Origin: an uncultured Chroococcidiopsis sp.
GTDB lineage: Bacteria; Cyanobacteriota; Cyanobacteriia; Cyanobacteriales; Chroococcidiopsidaceae
Length of the DNA stretch: 64,000 bases
Assembly: GCA_964248365.1 (NCBI GenBank)
Contig: CAXTYC010000007.1
Coordinates: 28,552 to 92,551 of the forward strand
Reading direction: 5' to 3'
Positions 1 through 64,000 of the stretch are shown here, in pieces. A model generated the notes under the pieces. That model made no database searches, was not told the origin of the DNA, and was given only the letters and a program-made list of their open reading frames with translations. The translations under genes and the position numbers were made by a program. Each line of letters starts with the position of its first letter. The first letter of the stretch is position 1.

Positions 1-3000
1 TTAACTAATTGGCTTGCAATGCTATTGCTAACAAATGGAGGATCATTGACATTGGTAACATTAAGCTCAAAAGTATCGTTAGCTGGCAGACCAGAAGGAT
101 CAGTTGCGGTTACTCGGATAACTAACGGAATATCAACATCGTCATTCGTTGGAGTGCCACTGAATGTGCGATTGGTCGGATCAAAAGTTAGCCACTTTGG
201 TAGCGGATTGCCATCTGCAAGTGCGGCAGTGTAAGTAAGCTGGTTTCCATCTACATCGATGAAGGTGTTTGATGGCACTTGGAAGTTGAAAACTGCGTCT
301 TCTGGAGTAGTTTTATTACCGATACGAGTCACAAGCTCAGGAGCGTCGTTTACTGCTTTGACTTGAATAGTCCTGGTTACTTGGGTACTTGTAGCACCAT
401 CCCCATCATTCAGCTTAAAGCCTACAGTACGAATGTCTTCTGATGGATTATCAGAAGTATTGTAGTAGGTAATGTTTCGCAGCAATGCTGTAGCGGCTTG
501 CGGGGTAGCATTGTCGCTGTTGAAAGTGATGACAAGCGGTGAAGAGTTAGTGCCACCTGTAAAGGTACCAATTTTTGTTCCTTGGTAGCTAATGTCACTG
601 CCAGAAACACTAATTTGATTAGCAGCAGTGCCTTGGTTACGAATCCCTAGTACGTCTCCTGCATGACCGTTCTGGGTGAATTCCACCGTGAGAGTGCCAT
701 TGTTGAAGTTAGCAGAATCAGCATCAGTCACAGTCGCCGTGCTATTAATTACTGTGGCTAGATCATTTTCGGTGTAGTTTAGCGCTTGAGTGGGTAAGTT
801 GGTAATGATGGGAGCATCGTTTACTGCTGTGACATTAATAGTCTTGGTTACTGCCTTACTTGTACCACCAACATTCCCATCATTCAGCTCAAAGCTTACA
901 GTGCGGGGGTCAATTGACGGATTATCAGAAGTATTGTAGTAGGTAATGTTTTGCAGCAATGCTGTAGCAGCTGTTGGGGTAGCATTGCTATTGAAATTAA
1001 TGACAAGATCTTGGGAGTTAGTACCGCCTGTAAAGGTAGCAATTGTTTGGCTTCCGTAGCTAATGTTATTGCCAGAAACACTAATTTGACCACCAGCGCC
1101 TTGGTTACGAATTCCTAGTATGTCTCCTGTAGAACCGTTCTGGGTGAATTTCACCGTGAGAGTGCCACCGCTGAAGTTAGGAGAATCAGGATCACTCACA
1201 GTTGCTCCACTATCAATTACTTTGGCTGAATCATTTTCGGTGTAGCTTAGCGCTCCAGCAGATAAGCCCAGACTGGGAGGATCGTTTACTGGTGTGACAT
1301 TAATAGTCTTGGTTACAGGTGCGCTTGTTGTAACACCATCCCTATCAGTTAGCACAAAGCTTACAGTGCGGGGAGCGGCTGATGGATCGTCAGAAGTATT
1401 GTAGTAGGTAATGTTTCGCAGCAATGCTTGTGCGGCTGCTGGGGTAGCATAGCCACTATTGAAATTAATGACAAGATCTTGGGAGTTAGCACCACCTGAA
1501 AAGGTAGCAATTCCTACGTTTCCGTACTTAATGCTATTGCCAGAAACACTAATTTGACCATCAGCAGTGCCTTGGTTACGAATCCCTAGTACGTCTGCTA
1601 CAGAACCACCTGCGTCAAATTTCACTGTGAGTTTGCCACTGTTGAAGTTAATAGAGTCAGGATCACTCACAGTTGCTCCACTATCAATTACTGTGGCTGG
1701 GGAATTTTCGGTGTAGCTTAGCGCATTACTAGGTAAGCTGAGAATGGGAGGATCGTTTACTGGTGTAACATTAATAGTCCTGGTTACTGCCTGACTTGTG
1801 CCACCTACGCCGCCATCATTCAGCACAAAGCTTACAGTGCGGGGATCGGCTGATGGATTGTCAGAAGTATTCTCGTAGGTAATGTTTTGCAGCAATGCTG
1901 TAGCGGCTGCTGGGGTAGCATTGCTGTTGAAAGTGATGACAAGCGGTTCGAAGTTAGTACCACCTGTAAAGGAACCAATTATTGCGTTTTCGTAGCTAAT
2001 GTCGCTGCCAGAAACGTTAATTTGACCAGTACCAGTGCCTTGGTTACGAATCCCTAGTACGTCTCCAGCATCAGCACTGTCGTTGGTAAATTGCACCGTG
2101 AGATTGCCATTGTTGAAGTTAGCAGAATCAGGATCACTCACAGTTGCCGTGCTATCAACAATTAGTGTGGCTGGATCATTTTCGGTGTAGTTCAGCGCTT
2201 GAGTGGGTGAGTAGGCAATGCTGGGAGCATCGTTTACTGCTGCAACATTAATAGTCTTGGTTACTTCATTACTTGTACCACCAGTTCCATCAGTCAGCTG
2301 GATACTGACAGTGCGGGCGAGAGTTGATGGATTATCAGAAGTATTGTAGTAGGTAATGTTTCGCAGCAATGCTCCTGCAGCTTGCGGGGTAGCTTTGTCG
2401 TTGAAAGTGATGACAAGATCTTGGGAGTTAATGCCACCTGCAAAGGAACCAATTTTTGTTCCTTGGTAGCTAATGTCACTGCTAGAAACACTAATTTGAC
2501 CAGTAGCAGTGCCTTGGTTACGAATCCCTAGTACGTCTTCATTAGCACCATTCTGGGTGAATTTTACCGTGAGAGTGCCAGTGTTGAAGTTAGTAGAGTC
2601 AGCATCAGTCACAGTCGCCGTGCTGTTAATCGGTGTGGCAAGAGCATTTTCGGTGTAGCTGATTGTATCACCAGGCAAGTCAATTACTGGTGATTGAAAT
2701 TCGTAAGCTCCAATGTCAATATGTTTACCTGTGATCCGAGTAAAGTTTTGCTGTCGCTGGTCAAGATCAGTGGCACTCACACCTGTGTCGTCACCTGCAT
2801 CAATAGCAGGACTACCAGCAAGCAGCGCATGAGTCGGGGTAGTACCGCCATTATTTTGCAAAGGACCAAGTTTAGGGTCAATCTTACTACTGCTTGTGCC
2901 AACTATGTCACCAGTGACATTATTTGTAAAGCCACTACCACCAGTGGCGTCACCAATCAGATTATTTCCCTGGCTAGTGAAGGTTCCTTGAATATCAGGA

Positions 3001-4475
3001 TCGCTGGCTGAGTCTGTATTTCCGGCGATGATTGTGTTTTTTACATTGACTGTGCCAGATTGATTATAGATACCACCAGCATTGCTAGTAGCTGTATTGT
3101 TTGTGATGGTCGCATTCGTCAAATTCGTTGTGCCGGATTGATAAATACCGCTGGCGTAAGAAGCTTGGTTGCCGGATATAGTGCTATCGGTGACGTTCAA
3201 CGTACCACTGCTATAGATACCGCCGCCATAATAAGAAGCCGCCTGATTGCCGGATATAGTGCTATCGGTGACGTTCAACGTACCATTATAGTTAGTAATA
3301 CCGCCACCGCCGTTGCCTCCCATGAAGAAGCCGCCACCACCACTCACCTGATTATTAGAGATAACGCTGTTGTTAACGTTTAGAGTACCAGTGCTATAGT
3401 AGAGTATACCGCCGCCACCAGGGTTGAGGATGTCATTAGCATTGCCATCTGCAATAGTCAAGCCATCGAGGGTGACATTGAGAGGAGTGTTAATGGAACC
3501 AGTAATGTTAAAGACGCGAGAAGTATTCCTACCGCTGATGGTGAGGTTGTTTGCCCCAGTGCCTTCAATGGTGAGGTCGTTAGTAATTTTCAGTTCCCCA
3601 GATGTGAGGGCGATTTTTTTTGGGGCTTGCGGGTTGCCAAAAACATTATTATCGAAAACAATCGTGTCAGATCCTGGTGTGTTATTGGCTTGAGTGATGG
3701 CATCTCGCAACGAGCCAGCCCCATTATCATTAGTATTAGTGACTGTGAAGGTTTGTCCCTGGGGCCCTAATACCTGCTTGTAAGCAGGTACAGAAATTTC
3801 TGGTGCGTCGATTTTTCCAGTCTCAAACTCTAGATTCCAGTCGCCGCCTAATCGTGCATTACCAGTTAAGTCAGTGGAAGCTGCTACATTTGCTCCGGTT
3901 AGTTGGCTCAGTTTTTCGACAAATGTTTTGCCCTTTTCACCTTCCGCCACATCGCAACCATACAACAGAATATCGCCACCTGGCTTCAAGGCTCCTCGCC
4001 AATGCTGTATTTCGTTAGCATAGTCTTTGAGGTTGTCAAGTCCCAGCTTTGTCCCACCTAGCTGCAAACTTCCTTCAGCGCCGTGCGAGATAATATGAAG
4101 GCTCGATATGCCAGTCCTACCAGCTAGGTATTTTCCAATCTGCTCGACCTCATTGCGAGCCGGATCAAGCATTGCAACTTCGGTTCCTGGTTTTAGCCCA
4201 GCAATAAGGGTTTGATAGTCTTTGATCCCAGCGTCAATAAATACAATACCGTTATTTGGTTGTTTAATTGCATTAGCTGCCTGAGAGTAAGAGTTGAAAT
4301 CCCAACTGTAAGCATTTGAACTTGAGCTACCTTTGATTCCCCAGTTAGCCTGCAAACCATCATCCAATGGGTTGGTTAGTGGTTTTTGGCTATTAACAAT
4401 AGGGTCAACAAGAGGCTGCTTCTTCCCAGAAGGCAGTAAGTTGTCTAAACCGTTTGACTGTGAAAAATCTACCAT
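1..4475 (-). CDS. Giant secreted adhesin-like protein (DUF4347 + beta-helix repeats + 5 tandem ~157-aa repeats + Ig/cadherin-like domain); 3' end lies outside the window
   Basis: ATG at 4475. Manual minus-strand translation gives IVFIDAGIKDYQTL...LHIISHG...DILLYGCDVA...GGDWNLE (DUF4347), FTVTNTNDNGAGSLRDAI, GGGIYSSGTLNVTDSTISGNQA repeats, and DTFELNVTNVNDPP at the window edge in the same frame. Absent from the ORF track, consistent with having no stop codon in the window. Confidence 0.88.
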   Translation of the reverse strand, partial: MVDFSQSNGLDNLLPSGKKQPLVDPIVNSQKPLTNPLDDGLQANWGIKGSSSSNAYSWDFNSYSQAANAIKQPNNGIVFIDAGIKDYQTLIAGLKPGTEVAMLDPARNEVEQIGKYLAGRTGISSLHIISHGAEGSLQLGGTKLGLDNLKDYANEIQHWRGALKPGGDILLYGCDVAEGEKGKTFVEKLSQLTGANVAASTDLTGNARLGGDWNLEFETGKIDAPEISVPAYKQVLGPQGQTFTVTNTNDNGAGSLRDAITQANNTPGSDTIVFDNNVFGNPQAPKKIALTSGELKITNDLTIEGTGANNLTISGRNTSRVFNITGSINTPLNVTLDGLTIADGNANDILNPGGGGILYYSTGTLNVNNSVISNNQVSGGGGFFMGGNGGGGITNYNGTLNVTDSTISGNQAASYYGGGIYSSGTLNVTDSTISGNQASYASGIYQSGTTNLTNATITNNTATSNAGGIYNQSGTVNVKNTIIAGNTDSASDPDIQGTFTSQGNNLIGDATGGSGFTNNVTGDIVGTSSSKIDPKLGPLQNNGGTTPTHALLAGSPAIDAGDDTGVSATDLDQRQQNFTRITGKHIDIGAYEFQSPVIDLPGDTISYTENALATPINSTATVTDADSTNFNTGTLTVKFTQNGANEDVLGIRNQGTATGQISVSSSDISYQGTKIGSFAGGINSQDLVITFNDKATPQAAGALLRNITYYNTSDNPSTLARTVSIQLTDGTGGTSNEVTKTINVAAVNDAPSIAYSPTQALNYTENDPATLIVDSTATVSDPDSANFNNGNLTVQFTNDSADAGDVLGIRNQGTGTGQINVSGSDISYENAIIGSFTGGTNFEPLVITFNSNATPAAATALLQNITYENTSDNPSADPRTVSFVLNDGGVGGTSQAVTRTINVTPVNDPPILSLPSNALSYTENSPATVIDSGATVSDPDSINFNSGKLTVKFDAGGSVADVLGIRNQGTADGQISVSGNSIKYGNVGIATFSGGANSQDLVINFNSGYATPAAAQALLRNITYYNTSDDPSAAPRTVSFVLTDRDGVTTSAPVTKTINVTPVNDPPSLGLSAGALSYTENDSAKVIDSGATVSDPDSPNFSGGTLTVKFTQNGSTGDILGIRNQGAGGQISVSGNNISYGSQTIATFTGGTNSQDLVINFNSNATPTAATALLQNITYYNTSDNPSIDPRTVSFELNDGNVGGTSKAVTKTINVTAVNDAPIITNLPTQALNYTENDLATVINSTATVTDADSANFNNGTLTVEFTQNGHAGDVLGIRNQGTAANQISVSGSDISYQGTKIGTFTGGTNSSPLVITFNSDNATPQAATALLRNITYYNTSDNPSEDIRTVGFKLNDGDGATSTQVTRTIQVKAVNDAPELVTRIGNKTTPEDAVFNFQVPSNTFIDVDGNQLTYTAALADGNPLPKWLTFDPTNRTFSGTPTNDDVDIPLVIRVTATDPSGLPANDTFELNVTNVNDPPFVSNSIASQLV
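350..2690 (-). repeat. Five intragenic tandem repeats of ~468-474 bp (~156-158 aa)
   Basis: Marker CCTTGGTTACGAAT(C/T)CCTAGTA recurs at ~631, 1099, 1570, 2038 and 2512. Confidence 0.92.
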
Positions 4476-4952
4476 ACGTTATCCTTCGTTACAACAGTTC
4501 TGTACAAATAAGATAAATTTGCTGATATAGGTGACAAGCAAGCTAGAAGCTTAATTGAACAAGATGGCACTATAAACCAGCAAAAAAATTGGCAGCAAAA
4601 AACAGCCAGAAGTCATCTGGTTTAACGATGTAACCGAACTTTTGACAATTGACAAATAGTGTCTTATTGGCACTATTTATCTTCCTTGGCGAAGTTAAAG
4701 CTTTGCCTAGGCTCAAAGTCTTATCACTTGAAATTTACCTGTTTAAAGTTAACCTAAAGTAACCTTGTGCCTGTAAGCAGAATTACGGAAATTTATGAAC
4801 TACTTGTAAAGTCAGTTCGTACTAACACTGAAAAAGCTGTTGAATAGCCTAGAGGGTGTTAAGCTGATGTGCGTACAATTAGGCTCCTACCATTGGTGCG
4901 TTAGGGCAAAGGTGAATACACCCTACCTTTGGTGCTATTTTACTATTAATAT

Positions 4953-4999
4953 AAGGCGACACCCAGATTCGAACTGGGGGATAAAGGTTTTACAGACCT
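4953..4999 (-). repeat. Displaced 3' half of tRNA-Cys; distal att site of element A
   Basis: 47-bp direct repeat of 17555-17601 with one mismatch (anticodon GCA changed to GTA). Confidence 0.95.
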
Positions 5000-5046
5000 T
5001 TAAAAATTGTTGTTTTACAAGTGCTTTAGCTTTTAGTAAACTAATT

Positions 5047-5066
5047 TACCCCAAACTTACCCCAAA
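5047..5066. promoter_or_regulatory. Putative integrase arm-type sites (TTACCCCAA x2) at the distal end of element A
   Basis: The same motif occurs three times in tandem at ~17418-17450, at the other end of the element. Confidence 0.65.
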
Positions 5067-5339
5067 ACTGGAAGTTTACTGATTAGGGGAGGATTGTTGA
5101 GTGCATTGACGGCAATCACCCTTAACATTGGATTTTTTTCTTTGGGAAAGCCCTAATATCACGCTTGCGAACTACAAAGTGACAGGCATTTATAAGAACC
5201 GCTCGTTTCTTATAAATTGATTTAGTTCCTAAGTTACCTAAAATTTATTTATGTAATTTTTCTATAAACATTGCTAGAAATCCATGACAAGCTACCCAAT
5301 AATTGCTGAGATTAGTTACCTAATTGAATTATGTAACTA

Positions 5340-6045
5340 ATGGGGAAGCAAGTGGTTAAAGCAATCGGCTATATAAGGGTTTCGACAGAAGAACAAGCTA
5401 ACAGTGGCGTGTCACTAGATGCACAAAAAGCCAAGCTAGAGGCTTATGCCGCGCTGTATGACATTGAGCTAGTAGGCATTGAAGTTGACGCTGGGGTAAG
5501 CGCAAAAACATTAAATCGTCCTGGGCTGCAATCTGCCAAGCGCACGGTTGGATAGCGGGGAAGCTGGGGCGCTAATCGTGGTGAAACTCGATCGCCTTAC
5601 CCGCCGCGTTGCTGACTTGGATACCCTAATCGAGCATTATTTTGGGCAAAAATTCACTCTGATGTCAGTTTCCGAGCAGATCGACACTTCTAGCGCAGCT
5701 GGTCGGCTAGTGCTAAACGTCCTAACCAGTGTTACTCAATGGGAAAGGGAAACTACCAGCGAACGCACTAAAACCGCCTTAGCGCATAAGAAAGCACAAG
5801 GGGAACACGTTGGCTCGGCTGGTTTTGGTTATACGCTTGTAGATAAGAAGTTACAGAAAGTTACCCAGGAATATCAAACCATTGCCATAATTGGGCAGAT
5901 GAAAAAAGCTGGACATACCCTGCAAGCGATCGCCGATCGTCTCAATGCCGAGGGGTATCAAACCCAGCGGGGTGGCAAGTGGTATCCGATGACTATTTCC
6001 AATGTCCTAAAAGGCGAAAAATCAACCTATGACGAGACAGGGTGA
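5340..6045 (+). pseudogene. Serine recombinase (resolvase catalytic domain + recombinase DNA-binding domain), frameshifted near 5540
   Basis: YIRVSTEEQ catalytic Ser motif and RPGLQ in 5340-5555; VVKLDRLTR, ERETTSERT and IADRLNAEG...GGKW in 5548-6045, in the +1 frame. Confidence 0.85.
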
Positions 6046-6268
6046 ACTAGCAGAACTGCGATCGCTTTTTGGGCGAAAGGCAGTTGATGAAGCGATAGCA
6101 AGTTGCGATGAAGCAAAAGCCTGGGGGGTGCAACACGCCTATGATGTTGCACAAGCATCAAGTAAGTTACAGACAATGTTACATAAGCTGCAAGAAGCTT
6201 GTGCCTATGCCCAGAGCCTAGAACCGCAACTAAGAGCAGCCTTAATCATTGCTATTCTAGAAGCTTGA
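6029..6268 (+). CDS. Hypothetical protein (element A)
   Basis: 79-aa ORF overlapping the recombinase stop codon, in operon-like arrangement. Confidence 0.6.
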   Translation: MTRQGELAELRSLFGRKAVDEAIASCDEAKAWGVQHAYDVAQASSKLQTMLHKLQEACAYAQSLEPQLRAALIIAILEA

Positions 6269-6365
6269 GTTACAGAAATCTTTATGTAATATTTATCGCT
6301 ATTTCATTATTAGTTACCTATAAGTTACCTATGATATTAGTTACATAAGCTATTAGGTAACAAGC

Positions 6366-7024
6366 ATGAGAAAGTCAAATTTACCAACAATTTTGGACAA
6401 TAACGAATATTTAGAAGTTACTAGCGGCAAAATGCTCAAGCTGGGTAGTGCTAAATTCTTTGAATGGCTAGATAACCTTGATAATCGCTCATTTAGATTT
6501 ATTGCTGGTATGGCTGGCAATCAATCTTTCACCGCACGTAAGGAAGCTAGTAAAGGGAGAGAGGGTGACTATTGGTATGGATATCGCAGGGTTGAGGGCA
6601 AGTTACGCAAACGCTACATAGGTAAAGCAGAAGATGTAACCCAAGAGCGGCTAAAAGATGTTGCAGCAGCACTTGAATCGCCTCCAGAGCCTCGCAAAAA
6701 AGCAGCTAAAACCGATGAAGTTACAGAAGAAGTATCTGTAACTCATGCACTAGAAATAGCACGTCTTATGGCAGAAATTCAGCGATTACAAAATGAGTTA
6801 GGCGATACCCAATCTCAACTAGAGGTAGCACTGGGGGAGTGCAACGCTTGAGAGACAAGGCTGCATCTTTCAAGCAGAAATCCCAACAGCTGCCAGATTT
6901 AGAAGCTATACGTGATCGCATTCTTTACGGACTGAAGCTAGGTAAGCAAGCACCGGAATATAAGCGTACTAAGGCAACAATAGATAAATTTATAGGTGAA
7001 GTGCGATTGCGTTTAACAAAGTAA
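6366..7024 (+). CDS. Putative DNA-binding protein (FTARKE...YWYGYRR...KRYIGK domain + coiled coil); probably one gene with a -1 frameshift at ~6836
   Basis: ORFs 6366-6851 and 6839-7024 overlap. Restoring one base at CTGGGGGAGTG gives L-G-E-V-Q-R-L-R-D-K. The N-terminal motif resembles the DUF6788-like / LuxR-MalT N-terminal DNA-binding module (by recall). Confidence 0.6.
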
Positions 7025-7420
7025 CCATCCCCAGTTTCTAAAACTGGTCATTGTTTTGTGTATCATTGCTTACTTAAGCCAATTACTAGTGCTGTGAACA
7101 CTCTTTACTAGTGCAAATTAGGGAACAGCCCTTAGTAAATTCCTTTAGCATAAACGCATTTAGTTATTTTCTCGGATTACATCAAACCTCAAGCGCGATT
7201 ACGCTTTAGGACACAATAGAGCGTGAGCTACATCAAATGAATATTAAAAAACCACTAGTAATGAACAAATCAGAAATTGGCAAAGCTCATTAGTGAACCA
7301 TAGCTGAAAACAGGGCTGGTGCAAGAAATTTTTGCGATTTCGTTGGGGGACACTTATCTCCCAGCAGTTAGCTGTGAGAATAACCGCTTCATAAACCTAA
7401 AACACTTTTAAGGCTATATC

Positions 7421-9043
7421 ATGACTCAACAAAAAAATCTGGAACTAGCTAAGCAGGGTAATCCGCAAGCGATCGCAGACCTAATGAATCGTTCTTTACA
7501 ACCCAAAGGTATCACTGTATCAGCGAGTTTCACAGATGGTTGTTTACAGATATTGCTGGAGTCAGATCGGATTCTAAATCAGCAGAACTTAGTGACGTTT
7601 CTTTATAAAGAATTAATGAATTTAGGGGCTGAAGCTATCAAAGTGGTGCAAGTTTACGGGCAACGGACAGGTGAAGATTTTCCCGATTGGACTCAAGAGC
7701 TTGAACTAGGAGCAATAAAGCCACCATTACTAGAGATAAAAACAACGGTTCAATCTTTCATCCCTAACAATTTTGAAGCATACGAGGAGCCTGGGCTCCA
7801 AGAAAAAGTTAGACAAGGGGATGTAAATGCTATTACAACACTACTAAACCGTACTTTAGAACACAGGGGTATTACTGCCAAAGCAAATTTACAGAATGAC
7901 TGTTTAAAACTCATTTTAGAGTCAGCACAGGTTCCAGATGAAAAAGTTTCAATAACACTTATCCGCCGAGAGTTGATCGGCCTAAGAGTAGAATACATCA
8001 AAACTGTGAATGTTTACGGGCGAGAAATAGGAGAGGATTTTCCCGCTTGGACTCAAGAGTTTGAGCTTGCCACCCCAGGCAATTCAGCCTTGGTAGCAGC
8101 GGTGGAACAGCGGTCGAAGCGCTCAGAGTTTTTAGCAACTTTGCAGACTTTCAAGTTTTCCTCTGTTGTCCCCTACAAGCAAGCTCTCAGTGCCGAATTG
8201 TACAACAGTAATACTGCGAGGCTTCTGCTATTTTTTGGTCTGTTTCCTCTAGCGGTGAGGTTGCTTGTTGGCAATGCGGGATTGGAGTATACAGCTTGGA
8301 TCTTGGGAATTTACTATTCCTCAATCTGGGGAGTTGTACTGTATAACCTGATCAAGCCCGCACAGTTTTCTTGGGGGAACACGCTCAAATGTGTCCTGTT
8401 TACTGCATTTGTCGGCATCCCACTACTGCTGTTTATTTCCAAAATTCCCCCGTTTAGTGTTCTCAACGCTGCAACTCAGGAGTCAGGGCTAACACGGGTT
8501 ATTGGCTTTGTGCTAGGGGTAGGTGTACTGGAGGAATTGTGTAAGGCTTTACCAGTTTACCTATTTCTACTACGTCCAGCTAAATTGAGTGAGCCACTAA
8601 CTTCAGCCTTCTATGGGGTAATGTCGGGACTAGGGTTTGCAATCAACGAAGGGGCTTTGTACTCGCTACGAGTGTATGCTCCTAGTTTGATAACCAATCT
8701 TGTAGAAGGGGAAATCGATCGCGGATTCGGCTCTTATGTTCTTTCAAATACCATCCGGTTTGTCTCCTTACCACTGAATCATGCTATCTGGGCAGGCATT
8801 GTTGGTTACTTTTTGGGGTTAGCAGCGATTAACCCGTCTCGAAAGGCTCCAATTATCTTCATTGGTGTTGCAATCTCAGCTGTGCTACATGGTTTCCACG
8901 ATACTTTCTCTGATAATTTGCTTTGTCTTGCTATTGACGCATTTTCTATTTTGCTGTTTGTCGCCTACTTGCGCCGCAGCAAATGGATGGTAGAGGAAAT
9001 GCAACAAGCAGAGTTAGATTACAAAATTTCAAATTCTAGATAG
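7421..9043 (+). CDS. PrsW-family intramembrane metalloprotease with two copies of an N-terminal cytosolic domain
   Basis: Multiple TM helices with EELCK, FAINE, H and HGFHD motifs; N-terminal repeats KQGNPQAIADLMNRSLQPKGIT and RQGDVNAITTLLNRTLEHRGIT. Confidence 0.85.
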   Translation: MTQQKNLELAKQGNPQAIADLMNRSLQPKGITVSASFTDGCLQILLESDRILNQQNLVTFLYKELMNLGAEAIKVVQVYGQRTGEDFPDWTQELELGAIKPPLLEIKTTVQSFIPNNFEAYEEPGLQEKVRQGDVNAITTLLNRTLEHRGITAKANLQNDCLKLILESAQVPDEKVSITLIRRELIGLRVEYIKTVNVYGREIGEDFPAWTQEFELATPGNSALVAAVEQRSKRSEFLATLQTFKFSSVVPYKQALSAELYNSNTARLLLFFGLFPLAVRLLVGNAGLEYTAWILGIYYSSIWGVVLYNLIKPAQFSWGNTLKCVLFTAFVGIPLLLFISKIPPFSVLNAATQESGLTRVIGFVLGVGVLEELCKALPVYLFLLRPAKLSEPLTSAFYGVMSGLGFAINEGALYSLRVYAPSLITNLVEGEIDRGFGSYVLSNTIRFVSLPLNHAIWAGIVGYFLGLAAINPSRKAPIIFIGVAISAVLHGFHDTFSDNLLCLAIDAFSILLFVAYLRRSKWMVEEMQQAELDYKISNSR

Positions 9044-9170
9044 CTTCATAGAATCAATTAAACAGAATCTATATAGGGAAAATCATATTTTTACATCTAA
9101 ATAGTAACTGTTACTTCTATGAAAGTTATTGACTCTTTTGTCTAGTCAATTAATTAATATTAATATAAAT

Positions 9171-10157
9171 ATGCTACAATCTGATTTTTTAGAAGTTATA
9201 AAACAGGGTAGAATAGAGGCTATTTCTACCGTAATAAACCAAGAGTTACAGCCCAAAAAAATTATTGCGAAAGTAAAATTAAATGATAGTTGCTTACAAA
9301 TAATTCTGGAATCATCTCAAGCTCCAGAGCAAAAAGCGGCAGTCGCTATCATCACTAAAATAATGATACATTTAGAAATTACATTTATTAATACTGTAAA
9401 ACTTTATGGACGTAAAACAGGAGATAAATTTCTAGCTTGGCGTCAAGAAATAGAAATTTTAAGTAGCAATATTTCTCAATTAGAAAAAAACTCTTCTCAA
9501 TCTAGTACAAGTAAAATTGAAGCTACGCCTGAGAAGGTTTCACAGTTCCCTGCTCAACTACCAAGTAAAACTAACCATCTCAAAACTAATCGAGATTTGC
9601 AAAAAACTGTAATTATGGGTACTTTTATTGCAAGTGGTATGATCTGCGCATCTGTAGTTGTCGGTTTTTTCTTGAGCAAATCTACACAACTATCTCCAAA
9701 ATCACCATTAGTTCAGCAATCTCTTGTTCCAGAGCATTCTTCAAATCCTTCTATTCCTCAACTACAGGCTTCAGAAGAAACTGTACAAAATCAAAATATT
9801 AGTGGTAAATGGGTAGGTGTATTAAGCCAATCAGCTGGTGGAGTTGCAAGCAAATACAAGTATGAAATGCTTTTGTCTCAAAATGGACAAAGTGTAGAAG
9901 GAATTACCAGAGAAGAGATAGTAGAAAACCCCCAAATTTATGGAGTAATACGAGTACGTGGCTCAACATCTGGTAATGTGTTTCGTTTTGAAGATGTTGG
10001 AGTTGTTGAAACAAGTATACCAGGATCTATATGGTGCATAAAAAATGGAACTCTACAATATACTTTCTCTGGAGGTGTTGAGTCTTTAAGTGGAGCTTGG
10101 AAAGGTCGTGATAATTGCCCACCAGGAGAAATTTACTTAGAGAAGCAAGCTAACTAA
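9171..10157 (+). CDS. Single-pass membrane protein sharing the N-terminal domain of the PrsW gene; C-terminal beta-rich domain with two Cys
   Basis: KQGRIEAISTVINQELQPKKI domain, one TM segment (VIMGTFIASGMICASVVVGFFL), then SGKWVG...LSGAWKG. AT-rich gene. Confidence 0.8.
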   Translation: MLQSDFLEVIKQGRIEAISTVINQELQPKKIIAKVKLNDSCLQIILESSQAPEQKAAVAIITKIMIHLEITFINTVKLYGRKTGDKFLAWRQEIEILSSNISQLEKNSSQSSTSKIEATPEKVSQFPAQLPSKTNHLKTNRDLQKTVIMGTFIASGMICASVVVGFFLSKSTQLSPKSPLVQQSLVPEHSSNPSIPQLQASEETVQNQNISGKWVGVLSQSAGGVASKYKYEMLLSQNGQSVEGITREEIVENPQIYGVIRVRGSTSGNVFRFEDVGVVETSIPGSIWCIKNGTLQYTFSGGVESLSGAWKGRDNCPPGEIYLEKQAN

Positions 10158-10246
10158 CAGAAAACGTATGCAGATTTAAACAATTAAGTTGAAATACATT
10201 TTCATTACTTGAGTGGTGTTACACTAGCTGCAACTAGGTATAGCAT

Positions 10247-10828
10247 TTATTGCTGGTTCTTGGCTTCCTGTTCTAGCTGAAGCATTGCACCCCTAATTGC
10301 TTCCCGTAGCGAGTCCTCAAACGTCGTACCCTCGAAGGTCTGAAGTAAGATATCTCCCATTCGCTGCCCACCTGCTAGCTCTAGTGCAGTGCGATCAACA
10401 ATAAACTTTTGTTGCTCCCTTTGAGCAGCCGATGATCTAGCTTCGCGCATTAGACTTGGTAAGAATGCAAACAGCTTGAGGATTTCAGGGTCGAGTTTAT
10501 TCGGGGATGCTTGCCAAATTTGGGTTAGCTGCCTGATAAGTGAAAGTGCAATACCCTCAATGCTAGCTAACGAGCGATCGCCTTCTAACCCGTCGTAAGT
10601 TTCCGCAAGCTGATTGAGCATTTGAGCTTGCGCTCCTACTTCCTTATAGTCATTCCACCATTTATAAACAGCAGAAAGACAAACATCATGCCCTCTAGCA
10701 TTCAACCAGCGGTGCATCTGCGTCACGTCTGTGTTGAAACGAACGAGTTTGTCAAACTCGCGTCGTTCCCCCGCTGACATTTGGGAACGGAGCTTGTCTA
10801 CCCTGTGTTGTCGTTTACTCCTAGTCAA
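10247..10828 (-). CDS. DUF3486 / phage Mu gp27-like protein (possible small terminase-like)
   Basis: RVDKL...MHRWLNARGHDVCLSAVYKW N-terminal HTH pattern followed by a helical region; lies downstream of the replication genes. Confidence 0.5.
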   Translation of the reverse strand: MTRSKRQHRVDKLRSQMSAGERREFDKLVRFNTDVTQMHRWLNARGHDVCLSAVYKWWNDYKEVGAQAQMLNQLAETYDGLEGDRSLASIEGIALSLIRQLTQIWQASPNKLDPEILKLFAFLPSLMREARSSAAQREQQKFIVDRTALELAGGQRMGDILLQTFEGTTFEDSLREAIRGAMLQLEQEAKNQQ

Positions 10829-11031
10829 TGTACTAAATTCAGATGATTTTCCTTTTCAATTATGCTTTTAACTTTTTGAGGTAATTTTCTTCCTCCAATT
10901 TTTCTAGCTCAAGTAGTTTTCAACTTTTCAACCTAAAGTAGTTTGTAGTGTTTTTGTAGTATATCGTAAATTCCTGTCGAATTATCTCTGCCTATAAAAA
11001 AACCTTTTTGGGAGGCGATTTCACTACCAAA

Positions 11032-11217
11032 TTACCTGCGTTTTCGATTTCCTTTGTACCCTGCAACCAGCAACAGACCATCTCTGGCGGAGCGCATAAG
11101 CTTGACAGCGTATGGCTTTTGAGTGATTGAAGTTACCAGTTCATGGCATTGCCTAACTAGCTGTTGCCGTTCGTCAGAAACAGTTATGGTTTCAATCCCA
11201 TTAGAAGTATGATTCAT
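11032..11217 (-). CDS. Small hypothetical protein
   Basis: 61-aa ORF starting 2 bp after the helicase stop codon. Confidence 0.6.
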   Translation of the reverse strand: MNHTSNGIETITVSDERQQLVRQCHELVTSITQKPYAVKLMRSARDGLLLVAGYKGNRKRR

Positions 11218-11219
11218 AG

Positions 11220-14200
11220 TTATTTTGACTGCTGCCAGTGCTTTAGCTCCCGTAGTGGAATGCGATAACCGTAATCACCTGCTACCCAACGAACAGTTGC
11301 TGTCCCGTCGCTGTTGATGGATTGGATTTTTCCAACCCATCCCGTATTACCTCGTTTACTTACCTCCGTGCCGACTTCAAAGCTTGCATTTGTTGATAAT
11401 GCGGGAGCATCCCAATCAACCTGCTTTAATCCGCTGTTAGATGCGGGTTGAGAGTTTGAAGGTTTTCCGCTCGAAAATGCTGACCCGCTCGAAAATGTTG
11501 ACCCTAATGTTGACCCCTGGTCAACACGCTCAAAGCTTTGCGGTGCGGAAGCTTCATCTAAAATGTTGACCTGTTGACTTTGTTGACTCCTAGATAAAGT
11601 ATCCGTTTGGTCTGGTTCTACCTCCGCTAGGGACGAATTATCCGGCAGCTGCTCCTCGACTACCTGTTTTTGCTCTTGTCCCAAAAGGTGGTCAACATGG
11701 TCAGCATGGTCAACATTTTGGTCAACAATCGGCTGGGATAACCTATTATCAACAGTTTTAGCAACAAATGGTGAGGTCAACATTTGGTCAGCATTTTGGT
11801 CAACACGGTCAACCCAGTCAACATTTTGGTCAACAATTTGAGGAACTAGGGTTTTGCCTTCCAACTTGGCATATCCCATTGCTTCCAGTTCCCTAAAGAA
11901 TTCCAAAATCTTATCCGTTTTGACGTTTCTAAGAGCTTTGATGGAAGCTTTTGCTTTCCGAGTTGGGAGTTCCCCTAGTTGCTGTAGTTTTTCTAGAATT
12001 TTGTTAAGTAGCGGGGTAAGTTCCCCTTGTGCTGCTTCTGCATCCGAATGAATTAGCAACACTTGGCCAAGGTAAAACTCACTTAAGCTTCGTGCTGCTT
12101 TAACTTGCTTAAGAGGGATGTAGGAAGAAGGGATTTCACCAGCTACTACACTCCAGAGAACGTGAAGAATACCTGCTAAACGTGCAGTGTACCCTTGCAT
12201 TTTAGCGATTGCTGCTCTCATACCTTGGCGTGGTTCGGCAAGCTTGCGCTGTTCTAGCGTCCAATGCCAATCTTGGTAGTAACAATCAGCCTCAGGGGCA
12301 AAGCGATATTGAATCGGAGGTAAATTATTTAGCTTGAGATAGATAGCATCTAGTAGTTCCTCTATCTCAAATTTTTTTGTGTCGTCGTCGGGGAGGCGAA
12401 ATGCTTTTAAGGGTGCATGATACCAAAGGAACCGCCCCCATTGTCCCTGCTCATCCTCTAGATCGCCCAGCAAGCTGCGAAGCTTTCCAGGTTGAATCGC
12501 TCCAACGATTGAGCTTGCATCGTGGGATAGTGAGAGGCGAGTACCGCTAGCACGATTTTTTTTGACTCCATTGCCGTTCCAACCACTTAAAATGCCTTCT
12601 CGGTCTGCACCTCGTCCACCTTTATACGCACCATAAGAAGCAAACAACCCTGAAAGCTCATCTTTACAAATCAATATGCCCTGTTGCGGTTGTTGAGCTT
12701 TAATGTTGTCTAATGCTTCGCTAGTGGCATTGTCTACAAAGTATTCGCGTGGTGGTAGGGGAGGTTCTGGCTGCTCGTCTTTATCCTTGGATTTATCCTT
12801 TTTCCATGCTGCCAAATCTTCCTTATACTGCTGTTGCGCTTCCTCGTAGTGTATGTCTTCTTCGCTTTGAAGCTTCCGCAAACTTTTTAGAATTGCGTTG
12901 AATGTCGGTGATTTTCGGTTTCCTGACTCCGAAGATATGCCAGTGTAAAATACCAACGGTTCTACAAAATTGCTACATTCTCTAACGATTACTCGCGTTT
13001 CTGGGTGCAGCAAGCTAGCAGCCGTAGGAAGCAACACCGTCAGCAGTGCTTCGACATCTACCCCCATCCAAGTGGATAGGCGTTCCAAGGGTTGCGCTAA
13101 GTAAGGATGCAGATAACGCGAGAGAGTAAGACGGCGATCGCCTATTGATAGCAACCGATTTAATTCTTCTGCTCTTTCAGTTCGCCCTTCGATTAAATCG
13201 ATTTCGGATTCGATCGCTTCTGCTAACTGCTCCACTTCGCGCAGTTGCCTCCCAGTTGACCTTGCTAGTTCTAAGAATGCTGCCTTGCGTTCGGATGCTA
13301 CATGGTTGCGATTCAGGATTTCCAGCACTCTGTCTCGCAAACTTACAGATGAAATAGAGGGGGTGTTATTAGAGCTGGAGCGCTTGTCTTTACTGTTGGT
13401 AGTAGGAGTAGGAATGCGATCGCGTTTCAGCAGATTTAGTTTAACGTGGTTATGCAGTACCAAACTTTGATACAATTTGCTACACCATCTTCTTTGCAGC
13501 TAGGAGTAGGAAGATCTGCTTCTGCTGACTTCCAAATGCTTTTCCATTCGGGTTCTGCCCATCCCTTACCTGATGGGCAACGATGGCAGTAATCCAAGAA
13601 TAATCGCCAAGGATCGCCATCGAAACGCTGCCCTATGCTTTGAAGATAACTAGTAGTACCAATGAGATCGGCGGCTAGTTTATACCCGTTGTTACTTCGC
13701 GCTCCTTCACCTACACCGGATTGAAGCAAACAGCGAGAGTCTTTAGAAAGGCACAATTCCAGCGGTACCGACTCAGGCACGGGAACTCTAATATTTTCGT
13801 ATTGAGATAACAGCCGATCAGATGTTTGCTGAAATGGGGTTGACTGTTGCTCTAGCAAGGTGGGCTGTTCTATCTGGGGTTGCTGTTGCTTTCTAATTTC
13901 CCTAAGCTTTTCAAGTAATTGCTCAGGTGAGTACTTTTTGCCAGATTTTTGCACAAACTTCGATTGCACTGGTTCGCGCCCTGGTTTAATATGCCAACCC
14001 CCAGCCAGCCGGAACACTCTTGATGGATTTTTATTAGCTGAGTCTGCCCCCATTATTTCAATTAGTAGCTGCTGTAATTCGCGCCACTGTTCTACATCCT
14101 CTAAAGGAGTGTCAAAAATCCAATAGGAATGGGCGGACTTTCCGCCGCTATATATCGTGAAAGTTGGTTCTAGGAATCCTACTGTCTTCCACTGCTGCAG

Positions 14201-14515
14201 CTGTTCTTCCACTGGGCGGTCGTCCCACTCGCAGAAAATGGCAACACATTGTTTAATATCCTTGTCTTCGTGACCTCCACCAGCACCGTTAACGACTACA
14301 TACATGCCGCGTCCATCTTGCTGGAGAGCTTCTGCGTTCTGCCAAAACATGTTTGCAAGTTTTCGCCCCTTATCGTCGTTTTTCCGGGGATCTTCAGAGG
14401 GGTAGAAGAACCGCAAGTAGGCCTGATCGGACTTGTAACCTAAATAGTCCAGATGTCGCCGTGCCTGTTCCCGATCAATTTTTAAAGGATGGGACGTGAA
14501 TTTGTTAGCGTACAT
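11220..14515 (-). pseudogene. RepB-type primase fused to a DUF3987 helicase-like domain, split by a 1-nt frameshift at ~13455
   Basis: Primase motifs AIFCEWDD, SGGKSAHSYW and NPSRVFRLAG in 13436-14515; SESGNRKSP Walker A, DELSGLF and GAIQP in 11220-13475. Adding one base gives W-Y-W-H-N-H-V-K across the junction. Confidence 0.8.
11478..11835. repeat. Iteron-like array TGTTGACC/GGTCAACA (~17 copies); putative replication origin inside the helicase 3' end
   Basis: Left cluster (11478-11588) is mostly TGTTGAC; right cluster (11690-11835) is the inverse GGTCA(A/G)CA at 9-12-bp spacing. Confidence 0.75.
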
Positions 14516-14814
14516 CAGCGCTGCCCTCCCTCTATGTTAGATTCCATCCACATTTCAAAAGCTTTTTGAAACGTTCCGGTGGGTATCCCGTGGAAACGTG
14601 CTGCCCAATTGAGAGCCAAAAGGCGACGATGCGGTAATTTATGTTGAGACGCGATCGCGCTGAAGCTTTCCTCGACTCGATTGAACTGAGAACCTAATTC
14701 CGGAAGGCGTTGCAGGGTCTGATTGGATGTAGCAGGGATAAAATCAGAATCAGAAGGTTTTTCTTGAGGGTGATCGTTGCCCCCGCAGCGATCGCTTTCA
14801 TTTTTGCTGTTCAT
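14515..14814 (-). CDS. Hypothetical protein (element A replication operon)
   Basis: Overlaps both neighbours by 1 bp (TGATG junctions), indicating translational coupling. Confidence 0.7.
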   Translation of the reverse strand: MNSKNESDRCGGNDHPQEKPSDSDFIPATSNQTLQRLPELGSQFNRVEESFSAIASQHKLPHRRLLALNWAARFHGIPTGTFQKAFEMWMESNIEGGQR

Positions 14815-15083
14815 CAGCCAGCCCTCCGACCGCGTGCTTTAGGCTGGTTGGATGCTAAAGAAGCCAGATAGCGTTCAACATCTTGCTGGTGAACCCCAGG
14901 GCTGCTTCTGTGCTGAATCCAAGAGTGGAGAAGTTCCAGATTGTACCTGATTGAGCGGGAATTTAACCTAACCCAGTGAATTCCTTCAATTAGTTCCCCG
15001 CATAATCGGTACTTTTTTAGCGTTTCATGGCTGTAACCAGTTAGCTGTTCAGCCTGTCGCTTGTTTATAAACTGATTAGTCAT
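14814..15083 (-). CDS. Excisionase/AlpA-like HTH DNA-binding protein
   Basis: 89 aa; INKRQAEQLTGYSHETLKKYR HTH plus EGIHWVR...IRYNLELL wing; first gene of the replication operon. Confidence 0.75.
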   Translation of the reverse strand: MTNQFINKRQAEQLTGYSHETLKKYRLCGELIEGIHWVRLNSRSIRYNLELLHSWIQHRSSPGVHQQDVERYLASLASNQPKARGRRAG

Positions 15084-15169
15084 CTTAAGTACCTAACTTT
15101 ATGGATAGGTATCTGTAGATTGACAAAAAGGCAGGCTGATTTGGGTTTTCGCACCGATGTTAAGAGATA

Positions 15170-16063
15170 TTAAGACTTATATGTGCCTCCTTCTTTTTGA
15201 TTTTCTTGCTTTTGACCCCTGCAATACGCATGACCTTTCATTTGCCGAAAACTACTCTGAATGAGAGCATTTAGCAAATTTTTTTGACACTCATATTCAT
15301 TTATTTTATGCTTTAGATTCTTGTTGTTTGTCAGGCTTTCAGCTATTTTGCAAGCTTTAACACAAGAAAGTTCCAACCTTGCAAACTCCTTAAAGGGAAA
15401 GAAATCCTTTAAGGCTTCATTCGCATAAACATCAATAATATTTTTTCCACTATGCCTTTGACGTTTTTTAGGCTTAAGAGGCTTTCCCTTGCTAGTTTCA
15501 ATCCGATCAATTGGGCATCCTTCATCAATAGCTTGAGTAATTATTTTCTTCATCCGGTAGAGATCGTATCGATGCCTGGGTCTAAACTCGTGGTTGATGA
15601 AGCTCACATGCACTTGCGCGTTTGCATCATTGGCAAGGATGAAAAATAATACGAGTCCAGGAGAATCAAATTCAAAGAAGGCTCCAGCACCTTCAAATAC
15701 ACGAATAATGTCATCCCAGCCTTCTTGAAGCAGCGCATACAGAGCAAGATAAAAATCTCGCAACTGGGCAATCAATTTTCTATCTCCGGGTTGCTCCCTT
15801 ATGAATTTCCTTAATTCAGCGCTTAATAATTCTTTCGGTTTTTGACTTAACAAATGTAGTGTATTTGGTTGTCCTGAAAAGTAGGCTTTTAGTTGTGAGA
15901 AGTAAGCTTTGAGTTCCTGCCGTAACATCTGAAACAGTGTCTTCACCTTTTCCCAAAGCTCAAGCTGGACATCTGTACCATGTTGTAACCAGGAGGGAGG
16001 AGGATGATGATCGAGTACCGCGAGAATTAGCTGCTGTTCAGCTTCAGGAATCTTTAGTATCAT
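15170..16063 (-). CDS. Hypothetical protein downstream of the integrase
   Basis: ~300-aa ORF with no recognised motif; start codon uncertain (16063 or 16090). Confidence 0.65.
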   Translation of the reverse strand: MILKIPEAEQQLILAVLDHHPPPSWLQHGTDVQLELWEKVKTLFQMLRQELKAYFSQLKAYFSGQPNTLHLLSQKPKELLSAELRKFIREQPGDRKLIAQLRDFYLALYALLQEGWDDIIRVFEGAGAFFEFDSPGLVLFFILANDANAQVHVSFINHEFRPRHRYDLYRMKKIITQAIDEGCPIDRIETSKGKPLKPKKRQRHSGKNIIDVYANEALKDFFPFKEFARLELSCVKACKIAESLTNNKNLKHKINEYECQKNLLNALIQSSFRQMKGHAYCRGQKQENQKEGGTYKS

Positions 16064-16160
16064 CTCGTTACCTGTAAAACTCAGGTACAAAAAAGTTCTT
16101 GCTTATTTCCCGCATATTGACAGTAAATCACCTCTGGCGAGTTACCTAAAGCTTAGGCAA

Positions 16161-17366
16161 CTAAAGCTCAGGAACCTGCAAGTCTCGTTTATTTCCCGCA
16201 TAGTGTCGGTAGATAATTTCTGGACTATTTCCAACCCATTTAGCGACATCTTTTGCGTCAATATCAGCTTCAAGGCAAAGCGTGATGAAGGTGTGTCTGG
16301 TTTGGTATGGCTTCCGATACTTGCTTACTTTGCCCTCTCTGACTAACTGAGTAACAATTCCTTCAATCATCCTTCCATGTCTGTTTTTGTAACCTTTCCA
16401 AGCATGATTAAGGAAATCTCCTGTATCAATAAATCCGCCTTCTTTGGATTTGAATACAAACTCGTCGGGGTTAGGGGTTTTAGGTCTAACAGATTCTAAT
16501 ATCTGTCTGACCCGATCATTTATGGGAAACTTTCGCTTTCTCTGCGTTTTCAGTCCATCCTTGAGGACTAACCCTTTACCACCTGCTACTACAGCCTGCT
16601 CAAAGGTGATAAATCTGTCGTCAATATGTTTCCATTGAAGAGCTATTGCTTCAGATGGTCTACAGCCAGTGAAAAAGCAGAACTTTACATATGGGGCATA
16701 GTACGCATAGTATTTGCTGTTTTCAAAGGCTTCGATAATGACATCTCTTTCCTCCCTACTAAATGGGTTGATATCGCTCTCTTCAGACTCTGACTTAGGT
16801 AGCTTTACCTTTTCAGCCATTCCTGCGAAGGGATTGGCTTTAATTAACCCGGAATCTACAGCCCAATTACAGCAAGCCGAAATGTTTGTAAGAGTTCTTT
16901 TAGCAGCATTCGGGCTTAATTTTGCTACTAGGTGATCCCTGATTTGAGGGGCATTATCTAGGGACTGGGTAGGTAAATTAGCAATATGATTGCGGTATTT
17001 TCTGTAATCCAGCTTAAAGGTAGAGGGGCTTACCTGTGGTTTCTTGAACTCCGTGTATTGCTCCCACAACTCGGATAGCGAGCGCTCTGGGGTAGGAGTT
17101 GGGGTAAAAATTGGGGTAACGATACTCAGTGCCGACTGTGGCTTATACTTCGCTAGGGTAGGATCGAGTCTGTCGTATGTGATGTCTGACTCGATCAATT
17201 TAGCCTTAGCCTCCGCTGCTTTGCGGTTCACTTTATTATCGGGCAACCCTAACGAGAGATAGTGCCGCTTCCCACCATGAGAGAACACTAGCTGTAATCG
17301 CCCATTAGAAATTTTAATTTGAACAGAACCTTTAGAGGCTTTATGCTGCGTGCTTTGTGAATACAT
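16161..17366 (-). CDS. Tyrosine integrase with N-terminal arm-binding domain (element A)
   Basis: GRLQLVFSHGGKRHYLSLGL arm domain; TGCRPSE, PYQTRHTF, GNSPE and RHY catalytic motifs; adjacent to the tRNA att site. Confidence 0.95.
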   Translation of the reverse strand: MYSQSTQHKASKGSVQIKISNGRLQLVFSHGGKRHYLSLGLPDNKVNRKAAEAKAKLIESDITYDRLDPTLAKYKPQSALSIVTPIFTPTPTPERSLSELWEQYTEFKKPQVSPSTFKLDYRKYRNHIANLPTQSLDNAPQIRDHLVAKLSPNAAKRTLTNISACCNWAVDSGLIKANPFAGMAEKVKLPKSESEESDINPFSREERDVIIEAFENSKYYAYYAPYVKFCFFTGCRPSEAIALQWKHIDDRFITFEQAVVAGGKGLVLKDGLKTQRKRKFPINDRVRQILESVRPKTPNPDEFVFKSKEGGFIDTGDFLNHAWKGYKNRHGRMIEGIVTQLVREGKVSKYRKPYQTRHTFITLCLEADIDAKDVAKWVGNSPEIIYRHYAGNKRDLQVPEL

Positions 17367-17386
17367 TAGGTATAGTTAGATATTTT

Positions 17387-17470
17387 ATTGGGGTAATCAC
17401 CTCTACTATACTCTGCTTTACCCCAATCTTACCCCAATTTTTTACCCCAAAATACCCTAAAAATACCTAA
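17387..17470. promoter_or_regulatory. Putative arm-type site cluster (TTACCCCAA x3, one inverted copy, degenerate copies)
   Basis: TTTACCCCAATCTTACCCCAATTTTTTACCCCAAAATACCCTAA lies between the integrase start and the tRNA. Confidence 0.65.
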
Positions 17471-17474
17471 GCTT

Positions 17475-17488
17475 AGTACATATGTTCT
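17475..17488. promoter_or_regulatory. Putative LexA (SOS) box upstream of the integrase
   Basis: AGTACATATGTTCT matches the cyanobacterial LexA consensus RGTACNNNDGTWCB exactly, ~110 bp upstream of the integrase ATG. Confidence 0.7.
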
Positions 17489-17555
17489 AATAACACATCA
17501 TAAAGGAATCGCTAGAAACCCTTGAAACACATACTAAAGGATTGATTTATCTTAA

Positions 17556-17627
<72 letters not shown>

Positions 17628-17642
17628 GCACTTAAGTATTCT

Positions 17643-17651
17643 ATTATATCA
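17643..17651 (-). promoter_or_regulatory. Extended -10 promoter (TGnTATAAT) of tRNA-Cys
   Basis: TGATATAAT lies 15 nt upstream of the mature tRNA 5' end; an identical copy is at 19591-19599. Confidence 0.7.
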
Positions 17652-17671
17652 GTCACCCTTGGGCATCCTAG

Positions 17672-17884
17672 AGGAGCCATTTAGGAGCCAAAGCCTGGTT
17701 TCTCAGTAGAGACATAAGCAGAAATACTTATGGAAACCCAGTCTGAACTAGGGTTTAACCTGCAATCAGCTTAAACTAGTATAACATGACAGCTCAGATT
17801 ATCAGCTTGAAGCTGTTCAGTTTCGATTTATTAACATAGGTTGACAAATCTCCTAACTTCTGCTTTGGCTCCTAAATGGCTCCT
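17672..17884. repeat. 22-bp perfect inverted repeat AGGAGCCATTTAGGAGCCAAAG (17672-17693 / 17863-17884); putative arm sites of integrase B
   Basis: Direct reverse-complement comparison; four further AGGAGCCA copies at ~19372, 19389, 19450 and 19477. Confidence 0.75.
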
Positions 17885-18039
17885 GACTAGTCAACCTTCA
17901 GCCTAAAACCTTCAACCTTCAACCTTCAACCCACTATTGACCATCAATACACAGTCTAAAGGTACTATTATAACCCCAGCTACTGCCAAAGCCTCTATTA
18001 GTACCTCAATCTTTCGAGGATAATACCCTTGAGCGCACA

Positions 18040-18088
18040 AAAGAACACCCGCTGTGTAAGTACTTAGACTAATCGGCGGGTGTTCTTT
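18040..18088 (-). terminator. Hairpin terminator downstream of integrase B
   Basis: AAAGAACACCCGC...GCGGGTGTTCTTT inverted repeat. Confidence 0.55.
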
Positions 18089-18133
18089 ATGATTTAGTAG
18101 ATTCTAGATTCTGCAAAGTTGGGAGCCTATCAC

Positions 18134-19328
18134 TTAGACTACTGGAACTTCCATCTTGAGTAATCCACCTGCATAGTGCCTCAAGATCACCTCTGGGCTG
18201 TTGCCTACTAGCTTAGCAACTTGAGGCACTGTAACCCCCGCATCTATTGCCATAGTTACAAAGGTATGCCTAGTTGTATAGGGGCATCTGTAAGAGGCTA
18301 CAATACCTTCCTTGACTAGCTGAGGTAGTATACCCTTGTAAACTTTATTACCAGCCTTACAGCCCTTCCAGACCTGGTTTGTAAACTTAGAGTTGTTGAT
18401 AGGCAACCCTGTAGGAGACTTAAAGACTAGATCTTCTAACTGGCAGTTATCAGGTTTGATTGATAGCAGCAAATCTTTTAGGACTGGGTTACAGGGAAAC
18501 TTCCTGATCTTACCAGTCTTGGTAGACTTCCTGATCTTCATTCCAGAGTCATAGGAGTCAGAGAAAGTTATCAGGGAACAGTCTTTAGTATATATGCTTC
18601 CACTGTAGGGCGATCGCTTCACCAGTCCTACAACCAGTCAAGAACATGAACCTAACAAAGGGGTAATAGTGCCTATGATTCGGGTGTTCTTGAAAAGCTT
18701 TCAAGATGGCATCTCTTTCAGATACACTGAAGGGATCTATTAAATCACTCTCCTGTTTATTCTTAAGTTTTATCTCTACTGCCATACCTACAAAGGGGTT
18801 GTCTTTGAGCATTCCTGACTTGACAGCCCAATCACAACAGGCAGAGAACCTAGTTAATATCCTCTTGGTAGTGTCTGTTGAGGTTGTAGCTAACAGATAA
18901 TCCCTAATAACTACTGCTTGATCTAAGTCCCTCGTTGGCAGTTTCTGTATATGATTAGTAAACTTTAATAGATATTCTTTCTTAAAGGTTGTAGCGGCAA
19001 CTTGAGACTTCCTGTAATCACAGTACAGCTTCCATAGTTCCTCCAAATCAGCAGCCTTAGCGGTTCTTACAATAGTTAGTTTAGGTCTAAACTGCTGAGT
19101 GTATCTCTCCAGAGTTGGGTCTAGCTGTCCAGTCCTGATGTCATCCTCAATCTGCCATGCTATAGTCTGGACTTTCTTTAGGTTTTCAGAGATTGCATCA
19201 AGCTTTGTATAAATATATCTTGGGCTGTCTTGGGCTATGGCTCTTGGTAGTCTTATCCTCTACTTGCCTTGTTTCTCCTCTATGGCTACAGTCCCTCTGA
19301 CTGCTTTAGGTTTCTCTTGGGTTTGCAT
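18134..19328 (-). pseudogene. Tyrosine integrase B, inactivated
   Basis: ATG at 19328 gives MQTQEKPKAVRGTVAIEEKQGK*RIRLP (in-frame TAG at 19260-19262), continuing in frame to TGCRTGE; frameshift at ~18590; then PYTTRHTF, GNSPE and RHY. Confidence 0.9.
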
Positions 19329-19535
19329 TTAGTTCCTGGGTTGTTATCTTATAAAATAGGATAAAGGTGTCAGGAGCCAAGTGTCGAGAGGAGCCACCAT
19401 ATTCTATTTAATAGAGGGTCAAACTATAACCCCTAGCCTTCTGCCAACCAGGAGCCAACCAAGAGCAATCCATCTTAGGAGCCAACAACTAAACCCCCAG
19501 AAAGGTTAGGATTTCGGGGGTTGATCTGGGTTATT

Positions 19536-19599
19536 AGGTTTTGCCACCTCTGCCTTACCACTTGGCTATGTCGCCGCACTTAGGTATTGTATTATATCA
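19536..19599 (-). repeat. Displaced 5' half of tRNA-Cys plus promoter; distal att site of element B
   Basis: GGCGACATAGCCAAGTGGTAAGGCAGAGGT-GGCAAAACCT; anticodon loop damaged (CT changed to G) and no T-arm follows. Confidence 0.93.
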
Positions 19600-19715
19600 A
19601 AATTATAGACTCAATTGTATCATCTGCATATAGTGCGTTAGGCGTTGATGATGCCGTACACGATGACGGTATATACTTTATTGTACGCCGTAACGCACTT
19701 TACCAATTTTACCGA

Positions 19716-20312
19716 TCAGGCTTTAACCTCATCTGCAAAACTATTCCAGCGGACAAAGTGAAATGGTCCTGCGACTGAACCCCAGACGTGTTCATCAGTT
19801 TGGGGATCTCGCCCTCGGTCAAGGCTGATAAATTTATCCTCGTCAATCTCAAATTCACTATCAAGATAAGTGTTTCTGCCTTTACGTACAACCATACAGC
19901 CTTTACCTGGTTGAACTTTGCCTTTAAAGCTGTGTCCCGTCCACTCTACAATCATGTTGCAGCCTGGTAACTTCTCTAAGCGGTCAGATGTTAAAGTGTG
20001 AAGACGCTCAATTTGACGGGAAGCACCATAAAACTGTTCTTCTTGCTTGATGGTGTAGTTTTCGATTTCGATGCCCGAACCTGCGTTAATTAAATTCAGC
20101 ACCCGTACCCGATAGGGGTTATTCAGCATATAGTCATAAGCTTGTTCTACATAAAAGCTGACTCCTGATAATAATTCTGGAGCAAGAGGACGCATACAGA
20201 CGCGAATGTGTGCAAAAAAGGGTGGATTCTCAAAGGCTTGTTCTTGGTTGCTGAAATCCGCAGCCATCCAGCGAGCTAACGTTACGATATCCGTAGAATG
20301 AGTCATTATCAA
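19716..20312 (-). CDS. cpcT: CpcT/CpeT-family phycobiliprotein chromophore lyase
   Basis: LARWMAADFSNQEQAFENPPFFAHIRVCMRP; EQAYDY...PYR; SLDRGRDP...WGS. Confidence 0.92.
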   Translation of the reverse strand: MIMTHSTDIVTLARWMAADFSNQEQAFENPPFFAHIRVCMRPLAPELLSGVSFYVEQAYDYMLNNPYRVRVLNLINAGSGIEIENYTIKQEEQFYGASRQIERLHTLTSDRLEKLPGCNMIVEWTGHSFKGKVQPGKGCMVVRKGRNTYLDSEFEIDEDKFISLDRGRDPQTDEHVWGSVAGPFHFVRWNSFADEVKA

Positions 20313-20376
20313 AAAACTTATGAAAATCAGTTGCTTTCATACAACCTGGAATTATTTTAAAACTTCCTGACCAAAA

Positions 20377-20437
20377 CAGTTATCAGTTATCAGTTACCAG
20401 TTACCAGACGCGCAGTTATCAGTTATCAGTTATCAGT
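20377..20437. repeat. STRR-type heptamer tandem repeat (CAGTTA(T/C))n
   Basis: Visible tandem heptamers. Similar arrays occur at ~24856, 29455, 30725-30840, 39000-39115, 44128-44330, 52253-52352 and 59290-59420. Confidence 0.85.
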
Positions 20438-20959
20438 TTCTCAAAAATTTTTTCTTAACTCTGGTTAGAAAAATTACATTCGTGTTGCGCTTCTAGGTAA
20501 ATTTTTATGCTTATGCTAATCTTACATCTTGCGCCTGCCATAAATCCCACCTGGGAATTAATTCCAAGGAACCGATAGTAGAAGTTTACCTTAGTAGACT
20601 CGCCTTGCAAGCTTCAAACGAGTTTCAACGGGTGAGGGCTATTAGTCTGTTATTTAAGTGACAGGCGGTTGTTGGAACAGGTGCAAGATCTCAGTTGAAA
20701 CGGACTTAGATCCCCAGTTAGTCTTCTTGAGAAGACTTTTGTTATTGGTTCTGTGCCAATTGATTGGGGGCGGGTATCGGCACTAGTACAAAATCTGAGT
20801 AATACTTTTGGTTTTATGGCTGCTAGATTTAAATCGCTGAAATTTGTGCCTCGACAAGGCGGATTTACTTTTTTTCCTCCTAAATACCTACACAGACAGG
20901 AGGGGAAGCAGGGAACAAGGAGACAATTTCGAATTTTGAAATTCGACCTTCGAATTTTG

Positions 20960-22144
20960 ATGCCTCTTACCGCTATTTTATGGTTGTGTAGTAGCCCTTG
21001 GGCGTTGGCAGCGGGGCAAAAACCTAAAACAAACGAAACTTTTGACAATCCTTTAGAGATTACTCAGCCCGATCCACTGCTACCACTAGCAGGGCAACCT
21101 TTAACCGCAATCCAACAATTAAAACTCAAGGCGGCGTTGGATCAATTAAATCAACAAGGCGCGGCGAGACTAGCAGCAGGGGATAATGTGAATGCTTTTG
21201 CGATTTGGAACCGAGAACTACGGCTGCGGAGGGCTTTGGGTTTTGAGGAGGAAGTGGAAGCACTGGGGCGAGTAGGGGCGATCGCTTGGCGTGAAAATCA
21301 GCGCCCAGAGGTGCAAGTAATTACCCAGCGTTTGCTAGATATTCAACAGCAAATCCAATTCCAACCAACTGTTGATTTAAGTCTGCTAAATTCTATCGGG
21401 CTAGCGTTTCAACAACTACGAGAACCAAGATCCGCGATCGCCACTTACGAACAAATTCTGGTAAAAACCCGTCAGCGAAAAGATGCAGCAGCAACACAAG
21501 CTACGCTCAGAACATTAGCCGAGTTACATTTAAGCTGGTTCGACTATACCAAAGCTGCTGCTGTTTATCAGGAATTGTTGGGTTTTGCAACTACCAACGG
21601 CGATCGCCTCGGTACACTAACATATCTGCAACAACTTGATTATATATATGAAAAGACAAAACAATTTCAGCCCGCTCTAGCAGTCAAGCAAAAGTTATTA
21701 GGAATTTACCAGAACGATCCACAATTGAGCTTATCTTTGCCTACATTAAGACTAGCGATCGCCAATGATTATCAAGACTTGGGACAAATACAAGCAGCGT
21801 TTGAAAACTATCAACAAGCTTATACTTCAGCTTGGTCTTTACAGCAATATGTGCTTGCTGGTGATGCTTTGCGTCAATTAATTTCACTTTACCGCTCTCA
21901 AGGTCAAATCGATGCAGCTTTGCAAACTAGTCAAATTCTTTTAGAAGCTGAGCAACGTGCTGCCAACATTTATGGTATGATGACTACTTATGACCAAATT
22001 GGACAGTTGTATCTCAAGCGTGCTAACTATTCTGAAGCTTTAGCAGCATTTCAAAAGGGTTTGGAATTAGCACAACAGCTAAAATACCAAGAATCTTACT
22101 TTGCTGCACAAATTCAACAAGTTAACCTGCGACTTGCTAAGTAG
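20960..22144 (+). CDS. Secreted tetratricopeptide repeat protein
   Basis: Signal-like N-terminus and many TPR helices (AAFENYQQAY, EALAAFQKGLELAQQ); start uncertain because the upstream part of the called ORF overlaps repeat DNA. Confidence 0.85.
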   Translation: MPLTAILWLCSSPWALAAGQKPKTNETFDNPLEITQPDPLLPLAGQPLTAIQQLKLKAALDQLNQQGAARLAAGDNVNAFAIWNRELRLRRALGFEEEVEALGRVGAIAWRENQRPEVQVITQRLLDIQQQIQFQPTVDLSLLNSIGLAFQQLREPRSAIATYEQILVKTRQRKDAAATQATLRTLAELHLSWFDYTKAAAVYQELLGFATTNGDRLGTLTYLQQLDYIYEKTKQFQPALAVKQKLLGIYQNDPQLSLSLPTLRLAIANDYQDLGQIQAAFENYQQAYTSAWSLQQYVLAGDALRQLISLYRSQGQIDAALQTSQILLEAEQRAANIYGMMTTYDQIGQLYLKRANYSEALAAFQKGLELAQQLKYQESYFAAQIQQVNLRLAK

Positions 22145-22313
22145 ATTTTAGACAATTGCAGAAGCCCCACGCTAGAAGACAGAATAGGGTTTTCATGTCA
22201 GATTAGAACATTGATTTTTCTGACTTGTTAATTCCTTCTAACTTCTGACTTTTGACTTCTGGTTTCTAACTCCTCTTAGCACTTAATACATTTTGTGTTT
22301 AACTAGGGGAAGT

Positions 22314-22754
22314 TTAATCTACTTTAATGCCGAATCTAGACAAGTCAGCACCATAGAGCTTAGCACCTTTAAAGTTAGCTCCAGCTAAGCTTGCACCATC
22401 AAGATCTGCACTATAGAGTTTTGCTCCACTAAAATTAACACCTGCAAGATTTGTATTACTTAAGCTAGCATCACTTGCAAAAACTTGGCTCAAATTTGCT
22501 TTGTACAAGTTAGCGCCAGTTAAATCAGCACCTTCTAAGTTAGCATTTTTGAGGTTAGCCGATGTTAAATCTGCATTGCGTAAGTCAGCACCAATTAGAT
22601 GAGCACCGCTTAGATTAGCCCCTGACAAATCACACCCTTGACACTCTCCGGTTTCAATTAATTGTTTTACTTGGGCTGGATTTTCGGCTTTTACAGGCGC
22701 TGCTAAGCAAATTGTAGTGATTAAGGCTGTAGTAGCTAGAATTGCCAATTTCAT
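22314..22754 (-). CDS. Secreted pentapeptide repeat protein
   Basis: Signal peptide, CQGCDL and A(D/N)Lxx repeats. Confidence 0.93.
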   Translation of the reverse strand: MKLAILATTALITTICLAAPVKAENPAQVKQLIETGECQGCDLSGANLSGAHLIGADLRNADLTSANLKNANLEGADLTGANLYKANLSQVFASDASLSNTNLAGVNFSGAKLYSADLDGASLAGANFKGAKLYGADLSRFGIKVD

Positions 22755-23709
22755 TTGGCTTCCCTCAATTCGATCAGAAGCTATTGAGTAGCTTCATGCT
22801 TATAGGATGACTGAGCTAGATAGCTTTTTACCTCACGCGCAAGAGTGAAGTCAAAAGGCTAATTTATTTGCCTTTCAGCTTATTTAATCGTTTTTCACCA
22901 CTCTCTTTAGTTACAGATATAAATAATTTAGCGTACCAATAGTTATAAATATTTACAAAACAACTAACTCTGTTTTAATTTCCGGTTACGACAGTAAAGA
23001 GCCAATGGCAAAAAATACCCAGCCTTCAATAGATAACCAGTTAGAGTTAAATATATTTAGAGATAAGAATAAGAAACTGAGTATTTTTTTAAGGCTAATC
23101 TTTTATTAAATGGCTGACATTGCCTACTAGCAAGAGCAACACATAATCTTTAAATCTAAAATCTAAAATAGTATAACCCGCCAAGCTACAAGGGTAAACA
23201 GCAGCTAATGGCGGGTAATGAAATTGAATTGATTCAAACGGGAAATAGAAATCAGATAGTTTCAAGCTAGGGTGGAACAAACTCGCAATTTAACTAAGCT
23301 CAATTGTGCAGCCACAAAGGTTAATCTAACCGAAATCAGCGTAAGTTCAAACACCTCCAATTACAACTGTATCAAACTAAAGGCAAAACTATATTCTTGT
23401 TGGCTACACTTCAAATATTGCGAGGGGTTCAGAGCAGGAGGCACTGGCTCTAACCTCAAACTTTTAGTTTAATGTTTGTTTTTGTGCCTGTATTTAAAGT
23501 AGCACCAGTCTTTTGAAATAAACCCTCTATATTTAACAAAGTTTATCAGGTTTAATTGGTCGTAATAATTGCTAAAAACTGTTTACATAAGGCATATATG
23601 CTGTAAGAGGGGTGAGGGAATATTGCCATATTGAGGCGGAGCCTCAATATTCTAGTTTCCAGGCTCAGCCTGGAAACTAGTTGTAGCTATCTTCTAGCTC
23701 GACTGGTTG

Positions 23710-24414
23710 TTACTTAGTAGAACTACTTGTAGTACTTTCAGCCGGAGCCGAACTGCTATTAGATGTTGCGTCTGATTGATTTGACGTATCTTGAGATGGT
23801 GTTGTAGTTTCAGTATCAGTTTGTTGACTTTGAGAATCAGTTTTACTGCTCTGGGTTTGTGGCTGGGTGGGAGGTGTCTGGCTTGTAGGTGCTTTTTCCG
23901 CCGCAGACTGCTGGGGTGCAGAGTTAGGAACAGTAATCTTAATGTCTTGCTTGCTCGCGGGTGATGGTGCTTGTGGTTGGGGAACCGGAACTAATACGTC
24001 TCTGGTTTTTTCAATAATGGTTTCTTTTTGGGGTGGTTGCTGGGGTTGAGGCGATGGTTTTTCGTTTGGTGAAACTATGACTGGCGGTATGACTTGGGTA
24101 GGTGCTTCGTTATTTTGATTGAATAACCAGAAAGCTCCAACGGTTAAACCTGTAATAGAAGTAAGTAAAATGCCAATTATTAAGCCCCTGGCAGCATTAT
24201 TATTATCTCGTTGGGCTAAAACATTTTCTTGGTGGCTATGCTCGGACACTTGACCATGAACGTAGCCATCAGTATAAGAGTTGATTCCCCGCTCAGCTGT
24301 GCTATTGTTTACAGTCTCAGTTGTTCGTGACACATTGGTATAAGTATTACCATTAGCATCGTTGTATTGACGCATTTCCTGGTTGTGGATCTTGCGATCG
24401 CCTTGATTAGACAT
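23710..24414 (-). CDS. Single-TM hypothetical protein with P/Q/S/T-rich C-terminus
   Basis: RDNNNAARGLIIGILL TM segment followed by a low-complexity tail. Confidence 0.8.
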   Translation of the reverse strand: MSNQGDRKIHNQEMRQYNDANGNTYTNVSRTTETVNNSTAERGINSYTDGYVHGQVSEHSHQENVLAQRDNNNAARGLIIGILLTSITGLTVGAFWLFNQNNEAPTQVIPPVIVSPNEKPSPQPQQPPQKETIIEKTRDVLVPVPQPQAPSPASKQDIKITVPNSAPQQSAAEKAPTSQTPPTQPQTQSSKTDSQSQQTDTETTTPSQDTSNQSDATSNSSSAPAESTTSSSTK

Positions 24415-24893
24415 AGTTTTAATAGAACTCCAGTTTTAGGATTCGTAATAGATATGTGGAAACCTGTAAGCAACTTAGTGAAGCTCGAATAGCTCACCTA
24501 AGTAAGTGCTAGTTATATTTAATACAAGCTTTGATTGTTAGAATAACTTGTGCGATCGCGCCAACGGCTCTATCGCAAGATGGGAATTAATCGTCTATCT
24601 AGGGAGGGATTACGCTAACTTAGATCTTGCACCTACTTTTTCGTCCGCCTAGAAATAAATTTCTAGGCTCAAAGCTCAACTAAGCTAAAGCTTACTGAAT
24701 ACACATTTGAGTGGGTTAAAACCCACTGGGGCTATAAGCCTTGAACTTCAGTTCAAGGCGTACGAGAGGGCGAGGTACAAGATTTGAGCTAAGAGATGTT
24801 TAGATGTAAAGCTATGTAAAAAAGTAGAGGCGCTCCGGTTATTTCGTCCCTACTCTGGTAACTGGTAACTGATAACAGCTAACTGTTTCAAAT

Positions 24894-25781
24894 TTATTTC
24901 TCTTTGAATAAACGAGCAGGCTTCAATTTGAGATCGCCAGGTGTAAGTTCGTAGGGAAAAATTGACCTAACTCGCTCTACTACAGCAATCATGTATTGAT
25001 AATCTGGTACTGCTGCTGTGGGAATATAACCTGTTTCTTGCGCCAAAACTGAAGGAGCTTGACTCATAACTTCTCGAATACTTTCCTGGCTGTTTTGCTC
25101 AATAGTAGGCGAAATCAAAACCACTCCTAAAGGAACATTGTGGGGATCAGTGTAAAGGACGCGAAAGGCTGTTTGATTGAATTGTGATTTATATAAATCC
25201 AATTGTTTCTGAGAAAGCGCTCCCGCCGCCGCCTTACCTTCAGCTACCCATTGCAATACAGTTTCGGGTGTCGGTGCTAGGAGGATTTCAGCTAAGGTTA
25301 AGCCATAAAGATTGTAAATGGGGAAATAGAATCCTGTGGCGGAACCTGGTTGACCTAACGCCAGTGTTTTACCTTCTAACTGTTTGAAGTTGCTTAAAGG
25401 ACTATTTTGTTTTACAACTAAAATAGAGCGTAAATTGGTTACACCTTCTAAGGGAAATAGGGGACGATATTGTTCCTGAGAAATGGCGATCGCAGATATG
25501 CCTGGAGGAGCAAAAACTAAAGACCAAGCTTTACTACGAATGCGCTCTAAGGCTTTATTTTCATTAAACGTTGGTTCTAACCTCACCAGTGACCCAGTTT
25601 TTTCCCCTAAGTAGCTAATAAAGCGATCGTACTGGTCGAGAATTTGTTGACCTTGAGAGTAGCTGACTGTACCCACGATCAACTCATTACCCTCAGTTTG
25701 GATCGATTTACTTTTACAGGCTGCTAGTAAAAGTAGCTGCGTGAGAAAAAAACGCCGTGAAAATCTGGAATACATGACCAC
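24894..25781 (-). CDS. PhnD/phosphonate-type substrate-binding lipoprotein (no ABC partners adjacent)
   Basis: SRRFFL + LLAAC lipobox; LEGKTLALGQPGSATGFYFP motif. Confidence 0.85.
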   Translation of the reverse strand: MVMYSRFSRRFFLTQLLLLAACKSKSIQTEGNELIVGTVSYSQGQQILDQYDRFISYLGEKTGSLVRLEPTFNENKALERIRSKAWSLVFAPPGISAIAISQEQYRPLFPLEGVTNLRSILVVKQNSPLSNFKQLEGKTLALGQPGSATGFYFPIYNLYGLTLAEILLAPTPETVLQWVAEGKAAAGALSQKQLDLYKSQFNQTAFRVLYTDPHNVPLGVVLISPTIEQNSQESIREVMSQAPSVLAQETGYIPTAAVPDYQYMIAVVERVRSIFPYELTPGDLKLKPARLFKEK

Positions 25782-25941
25782 CCGAATGAAGAAGATATTG
25801 TTGCTCTAGGAGCATCGCTATGGATGGTAGAGTCCAGGCAGATCTAACTTGAAACTCAGTGATTTAAAAATTATGTTATTTGGTATTTTTATATACGATT
25901 GATTTTTAGTATTTTAATATAAATTTCTCTGGGTGAACAAA

Positions 25942-26847
25942 ATGTTAAAAAATCTTAAGCTTACTACCAAATTTAGTTTGATGTTGATGTTAGTGTTTAT
26001 AGGTGGCATCTTAATTAGTGGTGCTGCTTTATCAAAAGCCTTGGAACACAGAGCAGAAAACGAAATTACTTCTCAAGCACTATTGCTGATCCAAACAATG
26101 AATGCTGTAAGAAGTTATACCGGTGAACACATAAACCCACTTTTGACACCTAGACTTGATACCGAACCAGTATTCATCCCAGAAACAGTACCAGCCTATT
26201 CAGCAACAGAAGTATTTGAAAATTTGCGCCATAACGAAGAATATAAAAATTTCTTCTACAAAGAAGCTACCTTAAATCCAACGAATTTGCGAGACAAAGC
26301 TGATACTTTTGAAACCAAAATAGTAGAACGCTTTCGCAATGAACCACAGACTAAAGAAATCTCCGGTTTTCGCACCTTACCAGGAGGGGAAGTATTTTAC
26401 ATTGCTAGACCTCTAGCTATTCTTAAAGAAAGTTGTCTCAAATGCCATTCAACTCCAGAAAATGCCCCAAAAAGTCAGCTAGCAACCTATGGAACAGAAT
26501 GGGGGTTTGGGTGGAAGTTGAATGAAATTGTGGCGGCTCAAATTATTTCTGTACCTTCAGCTCAAGTATTTGCTGCTACCAAAAGCTCTTTAAGTTTGGT
26601 CATGGGAATTTTATTCGGGATCTTTGCTATTATTATATTTTGGATAAATTTTTTCCTGAAACGCTCTGTAATTCAACCAATTAAGCGGATGTCTAAGGTA
26701 GCTCAAAAAGTGAGTACTGGAGAGATGAGCGCTGATTTTGATTCTTCTTCAAATGATGAAATTGGTGTTTTAGCGGCATCTTTCAACCGCATGAAATCTA
26801 GTTTAGAAATTGCAATGAAGCTACTACATCAGCAGCAAACTCGGTAA
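25942..26847 (+). CDS. DUF3365/Tll0287-like c-type heme sensor with HAMP domain and no output domain
   Basis: Two TM helices, KEATLNPTNLRDKAD, CLKCH heme-binding motif, HAMP (DEIGVLAASFNRM), then stop. Confidence 0.88.
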   Translation: MLKNLKLTTKFSLMLMLVFIGGILISGAALSKALEHRAENEITSQALLLIQTMNAVRSYTGEHINPLLTPRLDTEPVFIPETVPAYSATEVFENLRHNEEYKNFFYKEATLNPTNLRDKADTFETKIVERFRNEPQTKEISGFRTLPGGEVFYIARPLAILKESCLKCHSTPENAPKSQLATYGTEWGFGWKLNEIVAAQIISVPSAQVFAATKSSLSLVMGILFGIFAIIIFWINFFLKRSVIQPIKRMSKVAQKVSTGEMSADFDSSSNDEIGVLAASFNRMKSSLEIAMKLLHQQQTR

Positions 26848-26851
26848 ATTG

Positions 26852-27022
26852 AGGGGCTAGGGGCTAGAGGAACCAGGGGCTAGAGGAACCAGGGGCTAGA
26901 GGAACCAGGGGCTAGAAAAAGGCAGAGGGGCAGGGGGGAAATCTATTGCAGTTCTCCCCCTTGCTCCTGTGCACCTGAAGCTCCCCTGCTCCCACAGCAC
27001 CCGCCAGCTTTCCCTAGCCCCT
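26852..27022. repeat. Composite intergenic repeat (AGGGGCTAGAGGAACC x3 + GAAATCTATTGCAGTTCTCCCCC core)
   Basis: Tandem 16-mers; the core is shared with 56029-56190. Confidence 0.8.
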
Positions 27023-29178
27023 CATGAAAGCAGTTGCTGGCGAAATTCAACGGCTTTGTTTTGATCGGGAATTTGTACTGCTAAAAGTTCTACTAGCTCT
27101 TGTTTAGAAATTTGGGGATGATATTTTAAAGCTTTGCGCACCAAGAAAGTAGCAATAGGACCAATACAGTTAGCTAAAGCTTTTTCACATTGATGTATTT
27201 CACTTTCAGGAATGGTTGGAGCTTGAGTGCTGGAAGCAACAGATGATTTAGTTTGAGGTTGAGAAGTGGATGCTTCTAATAGGGATGCCCGTTGCTTTAA
27301 TTCATCCTGTTGGTGAGCAGGTAAGTGTTGTGTCAAATATTCCACCCAATTATGAGGATTAGACGCTCGCCTAGCTGCTTTTCGTAGTAGGGTGGGAGCA
27401 ATTGGACCAACTATTTCCATGAGAATCTTTTCTAGTTGGGAATACTGCCAATGAAAACTGTCTGCTGGCAAAGATTCTTGCTTAGTAGCAGATGGGACAG
27501 AAGAATTAGAAGATTCTGGTGGTTGATTTTCAACAGGTGAGCCATCATGGTCGAGATTTACTTTTGCAGGAGATTGTAAGGCATTTACCCTACTAAAACC
27601 GCTACTTTTGGGCAAAATTTCAATTACACCTTGTACTCCTGATAGCCAAGAATAAAGAGAAATGCCTGTATTTTCTAGCTGCTGCTGTAATTTGGTAATC
27701 CATACTGCTACAGGTAAGCCGCCAGATGGCTTTCTCGCGTTTAGTGCTGCTAATAACGCTTGGGTAAATTGCTCTGGCTGATCCCCAGGGGAGGCGGCGG
27801 CGATTAGACATTGTCCATGTTCAGAGCCGAGTTTAAGTTCTTCTATCCAATCAGAAAGTGAATCAGCGCCTGGACAATCTAATATAACTATCTGTTGTGC
27901 CGTTTGGGTGCGGCGTAATTCTTGCCGTAACCAAGAGCGACTGAGCTTGACGTTATCTTTTAATACTAACCACGCCTCTCCATCTTCAATCTGCTCAATT
28001 TTTCCTCGTAAGTATAATAAGACAGTTGTAGTTTCTTTGATTGATTTCGAGTGGTTTAGGGATTGGGAAGTGAGAATTTGTGGTTGCGATCGCAAACAGC
28101 TTTGAATTCCATTTCTAACTTCTGTCCACGCTTTATTTGAGCCAGACCAGTAGTCTAGTTGAAAATCCCCTGCCTGATGTAATACTTTACCAATAGCAGC
28201 AACCGTTTGGCTGTTTGATAAAGCGTCGATCACAATTGCACGTCGCTGATTGATGGTAGGTGTAGTGCGATCGGTTTTTAACCCTAGCACCAGTTCCCCC
28301 ACTCCTTCGACAATTCGCTTTGGCGTTTGTAAGGGATATTCTGGATGAAGATCTGATTCACCTCGACTGCGCTTTTGCTGATTAATCAGACGCAGTTGTT
28401 GATTTGTCTTGTCAATATATTGCAGCGTCTGGTGATAAACGTATTTGTAAAGCCCATCTGCCTCAATTACACCTTGGGAATCTGCTGCTTCACCTTGTAA
28501 ACCCCGCATCAGGTAGTAAGTAAATAACCCGTGCTTTAGCTCAGGAAACTCCCATGAGCGTTGTTTTTGGTCGCAAGATAGCAAGGCATAAAATCCCCTA
28601 CTTTCAGCCGCACGTTGCCGTAATACTTCCTCTAGTTGATCTGCTGGGTTAATTACGACAATATTTCCAGCTTCTCCCTTGGCTCCCCTTAAACTGATAT
28701 CACCGCTATGGCAAGCATCTAGCCACAGCATCTGGCGATGAATTCCTAGATTACTCAATAGCTGTAACATTTCCGGTAATCTTAGACCTGTAGCCAGTAG
28801 ATCATCTTTGTTTGTATCTGCTAGACATAAAATAACCTCCTCCGTCTTTTCGTCTAGTACTCCATGCCCTGAAAAGTAAAGCAGGATAGTATCTTCTGGT
28901 TTAGCTGCTGCAACAATCCGCTTCAGACTTGCCTGAACTAATTCAAGTGTGGGCGGGGCAGCAAAATCATGATGTACAATCACTTCTTTGCGCGGAAAAC
29001 CTTGGGTTGCTTCAAGCAATGCGGATGCCAGACCCTGGCAATCGAAAGCTGAGTAGCGCAAACAAGGCAGATCATCATCTTGATAAGAGTTCACGCCTAC
29101 TAGCAAACTCCAAAGCTTAGCTTCTCCTGTTTCCAAGGCATGAGTAGAGCGACTAGTACCAACACTTAATGGAGACAT
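27022..29178 (-). CDS. Caspase-family (peptidase C14, orthocaspase-like) protein
   Basis: LLYFSGHG and WLDACHSG catalytic dyad, HGLFTYYL, a second degenerate caspase-like domain, and two C-terminal GPIA repeats. Confidence 0.9.
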   Translation of the reverse strand: MSPLSVGTSRSTHALETGEAKLWSLLVGVNSYQDDDLPCLRYSAFDCQGLASALLEATQGFPRKEVIVHHDFAAPPTLELVQASLKRIVAAAKPEDTILLYFSGHGVLDEKTEEVILCLADTNKDDLLATGLRLPEMLQLLSNLGIHRQMLWLDACHSGDISLRGAKGEAGNIVVINPADQLEEVLRQRAAESRGFYALLSCDQKQRSWEFPELKHGLFTYYLMRGLQGEAADSQGVIEADGLYKYVYHQTLQYIDKTNQQLRLINQQKRSRGESDLHPEYPLQTPKRIVEGVGELVLGLKTDRTTPTINQRRAIVIDALSNSQTVAAIGKVLHQAGDFQLDYWSGSNKAWTEVRNGIQSCLRSQPQILTSQSLNHSKSIKETTTVLLYLRGKIEQIEDGEAWLVLKDNVKLSRSWLRQELRRTQTAQQIVILDCPGADSLSDWIEELKLGSEHGQCLIAAASPGDQPEQFTQALLAALNARKPSGGLPVAVWITKLQQQLENTGISLYSWLSGVQGVIEILPKSSGFSRVNALQSPAKVNLDHDGSPVENQPPESSNSSVPSATKQESLPADSFHWQYSQLEKILMEIVGPIAPTLLRKAARRASNPHNWVEYLTQHLPAHQQDELKQRASLLEASTSQPQTKSSVASSTQAPTIPESEIHQCEKALANCIGPIATFLVRKALKYHPQISKQELVELLAVQIPDQNKAVEFRQQLLS

Positions 29179-29591
29179 TTTTTAAATCGCAAGTGCAACC
29201 AACTTTGTTTATCGTTTCTTCTGCTGTTGCCTTTGGGGGCGAAAAGCAGGATAGTCTTTAAATACAACCGAGGAGTAGGAAGATTAGTTTTCGCATTACA
29301 AGTTTTTGCGTGTATGCACAAAGATTAATTATAGTTTCCAAGCCTTAAAGCACTTAGGTGTCATGCTTGTACTATTTAATGACTACACCTTAAACACAGT
29401 GTTTCCCAGAAAAATCAATTTTTATTAATTATGTGTTAATAAATACACACAAAGGAATTCGTAATTCGTAATTCGTAATTTGAATTTCGTAATTTTCCCC
29501 CCAGATCCCCCAGCCCTCTTTTCCCTCACTCCTCACTTCGTTTTCGGTAAAATAAAGTGCTGAAAACTTAGAAACTGGGGGAGAAAGCAGA

Positions 29592-30314
29592 TTGCCTACA
29601 CTGGGAGTCAATATCGATCACATTGCTACTATCCGACAGGCTCGACGCACGGTAGAACCTGATCCTGTAGCGGCGGCGGTGCTAGCAGAGCTGGGGGGAG
29701 CAGATGGGATTACAGTACATTTGCGCGAGGATAGGCGACATATTCAAGACCGAGATGTACGCTTGCTACGGCAGACAGTGCGAACCCATTTAAATTTAGA
29801 AATGGCAGCTACAGATGAAATGGTGGCGATCGCACTTGATATTAAACCAGATTACGTCACCCTAGTACCAGAAAAGCGCCTTGAAGTGACGACCGAAGGA
29901 GGGCTGGATATCTTGGGTCAGAAGAATCGACTGGCGGGGATAGTAGAGCAGTTGCAGTCAGCCCAAATTCCAGTCAGTCTGTTTATTGATGCAGACAAAG
30001 CACAAATTGAAGCATCTGTCAAGGTCAAAGCAAAGTTTATTGAATTACACACGGGACGCTATGCCGAAGCAGCAGACGAAGCGAGTCGAGAGCAAGAATT
30101 AGCAGTCTTAGCAAAAGGGTGTGCTCTTGCGATCGCTTCCCAATTGCGAGTCAATGCAGGTCATGGTCTAACTTACCTGAATGTTTATCCGGTTGCTTGT
30201 CTCCCTGGTATGGAAGAACTCAATATTGGTCATACAATCATCAGTCGAGCAGCTTTAGTTGGCTTAGAGCGAGCTGTCCGCGAGATGAAACAAGCAATGC
30301 GAGGAGAACTATGA
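29592..30314 (+). CDS. pdxJ: Pyridoxine 5'-phosphate synthase
   Basis: [39 protein letters not shown]. Confidence 0.97.
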
Positions 30315-30395
30315 AATTAGTCATTCGTCATTTGTCATTGGTCATTAGTTGTAGACAAAGGACAATTGACAAATAACAAAGGACAAAGGACAAAA

Positions 30396-30725
30396 ATGAA
30401 AACTTATTACTACGTTTTGGCAAGTCAACGCTTTTTAATCGAAGAAGAACCAATTGAGGAAGTGCTACGGGAACGTACCCGCGACTATCACGAAAAAGAA
30501 AAAGAAATTGATTTTTGGTTAGTTAAGCAGCCTGCTTTTTTATCAGCACCGGAAATGCAGGAGATTAAAAATCAATGTCCCCAACCAGCAGTGGCGATTA
30601 TCTCGACCAATCCCCCATTTATTACATGGCTGAAACTGCGTTTAGAGTACGTACTGACGGGTGAATTTCAAGCACCTTCTGCTACTATTCCCGACCCATT
30701 AGCATCCTTGACAACTGTATTATGA
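30396..30725 (+). CDS. ycf54: Ycf54, MgPME cyclase auxiliary protein
   Basis: YYYVLASQRFL.EEEP.EEVLRER; FITWLKLRLEYV. Confidence 0.93.
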   Translation: MKTYYYVLASQRFLIEEEPIEEVLRERTRDYHEKEKEIDFWLVKQPAFLSAPEMQEIKNQCPQPAVAIISTNPPFITWLKLRLEYVLTGEFQAPSATIPDPLASLTTVL

Positions 30726-30819
30726 GGGGCTAGAGGCTAGAGGCTAGAGGGAGGTAAATTCTCCCCTTGTCACCTTGTCCCCTTGTCCCCCCAGCTTTCC
30801 CTAGCCCCTAGCCCCTCTT

Positions 30820-31311
30820 CTAGCCTCCAGCCCCTAGCCCCTGATAGTGAGGTACAGCTAGCCAAGAAGTAGCTAACCAGGAGATAGTGATGCCAAGTAT
30901 TGAGCCAACAATGACTTGAAAAGGAGTGTGTCCTAGTAATTCTTTGAGACGGTCTTCATTAAATTCGTGGTGTTCACTAAACAATTCGTCAATCATTTGG
31001 TTGAGTATACGGGCTTGCTTACCGGCGGCTTGTCGTACCCCAGCAGCATCGTACATGACGATGATGGCAAAGATGGTAGCGATCGCAAATTCTGGACTTG
31101 CCCAACCAGCGGTTTGACCGACTCCAGTAGCTAGGGCTGTAACCAAAGCCGAATGGGAACTGGGCATACCTCCAGTTGTTACTAAGACGCGAAAATTCAC
31201 TTTGCGATTTTTCACCAATTCGACCACAAGTTTTGATGCTTGAGCAATTAGACAAGCTATGACAGCAACCAGCAGCACGCTGTTATCTAGAATGTCGCCA
31301 ATATCGTGCAT
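30820..31311 (-). CDS. Divergent PAP2 family (DUF212) protein
   Basis: GGMPSSHSA, VMYDAAGVR, LKELLGHTP; usual neighbour of crtE. Confidence 0.92.
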   Translation of the reverse strand: MHDIGDILDNSVLLVAVIACLIAQASKLVVELVKNRKVNFRVLVTTGGMPSSHSALVTALATGVGQTAGWASPEFAIATIFAIIVMYDAAGVRQAAGKQARILNQMIDELFSEHHEFNEDRLKELLGHTPFQVIVGSILGITISWLATSWLAVPHYQGLGAGG

Positions 31312-31406
31312 GGTATTTTAGTGTAAGTGAGGAAATATCAGCATGGCTCTGGTTAGCTGGTGGACTCTTGAAGCTAACAGCTAATAGCTAATAGCTGACA
31401 ACTAAT

Positions 31407-32333
31407 TTAGTGAGTGCGGTTAGTGATAAAGTCGGCAAGAGCCAGTAATGGTTTAGCACCCTCTCCAAACGAGGCTAGTTCTTCTTTGGCAGCACTAATC
31501 AACTGCTGCGCCTGACGCTTAGATTCCTCTATTCCCCAAAGGCTAGGATAGGTCACTTTTTGCGCTTGTAAATCTTTCCCAGCACTCTTGCCTAGTTCCT
31601 CTTTCGTTTTGGTGATATCCAAGATATCATCCACAATTTGAAACGCTAGCCCGATATTTTGAGCATAGCCAGACAGCCGTTGTAATTCCGGTGCGCCTAG
31701 CCCTGCCAAAATTCCCCCACACACTACACTAGCTTCTAACAAGGCAGCAGTTTTGTGATTATGAATAAATTGGAGAGTTTCTTGTGAGACATCAGGCTTA
31801 CCTTCCGACTCCAAATCAACTACCTGACCCCCAACTAACCCAGCTGCTCCCACAGCCCGTCCCAGACGGGAAACCACCTGTAACAATCGCTCTGCTGGTA
31901 CATTTTGCGTATGAGCGGTAACATACTCAAAAGCCAACGCTAACAAACCATCCCCAGCTAGAATGGCAATATTTTCACCGTATACCTTGTGGTTTGTCAG
32001 CCGACCTCGCCGATAGTCGTCGTTGTCCATCGCTGGCAGATCATCATGGATCAATGACATTGTGTGGATCATTTCCAGGGCGCAAGCCGTTGGCATTGCC
32101 GTTTCTATCGTACCTCCACCCATTTCACAGGTAGCAAGGCAGAGAATTGGACGCAAGCGCTTACCTCCAGCTAATAGCGAGTAGCGCATCGCTTCATAAA
32201 TCTTCTCTGGATAAGTCACTGGCATGGCATCATCCAAAGCGGCTTCTACTTGAGCTTGTCGCTCTTGCAGATAAGCTGAAAGGTCAAATGGGGCTTCCCC
32301 TTGGGACATCTGAAGGTTATCTGCTGCTACCAT
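31407..32333 (-). CDS. crtE: Geranylgeranyl diphosphate synthase
   Basis: [31 protein letters not shown]. Confidence 0.95.
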
Positions 32334-32479
32334 CCCTTTTTTCCTGATCGCTGCTTCATCTCCGTAACAATTTTACGGGGCTTTGGGCAAGGTTGAAGTA
32401 TGAAGTTAGAAGGATAAAGTGTAAAGTGTAGAAATTTCAGCCTTTAGCCCTTATCCTACCCCTTCGCTCCTCGCGCTCG

Positions 32480-33361
32480 CTACATCCTTTCATGGAGTTG
32501 GGAATAGCTCAATACTGTATTTTGCAATAGCATGGCTACGGTCATTGGACCTATGCCGCCTGGAACTGGGGTGAGAAATTCTGCCACTTCTTGAACTGAC
32601 TCAAAATCCACGTCCCCAACTAAACGGCTATTACCATTGCCATCCTCTACACGATTAATGCCGACATCTACTACAACAGCCCCCCTTTTGACCATTTCGG
32701 CTGTGATCAGTTTTGTCCGACCTACGGCGGCGATGAGAATATCAGCTTGCCGAGTGATGGCTGGAAGGTTATGCGATCGGGAGTGGGCGATCGTCACTGT
32801 GGCATCAGCCTCTAGTAACATCAAAGCTAGGGGCTTGCCTACTAAAATACTCCGACCAACGACAACCGCTTGTTTTCCCTTGGGATCAATCTGATATTCC
32901 TGCAACAAACGCATTACTCCTGCTGGGGTACAACTGCGTAAACCTTTTTCCCCCCGCACAAGTCGCCCCAAATTAGCTGGGTGCAGTCCGTCAGCATCTT
33001 TGTCTGGATCGATTTGATGCAGTAAGCTAACGGCATCTAAGTGATCTGGTAAAGGCAGTTGAACAAGAATGCCGTCCACCCGTTGATCCTGATTTAGGGC
33101 AAGAATTGCTTGCTCTAATTCTGATTGACTGGTGTTGACTGGGAAATGCTGCCCAAAGGAGGCAATACCAACTTTATTACTTGCTCGTTCTTTATTACGT
33201 ACATAGGCAGCACTAGCAGGATTATCACCCACCATCAACACGGCTAAACCTGGTTTTCGTCCAATTTGCGGTTGTAATGCTTGAATGCGCTGTTGTAGTT
33301 CGATCTGAATTTTCTCAGCTAGTGCTTTACCATCCATTAATTGGGCAGTTTTTGTATTCAT
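32480..33361 (-). CDS. folD: Methylenetetrahydrofolate dehydrogenase/cyclohydrolase
   Basis: [40 protein letters not shown]. Confidence 0.97.
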
Positions 33362-33442
33362 TGCGGTTTGGGGAACTTTGCTAGAGTGTACCTGTCTTGG
33401 GCAATTGTTATTCTTAGGATCTAATAGTTTACGAAATTTAAG

Positions 33443-33919
33443 ATGTTTAACGTAGACCGAAGGGCTTGCCGCAGGCTACCGCAAAGGACGCAAAGGGCGC
33501 TAAGGAAACAGAGAGGATTTTATGAATTTTTTGGGATCGCTATAGGAGGGAAAATTTTTATTTTAGCTATTTATTCGTTTTTGGGAGTTGGGCTAGTTAG
33601 TTGTGGTGGTTTATCTCCGTATACGATGAATAGAATTGACTTGATAACGGGGGTTGATGTTGTTAATATTCGCAATCTTACACATGAGCAAAACACAGAA
33701 GCTACAGTTTATGTGCGAGGCAAAGTAATACGGCAAGTTCCTTTAGTTGATTGGCGAGTGTATCAACTGCAAGATACAACTGGTAGCATTTGGGTTTTAA
33801 GTAAAAAAACTAACTTAAGACCACAAGAGCAAGTTTTGATTAAAGGCAAGGTGCGCCACAAAAGTATTCCTATTGCAGGCAAGGATTTTGGGGAAGTTTA
33901 CGTAGAAGAGGAACAATAG
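33443..33919 (+). CDS. Putative OB-fold lipoprotein (true start probably downstream)
   Basis: LVSC lipobox; VYVRGKV...[14 protein letters not shown]-fold pattern. Confidence 0.7.
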
Positions 33920-33954
33920 CTAGAACAAATTTTAACTTGTTAATGCCCAAAATC

Positions 33955-34380
33955 ATGAGTAATCAAACTGTTGAAGTAGCGATCGCTATCCTCTACCGCG
34001 ACAACAAATTTCTCTTCCAACTTCGAGACGACATCCCTAACATTGTCTACCCTGGACACTGGGGACTATTTGGCGGTCATCTCGATCCTGGGGAAACTCC
34101 CGAAGTTGCCGTAAAACGAGAACTGTTAGAAGAAATCGGCTATACTATTGCGAGTATATCAAAGTTTGGCTGTTACAACGATATTAAGGTAGTTCGCCAT
34201 GTTTACCACGCACCCCTGACAGTCAAATTAAATCAGCTAATTCTGGCTGAAGGCTGGGATTTAGACTTATTAACATCTGAGCAAATTCGTCAAGGCAATT
34301 GTTATTCAGCTAAAGCCGATCAAGTGTTACCTCTAGTACCCGCTGCACAAAGAATTTTACTTGATTTCATCGGCAAATGA
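33955..34380 (+). CDS. NUDIX hydrolase
   Basis: GGHLDPGETPEVAVKRELLEEIG Nudix box. Confidence 0.93.
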   Translation: MSNQTVEVAIAILYRDNKFLFQLRDDIPNIVYPGHWGLFGGHLDPGETPEVAVKRELLEEIGYTIASISKFGCYNDIKVVRHVYHAPLTVKLNQLILAEGWDLDLLTSEQIRQGNCYSAKADQVLPLVPAAQRILLDFIGK

Positions 34381-34390
34381 AAACGACAAA

Positions 34391-35029
34391 ATGAACCTGC
34401 CTTTTTTTAATTTGAATGCTTTAGAACAAGAACTGAAAGAACTGCCTCACCTTCACAGAGTTGCTTTTGCAGCTGCTATTTGCGAAAGAATGCTGCCCAA
34501 CTACAACGCCTTTTCACGCATGGAAAATTGGGGCAACCCTTCTGTACCAAGAAAGGCACTTGATGAGATTTGGCATATTTTGCTAGGAGAACCAGCAAAT
34601 GTCACAAAACTTCACCAATTAAGACAAGAGTGCGGTTGCGAAGGTGTCTTTCCTGATTGCGATAAATTTTGCGATTCCTACTATCTTTTTGAAGCCCAAG
34701 AAACTCTTTTTGCTATCCGTGCTACCTTGCAAGCTTTTCTAGATTCAGACTTGCAAAATATCCTCTAGGTTGTTAAATGTGCTAGATTTAATACTATTGA
34801 ATCATTTATATATGCGAGAGACAAATCCTTTAAGGTGAGTCCACAAGAAGATGAATTAGAAGTGATTGCCCCCATGATCGCCAATCATCCATTAGCAGTG
34901 CGGGAATTGGCAAAAGAAAATGAAGATTTGCAAAGATTGAAAGAAGCGAAAACGCTGGATTGCGAATTGCTGAAATGGCTTCGCACTTCGTTCAATAATG
35001 ACGGAAAGAGTATAATAGACGCGATTTGA
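34391..35029 (+). pseudogene. DUF416/YjaG-family gene interrupted by an in-frame TAG at 34766-34768
   Basis: AFAAAICERMLPNY..F motif; the frame stays open after the TAG (VVKCARFNTIES...) and joins the 34835-35029 ORF. Confidence 0.75.
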
Positions 35030-35393
35030 TATCGTTATTAGTTACTAAGCTGAGCCAGGAAACGAGGGTTTAGAGGGCGCAAACAAAGCTGAGTTTTACA
35101 CTATTTTGTCAAAATTATGAAATAATCTAGTTATTTATTTAAAAATTCAGCAAAAAAAGATTAACTAGATGCGGATTTTAGTTCACTTAACATCTCACAA
35201 AAATATTCAAAAAATTATGTAGTAATGAAAATGCTCAAATTAGAGAAGCAAGCGCTTGAAGTTTATGAGAAATAAATAAACAAGATGCATTTGTTTATCT
35301 GAAGAAATTAAAAGCTGACATAATACTTGAAGTTTTGACAGAATACATTAATGATAATAGTTGAGCAGTTGAAATTAGTTTATAATTAATTAA

Positions 35394-36257
35394 ATGAGTT
35401 TTGAACCTGCTGCCAAGGCATGGCATAACGGCAAGATAGTTGAACGGGAACAAGCTGCACCATCGATCGCTAGCCACTCTCTGCACCTGGGTGTAGGTGT
35501 ATTTGATGGTATCATGGCGTATTGGAATGGCGATCGCTATTACATTCATCGTCTGGAAGCACATTTAGATCGCCTGCGTCATGGTGCTACAAAAATGGGG
35601 CTGCAATTTTCCTGGTCGAATCAAGATATAAAATCAGGTTTGTTGTCACTCCTAGATCAAATTCCCGCAACTAATTACTACATCCGACCAATTGTTTACC
35701 GTGCCGGAGCATATCTAACCTTTAACGATGAAATGCCTGTCGATATTACTATATTGGCAGTTACTATTGCCCGTGATGTAGACAAATCTCTTACTTGCCA
35801 CATTTCAAAATTTGAGCGTGTTTCTGGTCGTGCTATTCCAGTAACCTGGAAGATATGCGGCACATACGTTAACAGTTACTTAAGCCGTCGTGCGGCTGGG
35901 GCGGATGGATTTGATGATGCCATCTTGCTCGATCAAAAAGGTAGAATTACCGAAGCAACAGCCGCTAATATTTTTTTCCTACAAAAAGATACAGTTATTA
36001 CACCAGCACTGACTGAAAATATTTTTCCTGGCATCACCCGTTCTACACTGCTAGATATTGCCTCTGAGGTAGGAATTGAAGTGATTGAACGCGATATTTT
36101 CCCAGAAGAACTAAGAAATTTCGAGGGTGCTTTCTTAGCCGCCACCATGATGGAATTAAAGCCATTAGCAAGGATTGATAACTATCACTATGAGTCGTCA
36201 AACCATCCCTTATTTCGTTGCTTTTTGCATGAGTTTCGCCAGATTACCCACCAATAA
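35394..36257 (+). CDS. Class IV aminotransferase (branched-chain aminotransferase-like)
   Basis: GVFDGI, HLDRL, KICGTY, EATAANIF, PGITR. Confidence 0.88.
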   Translation: MSFEPAAKAWHNGKIVEREQAAPSIASHSLHLGVGVFDGIMAYWNGDRYYIHRLEAHLDRLRHGATKMGLQFSWSNQDIKSGLLSLLDQIPATNYYIRPIVYRAGAYLTFNDEMPVDITILAVTIARDVDKSLTCHISKFERVSGRAIPVTWKICGTYVNSYLSRRAAGADGFDDAILLDQKGRITEATAANIFFLQKDTVITPALTENIFPGITRSTLLDIASEVGIEVIERDIFPEELRNFEGAFLAATMMELKPLARIDNYHYESSNHPLFRCFLHEFRQITHQ

Positions 36258-36379
36258 AATAATTCACAATTCGTAATTTGGAATTATTTTATAGCTCCCT
36301 CAGCTCCCTCAGCTTCCTTTTGCTCTCTTATCTGCGGTAAAGTCGTAAAAGACACAAGTGTATAACTGACTGGCTATCC

Positions 36380-39022
36380 ATGAAAGTTCCTCCTGCATCT
36401 ACTCCAGAAGAAACCCCGCTCAAAGCGCAACCTCACTGTGATACTCGAATAGTAGATCGCAGCAAGCTGAGTAAGATGTATCAGCACTATGTCGAGGTGA
36501 AAGATAAGTATCCTCATGCTTTACTGCTGTATCGCTGTGGAGATTTCTTTGAAACTTTTTTTGAAGATGCTGTAGTTGTAGCAAGAGAACTCGAACTCGT
36601 CCTTACCAGTAAGCACGGGGGCGAAGTTGGTAGGGTAGCAATGACAGGAGTGCCACATCATGCTTGGGAACGCTATACTACCCAACTGGTGGAAAAAGGG
36701 TATGCAGTTGTAATTTGCGATCAAGTAGAAGACGCGGCTGAGGCTGTTGGTTTGGTGCGGCGAGAGGTGACACGCATCCTTACTCCTGGTACTTTGCTGG
36801 AAGAGGGAATGCTCAAGTCAAGTCGTAATAATTATCTTGCAGCCGTAGTTATTGCAGGAAATCACTGGGGTTTAGCCTATACTGATATTTCGACGGGCGA
36901 ATTTCTCACTACGCAAGCTAGCGATTTAGAGCATCTGACACAAGAATTGATGCGTTTACAGCCTTCGGAGGTGCTTTTTCCCACCAATGCACCAGATTTG
37001 AGGGCGTTGCTGCGTCCAGGGGAAACATCGGAACATCTACCCCAATGTCTACCCCCATCATTTTGTTATGCCTTGCGATCGCAAATTCCTTTTTCCTCAG
37101 CCGAAGCTAGACAAAGATTATTACAAAGATTTAAAGTGCGAAGTCTTGAAGGTTTCGGCTGTGAAGATTTACCCCTAGCAGTAAGGGCAGCTGGGGGCTT
37201 ACTGGAGTATTTAGAAGAAACCCAAAAAGAAAACCCAGTTTCTCTTCAACACCTACGCACCTATACGATCACAGATTACCTCATTTTAGATTACCAAACA
37301 AGGCGCAATCTTGAAATTACCCAAACAGTCAGAGATGGCACTTTTCACGGTTCTCTTTTGTGGGCGGTGGATAAAACTAGTACCGCAATGGGTGGTAGGG
37401 CTTTGCGACGGTGGTTTTTACAACCGCTATTAGATATAAAAGGTATTCGAGCAAGACTTGATACTATTCAAGAACTGCTAGAAAACGGTTCCCTACGTCA
37501 AGATTTACGGCAACTACTACGCCAAATATATGACTTAGAAAGGCTAACTGGTAGGGCAGGTTCTGGAACGGCAAACGCTAGAGATTTAGTAGCTTTGGCT
37601 GATTCCTTGTTGAGATTACCCCAAATTGCGCGGTTGGTAGAAGAAGTGCGATCGCCTTATCTACGCGCTTTACAGAAAGTACCACCAATTTTAGAACAAC
37701 TAGGGCAAAAACTCCGCGAACATATTGTAGAATCGCCCCCAATTCACATAACAGAAGGAAATTTAATTCGTCCTGGTATAAATCCCCAATTAGATCAAAG
37801 GCGGCAGCTGTTAGAAGAAGATCTGCAATGGGTTGCTAATTTTGAAATCGATGAAAAGGCAAGGACGGGAATACCTACGCTCAAAGTAGGTCACAATGAT
37901 ACTTTTGGTTACTACATTAGTATTTCCCGCGCTAAAACCGATCAAGTTCCCACTAACTACATCCGCAAGCAAACTCTGAAGAATGAAGAGCGCTATTATA
38001 CTCCAGAGTTGAAGGAACGCGAAGCGCGTATCCTTACGGCACAGAAGGATTTGAATCAGCTAGAGTATGAGGTTTTCGCCGAGTTACGGCTGATGGTGGC
38101 ACAAGAGGCGGAATTAATTCGTAATATATCTCGTGCTGTGGCAGCTGCGGATGTGTTGTGTGGTTTTGCTGAGGTGGCGGTTTATCAGGGATATTGCCGA
38201 CCTGAAGTTGTGGAGGGGCGAGAGATTACGATTGTTGATGGGCGGCATCCTGTTGTTGAGCAGTCTTTGCCTGCTGGGTTTTTTGTGCCAAATTCGACCC
38301 AGTTGGGGAGGGAAGAAACGAACCGCCCAGACGCAAGCCTGGGGTTTAAACCCCAGGGAAACGCACAGAAGGAGGAGAAGCCGGATTTGATTATTTTGAC
38401 GGGACCTAATGCTAGTGGGAAGAGTTGTTATCTACGGCAGGTGGGGTTGATTCAGTTGATGGCTCAGGTGGGTAGTTTTGTGCCTGCGCGTGAGGCTAGG
38501 TTGCCAGTTTGCGATCGCATTTTCACCCGCGTGGGGGCGGTGGATGATTTGGCTACTGGTCAATCTACTTTTATGGTGGAAATGAATGAGACTGCTAATA
38601 TTCTCAATCATGCTAGTGCTAAATCTTTGGTGTTGTTGGATGAGATTGGTAGGGGAACGGCGACTTTTGATGGGCTTTCTATCGCTTGGGCTGTGGCAGA
38701 ATATCTAGCTACTGAAATTAAGGCACGAACGATTTTTGCTACTCATTACCACGAATTGAATGAATTGGCTTCGATTTTGTCTAATGTGGCTAATTATCAG
38801 GTGACGGTGAAGGAATTACCTGACCAAATTATTTTCTTGCACCAGGTTCAGCCTGGTGGTGCTGATAAGTCTTATGGTATTGAGGCGGGACGCTTGGCGG
38901 GTTTACCAGCTGTAGTAATTGCGCGGGCTAAGCAAGTTATGGGGCAAATCGAACAGCACAGCAAAATTGCCATCGGTTTACGTGAAAGCAACTTGACTGG
39001 GGGGCTAGAGGCTAGGGGCTAG
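36380..39022 (+). CDS. mutS: DNA mismatch repair protein MutS
   Basis: [38 protein letters not shown]. Confidence 0.98.
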
Positions 39023-39126
39023 GGGCTAGAAGAGGACTTGGGGAGGGGGAAGACTTGGAGACAGGGGGAAGCTTAAAGTAATTCTCACCTTGTCCCCTTG
39101 TCCCCTTGTCCCCTGCTCTGTTTCCC

Positions 39127-39801
39127 CTACTTCCCCAAAATCAATATATTTCCCTGCTCGTCAACTACTCCAGCTTCTCCAACTCCATGCACCCAAATTT
39201 TGCCCAGTGCAATGGTTTTGCTGTAATGCTCGTGATGATGACCGTGAAATGCTGTTTTGACTCCCATTGCTTTGGCTAAAGCGTCAAGTTCTTTGAAGCC
39301 GTAGCGATGGCTGGATGGAGCTTCATGAGTTACCAGAATATCAGCTTGCTGTGAAGCGAGTGTTTTGTAATGCTGCCAGAATATACTCGCATGGTGTTTG
39401 CGGGGAATTCCACCACGCCAGCGTTCTCCTTTGCGACAATTGAATAAGAGATCTTTGGGACTACGGAATTTTGGCACAGCGGGGGGCATCCAGATTTTGG
39501 CTCGGAAAACTCCGCCCAGTCCAGCTACTCGCTTGCCATCAATTTCGACTACACGACCATGTAGATTGTGGTGGGCAAGTTTGGAATTGAATAGGTTATC
39601 ATACCACTGGTCTTGGTCAGCGTCATGGTTGCCGGGGATAAACCATACTTGAGTTTTGTCTAGTATGGCAGCCAGCTCTAAATCAAGCGATCGCTCTAGG
39701 TCATAATCTCCCAGCAAAACTACTGCCTTGGGAGAATATGTTTCTACCGCCTGAATAATCGCTCTGAAATCGCCGTGCGGATCTCCACCAAACAAAATCA
39801 T
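39127..39801 (-). CDS. Metallophosphoesterase
   Basis: GDPHG, GDYD, GNHD, HGHHH motifs. Confidence 0.92.
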   Translation of the reverse strand: MILFGGDPHGDFRAIIQAVETYSPKAVVLLGDYDLERSLDLELAAILDKTQVWFIPGNHDADQDQWYDNLFNSKLAHHNLHGRVVEIDGKRVAGLGGVFRAKIWMPPAVPKFRSPKDLLFNCRKGERWRGGIPRKHHASIFWQHYKTLASQQADILVTHEAPSSHRYGFKELDALAKAMGVKTAFHGHHHEHYSKTIALGKIWVHGVGEAGVVDEQGNILILGK

Positions 39802-39989
39802 GACGTTGACAATAAAACATCCTATTTATCAGGATCGTACTGTCCGCACTCAAGTCGGGAAATGTTACATTTCTAAATTATCTGCCCCCAGTTGGATTAC
39901 ACTTTGTTGCAGAATGCTAATGACAGCAAACATTGAATGGTAATTTCTATTTTTGGATAGCGCAGCAAAAAAAGGAGAACACTGTAGCA

Positions 39990-40244
39990 ATGCAATTAAA
40001 AATACTACCCAACGATATGGTACGGGAAGATTTGAGTGATTATGTTGCCCATCTTCAACTACATATGGCTCTGCAAGCTCGAAATCTCGTTCCCACCCTT
40101 ACCCAACAAGTAGTAGATAGCCGCGAACAGTTACTCCACCAAACCCAAGCAACTTTTGAAAAAATGGCTTCTCGCCAATCAATTTACCCCTACGGTCAGC
40201 AAAGATTATGTCCATTGTTGACAAAACTTAAAGTTTTTGCTTGA
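39990..40244 (+). CDS. Small hypothetical protein
   Basis: ORF with upstream AGGAG and a downstream terminator. Confidence 0.65.
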   Translation: MQLKILPNDMVREDLSDYVAHLQLHMALQARNLVPTLTQQVVDSREQLLHQTQATFEKMASRQSIYPYGQQRLCPLLTKLKVFA

Positions 40245-40264
40245 GAAATTTAAAATTTAAATTC

Positions 40265-40315
40265 AAAGACCTTGTGAGTTAAACAAAAATTGTCTAGCCA
40301 CAAGGTCTTTTTTTT
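40265..40315 (+). terminator. Rho-independent terminator
   Basis: AAAGACCTTGTG...CACAAGGTCTTT followed by a T run. Confidence 0.75.
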
Positions 40316-40554
40316 GAGGAGCAATGAGCAGGAGTGAGGAGCGAAGGAAAAGGTGAGAGTGGGAGAAATTATGAATTCCCTTGTCCCCTTGTCCCCTTGT
40401 CCTCTTGTCCTCTTAGCGCCTTTGCGTCTTTGCGTGACCAAAATCTAAAATCTGAAATTGGACAGACAACGGCATTTGCTATAAAACCGTTAATATAATG
40501 GCAGCGATCAACAATTGTTTGTTACTTCGCAGCTAAATAGTAGCCCGATGAACC

Positions 40555-41799
40555 ATGACTTCAGTGCTTCCCCAAAACTCCAGCGTTGTCATCCGACCAT
40601 TTCAAAACCGAGATCTGGAACAAATTGAACGACTCTATGCCGAGTCGTTCGAGGCGGAAAATTCAGTAGGAAATAGCGACCAAAAGCAGTTGCACTGGCT
40701 GCGTGGCTGGTACTGGCTGCTGAAGTTTTTCAGCGTCTTTCCCAACCCACTCCAGTACCGTTTCTGTGTCTACGTAGCAGAACAAAATCGGATGGTGCAG
40801 GGGATGATTAAAGTAGCGCCCTTCAACCGCACACGCAGTACTTGGAGGGTGGAAAAGGTTGCAGTTGATACCACCGTTCGCGCCCAAGGAATTGGCTCAC
40901 AACTTTTACGCCACTGTTTTGAAGCAATTGGGGAGGCTCGCACATGGTTGCTAGAAGTTGACGTTAATGACAAAGAAGCACTAGCTCTTTACCGCCAGAA
41001 TGGGTTTCAAACTCTAGCTCAGCTAACGTACTGGGAAATTAGACCAGAATTGCTTCAGGAATTGGCAATAGGCGAACCAGATCTGCCCAACCTTCTACCT
41101 GTAAGTAATGCCGATGCTCAACTTCTGTATCAGCTAGATACAGCATCTATGCCGCCCCTGGTGCGTCAAGTTTTTGACCGCAACGCAGATGATTTCAAAA
41201 CCAGCTTGTTAGGTGGGCTGCTCGAAGGCTTCAAGCAGTGGATGACCAAAACAGAGGTAGTAAGTGGATATGTGTTTGAACCCCAGCGCAAGGCTGCTAT
41301 AGGCTATTTTCAGGTGCGTGTGGATCGTCAGGGTAAACAACCCCATATGGCAACTTTGACAGTTCACCCAGCATATACCTGGCTGTATCCAGAGCTACTG
41401 TCCCAACTGGCGCGAATTAGCGGGGATTTTCCACCCCAATCTCTACGGCTGGCTTCGGCAGATTACCAACCAGAGCGGGAGGAGTATTTACAGCAAATTG
41501 GGGCAGATCGAATTGAACACACTCTGATGATGTCTCGTTCGGTTTGGCATAAGCTACGAGAATCTAAGTTGGTTTCCTTAGACGGGCTTCAATGGCCTGA
41601 AGTACTACAAGGTCTACAGCCTGCTCGCAAACCAGTTCCAGGCGGTATGTCTTGGGTAGAACGACGAGTGACTACGCCCCACTCCGTTCTTCACACCAGT
41701 TCATCTCATGAAAGTGCGGGGTATGTTAATAAATGCTCACCCGAAGCATTGCCACCATCGGAACCATCCCCACCGCAGTCAGAGAATGCTTGTGATTGA
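40555..41799 (+). CDS. GNAT-family N-acetyltransferase
   Basis: RAQGIGSQLL, ALALYRQNGF. Confidence 0.9.
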   Translation: MTSVLPQNSSVVIRPFQNRDLEQIERLYAESFEAENSVGNSDQKQLHWLRGWYWLLKFFSVFPNPLQYRFCVYVAEQNRMVQGMIKVAPFNRTRSTWRVEKVAVDTTVRAQGIGSQLLRHCFEAIGEARTWLLEVDVNDKEALALYRQNGFQTLAQLTYWEIRPELLQELAIGEPDLPNLLPVSNADAQLLYQLDTASMPPLVRQVFDRNADDFKTSLLGGLLEGFKQWMTKTEVVSGYVFEPQRKAAIGYFQVRVDRQGKQPHMATLTVHPAYTWLYPELLSQLARISGDFPPQSLRLASADYQPEREEYLQQIGADRIEHTLMMSRSVWHKLRESKLVSLDGLQWPEVLQGLQPARKPVPGGMSWVERRVTTPHSVLHTSSSHESAGYVNKCSPEALPPSEPSPPQSENACD

Positions 41800-42286
41800 A
41801 GACGAGCGATCGCACTTACAGCCAAAAAGTCAACCCCAGAGCCTAATTTCAGCCCTGGGTTTGGATATTGGTCGCAAACGCATCGGCGTAGCAGGCTGCG
41901 ATCGCACTGGTCTAATTGCCATTGGTCTAACCACCATCGAACGCAAATCTTTTGCCTCTGACATAGCACAATTTGAGCGCCTTGTCAAAGAGCGCTCAGT
42001 GCAAATCCTCGTCGTAGGTTTACCATATTCGATGGACGGAAGCATAGGTTTTCAAGCTAAACACGTACAAAAGTACGCTCAAAGGCTTGCCAAAGCTCTT
42101 AATTTGCCTTTGGTATATGTAGATGAGCGATTAACTTCCTTTCAAGCAGAACAAATGCTGCAAGCACAAAACCTTTCACCTTCTCGTAATAAAGGTTTGA
42201 TTGACCGCAAAGCAGCAGCACTGATTCTACAACAATGGTTAGATGAGCGCCGTCGATTAAATACAAGCACTTGGGCTAATAATTGA
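41786..42286 (+). CDS. ruvX: YqgF/RuvX pre-16S rRNA maturation nuclease
   Basis: LGLDIGRKRIGVA, VVGLP, DERLTS, IDRKAAALILQQWL. Confidence 0.95.
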   Translation: MLVIEDERSHLQPKSQPQSLISALGLDIGRKRIGVAGCDRTGLIAIGLTTIERKSFASDIAQFERLVKERSVQILVVGLPYSMDGSIGFQAKHVQKYAQRLAKALNLPLVYVDERLTSFQAEQMLQAQNLSPSRNKGLIDRKAAALILQQWLDERRRLNTSTWANN

Positions 42287-42430
42287 TAGCTACTACCAAC
42301 AGCGTGATATCCTGACTATCTAGACAGCACTTTATACCAGCTTTCCCGAAGGCTGGCATTTTGAGCAATTGCAAAACGTCGCGTGATTGACAAATTAACA
42401 GTAATTTGATCTCTTTTGGCTATACAGGCT

Positions 42431-43006
42431 ATGTTTTCATCTGCATCTTTTGAAGAAAATGAGAATTCCTCCGCAGGTTCGGTTACGCTGACGGATGAAG
42501 TAGGGCGCTCACTTGAGTGTTACGTCGAGCGATCGCTGTTTATAGAGGATCAAGAATACCTTCTACTCCTACCTGTTGACGCAGCAATTGAAATCTTCGC
42601 TTGGGAGAGTAATGGCGAAGACGAAGAAGCGATCCCAGTCGAAGACGACGCTACCATTGAGCAAATCTTTTCCACCGCCGAGGCTGTCTTAGCTGAGCAA
42701 AATCTGATCCTCAAGCGTACTGCTTTTGCCTTAACAGTTGCAGGCGAATTACCTGCGGTTGAAGACACAGAATTATTTACCCTGGAAATTGAAGATGAAT
42801 CAGACTCTTTAGAACCAGAGCAATTACAATTACTTGCCAGTTTTTACTACGAAGAGCAAGAATACTCAATCTACACTCCTCTCGATCCACTACTATTCTT
42901 TGCTCGGTTGAATAGCTCTGGTCAACCTGAGTTACTATCTCCAGAAGAGTTCCAAAAAGTACAGCCGCTATTAGCAGAGCAGCTGTTTGACGAACTCGAA
43001 GAATAG
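42431..43006 (+). CDS. DUF3727 domain protein
   Basis: Acidic protein with LKRTAFALTVAGEL and YTPLDP; located between ruvX and mltG. Confidence 0.85.
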   Translation: MFSSASFEENENSSAGSVTLTDEVGRSLECYVERSLFIEDQEYLLLLPVDAAIEIFAWESNGEDEEAIPVEDDATIEQIFSTAEAVLAEQNLILKRTAFALTVAGELPAVEDTELFTLEIEDESDSLEPEQLQLLASFYYEEQEYSIYTPLDPLLFFARLNSSGQPELLSPEEFQKVQPLLAEQLFDELEE

Positions 43007-43063
43007 CATAAACTACTGCCAAGAGCAAGTAGTTGTTGAAGGCAACTAGCATAAAAGTGGCGT

Positions 43064-44128
43064 GTGAAAGTTTTGAAGTTACGATTAATTTTGGGTCTGC
43101 TACCAGTAGCTCTAGGAATAGGTGCATTATCCGGCTGGAGTTGGTGGAGTCGAGAAAGTAGTCCAATTCAAAACGCAGCAACAGCAAATGCAACAGCAGT
43201 ACAAGTGCGCATTCCCCCAGGTACAGCATCTGGACAAATCGGACAAAAGCTAGAATCAGCTGGAGTAATTCGCTCCACCCAGGCTTGGGATTTATGGGCG
43301 CGATGGCTAAACTGGCAAGACCCCAACGGCGGATTTAAAGCGGGAACTTATCAACTATCCCCAAAAGAGCCTCTATCTGAAATAGCAGATAAAATTTGGC
43401 ACGGTCGAGTTATACAGCAAACCTTCACAATACCTGAAGGCTGGTCAAGGCGGCAAATGGCAGCTTACTTTGAAGCACAAGGATTTTTCTCGCAAAGCGA
43501 ATTCTTAGCAGCAACAAGCCAGATTCCCCGCCAAGAGTTTCCCTGGCTACCCGCTGATCTACCTCATCTGGAAGGATTTTTGTACCCAGATACTTACAAG
43601 ATAAATAGCGGTCGAATTACGCCCCAAGCCATCGTCGAGCAAATGCTCAATCAATTTCAGACCGTAGCACTACCAATTTATCAACAAGGTAAGAACTCGT
43701 CTAATCTTGACCTCAAGCAATGGGTGACTCTTGCTAGTATCGTCGAAAAAGAAGCAGTCGTACCTGGGGAGCGATCGCGTATTGCTGGAGTATTCACCTC
43801 TAGACTACGTAAGGGAGTACCACTGGGGAGCGATCCTACTGTAGAATATGCTCTCAATATCCGTCAGACAGTAGATCAGCCCTTAACTTATGCACAAGTA
43901 AACACGCCTTCTCCTTACAACACCTATCGGAACATTGGATTACCACCTACTCCCATCGCTAGCCCTGGTATAGCAAGTTTAAAAGCAGCACTCCATCCAG
44001 AAAATACTCCTTACCTCTATTTTGTAGCGCGATACGATGGCACTCATGTGTTTAGTCGCACCCTAGCCGAGCATAGTGCAGCCCAAGCAGCTATCCGCAA
44101 GCAAGTAGATTCCCAACCAAAAAACTAA
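43064..44128 (+). CDS. mltG: Endolytic transglycosylase MltG
   Basis: TIPEG, LEGFLYPDTY, LASIVEKEA, SPYNTY, GLPPTPI. Confidence 0.96.
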   Translation: MKVLKLRLILGLLPVALGIGALSGWSWWSRESSPIQNAATANATAVQVRIPPGTASGQIGQKLESAGVIRSTQAWDLWARWLNWQDPNGGFKAGTYQLSPKEPLSEIADKIWHGRVIQQTFTIPEGWSRRQMAAYFEAQGFFSQSEFLAATSQIPRQEFPWLPADLPHLEGFLYPDTYKINSGRITPQAIVEQMLNQFQTVALPIYQQGKNSSNLDLKQWVTLASIVEKEAVVPGERSRIAGVFTSRLRKGVPLGSDPTVEYALNIRQTVDQPLTYAQVNTPSPYNTYRNIGLPPTPIASPGIASLKAALHPENTPYLYFVARYDGTHVFSRTLAEHSAAQAAIRKQVDSQPKN

Positions 44129-44335
44129 AGGGGAAAGGGAAAAGGGAAAAGGGAAAAGGGAAAAGGGGTAAAAGATGATGAGAAGATGAGGAGAAGCGGG
44201 AGAAATTCTCCCCATACCCTCATCCCCCCATCTCCCCAGTCCCTCTGCCCCCCAGCTCCCTTTTGCTCCCTTTTGCTCCCTCTCCCCCTCTCCCCCTCTC
44301 CCCCTCTCCCCTTCTTCTAGCCACTAGCCACTTAT

Positions 44336-44875
44336 ATGCCTTGGAACGAACTGTTACAGCCTGACTTAATCCTAGAAGACACAGTTTTGAATCTTACAAC
44401 CGAGATTATTGAGCAATACCAACTTAAAGGACTAGTACTGGATGTTGATGAAACACTAGTTCCCATCAAAGCAACAGAAGCTTCGGCAGCACTGCAAGAA
44501 TGGGTAGAGCAAACCAGAAAAGTGGTAAAGCTATGGCTAGTGAGTAACAATCTCAGTGATACACGCATTGGCGGTATTGCTAAGTCCTTGAATCTACCTT
44601 ACATCCTTGGTGCAGTCAAACCTTCTCGACGCAAATTAAGACGGGCGGTGCAGCAAATGAATTTGCCAGTCGAGCAGGTAGCAATGGTTGGCGATCGCTT
44701 GTTTACTGATGTGCTTGCCGGAAATCGCTTAGGTATGTTTACTATCTTGGTTGAACCAATCGTCGATCCTGGTGAAGCTGTCCGCTCCTATCCTGTACGT
44801 AGCTTTGAAGTCTTGGTATCCCAGGTCTTGGGAGCCTCAATCACCCCCAAATCTACAAAAATTAACAAACACTAA
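44336..44875 (+). CDS. yqeG: YqeG-family HAD IIIA phosphatase
   Basis: DVDETL, VSNN, KP, MVGDRLFTDVLAGNRLG. Confidence 0.92.
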   Translation: MPWNELLQPDLILEDTVLNLTTEIIEQYQLKGLVLDVDETLVPIKATEASAALQEWVEQTRKVVKLWLVSNNLSDTRIGGIAKSLNLPYILGAVKPSRRKLRRAVQQMNLPVEQVAMVGDRLFTDVLAGNRLGMFTILVEPIVDPGEAVRSYPVRSFEVLVSQVLGASITPKSTKINKH

Positions 44876-44955
44876 TAAATCTTCACATAAGTAAATATTA
44901 AGAAATAATTAAGCCAATATGTCTTTTGGTAGATTTATGAGAATATAATTGAAGT

Positions 44956-45052
44956 TAATAAAGGGTCCAGCCAATAAAGACCCAGCCATAAATCTCTACC
45001 TATAAATTTCTAAAGCGTCAGCCCTCAAACATAGAGGAACTGGCGCTTTATA
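44956..45052 (+). ncRNA. Candidate small RNA between yqeG and proB
   Basis: TATAAT at 44944; GGGTC/GACCC hairpin; CCAGCCA twice; closing hairpin TAAAGCGTCAG...CTGGCGCTTTA. Confidence 0.35.
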
Positions 45053-45195
45053 ATTGAGGGGCTAGGGGCGGTCGGCTAGGGGCTGGGGAGAGGGGGAGAT
45101 GAAAGAATTAAATATTCTGTCGTGGGTCGATCTTCGTGGGTCTCCTTTCCCCTTTTCCCCTTCCTAGCCCCTAGCCCCTAGCCCCTAGCCACTAG

Positions 45196-46308
45196 ATGAT
45201 GTCGCAAACGATTGTTGTCAAAATTGGTACTTCCAGTCTAACTGTGCCAGAAACAGGATTGCTGGCGCTCTCTACCATTGCTACTTTGGCGGAAACGTTA
45301 AGTCAGTTGCGTCGGCAAGGTGATCGAGTAATTTTGGTTTCTTCGGGAGCTGTAGGAGTAGGCTGCGCTCGTTTGGGACTAACCGAAAGACCCCGCGCGA
45401 TCGCACTCAAACAAGCAGTAGCAGCAGTCGGTCAGGGGCGCTTAATGCGTGTCTATGACGATCTATTTACTACCCTGCAACAGCCAATAGCCCAAGTCCT
45501 CCTTACTCGTAGTGACTTAGTGCGGCGCAGCCGTTATCTAAATGTCTCTAACACATTTGAAGCACTGCTGGAACTGGGAGTAATTCCCGTAGTGAATGAA
45601 AATGATACGGTAGCAGTCGAGGAATTAAAATTTGGAGACAATGACACCCTCTCAGCACTAGTTGCTAGTCTAGTAGAAGCAGATTGGCTGTTTTTGTTAA
45701 CTGATGTAGATCGGCTTTATTCAGCCGATCCGCGTTCTTTCCCTGATGCCCAACCAATTACTTTAGTCAAACATATTGAGCAATTAGCTCAATTGCAAAT
45801 ACAAACAGGCACTCAAGGTTCTGGGTGGGGAACTGGGGGCATGGTAACAAAAATTTCAGCCGCGCGAATTGCCATTGCTGCGGGTGTGCGTACAGTCATT
45901 ACTCAGGGAAGGTTCCCGCGCAATATTGAAAAAATTTTGCAGGGGGAACCTATAGGTACTCAGTTTGAACCCCAAACCCAACCTAACAACGCTCGTAAAC
46001 GCTGGATTGCCTATGGTTTAATTCCTGTTGGTAAGCTTTTCTTAGATGACGGAGCAGTTGCAGCAATTAGCGGGGCGGGTAAATCTTTGCTAGCAGCCGG
46101 AATTACTGCTGTTGAGGGAGATTTCGACGCTCAAGAGGCGGTACAGTTATGCGACAAAAACGGTGGGGAAGTTGCCAGAGGAATTGTCAACTATAGCAGC
46201 GCCCAACTGAAGCAGATTCGTGGACGACACTCTAGAGAAATATCTGCCATTTTGGGTTACGCTGGTGCAGAAACTGTTGTCCACCGTGATAATCTAGTTT
46301 TGATTTAA
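45196..46308 (+). CDS. proB: Glutamate 5-kinase
   Basis: [35 protein letters not shown] domain. Confidence 0.97.
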
Positions 46309-46361
46309 TAATTTTTCTAATATTTTTCGCTCCTAGGCAGCAGCCCAGAAGCGAGAGTAAA

Positions 46362-47648
46362 TTATTGCGTGGCTCTAAAAGTATTAATTTGCTGGCGAAT
46401 AGAATCGGTCTTTGCTAGTAAATCGGTTTGTGCGATCGCACTTTGTTCTTTCGTAGCCATCCACTTGAGCTTAACCGTTTGATTTGCTGCTTCCTCATCT
46501 CCTAAAATTAGGCAAGCAACTGCCCCGCTACGATCTGCACGAGTAAATTGTTTTTTAAAGCCGCTACCACTAAGATCTAATTCAACGCTAAACCCAGCCA
46601 TCCGCAGCTTGTGAGCTAAAATCAGAGCTTGGGGTTCAGCCAAATCGCCTTTAGAAACCACGTAGAAATCTAACGTTGATAGAGGTGATGCTTTCAGCTT
46701 TTGTAGTAGTATAATCAGGCGTTCTAAACCAATTGCCCAGCCTACAGCAGGCGTATCCGAGCCACCCAACTGAGCTATTAAGTTATCATAGCGACCGCCA
46801 CCACAAACGGTTGCTTGCGCTCCCAAATCATCAGAGAGAATTTCAAAAGCTGTGTGGGTGTAGTAGTCTAAACCTCTTACTAATCTAGAATTAATCTGAT
46901 AGTTAATTCCCAGATCACTCAACAGTTTCTGTACCCGCTCAAAGTGTTGCTGAGAGTAAGAACCGAGATAATCTAATATACTGGGAGCATTTTGGGCAAT
47001 TTCTTGTGTGCGGTTGTCTTTACTATCTAGAATCCGTAGGGGATTACGACCCAAACGATCCTGGGAATCTGGATCTAATTCTTCTTTGTAAGGCGTAAAG
47101 TAATCAACCAAAGCTTGCCGATAATTCTGCCTATCTTCTAAATTTCCCACCGAGTTGATATCTAGGTACAGATTTTTCAGCCCTAGGGTTTGAAGTATAT
47201 CGGTAGCGATCGCAATTACCTCAACATCTGCTCGTGGATCGGGACTACCTATAACCTCTACGCCTAATTGGTGAAACTGCCGCTGTCGCCCTGCTTGAGG
47301 TCGTTCGTAGCGAAACATTGGTCCAGTGTACCACAAACGTTGTACACCGCCAGAGCTATCAAGACCATGTTCAATTAGCGATCGCACTACTCCTGCTGTA
47401 CCTTCAGGACGCAGGGTAATCGAGCGATCGCCCCGATCCATAAAAGTATACATTTCCTTTCCTACTACATCAGTAGCTTCCCCAATACCTCGCTCAAACA
47501 ATGCCGTTTGCTCAAAAATCGGGGTACGAATTTCCCGATATGTAGCTCTTGTCAAAATATCTCGCGCCGTTGCTTCTACCCATTGCCAATAGGCAACTTC
47601 ATCCGGCAGAATGTCCCGCGTTCCGCGTAATGCCTGAATTTCACCCAT
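46362..47648 (-). CDS. hisS: Histidine--tRNA ligase
   Basis: [36 protein letters not shown]. Confidence 0.98.
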
Positions 47649-47709
47649 TAATTCTTAACGTAACTTTGCTCTTTCTCCCTGCTTTGCCCAAGAACCATTT
47701 ACTATTAGC

Positions 47710-47997
47710 CTAAGAATTAATTACCTCTAAAGCACCGTAAAGGTTCTGATAGTAAGCCAAAATTTGGTCTACTAACTCCCGACTCTCCAAGCCAGTTGTT
47801 GGAGCGTACCCAATCCACAATCCGCCAACCTGACTTTGATTGTAATCAAACTGCTGGGATGTTTGTGGGTATAAACCTGTTTCTACCCCATCGACTTGAC
47901 GTAGATGGGCGGAGATTTCCCTATACACTGCCAGAGGCAAACTAGGAAACCTAATTTCATACTTTAACTTACTATCTTGCCTTGTTTGCATTTTCAT
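47710..47997 (-). CDS. Hypothetical protein (likely conserved in cyanobacteria)
   Basis: LPLAVYREISAHLRQVDGV, FDYNQSQVGGL. Confidence 0.75.
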   Translation of the reverse strand: MKMQTRQDSKLKYEIRFPSLPLAVYREISAHLRQVDGVETGLYPQTSQQFDYNQSQVGGLWIGYAPTTGLESRELVDQILAYYQNLYGALEVINS

Positions 47998-48599
47998 TAT
48001 GGATTAAGTAGGTGCGATCGCATTTGTAATTTTCAGATCTTGCACTCCCTGTTCTTGAAACAGGCAAAATGCCTGTTCCACTAGAAACAGCTTTTAGCTT
48101 TTGTCAGATAGGAACCTCCAGCCTGCCCTCTTCAAGATGCAAAATGTAAGTAATTATTAACAGGCTCAAGGCAGTTAATTCCCTAAAAGAGTTAATACTG
48201 TGTTCCCCCCTTAAGAAGGGGGTTAGAGGGGATCGAGATCCTATTTTTAGTGCGTAACTCCTGATTAATTTACAATTCACATTCAATGTGAATTAGCATA
48301 ACTCGACGCAGGTAGTATTTAAAGACAATTTCGTTCCCAGGCTAAGCTTGGGAACGAGGAATAAGTCAGCTAATACACGGATTTACGATGCCCAGATTTT
48401 GGATTGATACTGTCGGCTTTTCAAATGGGGCTTGAGGATGCCCTGATTAACAATGCCCAGATTTGTGCCGATTGCAACCGATAGGGCATGAACCGATTAA
48501 CTCTAATAGACCTCTTGCACGAATGACCTGTAAGGGCGGGTTAAGACACTATCTCAAAATAGTTTAACTGCCAGTTGTATCAGCGCTACTGCGACGGCT

Positions 48600-49406
48600 T
48601 TACTGTCTAGCACGAAACGAAAAAACTGCGTCACCGATTTGGACAGGCGCGATTGTGGATGTTGATGCTGTACTCAATACTATCTCCCGCAGCCGATTCA
48701 TCTGCCCAGCAACAATCCTAAGATGCGGTCTTGGTAAAGTTGCCTCCTTTAGGAGCTTGTTCCAAAGTGTCTGAGAACCATTTGATTCTACGATGACTGT
48801 ATGAACACCTGTGATCTGATACCTGCCACCCCTTTGTGCTGTAAGTTTCTCACTTGCCTGTTTGCGAATCTGAGCGATGTCACAGTGGTAGTGACAGATC
48901 AAGCACATTGACTGCCCACCAGTGTGAGAGACTACTTTTCGCAACTGCTGTGATTTCAGCAGCAGATTTGACAACTGCGATATGGCTCTAGCCAACAGAT
49001 TATCAGCACCCAGCATTCCCAGTGTGTATGGAGCAGGCACAGGTGTGTCTAACAGACCTTCGAGCAAGGTTGTAGACCAACTCCATGAAATGCCATTATC
49101 AATAATTGAGGTTTGTAGCGGTAGAGTGTGGCGGATTCCAGCTTGTTGAAGCCAGGTTATTGTGTCCCAAATATTTAAGCAAGACTCAAAAGCAATTCCG
49201 TATAAGTAAGGGCAAGCAACTGGCTCAGTCCCAATTTTCAAGAACTCGACATCTAGATTACCGATGCGAATCAAGCCACTGGTAAAATCGCCATAGTCTC
49301 GCACAGGTCTTATAATTGGCACGTCGAGGGCAGCAGCAGCATATTCGAGATCCTTATGCGGGTAAGCAGATCTAACAATTACATGGTCAATCGCTACTAG
49401 GATCAT
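48600..49406 (-). CDS. VOC/glyoxalase-like family protein
   Basis: IDHVIV N-terminus; LIRIGNLDVEFL; GIAFE. Confidence 0.65.
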   Translation of the reverse strand: MILVAIDHVIVRSAYPHKDLEYAAAALDVPIIRPVRDYGDFTSGLIRIGNLDVEFLKIGTEPVACPYLYGIAFESCLNIWDTITWLQQAGIRHTLPLQTSIIDNGISWSWSTTLLEGLLDTPVPAPYTLGMLGADNLLARAISQLSNLLLKSQQLRKVVSHTGGQSMCLICHYHCDIAQIRKQASEKLTAQRGGRYQITGVHTVIVESNGSQTLWNKLLKEATLPRPHLRIVAGQMNRLREIVLSTASTSTIAPVQIGDAVFSFRARQ

Positions 49407-49663
49407 CGTTTATACCGCTATTATGAAAGACTTAGAGGCTATCTCAAAACTGCACAATCGATGATATCCCTCATTATCTCCCTTTTTAAGAGGGACTTAA
49501 AACTAGGGCAAGGGGGAGCTGACAAGGGCTAAAAGGGTGAAAAGATAGATTCTAAGTGAATATCTTTGATAAATGTTGGGTAGGTAGGGAGCCGTGAAGC
49601 TTCTTACCTACCCGACACAAGTCTAATCTAAAATCTAAAATCGGTAATCAAAAGATGAGCTAC

Positions 49664-50938
49664 TCAGCGGCGATTGAGAATTCGGGATATCATTTGTTGT
49701 CTATAAGTTCTTGCCTCGCTATTTGATTTGGCTGCGGCTGATGAGCCAGTCGAGTGCGATGAGGAGTGGAGTAATTGAAATATCAGTTTTTGCCTATGTA
49801 TTCTTGCCTGATTAGTTGATTGTTGGGCTGGCGATGGAGTACGAACTGCTGGTGGTGGAAAATCTGGCTCTTGCACAGCAGCTGTCGATTGTTTTGGTAA
49901 ATAATTGTTTGATTCTAGCTTTGGCGATGGAGTACGAACTGCTGGTGGTGGAAAATCTGGCTCTTGCACAGCAGCTGCCGATTGTTCTGGTAAATTATTG
50001 TTTGATTCTAGCTTTGGCAATGTTCCAGTGCTAGGTGGTGGTGGAAGATTAGGTAGTTGTTCTATTTTTGAGTTACTTTTAAGTCCTTTAGTTGGCGGCA
50101 GTTGAGGAACTGGAATGGCGGCGGTGGAAGAGTTTTGTAACAGACTGTTGAATTGCGCGCTAGACGATGGGCTACTGGTTTGCGACAGTGGGGAACTCAG
50201 GATAGCAGCTGTAGGTTTACCTGGTTTGTCTTTTTCTTCTGGCGCAGCTGGTTCATCGCCTACTGCTCTAGTAACTTCTATGCCGTTTTGCTCTAGAATT
50301 ACTACTGGCTCAGAGCCTGGAGACATTTCAATTCTTTTTACTAATACCTGACCATCCGACAGCCGTTGTCCCACAGTTACATATCGACTTGTCGCTTCAG
50401 TCGGTACTTTGACAATTGCTTGAAGTTCATTAGCGACTTCCACTACACCCACAACAGTAACGCCTTTTGCCAAATCTGGTTGTGGTGGTTGAATCGGTGC
50501 AGGAGGAGGCAATGGTGTTGGTTTTACAACAACCGGTTGCGGTTGCGGTGGTTTAATTGGAGGTTTAGGTATAGGAACAACTTTTGGCTTCGCAATAACT
50601 ACCTTCGGTATTGTGAACAGCCCAGCAAATGGGTCAGGGCGACCCTGTTGCACTTGTTTTGTCCGCTGGTTAGCGTTGGTTGGTGGGATTAATCCAGCAG
50701 CAGAGGAAAATCCAGGCGTGGGAGGATTTTGTGCCACTATTGTTGGCGTAGCTGGTTTTTGAGGAGTTTGAGGCGCAGACTTTTCAACTTTGTCAGTTGG
50801 TTTAACAGTAGGTTGAGCAGTAGGTTGAACAGTAGTACTAGAAGTATTTGAGTTGTTTTCTGCTCTACCTGATCCACATCCAGTTATTGTCAGAGCCAAC
50901 ATTCCTACAAAGGTGGTGGTGATTGAAAGTCGATGCAT
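49664..50938 (-). CDS. Proline-rich lipoprotein with PilP-like domain
   Basis: ITGC lipobox; RPDPF; GVVEV...AIVKVP...YVTVGQRL...VKRI; 93-bp internal duplication; downstream of sigF. Confidence 0.7.
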   Translation of the reverse strand: MHRLSITTTFVGMLALTITGCGSGRAENNSNTSSTTVQPTAQPTVKPTDKVEKSAPQTPQKPATPTIVAQNPPTPGFSSAAGLIPPTNANQRTKQVQQGRPDPFAGLFTIPKVVIAKPKVVPIPKPPIKPPQPQPVVVKPTPLPPPAPIQPPQPDLAKGVTVVGVVEVANELQAIVKVPTEATSRYVTVGQRLSDGQVLVKRIEMSPGSEPVVILEQNGIEVTRAVGDEPAAPEEKDKPGKPTAAILSSPLSQTSSPSSSAQFNSLLQNSSTAAIPVPQLPPTKGLKSNSKIEQLPNLPPPPSTGTLPKLESNNNLPEQSAAAVQEPDFPPPAVRTPSPKLESNNYLPKQSTAAVQEPDFPPPAVRTPSPAQQSTNQARIHRQKLIFQLLHSSSHSTGSSAAAKSNSEARTYRQQMISRILNRR

Positions 50939-51131
50939 TGCCCGTTCCTTAACAGCTAGATTCAAAATTAAACCAATGGAAACTTAATTATTAGACCTCT
51001 TGCAAAAGGTAACTTTTACAAGAGGTGGGAAAAGCTTAAAGGTTAAAAATATTTATACAATTCGTTCGCAAACCCTAGCTTTTTCCTTTTCCCCTTTGCC
51101 TTTAACCTTTTCCCAGCCCCAAGGACGTTGA

Positions 51132-51914
51132 TTATTCATCGTTGCCAACCATCAATTTTTTTAATGCTGTCAGCCCCTTTTTAACACAACGAGAAACAGT
51201 TACAACACTAATACCTAATCGTTCTGCCACTTCTTTTTGGGTCAAATCATAGAAAAATACGAACTCTAAAACCTCGTGAGTTCGCTGCTCTAGCTGCACC
51301 AGAGCTTGTTGTAAGCGCATTTGGTCTTCTTGAGACAGTTGAAAACTGCGATATTGATGGTCAGGAACCATTTCTCCTAAAGAAGTTGACCCATCTTCAT
51401 CATGCACGGGAGTATCCAAGCTTAGGGGAGAGCGATTAGCCCAGGCTAGTTTTATTTCCTGCCATTCGGCTACAGAAATTAAAAGCGCTGCTGCTACTTC
51501 AGTATCAGTTGGTTGACGGTTGTGCTTTGTACGCCATTCTTGGGTAAATCCCATTGCTTGTTGCTGTAAGGCAAGCCAGCGTCTAGGCATTCGCATCAGA
51601 ACACCTTTATCTCGCAGATAGTGTTGAATTTCGCCCCGAATGTAAGGAACGGCAAAAGAACTGAAGGCATGACCCTTAGACAGTTCAAACCGTTCAATGG
51701 CTCTAATTAAGCCCATACAACCTACTTGCAACAAATCATCATAGCCTTCGGTACATTGATTACTCCAGAAGTGTGCTTCTTTCCTAACCAATCCCATGTT
51801 AAGTGTTACCAGTTGATTACGTATTGCTGCCGAGCGAGTTTGTTCATAGTCTCGCAGCAGTTGAACACTCTCACGCTTCAACTCAGGATTAATTGAAGTA
51901 TAAGTCAAAACCAT
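51132..51914 (-). CDS. sigF: Group 3 RNA polymerase sigma factor SigF
   Basis: RNQLVTLNMGLVRKEAH, DLLQVG, FAVPYIRGEIQHYLRDK, LTQKEVAERLGIS. Confidence 0.92.
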   Translation of the reverse strand: MVLTYTSINPELKRESVQLLRDYEQTRSAAIRNQLVTLNMGLVRKEAHFWSNQCTEGYDDLLQVGCMGLIRAIERFELSKGHAFSSFAVPYIRGEIQHYLRDKGVLMRMPRRWLALQQQAMGFTQEWRTKHNRQPTDTEVAAALLISVAEWQEIKLAWANRSPLSLDTPVHDEDGSTSLGEMVPDHQYRSFQLSQEDQMRLQQALVQLEQRTHEVLEFVFFYDLTQKEVAERLGISVVTVSRCVKKGLTALKKLMVGNDE

Positions 51915-52396
51915 AAATATTAGTTAGTAAGTGATATTACTGGAGCTACTAATGCGTGTCACGATTGCTTTGTATAGCATTATGAGACAAACAATCAAAG
52001 ATAGAAAAGGCGCTCAAACATTTATAAGAACATTACTAGCTATCAATGTAGTTATTTGTTTGATAGGATTTAAAAAGTCTCAATTGGTTTTTCTAGCTCT
52101 ACTAAAACTGATTTTTAACAACAATTAAGGGTATAAACTTTTCTACAATTACTGCTACCGAAATTCCACTGATCTTTGATTGTGGTAGCAATTTTTCTAC
52201 TGATAAACCCTTAAAATATAGCGGTTCTCGCCCCCTGTGAAGTACGGTTACTTTGGTAATGGGTAATGGGTAATGGGAAAGCTCGTCTTGGAGTGGGGGA
52301 ATACCAGTTCCCAGTTACCAACTACCAATTACCAATCACCAACCGCCAGTTACCTTTTTCCGGCTTGCTCTGGATTAAGTATTTTTAATAGTGTGT

Positions 52397-52420
52397 AAAA
52401 AAAGGGGGCTAGATGCCCCC
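52397..52420 (-). terminator. Rho-independent terminator of psbO
   Basis: GGGGGCATCTAGCCCCCTTTTTTT on the minus strand. Confidence 0.75.
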
Positions 52421-52506
52421 TGGTATGGGTTTTAGGTTAGAGCCTTCAAGAAGCTAGACCTTAGCCCTAAAATTCGATTCTCCTGACAGTTGACAGTTAA
52501 CTGCTT

Positions 52507-53355
52507 TTAGGTTTGTGCCTGTGTTGGTTCAATCCGAGCATAAAATAGACCACGAAGCTTGACTTCCATAGCTTCTTTCGCTCCCATATCTGTATCAGAA
52601 GGCTGATCGCTCTCGAAAGTACCAGCAATTTCGCCTGTGCTGTTATCAACTTTAGCCACTCGGAGAGAAATTTTGCCTTTGCCAATTCCATGTTGCTTGG
52701 TATTAGCACGAGCAAGGTCTTCATCGTCGGCTTGACCTGGAAGCGCTACGGCATTGTCATAACCAGTGGTAACACCGCGTCCCTTGGGATCGAGGAAGTT
52801 AGCACTGCGATAGGATGGGACTCTAAAAGTACCTTCAAAGTCGGTGGAAGTGTTTATGCTAGTCAAACCTGGTTGGGTTTGGGCTTCTAAGCCTTTAACG
52901 GTAAACAGGAAAGGTACTCGCTCACCACCTGGTAATTGAACGGTAATAGCTTGGAAATCTAGACCATCTTGTTCCTTGAAGGTCAAGCTACCATCTGTGT
53001 TTACATCCAGTTTGCCTTGTACTTGGTCAATCGTGGAGGTGTAGCGAGTCAACAATTTACCAGCAATAAATTCTGCTTCTTGGCGTTTGTTGACTGGTTC
53101 TTCTTTAACAAAGAAAGTGGTTGGCTCTAAGCACATTTCAACCAATCTATAGGATTGATTTGAATCAATAGCGATCGAACCGCGAGTTGTTTCTCCCAAC
53201 TGCGGACATTTGTTAGCAAGACCAGTGCCTCTGATCTGTTCATAAGTCATTAAGTCCTTACCACCTCCAGCAGTGTTGGAACCGCCGTCACTGCAAGCAG
53301 TTAGAAACCCTATACACAAAGCTACAAGTGCAACAATTAATGCGCGATACCTCAT
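52507..53355 (-). CDS. psbO: Photosystem II manganese-stabilising protein
   Basis: GTGLANKCP, DFQAITVQLPGGERVPFLFT, FLDPKGRG, QPSDTDMG. Confidence 0.98.
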   Translation of the reverse strand: MRYRALIVALVALCIGFLTACSDGGSNTAGGGKDLMTYEQIRGTGLANKCPQLGETTRGSIAIDSNQSYRLVEMCLEPTTFFVKEEPVNKRQEAEFIAGKLLTRYTSTIDQVQGKLDVNTDGSLTFKEQDGLDFQAITVQLPGGERVPFLFTVKGLEAQTQPGLTSINTSTDFEGTFRVPSYRSANFLDPKGRGVTTGYDNAVALPGQADDEDLARANTKQHGIGKGKISLRVAKVDNSTGEIAGTFESDQPSDTDMGAKEAMEVKLRGLFYARIEPTQAQT

Positions 53356-53975
53356 GGTCAACCTCAATTTTTAACTTCAGTATCTAACCAATAAAAATTC
53401 TGGCGATTGTAAATGAAAATCGGGCGAATATTGGCTTTCATTACCAAGAGTATAGTTTTTTGTTTGATAGACGAATACAAACAATTGCCTATATAGCAAC
53501 TCTAATGATGCATGAAATTTTACCTGGTGGCTGTTATAAGTCCATAGTACGAGTGTCAAGCGCCCAAGCAAGGCTAAGCGTTTATATTTTTGACTCTTGA
53601 TTAATAACTCTTAACTAATGACCACCACCACCAGTATTTCATGACTCAGATGAGATTGCTATAGTGCTGTGTTTGTAAGGTGTGAACCCCTACTAAACTT
53701 AAACACTTATCAACCCCTGGGACAAGCGCTCATATAGAATGATTCAACCGAGATCCCAATACAGAATTTTACACGGCGATGTCGCTTTTACAATGAGTTT
53801 TTAGCCCAAAAGCAGCGATCGCTCTTGCAGCGAAGTCTCTATTGTCCCCCAAGTCTTCCCTTATCCCTCAAATTGCCTCGCTTCTAGGTAATGGAGTTGG
53901 CGATCAAAATTAGGTAGAAATTCCGGTACATTGAAACTGACTAAACTTATAGACAGTTGTGGCGGGAATAGAGGC

Positions 53976-54347
53976 ATGAGTTTGCAGCCAGGACAATTAG
54001 AGTTCAAGTTACAAAGTATTGCCACTGCTGTCCGTGCTTTGGCTGGGAGTTATCAGCAAGACAGTCAAGCTATTTTGGCTTTACTACGGCAGTTAGAGCA
54101 GTTGCATCGAGAAATTCGGGATGGGATGTTTCAAGCGTCTTTACCCGATAACCGTCAAGCTCTGTATGCGTTACTAAAGGATATTGAAAGCGAGGGTGGA
54201 TGGCCTTACATTGAGCGAATGAAACTGCAATCCTTTTTAGGCTACTTACATTCACAGATAGAGGCAGAAGATGGCGATCGCCAAAGCCTTGAAACAACTG
54301 CCAGTGATGGCACTGTAGAATTGTCAGATGAGCGATCGCAAGCTTAG
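53976..54347 (+). CDS. Hypothetical protein (likely conserved in cyanobacteria)
   Basis: LLRQLEQLHREIRD..FQASLPDNRQALY...GGWPYIERM. Confidence 0.8.
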   Translation: MSLQPGQLEFKLQSIATAVRALAGSYQQDSQAILALLRQLEQLHREIRDGMFQASLPDNRQALYALLKDIESEGGWPYIERMKLQSFLGYLHSQIEAEDGDRQSLETTASDGTVELSDERSQA

Positions 54348-54520
54348 CAATTTGTGCTGGGTAACCGACACGGTGCGATCGCATCCTAAGTGTTTATTTT
54401 TAACGTTAATCTAGTGATATCTGGTAGTCTAGCTATTTTAGCTAATCGCGGGTATCTAATCGCGGGAAATGGGAAATTTTGATCGATACTGGAACAAGAA
54501 GCTTTAAGCAGAACACAGCG

Positions 54521-55990
54521 ATGGAAATTCGAGCAACTAATACGCCACTCGTAGACTGGGCTGGGGATGCTCTTGCCCTAGGTTTATTTGAAGATGCTGT
54601 AGAGTTAACAGGTGAGCTAGCTGGGCTGAATGAAAGGAGCGCTGGTGTTTTAAACGAAGTGATTGCTGATACAGAATTTAAGGGTAAAGAAGGCAGCAGT
54701 ACATTTACACGGGTAGGCGGTGGTAATGTCCGCAAAGTGATTTTGGTGGGATTGGGCAAACCTGATAGCTCGAAGTTAGACAACTGGCGACGAGCAGGGG
54801 CTATTGTGGCGCGGTTAGCCAAAAAGGAAAAATGCAAGACTTTGGGAATTAGTTTGCCCGTGTGGAATAACGATCCGGCTGCAACGGCTAGGGCAATTGC
54901 CGAAGGCGTGCAACTGGCTTTATTCCAAGACAATCGCTTTAAATCGGAACCAGAAGAAAAACCACCAGAGGTAGAACGAGTAGATTTGCTGGGATTGGGC
55001 GATCAAGATGAAGCGATCGCCCGTGCTAATCAAATCTGTTCTGGTGTAATATTGGCACGGGAACTAGTAGCAGCCCCCGCCAATGTGGTAAATTCAGTCA
55101 CTATGGCAAAGACTGCCGAAGAAATCGCCTCTCAATATGGTCTAGAAGCAAAAATTCTAGAGTGGAAAGAGTGTGAAGAATTGAAAATGGGAGCGTTTTT
55201 AGGCGTTGCCCAAGCTTCTGACTTACCACCTAAATTTATTCACCTAACTTATAGACCAGAAGGTACACCTAAACGAAAGGTGGCAATTATTGGTAAAGGC
55301 TTAACTTTTGATTCTGGCGGTTTAAACATCAAGGGTGCTGGTAGTGGCATTGAAATGATGAAGATCGATATGGGCGGTGCAGCAGCCACTTTGGGAGCTG
55401 CTAAAGCGATCGCTCAGCTCAAGCCAGATGTGGAAGTACATTTTATCAGTGCTGTGACCGAAAACATGATCAGCGGTCGGGCAATCCATCCTGGGGATAT
55501 TCTCAAAGCCTCTAACGATAAAACCATCGAAGTTAACAACACCGATGCGGAAGGACGCTTAACCTTGGCAGATGCCCTAGTGTATGCCGAAAAACTAGAG
55601 CTAGATGCGATCGTTGATTTAGCAACCCTTACGGGTGCTTGTGTAATCGCTTTGGGCGATGACATTGCTGGTTTGTTCTCTCCCGATGATGCACTAGCTG
55701 CCCAGCTAGAAAAAGCCGCATCTGCCGCAGGAGAGAAAATCTGGCGGATGCCAATGGAAGAAAAATACTTTGAAGGGCTAAAATCTGGTATTGCCGACAT
55801 GAAAAACACAGGTCCCCGTCCTGGTGGCTCCATCACAGCGGCTCTATTCCTCAAGCAGTTCGTCAACAAAACCCCTTGGGCGCACCTAGATGTTGCAGGT
55901 CCAGTCTGGACAGAAAAAGACAACCCCTATGGTTCAGGAGCGACTGGATTTGGTGTCCGTACACTGGTGAATTGGGTGCTGAGCGACTAA
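54521..55990 (+). CDS. pepA: Leucyl aminopeptidase
   Basis: [32 protein letters not shown]. Confidence 0.97.
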
Positions 55991-56197
55991 TTAGAGGCGC
56001 TATAGCTAGAGGAAGCGCGGGGCTAGAGGCTAGAAAAAGGCAGAGGGGCAAGGGGGACTCGGAGTCCCCGGTTCCGAAGGAACTGGGGATAGGGGGGGAA
56101 GAGGGGGCTGGGGGGAAATCTATTGCAGTTCTCCCCCTTGCTCCCCTGCTCCCCTGCTCCCACAGCGCCCCACAGCGAACCCTGCTCCCCTTGTTCC

Positions 56198-56389
56198 TTA
56201 GCTCCCGTCTTTTGGTTTTTGTTCTCCTTCCATCGCCTGTTGAATTACTGGACTATCGAGCAGTTCTTTTGCCATGTCCATAAATTTCAGGCTGTCTGGA
56301 TGGACAGTCCGACGCTGCAACATTGGAATTTCTTCAGCATCAGAGGGATTGTTGTTGGGTATCGCTGGGCGATCTTCTTCTGAGTACAT
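56198..56389 (-). CDS. Small hypothetical protein
   Basis: 63-aa ATG ORF downstream of cysQ. Confidence 0.45.
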   Translation of the reverse strand: MYSEEDRPAIPNNNPSDAEEIPMLQRRTVHPDSLKFMDMAKELLDSPVIQQAMEGEQKPKDGS

Positions 56390-56512
56390 AATTCTGAGTT
56401 GAACTCGCCATTTACAGAATTGTATCGAGTTTTATCCTGAATCACATCTTGCTTCCAGGTAGAGTCAAAGGAGGGAGAACAGGGATACAGCAGTTCTGTG
56501 GGGGTAACTAAC

Positions 56513-57370
56513 TTACTTGCTTTCTAGTTCTGATAAAATTCTTGCTGCTTCTGCACAAAGTTCGGCATGACGTTGACCGTTACTAGCAAGTAAACCACCC
56601 CATTGATTTACATCTTCCTGGTTGTACATCAAAGGAGTACCATCAAAATGAGTGAACTTGCCCCCAGCTTCTGTTAAAATTAGCTCTGGAGCGGCTAAGT
56701 CCCAATCTTTAGGAGCAGATTTACCGGATAGGGAAATATAAATATCTGCCTGCTGTTCGACAATCGTGGCAATTTTGCAGCCGATACTACCAATGAATTT
56801 TTGATTTTTACAAGGTAGCTGCTGCAATAGCTGGTTAAATCTTTCATCTCGGTGAGAGCGGCTGACAACTAAGGTAAAGTCTTCAATTACATTGCGATTT
56901 GATACCTCTAAACGGGTGATTTTACCATCACGAGTTTCTACAAATGTCCCGCCGCCTAAAGTTGCATAATATAATTTTTCAGCTTCAGGATAAGCAACTA
57001 CTGCTACTACGGGGCGGCTGTTCTTAACTAGTGCAATGTGAATCGCATATTCTCCAGTTTTTTCAATAAAGTCTCGCGTTCCATCCAAGGGATCAATTAT
57101 CCATACCCAAGGTTGACTGTGCGAATATGCTTGACTTTTATAAGTTTCTTCACTGATATAGGCAAATTCTTGTTCGCCTAAGTTGGTTTGTAGTCTATCG
57201 AGTATGTAATGATTGACAGCTAGATCAGCGGATGTTACGGGATCGCCTTGTTTATCTTGAATTTCTAAGTTGGCGTTTTGAAACTGACTAGTATAGTAAG
57301 AACGTAGCAGGTAGGATGCTCCCCAGCCAACAGAACGGGCGATCGCCAGTAGATCTTCTAAAGATTGCAT
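56513..57370 (-). CDS. cysQ: 3'(2'),5'-bisphosphate nucleotidase
   Basis: PVTSAD, SEE, WIIDPLDGTRDF, WDLAAP. Confidence 0.9.
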   Translation of the reverse strand: MQSLEDLLAIARSVGWGASYLLRSYYTSQFQNANLEIQDKQGDPVTSADLAVNHYILDRLQTNLGEQEFAYISEETYKSQAYSHSQPWVWIIDPLDGTRDFIEKTGEYAIHIALVKNSRPVVAVVAYPEAEKLYYATLGGGTFVETRDGKITRLEVSNRNVIEDFTLVVSRSHRDERFNQLLQQLPCKNQKFIGSIGCKIATIVEQQADIYISLSGKSAPKDWDLAAPELILTEAGGKFTHFDGTPLMYNQEDVNQWGGLLASNGQRHAELCAEAARILSELESK

Positions 57371-57405
57371 ATACTTCTCAAGTGTATAATTATTCTACGA
57401 ATTTA

Positions 57406-58293
57406 TTATGTATGCATCCATTGCCGTGTGCCAAAAAATTGACAAGCATAGGAAGCAATATTAGCGGATTTTGCTAGGGCATTGGTAAAATTGTCTTTGA
57501 GAATGTAATAACAAAAAGCACCGTGAAAAATATCACCAGCCCCTAAAGTATCAACCGAATTAATTTGTGGAACCTCTAAAGATTTGATCTTACCTTCACA
57601 AAGGAATTGAATTGGTTTTTCTCCTTGGGTAATGGCAATGTAAGGAATACTAAACTGGGAAAGATAGGTAAATACTTCATCTGTGGTGTGGCAATTGGGA
57701 GGATAGAAATTAGCTGAACAAATGGCGTAATCAACAAAAGGCAAAACTTTTTCAAACCCAGGCTTCCAACTCCCACCATCGATGACAACTGGAATATTAC
57801 TGGCTTTAGCAAGACGAGCGATCGCTTCTCCCACAGCCATTTGATGTCCATCAATCAGTACAATATCAACTGATTGCAAAAGATCAGCAAGAATTTGATC
57901 GGGTTCAACTTGGTTTTTAACTGCATTGATAGAAATTACAGCCCGTTCCCCCCCAGGTGAGACAATGATAGAAGAAATTGGCGGTGGTTGAATTTGTCCA
58001 GGTGCAAGATCGGCGATCGCTACTCCATAACTTTCTAAATCTGTTCGGATCAGCTGGGTAATAGGATCAGCACCCACTATACCCAACAGCGTAGCCTGAT
58101 TTCCCAGATGGCTGAAGGTGACAGCAGCATTAGTTGCGGGACCCCCAGCACAAACAATATAGTCAGAGGCGACAATTTTTTGGTTACTCTGAGGGGCGTA
58201 TTCTGCCAAGTAGACCATATCCAAGGTGACTAAACCAACGAACAACCCGTGTGGGGATTTTAGGTTTTGGATTTTGGGTTTTGGATTAAACAT
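57406..58293 (-). CDS. PfkB-family carbohydrate kinase
   Basis: GGPATNAA, DTLGAGDIFHG. Confidence 0.92.
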   Translation of the reverse strand: MFNPKPKIQNLKSPHGLFVGLVTLDMVYLAEYAPQSNQKIVASDYIVCAGGPATNAAVTFSHLGNQATLLGIVGADPITQLIRTDLESYGVAIADLAPGQIQPPPISSIIVSPGGERAVISINAVKNQVEPDQILADLLQSVDIVLIDGHQMAVGEAIARLAKASNIPVVIDGGSWKPGFEKVLPFVDYAICSANFYPPNCHTTDEVFTYLSQFSIPYIAITQGEKPIQFLCEGKIKSLEVPQINSVDTLGAGDIFHGAFCYYILKDNFTNALAKSANIASYACQFFGTRQWMHT

Positions 58294-58387
58294 TTGTCTT
58301 GTTGTCTTTATCCCCCTATCTTTTATATTCTGATTCCTTTACGGGGACACAGCTAAACCGCTACAACTGTTCACCTTCTTGATGAGA

Positions 58388-59269
58388 ATGACACAGCCAA
58401 AACCAGGAACACTTTATATAGTAGGGACACCCATTGGTAATCTGGAAGATATGACCTTCCGAGCAGTGCGGATTTTGCAATCAGTAGATCTAATTGCAGC
58501 AGAAGATACACGTCATACAGGAAAACTCCTACAACACTTTCAGATTACAGCACCGCAACTGAGTTATCACGATCACAATCGCAACAGCCGCATTGGTGAA
58601 TTATTAGAAAAGTTGCATCAAGGAAGTGCGATCGCTCTTGTTTCAGATGCGGGTATGCCAGGAATCTCCGATCCTGGGTATGAACTAGTTAAAGCCTGTA
58701 TAGAAGCTGGGATAACAGTAGTGCCAATTCCAGGCGCTAGTGCAGCAATTACCGCCTTGAGTGCATCTGGACTGGCGACAGATAGGTTTGTGTTTGAAGG
58801 GTTTTTACCAGCCAAAGGAAAAGAGCGAAAAGAGCGCCTAGAATTTCTCACCTCAGAAAAGCGCACCATAATTTTCTACGAAGCTCCCCATCGATTGCGC
58901 CAAACTTTAAAAGATTTAGGCGAGGTTTTGGGAACACAAAGGCAAATAGTGCTGGCTAGGGAATTAACTAAATTGTACGAGGAATTCTGGCGAGGCAATA
59001 TTGGAGAAGCGATCGCATTGTACGGACAAGGTAAAGCAATGCAACAACAGCAACGGGAACCCCAAGGAGAATATACCCTAGTAGTAGCGGGAACGCCCCC
59101 AGTCAAACCTCAATTATCAGAAGCAGAATTGAAATCTGAATTACACCAATTGATGGCTGCTGGAATTTCGCGATCCCAAGCTAGTCGTCAACTGGCAAAA
59201 GTAACTTCTGTCTCTCGTAGTCAACTTTATCAGTTAGCTCTGACTCTTCCCGCTATTGATAATTCTTAA
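58388..59269 (+). CDS. rsmI: 16S rRNA C1402 2'-O-methyltransferase
   Basis: TPIGNLEDMT, AEDTR, SDAGMPGISDPG, ARELTK. Confidence 0.97.
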   Translation: MTQPKPGTLYIVGTPIGNLEDMTFRAVRILQSVDLIAAEDTRHTGKLLQHFQITAPQLSYHDHNRNSRIGELLEKLHQGSAIALVSDAGMPGISDPGYELVKACIEAGITVVPIPGASAAITALSASGLATDRFVFEGFLPAKGKERKERLEFLTSEKRTIIFYEAPHRLRQTLKDLGEVLGTQRQIVLARELTKLYEEFWRGNIGEAIALYGQGKAMQQQQREPQGEYTLVVAGTPPVKPQLSEAELKSELHQLMAAGISRSQASRQLAKVTSVSRSQLYQLALTLPAIDNS

Positions 59270-59419
59270 GATTGAGGAGACCCACGACAGAAGACAGAAG
59301 TATGAAGTCTGAAGTATAAAGTCTGAAGTGTGAATCAATTATCAATTGTTCATTGTTCATTGATAATTGATTCCCTCGTCCCTTTTACCTTTTCCCTTTT
59401 CCCTTTTCCCTTTCCCCTT

Positions 59420-60070
59420 CTATACCGCCGATTTACGGCTACCCCGCCGTAGCAAAAACCCAGTTCCGATCATGCCTATACCTACCAACGTTCCATTAGT
59501 GCTTGGTTCTGGCACTTTTTCTGATGCCTGAAAAGAGCCATTCACTACAGCTTGACCTATTATGGGAGCAGTTGGATCGGGGCTGAGTGTGTAGCTATCG
59601 GAAAGAGTCAGTGTTCCCGCAGCACCGTTGAATCTGCCCGTACCGCCAGTGATAGTTATAGTACCAAAAGCAGACGCTGTGAGGTTTTGTAAGTCAGATG
59701 AAGCAGTAGCGGTACTGGTTCCGATTAAACTATCATCGCCGCTGCCAAAAAACCTGTCAGTTAGAATTGGTAAGCCTTCTAAACCGAATGCTGCTGCGTC
59801 TGGGCCAGAGGTGGACACACCAGTAACGGGGTCAAGCTGAGCGTAGTTCATGCTTGTCAGGTTAGTTAAACTGTAGGGGGCATTATCACTCTTACCTATG
59901 ACATTTACAAGTGAGATACCAGGTGCGATTTCTTTAGAGGTGACTTCTAGGTTGTAGACTGCTTCAAACGGATAGGTAGTCTGCGCGATCGCCTTCACCC
60001 CACCTAATCCAAAGCCGATCAATGTCAGCGCTGCTGTAACAAACCCTACATTCTGTAAGCGAAGTTTCAT
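59420..60070 (-). CDS. PEP-CTERM sorting-domain protein
   Basis: Signal peptide; ITGGTGRF; C-terminal VPEPS + TM + RR. Confidence 0.9.
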   Translation of the reverse strand: MKLRLQNVGFVTAALTLIGFGLGGVKAIAQTTYPFEAVYNLEVTSKEIAPGISLVNVIGKSDNAPYSLTNLTSMNYAQLDPVTGVSTSGPDAAAFGLEGLPILTDRFFGSGDDSLIGTSTATASSDLQNLTASAFGTITITGGTGRFNGAAGTLTLSDSYTLSPDPTAPIIGQAVVNGSFQASEKVPEPSTNGTLVGIGMIGTGFLLRRGSRKSAV

Positions 60071-60448
60071 TTTCGTTCCTCTTAGTAGTAAGAAGTGCTA
60101 TTTTTGACAATTATTTTCTGGTAACTAAACCATAAATTGCCAAATGGCTATTTATTCTCGCTTCAGATTACCACGAAAGATTGCACCCACTTAGTAGCGA
60201 AGTATCATATCAATTCGTTACTCTACTTAGCCCAGACTTACAAAAGTCGTATTTTTACGCTTTGATAGTTTTTCAGGAATTCTTAATTATTTAACTTAAA
60301 TAGTTAAAATCCGTCTTGTTGTGAATTGAGCAAACAGTTGATTTTGTTCTGGCAGGAATTTAGGTAGAAACTACGAGGTGTCCTGCTAAAAACTAAGTCA
60401 AGCTAATTAGAGAAGTTAGGTGTGATCGCCACAATAAATTAAGTTAGT

Positions 60449-60769
60449 ATGACTAGAGTGCTAGGTATTATTTTAATCATTGCTGGAATTTACTTTCTAG
60501 GTCAAAATATAATCTTTGCTACTACTTACTACTTCAGTCTACCTGCTGTAGGTTCAGTTTTATCAATTATTGCTGGTATTATTGCTTTAGTATTTTTCCC
60601 AAGAGAAACTGGCAACTTGGGATGGATTTTTTTTGGCATCGGTATTGTACTAGTTTTCTTTAGCAGTGGAGTTATTTTAAAACCAACTAGCCTATGGAAC
60701 TTCTTAGTTTCGTTTACTGCTCTAGCTGTAGGTTATAAACTGCTAAATAGGAGTAGGTTTAGATTTTAG
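60449..60769 (+). CDS. Small four-TM membrane protein
   Basis: Four hydrophobic segments in 106 aa. Confidence 0.8.
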   Translation: MTRVLGIILIIAGIYFLGQNIIFATTYYFSLPAVGSVLSIIAGIIALVFFPRETGNLGWIFFGIGIVLVFFSSGVILKPTSLWNFLVSFTALAVGYKLLNRSRFRF

Positions 60770-60903
60770 GAAAGTAATTTCAATAGTAGCCCAGCAATGC
60801 CCACCATGCTACTGATAACTAGTTTTCAGACTTTCGTTACCAAGCCTTGACCTGGTAACGAGAAATAGGGATGCTCTGCATCCAACTACAGTCTACGATC
60901 TTG

Positions 60904-61725
60904 CTACTTAGATGGTTTCAAACTAGAGAACTCACAAATAGAATTAAATGAGCAATATCGGCAGTGATAACCTGGATTTGCTGGAAAAATTTTACTGAAT
61001 TTACTTGGATTTTCTAGATATTTTTTTACATCTTGCTGGTGTTTTTGAGCCACCGTTGCTAGCGTAGTTTCAATCGCGTCTAATTGATTAGAACTTACTT
61101 CAATCAGCGCTGATTTTTTACACTGTTCTAAATTATAAAATGAAGCTACTGCTTGATATTTGGGATAAAGATAACGAGCTGCTACTAAATAAACTAATGC
61201 TTGCCGACGATCAAAAGCAGATTTACCAGTTTTGAAATCTAAAATATGTAGTGTCCGGTCTGATTCGGTAAATACACAATCCATCGTGGCATATAGCCGA
61301 AAATGGTAATTCTGCTGTGCAATCAAAATTGGTCTAGGAAAACCTTCTTCACCACTAGTCAATTCAATAATCTGTTTTCCCTCTAAAAATGGATCTTTAT
61401 GATAGTTTTTCAGAATTTGTATCACTCGTTGCTGAATTTCAGCGGCTAATACGCCAAGTTTCAGCATCTTGGCGATTCTTTCTACGCCGTCTGGCTGAGT
61501 CAACAACTGGTGATGGTGATGAAATTCATAAACGCCTTTTTGGGCTAGTAAACCAATCCGCTGGGGAATGCTAGCATGAGCCAATAATGCCTTAACCGTT
61601 GGTTCTTTTTGCCGTGCTTTGATAAATCCCCGCTTCATTTGACAATGCCAGCGTTCTTGCCCCACTGCTGGGACAACTAAAGACCACAGGTGATAACTAG
61701 CAAAGGGTTGCCCAAAAATTGGCAT
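60904..61725 (-). CDS. PD-(D/E)XK nuclease, Cas4/AddB-like with putative 4Fe-4S ligands
   Basis: MDCV...ILDFKTG catalytic motifs, QALVY, N-terminal C (WHCQ) and C-terminal CRYCSFNSIC. Confidence 0.85.
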   Translation of the reverse strand: MPIFGQPFASYHLWSLVVPAVGQERWHCQMKRGFIKARQKEPTVKALLAHASIPQRIGLLAQKGVYEFHHHHQLLTQPDGVERIAKMLKLGVLAAEIQQRVIQILKNYHKDPFLEGKQIIELTSGEEGFPRPILIAQQNYHFRLYATMDCVFTESDRTLHILDFKTGKSAFDRRQALVYLVAARYLYPKYQAVASFYNLEQCKKSALIEVSSNQLDAIETTLATVAQKHQQDVKKYLENPSKFSKIFPANPGYHCRYCSFNSICEFSSLKPSK

Positions 61726-62316
61726 CGCTGTTGAACCAGTGAAAACGCAGGTCGAAGCAAGAAGCAGACTATACTATTAATGATGAAGAGAAAATGGCAA
61801 GATTGGCAAACTTATGAGTCTTGGTAGCAAAAGGGACAAAATCAATTTGACACTGATTGATAGCTGGGAATTATTGTCAATGAATTGACCATCCCCAAGC
61901 TTGGGATGATACAGGCGATCGCTTATTACTTAGAAACAGCCTGTACCAAAGACAGAATACCTATCTTCAAAGCTGAAAAGTCCGCCTTAGTTCTTGTACT
62001 GACACAAGCAGATTGGACTGTAAAAATTACGCCAGCCGGATTGCCCCACTCTAGTAATTAGTTACAATACCCCTTACCTAAATTGTGCTGGGGGATTAAT
62101 ATTCGCCACCAGCCCTAGTCCAGTTCTATACTGTAAAATTAAGTATATTCCACAACTTGTGCTAGTTCTGCCACTCCTTACATGACTGATACTATTGTGG
62201 CAAAAATTGCTGGAGCAGATGATAATCCACCTGGCAATAGCTTTTGATCCTATTAAAATATATGAAATTTAGCATTTAGCTAACAGCGCGCCAGCTAATT
62301 GCTAATCGCTATAAAT

Positions 62317-62583
62317 ATGAAAACTCTTGCTAATTTGCTTACGTTGATAGTTTTGGCAGCCTGGGTAGTGGCGATCGCTATCCTCTCCGTCCAAAACGCC
62401 ACCCCAGTATCTCTAAAATTTCTTTCCTTCCAGTCAATTCAACTGCCTGTGGGTTTAGTGTTAGCCTTTAGTGCGGGTTTAGGGATAATTGGTATAGCAC
62501 TAACCCAACCTTTATGGAGTCTAGGTAGTTCTGGGAATCAATCAGACAATGACCTAGATGATGATTTTTCCTTTGATGAATAA
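62317..62583 (+). CDS. LapA/DUF1049-family membrane protein
   Basis: AILSVQNATPVSLKFL..LPVGLVL. Confidence 0.82.
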   Translation: MKTLANLLTLIVLAAWVVAIAILSVQNATPVSLKFLSFQSIQLPVGLVLAFSAGLGIIGIALTQPLWSLGSSGNQSDNDLDDDFSFDE

Positions 62584-62771
62584 GAAAGGGGCTGGAGACT
62601 GGGGGCTAGGGACTAGGGGAACTAGAAGAAAGAAAAAGGTAAAAGGGAAAGGGGAAAAGGTAAAAGGGTAAAGAGGTATTGCGGTAAAGGAGACCCACGA
62701 CCCACGACAGAATATTTAATTCTTTCATCTCCCCTGAATGCCGCCAAAAGCCCCCCTGCTCCCCTGCTTCC

Positions 62772-63260
62772 CTAATGTGAGTCTTGTTGGTAGGTTTGAG
62801 CATAACGCCGTTCTGGATCGATGCCTTTAAATGTGGGTGGTAACCAAACTCGAACTACCAACAGTGCTGCTAGAACCATTAAAAAGGCACAAGCGGCTAA
62901 CATTTGGCTCCAAGGTACTTCCAACACTCCCCGTACAATCACTTCTCGTAGCACAGATACTATAGATACTTCTACCGCTACGCCAATAGATACCCGCTGT
63001 TCTTGCAAGTAAATAATCAGTAGTCGAAACAACTCGACCAAAATCAACAAAAATAGAATATCTGCCGTCACAGCGTGGAAGTTTACAGGAGGCAGCATCA
63101 GCAAGAATATTCCTCTTAGCTGGATCACCATGACGCAGAACAGACCGATACACAGAGAAACTACAATTAAATCTTGAATGGTTTCAAGGCTACGTATGAG
63201 CAAATTACGATTCAAGGTTTCATACCAGGGACTTAATGGGTTCTTCAAAGGCTGCTGCAT
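62772..63260 (-). CDS. PsiE-family membrane protein
   Basis: DILFLLILVELFRLLIIYL, IVSVLREVI. Confidence 0.85.
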   Translation of the reverse strand: MQQPLKNPLSPWYETLNRNLLIRSLETIQDLIVVSLCIGLFCVMVIQLRGIFLLMLPPVNFHAVTADILFLLILVELFRLLIIYLQEQRVSIGVAVEVSIVSVLREVIVRGVLEVPWSQMLAACAFLMVLAALLVVRVWLPPTFKGIDPERRYAQTYQQDSH

Positions 63261-63497
63261 CTAAAACTTCTCCTGTCTGTGTCATTGGTTTTTCATTATG
63301 CTTAGAATACCTTATAGTAAAACTTTTTAACATCAAAATATATTATGCAAATAATCATTTCAACTCAAGAGTGTTTCCAACCGATTTGACAAACTTATAG
63401 ATTTTTGGGTTTTAAACAATGTAACCACCCTAAGACAGATTCTTTGCAAGGCGCTTCGATGATTTGATAAGAAAAAAGTTTTTTGAGGCTAAATTTT

Positions 63498-64000
63498 ATG
63501 AAAGCTCGATACCTAACTTTTATTGGTACGGCGATCGCTATAGCAATCAGCAATAGTGCTGTTGCCCAATCAAGTACCATACCTGGAGAAATCAAGCTTT
63601 CACAAGCACAAACTGGTTCCCCTCAAACTCCGGCTCAACCAAATTCCAGCCCCTCTACTAACACTGCTCCCGCACCAAGAGCAGTACCACCACAAACTCA
63701 ACAAGCTCCCCAGACTCAAGTAAGTCAAGCGGAACTGCAAAAGTTTGCTAACGCTGTCAAAAAGATACAGCCAATTCAACAGCAAGCTCAGACACAGGTA
63801 GCGCAAGTAATTAAGCAGCAAAACCTGAGCGAACAAAGGTTCGGGGAAATTTATCAATCTCAACGAAATCCTCAAGCACAGCCAACGGCAAAAGTTACCC
63901 CAGAAGAAAAGAAAAAATTTGAACAAGCCAGCGCTCAAATTCAGAAGATTCAAGAAACAACTCAGTCAAAAATGGAGCAAGCTGTTCGGGGCGAAGGGCT
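63498..64000 (+). CDS. DUF4168-type secreted protein (partial, runs off the window)
   Basis: Manual translation from ATG 63498: signal peptide, Q/P-rich linker, VSQAELQKFANAV...NLSEQRFGEIYQSQ; not in the ORF track. Confidence 0.8.
   Translation, partial: MKARYLTFIGTAIAIAISNSAVAQSSTIPGEIKLSQAQTGSPQTPAQPNSSPSTNTAPAPRAVPPQTQQAPQTQVSQAELQKFANAVKKIQPIQQQAQTQVAQVIKQQNLSEQRFGEIYQSQRNPQAQPTAKVTPEEKKKFEQASAQIQKIQETTQSKMEQAVRGEG

Follow-up and report, generated by a model that had tools for sequence, protein, structure and literature searches.

The single tRNA-Cys gene of an uncultured Chroococcidiopsis sp. is, with a probability of about 0.88, the joint product of two mobile elements, of which element B gave the 5′ half with its promoter and element A the 3′ half. 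It would be a clear example of an essential gene, present as a single copy, with both halves and its promoter probably all delivered by mobile elements. All coordinates refer to the window, i.e. the whole analysed stretch of 64,000 nt.

A tRNA-Cys gene between two displaced halves

The working tRNA-Cys(GCA) gene (17556–17627, minus strand) is the sole cysteine gene among the 43 tRNA/tmRNA genes that ARAGORN detects in the 5.58-Mb assembly; the genome-wide check for other copies, proposed in an earlier note on this DNA, gave none. A Rfam scan matched nothing beyond tRNA. As that note described, the intact gene stands between a displaced 3′ half at 12.6 kb and a displaced 5′ half at 1.95 kb, and the repeats and their unique matches bear this out. 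The 3′ fragment (4953–4999, minus strand) is identical to the gene at 46 of 47 nt, with a spacing of 12,602 bp. The 5′ fragment with a 24-nt leader (19546–19599) is identical at 52 of 54 nt, with a spacing of 1,948 bp, and its match reaches 19536, across the anticodon loop. Genome-wide blastn gives E-values of 2.5e-16 (3′ fragment) and 3e-21 (5′ fragment with leader) and finds no further copies of either fragment in the assembly. The two duplications overlap solely at the anticodon arm, again as described earlier, in the shared core AGGT-CTGCAAA-ACCT (17587–17601, minus strand). The loop, CTGCAAA in the gene, is altered in both displaced copies (CTGTAAA in 4953–4999 and a 6-nt GGCAAA in 19536–19549). 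A hairpin that follows the displaced 5′ half falls short of significance (z −1.2).

Read as attachment sites, the working gene would unite attL of A and attR of B. The fragment at 4953–4999 would be attR of A, holding the displaced native 3′ half, and 19536–19599 (minus strand) would be attL of B, holding the native leader and the displaced native 5′ half behind cpcT, as in relatives.

The native site

The conserved host gene upstream of tRNA-Cys is cpcT (19716–20312, minus strand; PF06206). ARAGORN finds tRNA-Cys at 15 of 29 cpcT loci of relatives, and at eight of these 15, including all five same-genus loci, it lies 82–187 bp from cpcT. In all five same-genus genomes with cpcT found, the tRNA is directly behind this gene. 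In the present genome the displaced 5′ half alone occupies that place, and the leader at 19576+ resembles the native leader of one relative (G005). The earlier note had named a flank like 17652–17900 upstream of the relatives' tRNA-Cys as the finding that would speak against a foreign 5′ half. At the loci compared, the non-coding DNA of B has no match upstream of tRNA-Cys, which follows cpcT directly. Thus, the claim that the outer fragments are the native halves holds for the 5′ half, through cpcT synteny, and does not gain the same support for the 3′ half, the adhesin flank not being syntenic in other species. Adhesin-side synteny is absent in four genomes (G001, G003, G004 and G006), and the gene that follows the tRNA in them sits on another contig of this genome. 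In same-genus species a host gene other than the adhesin follows the tRNA, so synteny does not confirm the outer flank of A as native.

Element A

Judged from its sequence, element A (5000–17554; 12.6 kb, bounded by the 47-nt repeat) is an ordinary 3′-fragment tDNA island. It shows the Islander-type features, namely a tDNA with a co-oriented 3′ fragment downstream, a tyrosine integrase inside and a length within 2–200 kb. The intact 401-aa integrase, intA (16161–17366, minus strand; PF12167 and PF00589), groups in a quick tree with integrases at other tRNA-Cys sites (G002, G033 and L128). Further genes are an excisionase-like gene (14814–15083, minus strand; phrog_539, E 4e-5), a replication module with DUF3987 helicase-like and primase/helicase-like genes (11220–14515, minus strand; profile matches) and, as cargo, a PrsW-family protease (7421–9043, plus strand; PF13367) and a serine resolvase split over two ORFs (5340–6045, plus strand; PF00239 in both, PF07508 in the second). 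Candidate integrase arm sites, so named from their position, are two copies of TTACCCCA at the right end (5045–5067) and, from a repeat search, three direct copies and one inverted copy at the left end (17389–17463). In four metagenome runs mapped on 3000–22900, no contig joins 4999 to 17602, as an A-free site would; the interior of A is hardly covered in these runs, a lack that carries no evidential weight.

Element B

The earlier note gave each interval its own tyrosine integrase. This is correct for A, whereas B holds a pseudogene, intB (18134–19328, minus strand), interrupted by a TAG at codon 23 and shifted in frame near 18590. With identities of 44–46%, a recent duplication of intA as the source of intB is ruled out. 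B is 1,948 bp long and consists of arms and the broken integrase. GGAGCCA occurs at eight sites in 4953–19599, all within 240 bp of the two ends of B, where about 0.2 would be expected in B from the genome frequency. The right-end arm (17672–17884) has a 23-nt perfect inverted repeat with two such sites per arm, and the left-end arm (19373–19485) has four direct sites, found by motif search. The arm repeats of A and B differ; that of A is present at both of its ends, and neither motif is found in the other element. A terminator-like hairpin (18038–18091, minus strand; z −3.1, 1 of 200 shuffles as good) lies behind intB.

Since its 5′ fragment lies upstream in the same orientation and at the native position, B can be classed on these features as a remnant of a 5′-fragment tDNA island. 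Probably it is an older resident than A, decayed to its present state. In the four runs mapped on 3000–22900, no contig joins 17651 to 19600 as a B-free site would, and no strain without B, or without both elements, and no excision circle came to light. The pattern of B leader and tRNA start has no match in viral contigs, and an alignment search with the B clade gave one distant viral locus.

B carries a copy of the host leader (17628–17651, minus strand), identical to the native leader at 22 of 24 nt, with an extended −10 element that matches the consensus (TGATATAAT, 17643–17651, minus strand). A second promoter-like site lies in the arm region (TGTTATACT, 17778–17786, minus strand), with similar sites in related elements. 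All seven 5′-type elements have TG-n-TAnnnT in the 200 nt that precede the rebuilt tRNA, against 12.5% of 5000 random genome windows, a background of mostly coding DNA that understates chance in AT-rich spacers; L134, a related locus with a whole tRNA gene at its right end, has no such site. These sites suggest that a B-borne promoter drives the working gene. Among these elements B alone has the 24-nt leader duplication; the other six 5′-type elements share 0–5 nt of leader, and a local secondary exchange may therefore have contributed.

Relatives of the B integrase

Five 5′-fragment islands with B-like geometry have full-length integrase ORFs 57–60% identical to intB, two at tRNA-Gly (L098 and L099) and three at tRNA-Cys (L128, L130 and L132); a sixth, at tRNA-Cys, retains an integrase remnant (L193). 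L128, examined over 3.7 kb, repeats the order cpcT, 5′ fragment, intB-like gene, intact tRNA-Cys and intA-like gene (65.5%), with the 3′ fragment partner of its A-like element outside that segment. The occupation of one anticodon loop by two elements is thus not confined to the present genome. When intB by itself was used to scan the genome collection, 28 loci resulted, most of them tRNA-Phe 3′-type integrases at about 40–50% identity, and none had a 5′ fragment.

The integrase of L101 (57.5%), among the nearest to intB, stands behind a whole tRNA-Cys in 3′-type geometry, and its orientation to the tRNA is the same as in the 5′-type L130 and B. One small integrase clade, grouped from a quick tree that leaves out tycheposon integrases, has right ends with a 5′ half, a 3′ half or a whole tRNA, while integrase orientation and arm spacing are constant; we found no published description of such variation. 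This suggests how 5′-type sites arise. Tentatively, the tRNA half on attP would be a spacer open to exchange. Starting from an attP that carries a whole tRNA and its own promoter (as in L134), either half could be lost, with orientation and arm-to-core distance fixed, which would yield 5′-type (L130, B) or 3′-type (G027) elements. B would then be a domesticated, lineage-wide chromosomal remnant whose promoter drives the only tRNA-Cys gene of the cell, with the other half of that gene later replaced by A. If true, this is a direct route to 5′-restoring sites without reversal of orientation. The close 5′-half, 3′-half and whole-gene variants offer integrase/attP pairs for studying the evolution of these rare sites.

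A Mesorhizobium loti element reported by Zhao and Williams in 2002 is said to have an attP with the 5′ end of a tRNA gene, as proposed for B, and the title reportedly speaks of reversed target orientation. From that type, B and its kin differ in keeping the 3′-type integrase orientation, the carried half alone changing. B, oriented like the 3′-type L101, is not of the reversed type.

Probable origin of a chimeric gene

From this anatomy we infer the following events and their order. Two independent tyrosine-integrase elements would both have integrated at the anticodon loop of the genome's only tRNA-Cys gene, their common attachment site. The attP of B would have carried a promoter and a tRNA 5′ half, and its integration would have stranded the host promoter and 5′ half behind cpcT; the gene would have been rebuilt 1.9 kb downstream, under B-borne upstream DNA. 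A would then have brought its 3′ half and displaced that of the host by 12.6 kb. With B as source of the 5′ half and A of the 3′ half, the working gene would consist of B DNA as far as the loop and of A DNA beyond it. The cpcT synteny, the six 5′-type relatives of intB and the layout of L128 make it most likely that all of tRNA-Cys except the 7-nt loop is element DNA, nearly identical to that of the host. Hence, the assignment of the two halves and the promoter in the earlier note is supported by the synteny and the 5′-fragment islands of intB kin, and so is its chimera of two attP sites; its suggestion that the gene may be built wholly from mobile DNA is supported for all but the 7-nt loop. 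As the element copies are 96–98% identical to the host halves, the gene could become chimeric without a change of sequence, and an unchanged tRNA implies no new host function.

An improbable alternative makes B at first an ordinary 3′-fragment island. Through a duplication in place, or through an imprecise excision followed by re-entry, a second host leader and tRNA would have arisen behind B, and the upstream copy would then have lost its 3′ half, the working 5′ half being duplicated host DNA, not attP-borne. The 24-nt leader, host-lineage DNA duplicated in B alone, fits such a history, as does the 3′-type geometry of L101. However, the 5′ half is copied unchanged, whereas nothing recognisable is left of the 3′ side from the anticodon stem onward. 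This leaves a sharp edge at the core, and the identical edge recurs in L128, L132, L193, L098 and L099. Moreover, B has complete arm repeats on either side, at distances of 55 and 75 nt from the loop, as in its relatives. Far less probable still is that collapsed or misjoined repeats in the assembly produced one or both fragments. The assembly is a 102-contig draft, and at most 0.28 of the sampled words were found per listed sequencing run; against this, the repeats are just 47 and 54 nt, with several differences from the gene and unique flanks, and L128 has the same layout. Two junctions are also bridged in independent samples, that of B with the 5′ fragment by a 1000-nt contig and that of the intA start with the tRNA by another contig.

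Comparison with known systems

Integration of this form at a tRNA site is uncommon but has partial precedents, and it is less unprecedented than the earlier note implied. Both ingredients are already published, namely 5′-fragment islands (PMC4383910) and an island at each end of a tRNA (bioRxiv 10.1101/2020.11.02.365908). Table 1 of the Islander paper lists 5′ tDNA fragments in 159 of 3919 islands (PMC4383910). As outlined there, such islands with an anticodon-centred site A resemble B in having a tyrosine integrase, a target restored by the island and a 5′ fragment upstream. Unlike them, B has a broken integrase and a length of 1,948 bp, below the 2-kb filter, so that island finders would miss it; in addition, the tRNA-Cys is used here from the 3′ side too. 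At Klebsiella pneumoniae arg2A, upstream and downstream islands likewise share one tRNA gene; the 5′ site there takes in the acceptor 5′ strand together with the D-stem and D-loop, and it is used by a separate integrase subclade, I.d (bioRxiv 10.1101/2020.11.02.365908). In contrast, both elements here would cross at the anticodon loop of the only Cys isoacceptor, so that the two halves would meet without a host stretch beyond the loop. Our literature search found no two-sided anticodon-loop case and no attP-borne tRNA promoter.

In gene content, A resembles the Prochlorococcus tycheposons and cryptic tRNA-site elements as summarized in bioRxiv 10.1101/2020.12.28.424599 (about 12 kb, tRNA site, tyrosine integrase, excisionase, primase/helicase and cargo). 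Growth is described in that summary on one side of the tRNA, whereas here both sides are occupied. The outline of tRNA-dependent lysogeny in PMC10865867 offers another parallel, an essential single-copy tRNA that relies on element DNA and its promoter. The phages it describes carry a separate whole tRNA, without gene rebuilding, whereas in the present case the junction itself restores the gene.

A single tRNA-Cys gene between its own halves

The sole cysteine gene among the 43 tRNA/tmRNA genes found by ARAGORN in the assembly is tRNA-Cys(GCA), a minus-strand gene detected by ARAGORN and Rfam at 17556-17627, and it lies between two partial copies of itself. The 3′ part is repeated over 47 nt at 4953-4999 (46/47 identical), and the 5′ part, together with a 24-nt leader, over 54 nt at 19546-19599 (52/54 identical), with E-values of 2.5e-16 and 3e-21 in a whole-genome search that revealed no further tRNA-Cys fragment. 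The two duplications overlap only in the anticodon stem-loop (17587-17601), and the loop is damaged in both displaced copies (CTGTAAA in the 3′ copy, a 6-nt GGCAAA in the 5′ copy). These data confirm the two-element observation of the earlier note, including displaced halves that meet solely at the anticodon arm. Its interpretation, a chimeric gene with the 3′ half from a 12.6-kb island (A) and the 5′ half plus promoter from a 1.95-kb island (B), is supported except for the anticodon loop, the B-borne promoter being a candidate.

Both intervals carry their own tyrosine integrase, as had been claimed (44-46% identity), but the copy in B is broken. In A, intA is intact (401 aa), starts 190 bp behind tRNA-Cys and is accompanied by an excisionase-like gene, primase/helicase genes, a split serine resolvase and a PrsW protease. 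The single gene of B, intB, is disrupted twice, codon 23 being a stop codon and the reading frame being shifted, and has a strong hairpin on its 3′ side. Short repeat clusters differ between the islands, each set occurring at both ends of its own element: GGAGCCA, absent from A, has eight copies within 240 bp of the ends of B (genome rate 0.095 per kb), and TTACCCCA, absent from B, has ten copies in A, eight of which lie no more than about 460 bp from an end. Judged by position and the known attP structure of tyrosine integrases, both are putative arm-type sites.

An A-type repeat pair also lies within the intA coding sequence (17099-17123). Two cargo genes of A (7421-10157) have in common a repeated N-terminal domain (71-nt repeat family D6), one of them being fused to the PrsW protease. 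Beside A, a large repeat-rich gene (1-4475, minus strand; repeats of about 470 nt; 1590 aa in the genome) has contig cover in 4/4 runs compared. Beyond the window, tRNA-Met hosts a second island, about 32 kb long (G000:C1:244-32772; 3′ fragment at C1:244-289); the integrase of this island is related to intA and its arm repeats look the same as those of A, so that cross-talk in trans is possible.

Native place and promoter

The host gene cpcT marks the window as cyanobacterial. Among 29 cpcT loci of relatives, compared with 1.5-kb flanks, 15 contain tRNA-Cys, at 82-187 bp from cpcT in eight (including all five same-genus loci) and at 1.1-1.4 kb in seven. The place next to cpcT is taken in the window by the 5′ fragment, not by the intact gene. 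The leader in one relative (G005) resembles that of the window, and the non-coding DNA of B matches none of these loci. The idea that the outer fragments are the native halves is supported on the cpcT side. On the adhesin side, genomes G001, G003 and G006 have one tRNA followed by the gene that follows a 3′ fragment in G004 and G002, and therefore represent empty sites for their own species; this gene is located elsewhere in the genome of the window, which leaves the adhesin-side flank unconfirmed by synteny. In G002, a 3′ fragment of tRNA-Cys is inverted, 34 kb off, on the cpcT side (C49:39553-39601 and 73377-73480), suggesting inversion through an A-like island.

The motif TG-n-TAnnnT occurs within 200 nt upstream of the rebuilt tRNA in 7/7 cases, compared with 12.5% of random genome windows, a background too low for intergenic DNA; it is absent from L134, a related element with a whole tRNA. 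The host leader is duplicated in B only (22/24 nt, the other 5′-type elements sharing 0-5 nt), and B therefore carries a pair of possible promoters (17643-17651 and 17778-17786).

Age and stability of B

B is covered by contigs from three runs, which come from two other studies and differ from it at about 4-9% of letters; host-gene pieces in those runs differ by about 3-14% (among the 32 of 456 pieces listed). A 1000-nt contig spans B into the 5′ fragment, and its run has one extra loop base; the 6-nt loop is therefore apparently confined to this strain. Contigs of 3913 nt encode two proteins with 88-89% identity to intB. Codon 23 is Trp in these, and the frame runs on through the frameshift site of the window, but both are split near residue 134. 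These different break positions suggest that intB decayed separately in sister strains, unless the split is an assembly error. On this evidence, B appears to be a long-established resident, and A looks younger, an order that we infer from its intact integrase and cargo. Tyrosine recombination usually needs matching overlap sequences, so neither island should excise precisely with ease now that the loops differ. Because recombination between the two 54-nt repeats could still remove B without harm, the host is not addicted to B in the strict sense.

Islands with 5′ fragments in relatives

Screens of 30, 43 and 65 integrase loci (overlapping sets), plus L193, revealed six more 5′-fragment islands: L098 and L099, close kin of 9.5 and 10 kb at tRNA-Gly(GCC), and L128, L130, L132 and L193, of 5.7-10.8 kb, at tRNA-Cys. 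In all six, a co-directional integrase follows the 5′ fragment, and the element ends with the intact tRNA; the fragments stop at positions 38-43, except in L130 (position 54). The intB group is a maker of 5′-fragment islands. At tRNA-Cys these are rare: of 401 genomes searched, 258 matched a 5′-half pattern at all, and in only 2 did it occur twice. Directly after the displaced 5′ half, the window (19521-19531) and L098 (at its tRNA-Gly fragment) share 11 nt, AATAACCCAGA, possibly a conserved protein-binding site, or chance.

Two-sided use of tRNA-Cys recurs in L128, with the order cpcT, 5′ fragment, intB-like gene, 7 kb, intact tRNA-Cys, A-type repeats and intA-like gene (65.5% identity), the 3′ fragment lying beyond the 3.7 kb covered. 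Behind the tRNA, 21 codons of another integrase start survive in L130 (E 1.8e-5), and genome G027 has a comparable, weak signal; L098 and L099 have none, and the sequences of L132 and L193 stop too early to show one.

Polarity also varies. L101 (the left end of the G027 element), L133, L130 and L134 form one clade (support 100; quick tree of 39 rows), within which the 5′ half is kept in L130 and the 3′ half in G027. The left end in G027 has a whole tRNA; the right end, on a separate contig of the same draft genome paired through flanks in common with L130, has homologous element DNA terminating at AGAGC of the host leader, then 30 unrelated bases where the 5′ half would be. L134, which unites right-end DNA, whole tRNA, left-end arms and integrase, represents either an attP or a tandem joint. 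In L130, G027 and L134, the loop is 120 nt (within 1 nt) from the last arm site, and the distance from loop to first arm is 55 nt in B and 56-62 nt in those three. We infer an attP with the whole gene, from which loss of either half may have yielded the 5′- and 3′-type elements. Within this clade, L133 (5250-5360) occupies a non-tRNA site, apparently in a coding region, with a core resembling the tRNA-Cys loop (CTGTAAA, the variant in the displaced copy of A).

Neither 5′-fragment islands, nor two-sided occupancy, nor both combined are new in kind, because published sources describe 159/3919 Islander islands with a 5′ fragment (PMC4383910) and Klebsiella arg2A with two islands, one per end (bioRxiv 10.1101/2020.11.02.365908). 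As in the window, both ends of one tRNA are occupied in arg2A, whereas its 5′ site is the D-arm and both A and B use the anticodon loop. Recombination on the 5′ side is considerably less frequent according to PMC6563490, citing Zhao and Williams 2002. A literature search covering few subscription journals found neither an account of a complete gene rebuilt by two elements at the anticodon loop nor one of a polarity switch under unchanged orientation.

Related integrases at L103, L135 and L137 show a third geometry, oriented from the 3′ fragment back towards the intact tRNA. Among L071-L097, many contigs named Calothrix or Rivularia carry a 3′ fragment of tRNA-Phe, or the whole gene, immediately ahead of a related integrase, which suggests tandem arrays at tRNA-Phe.
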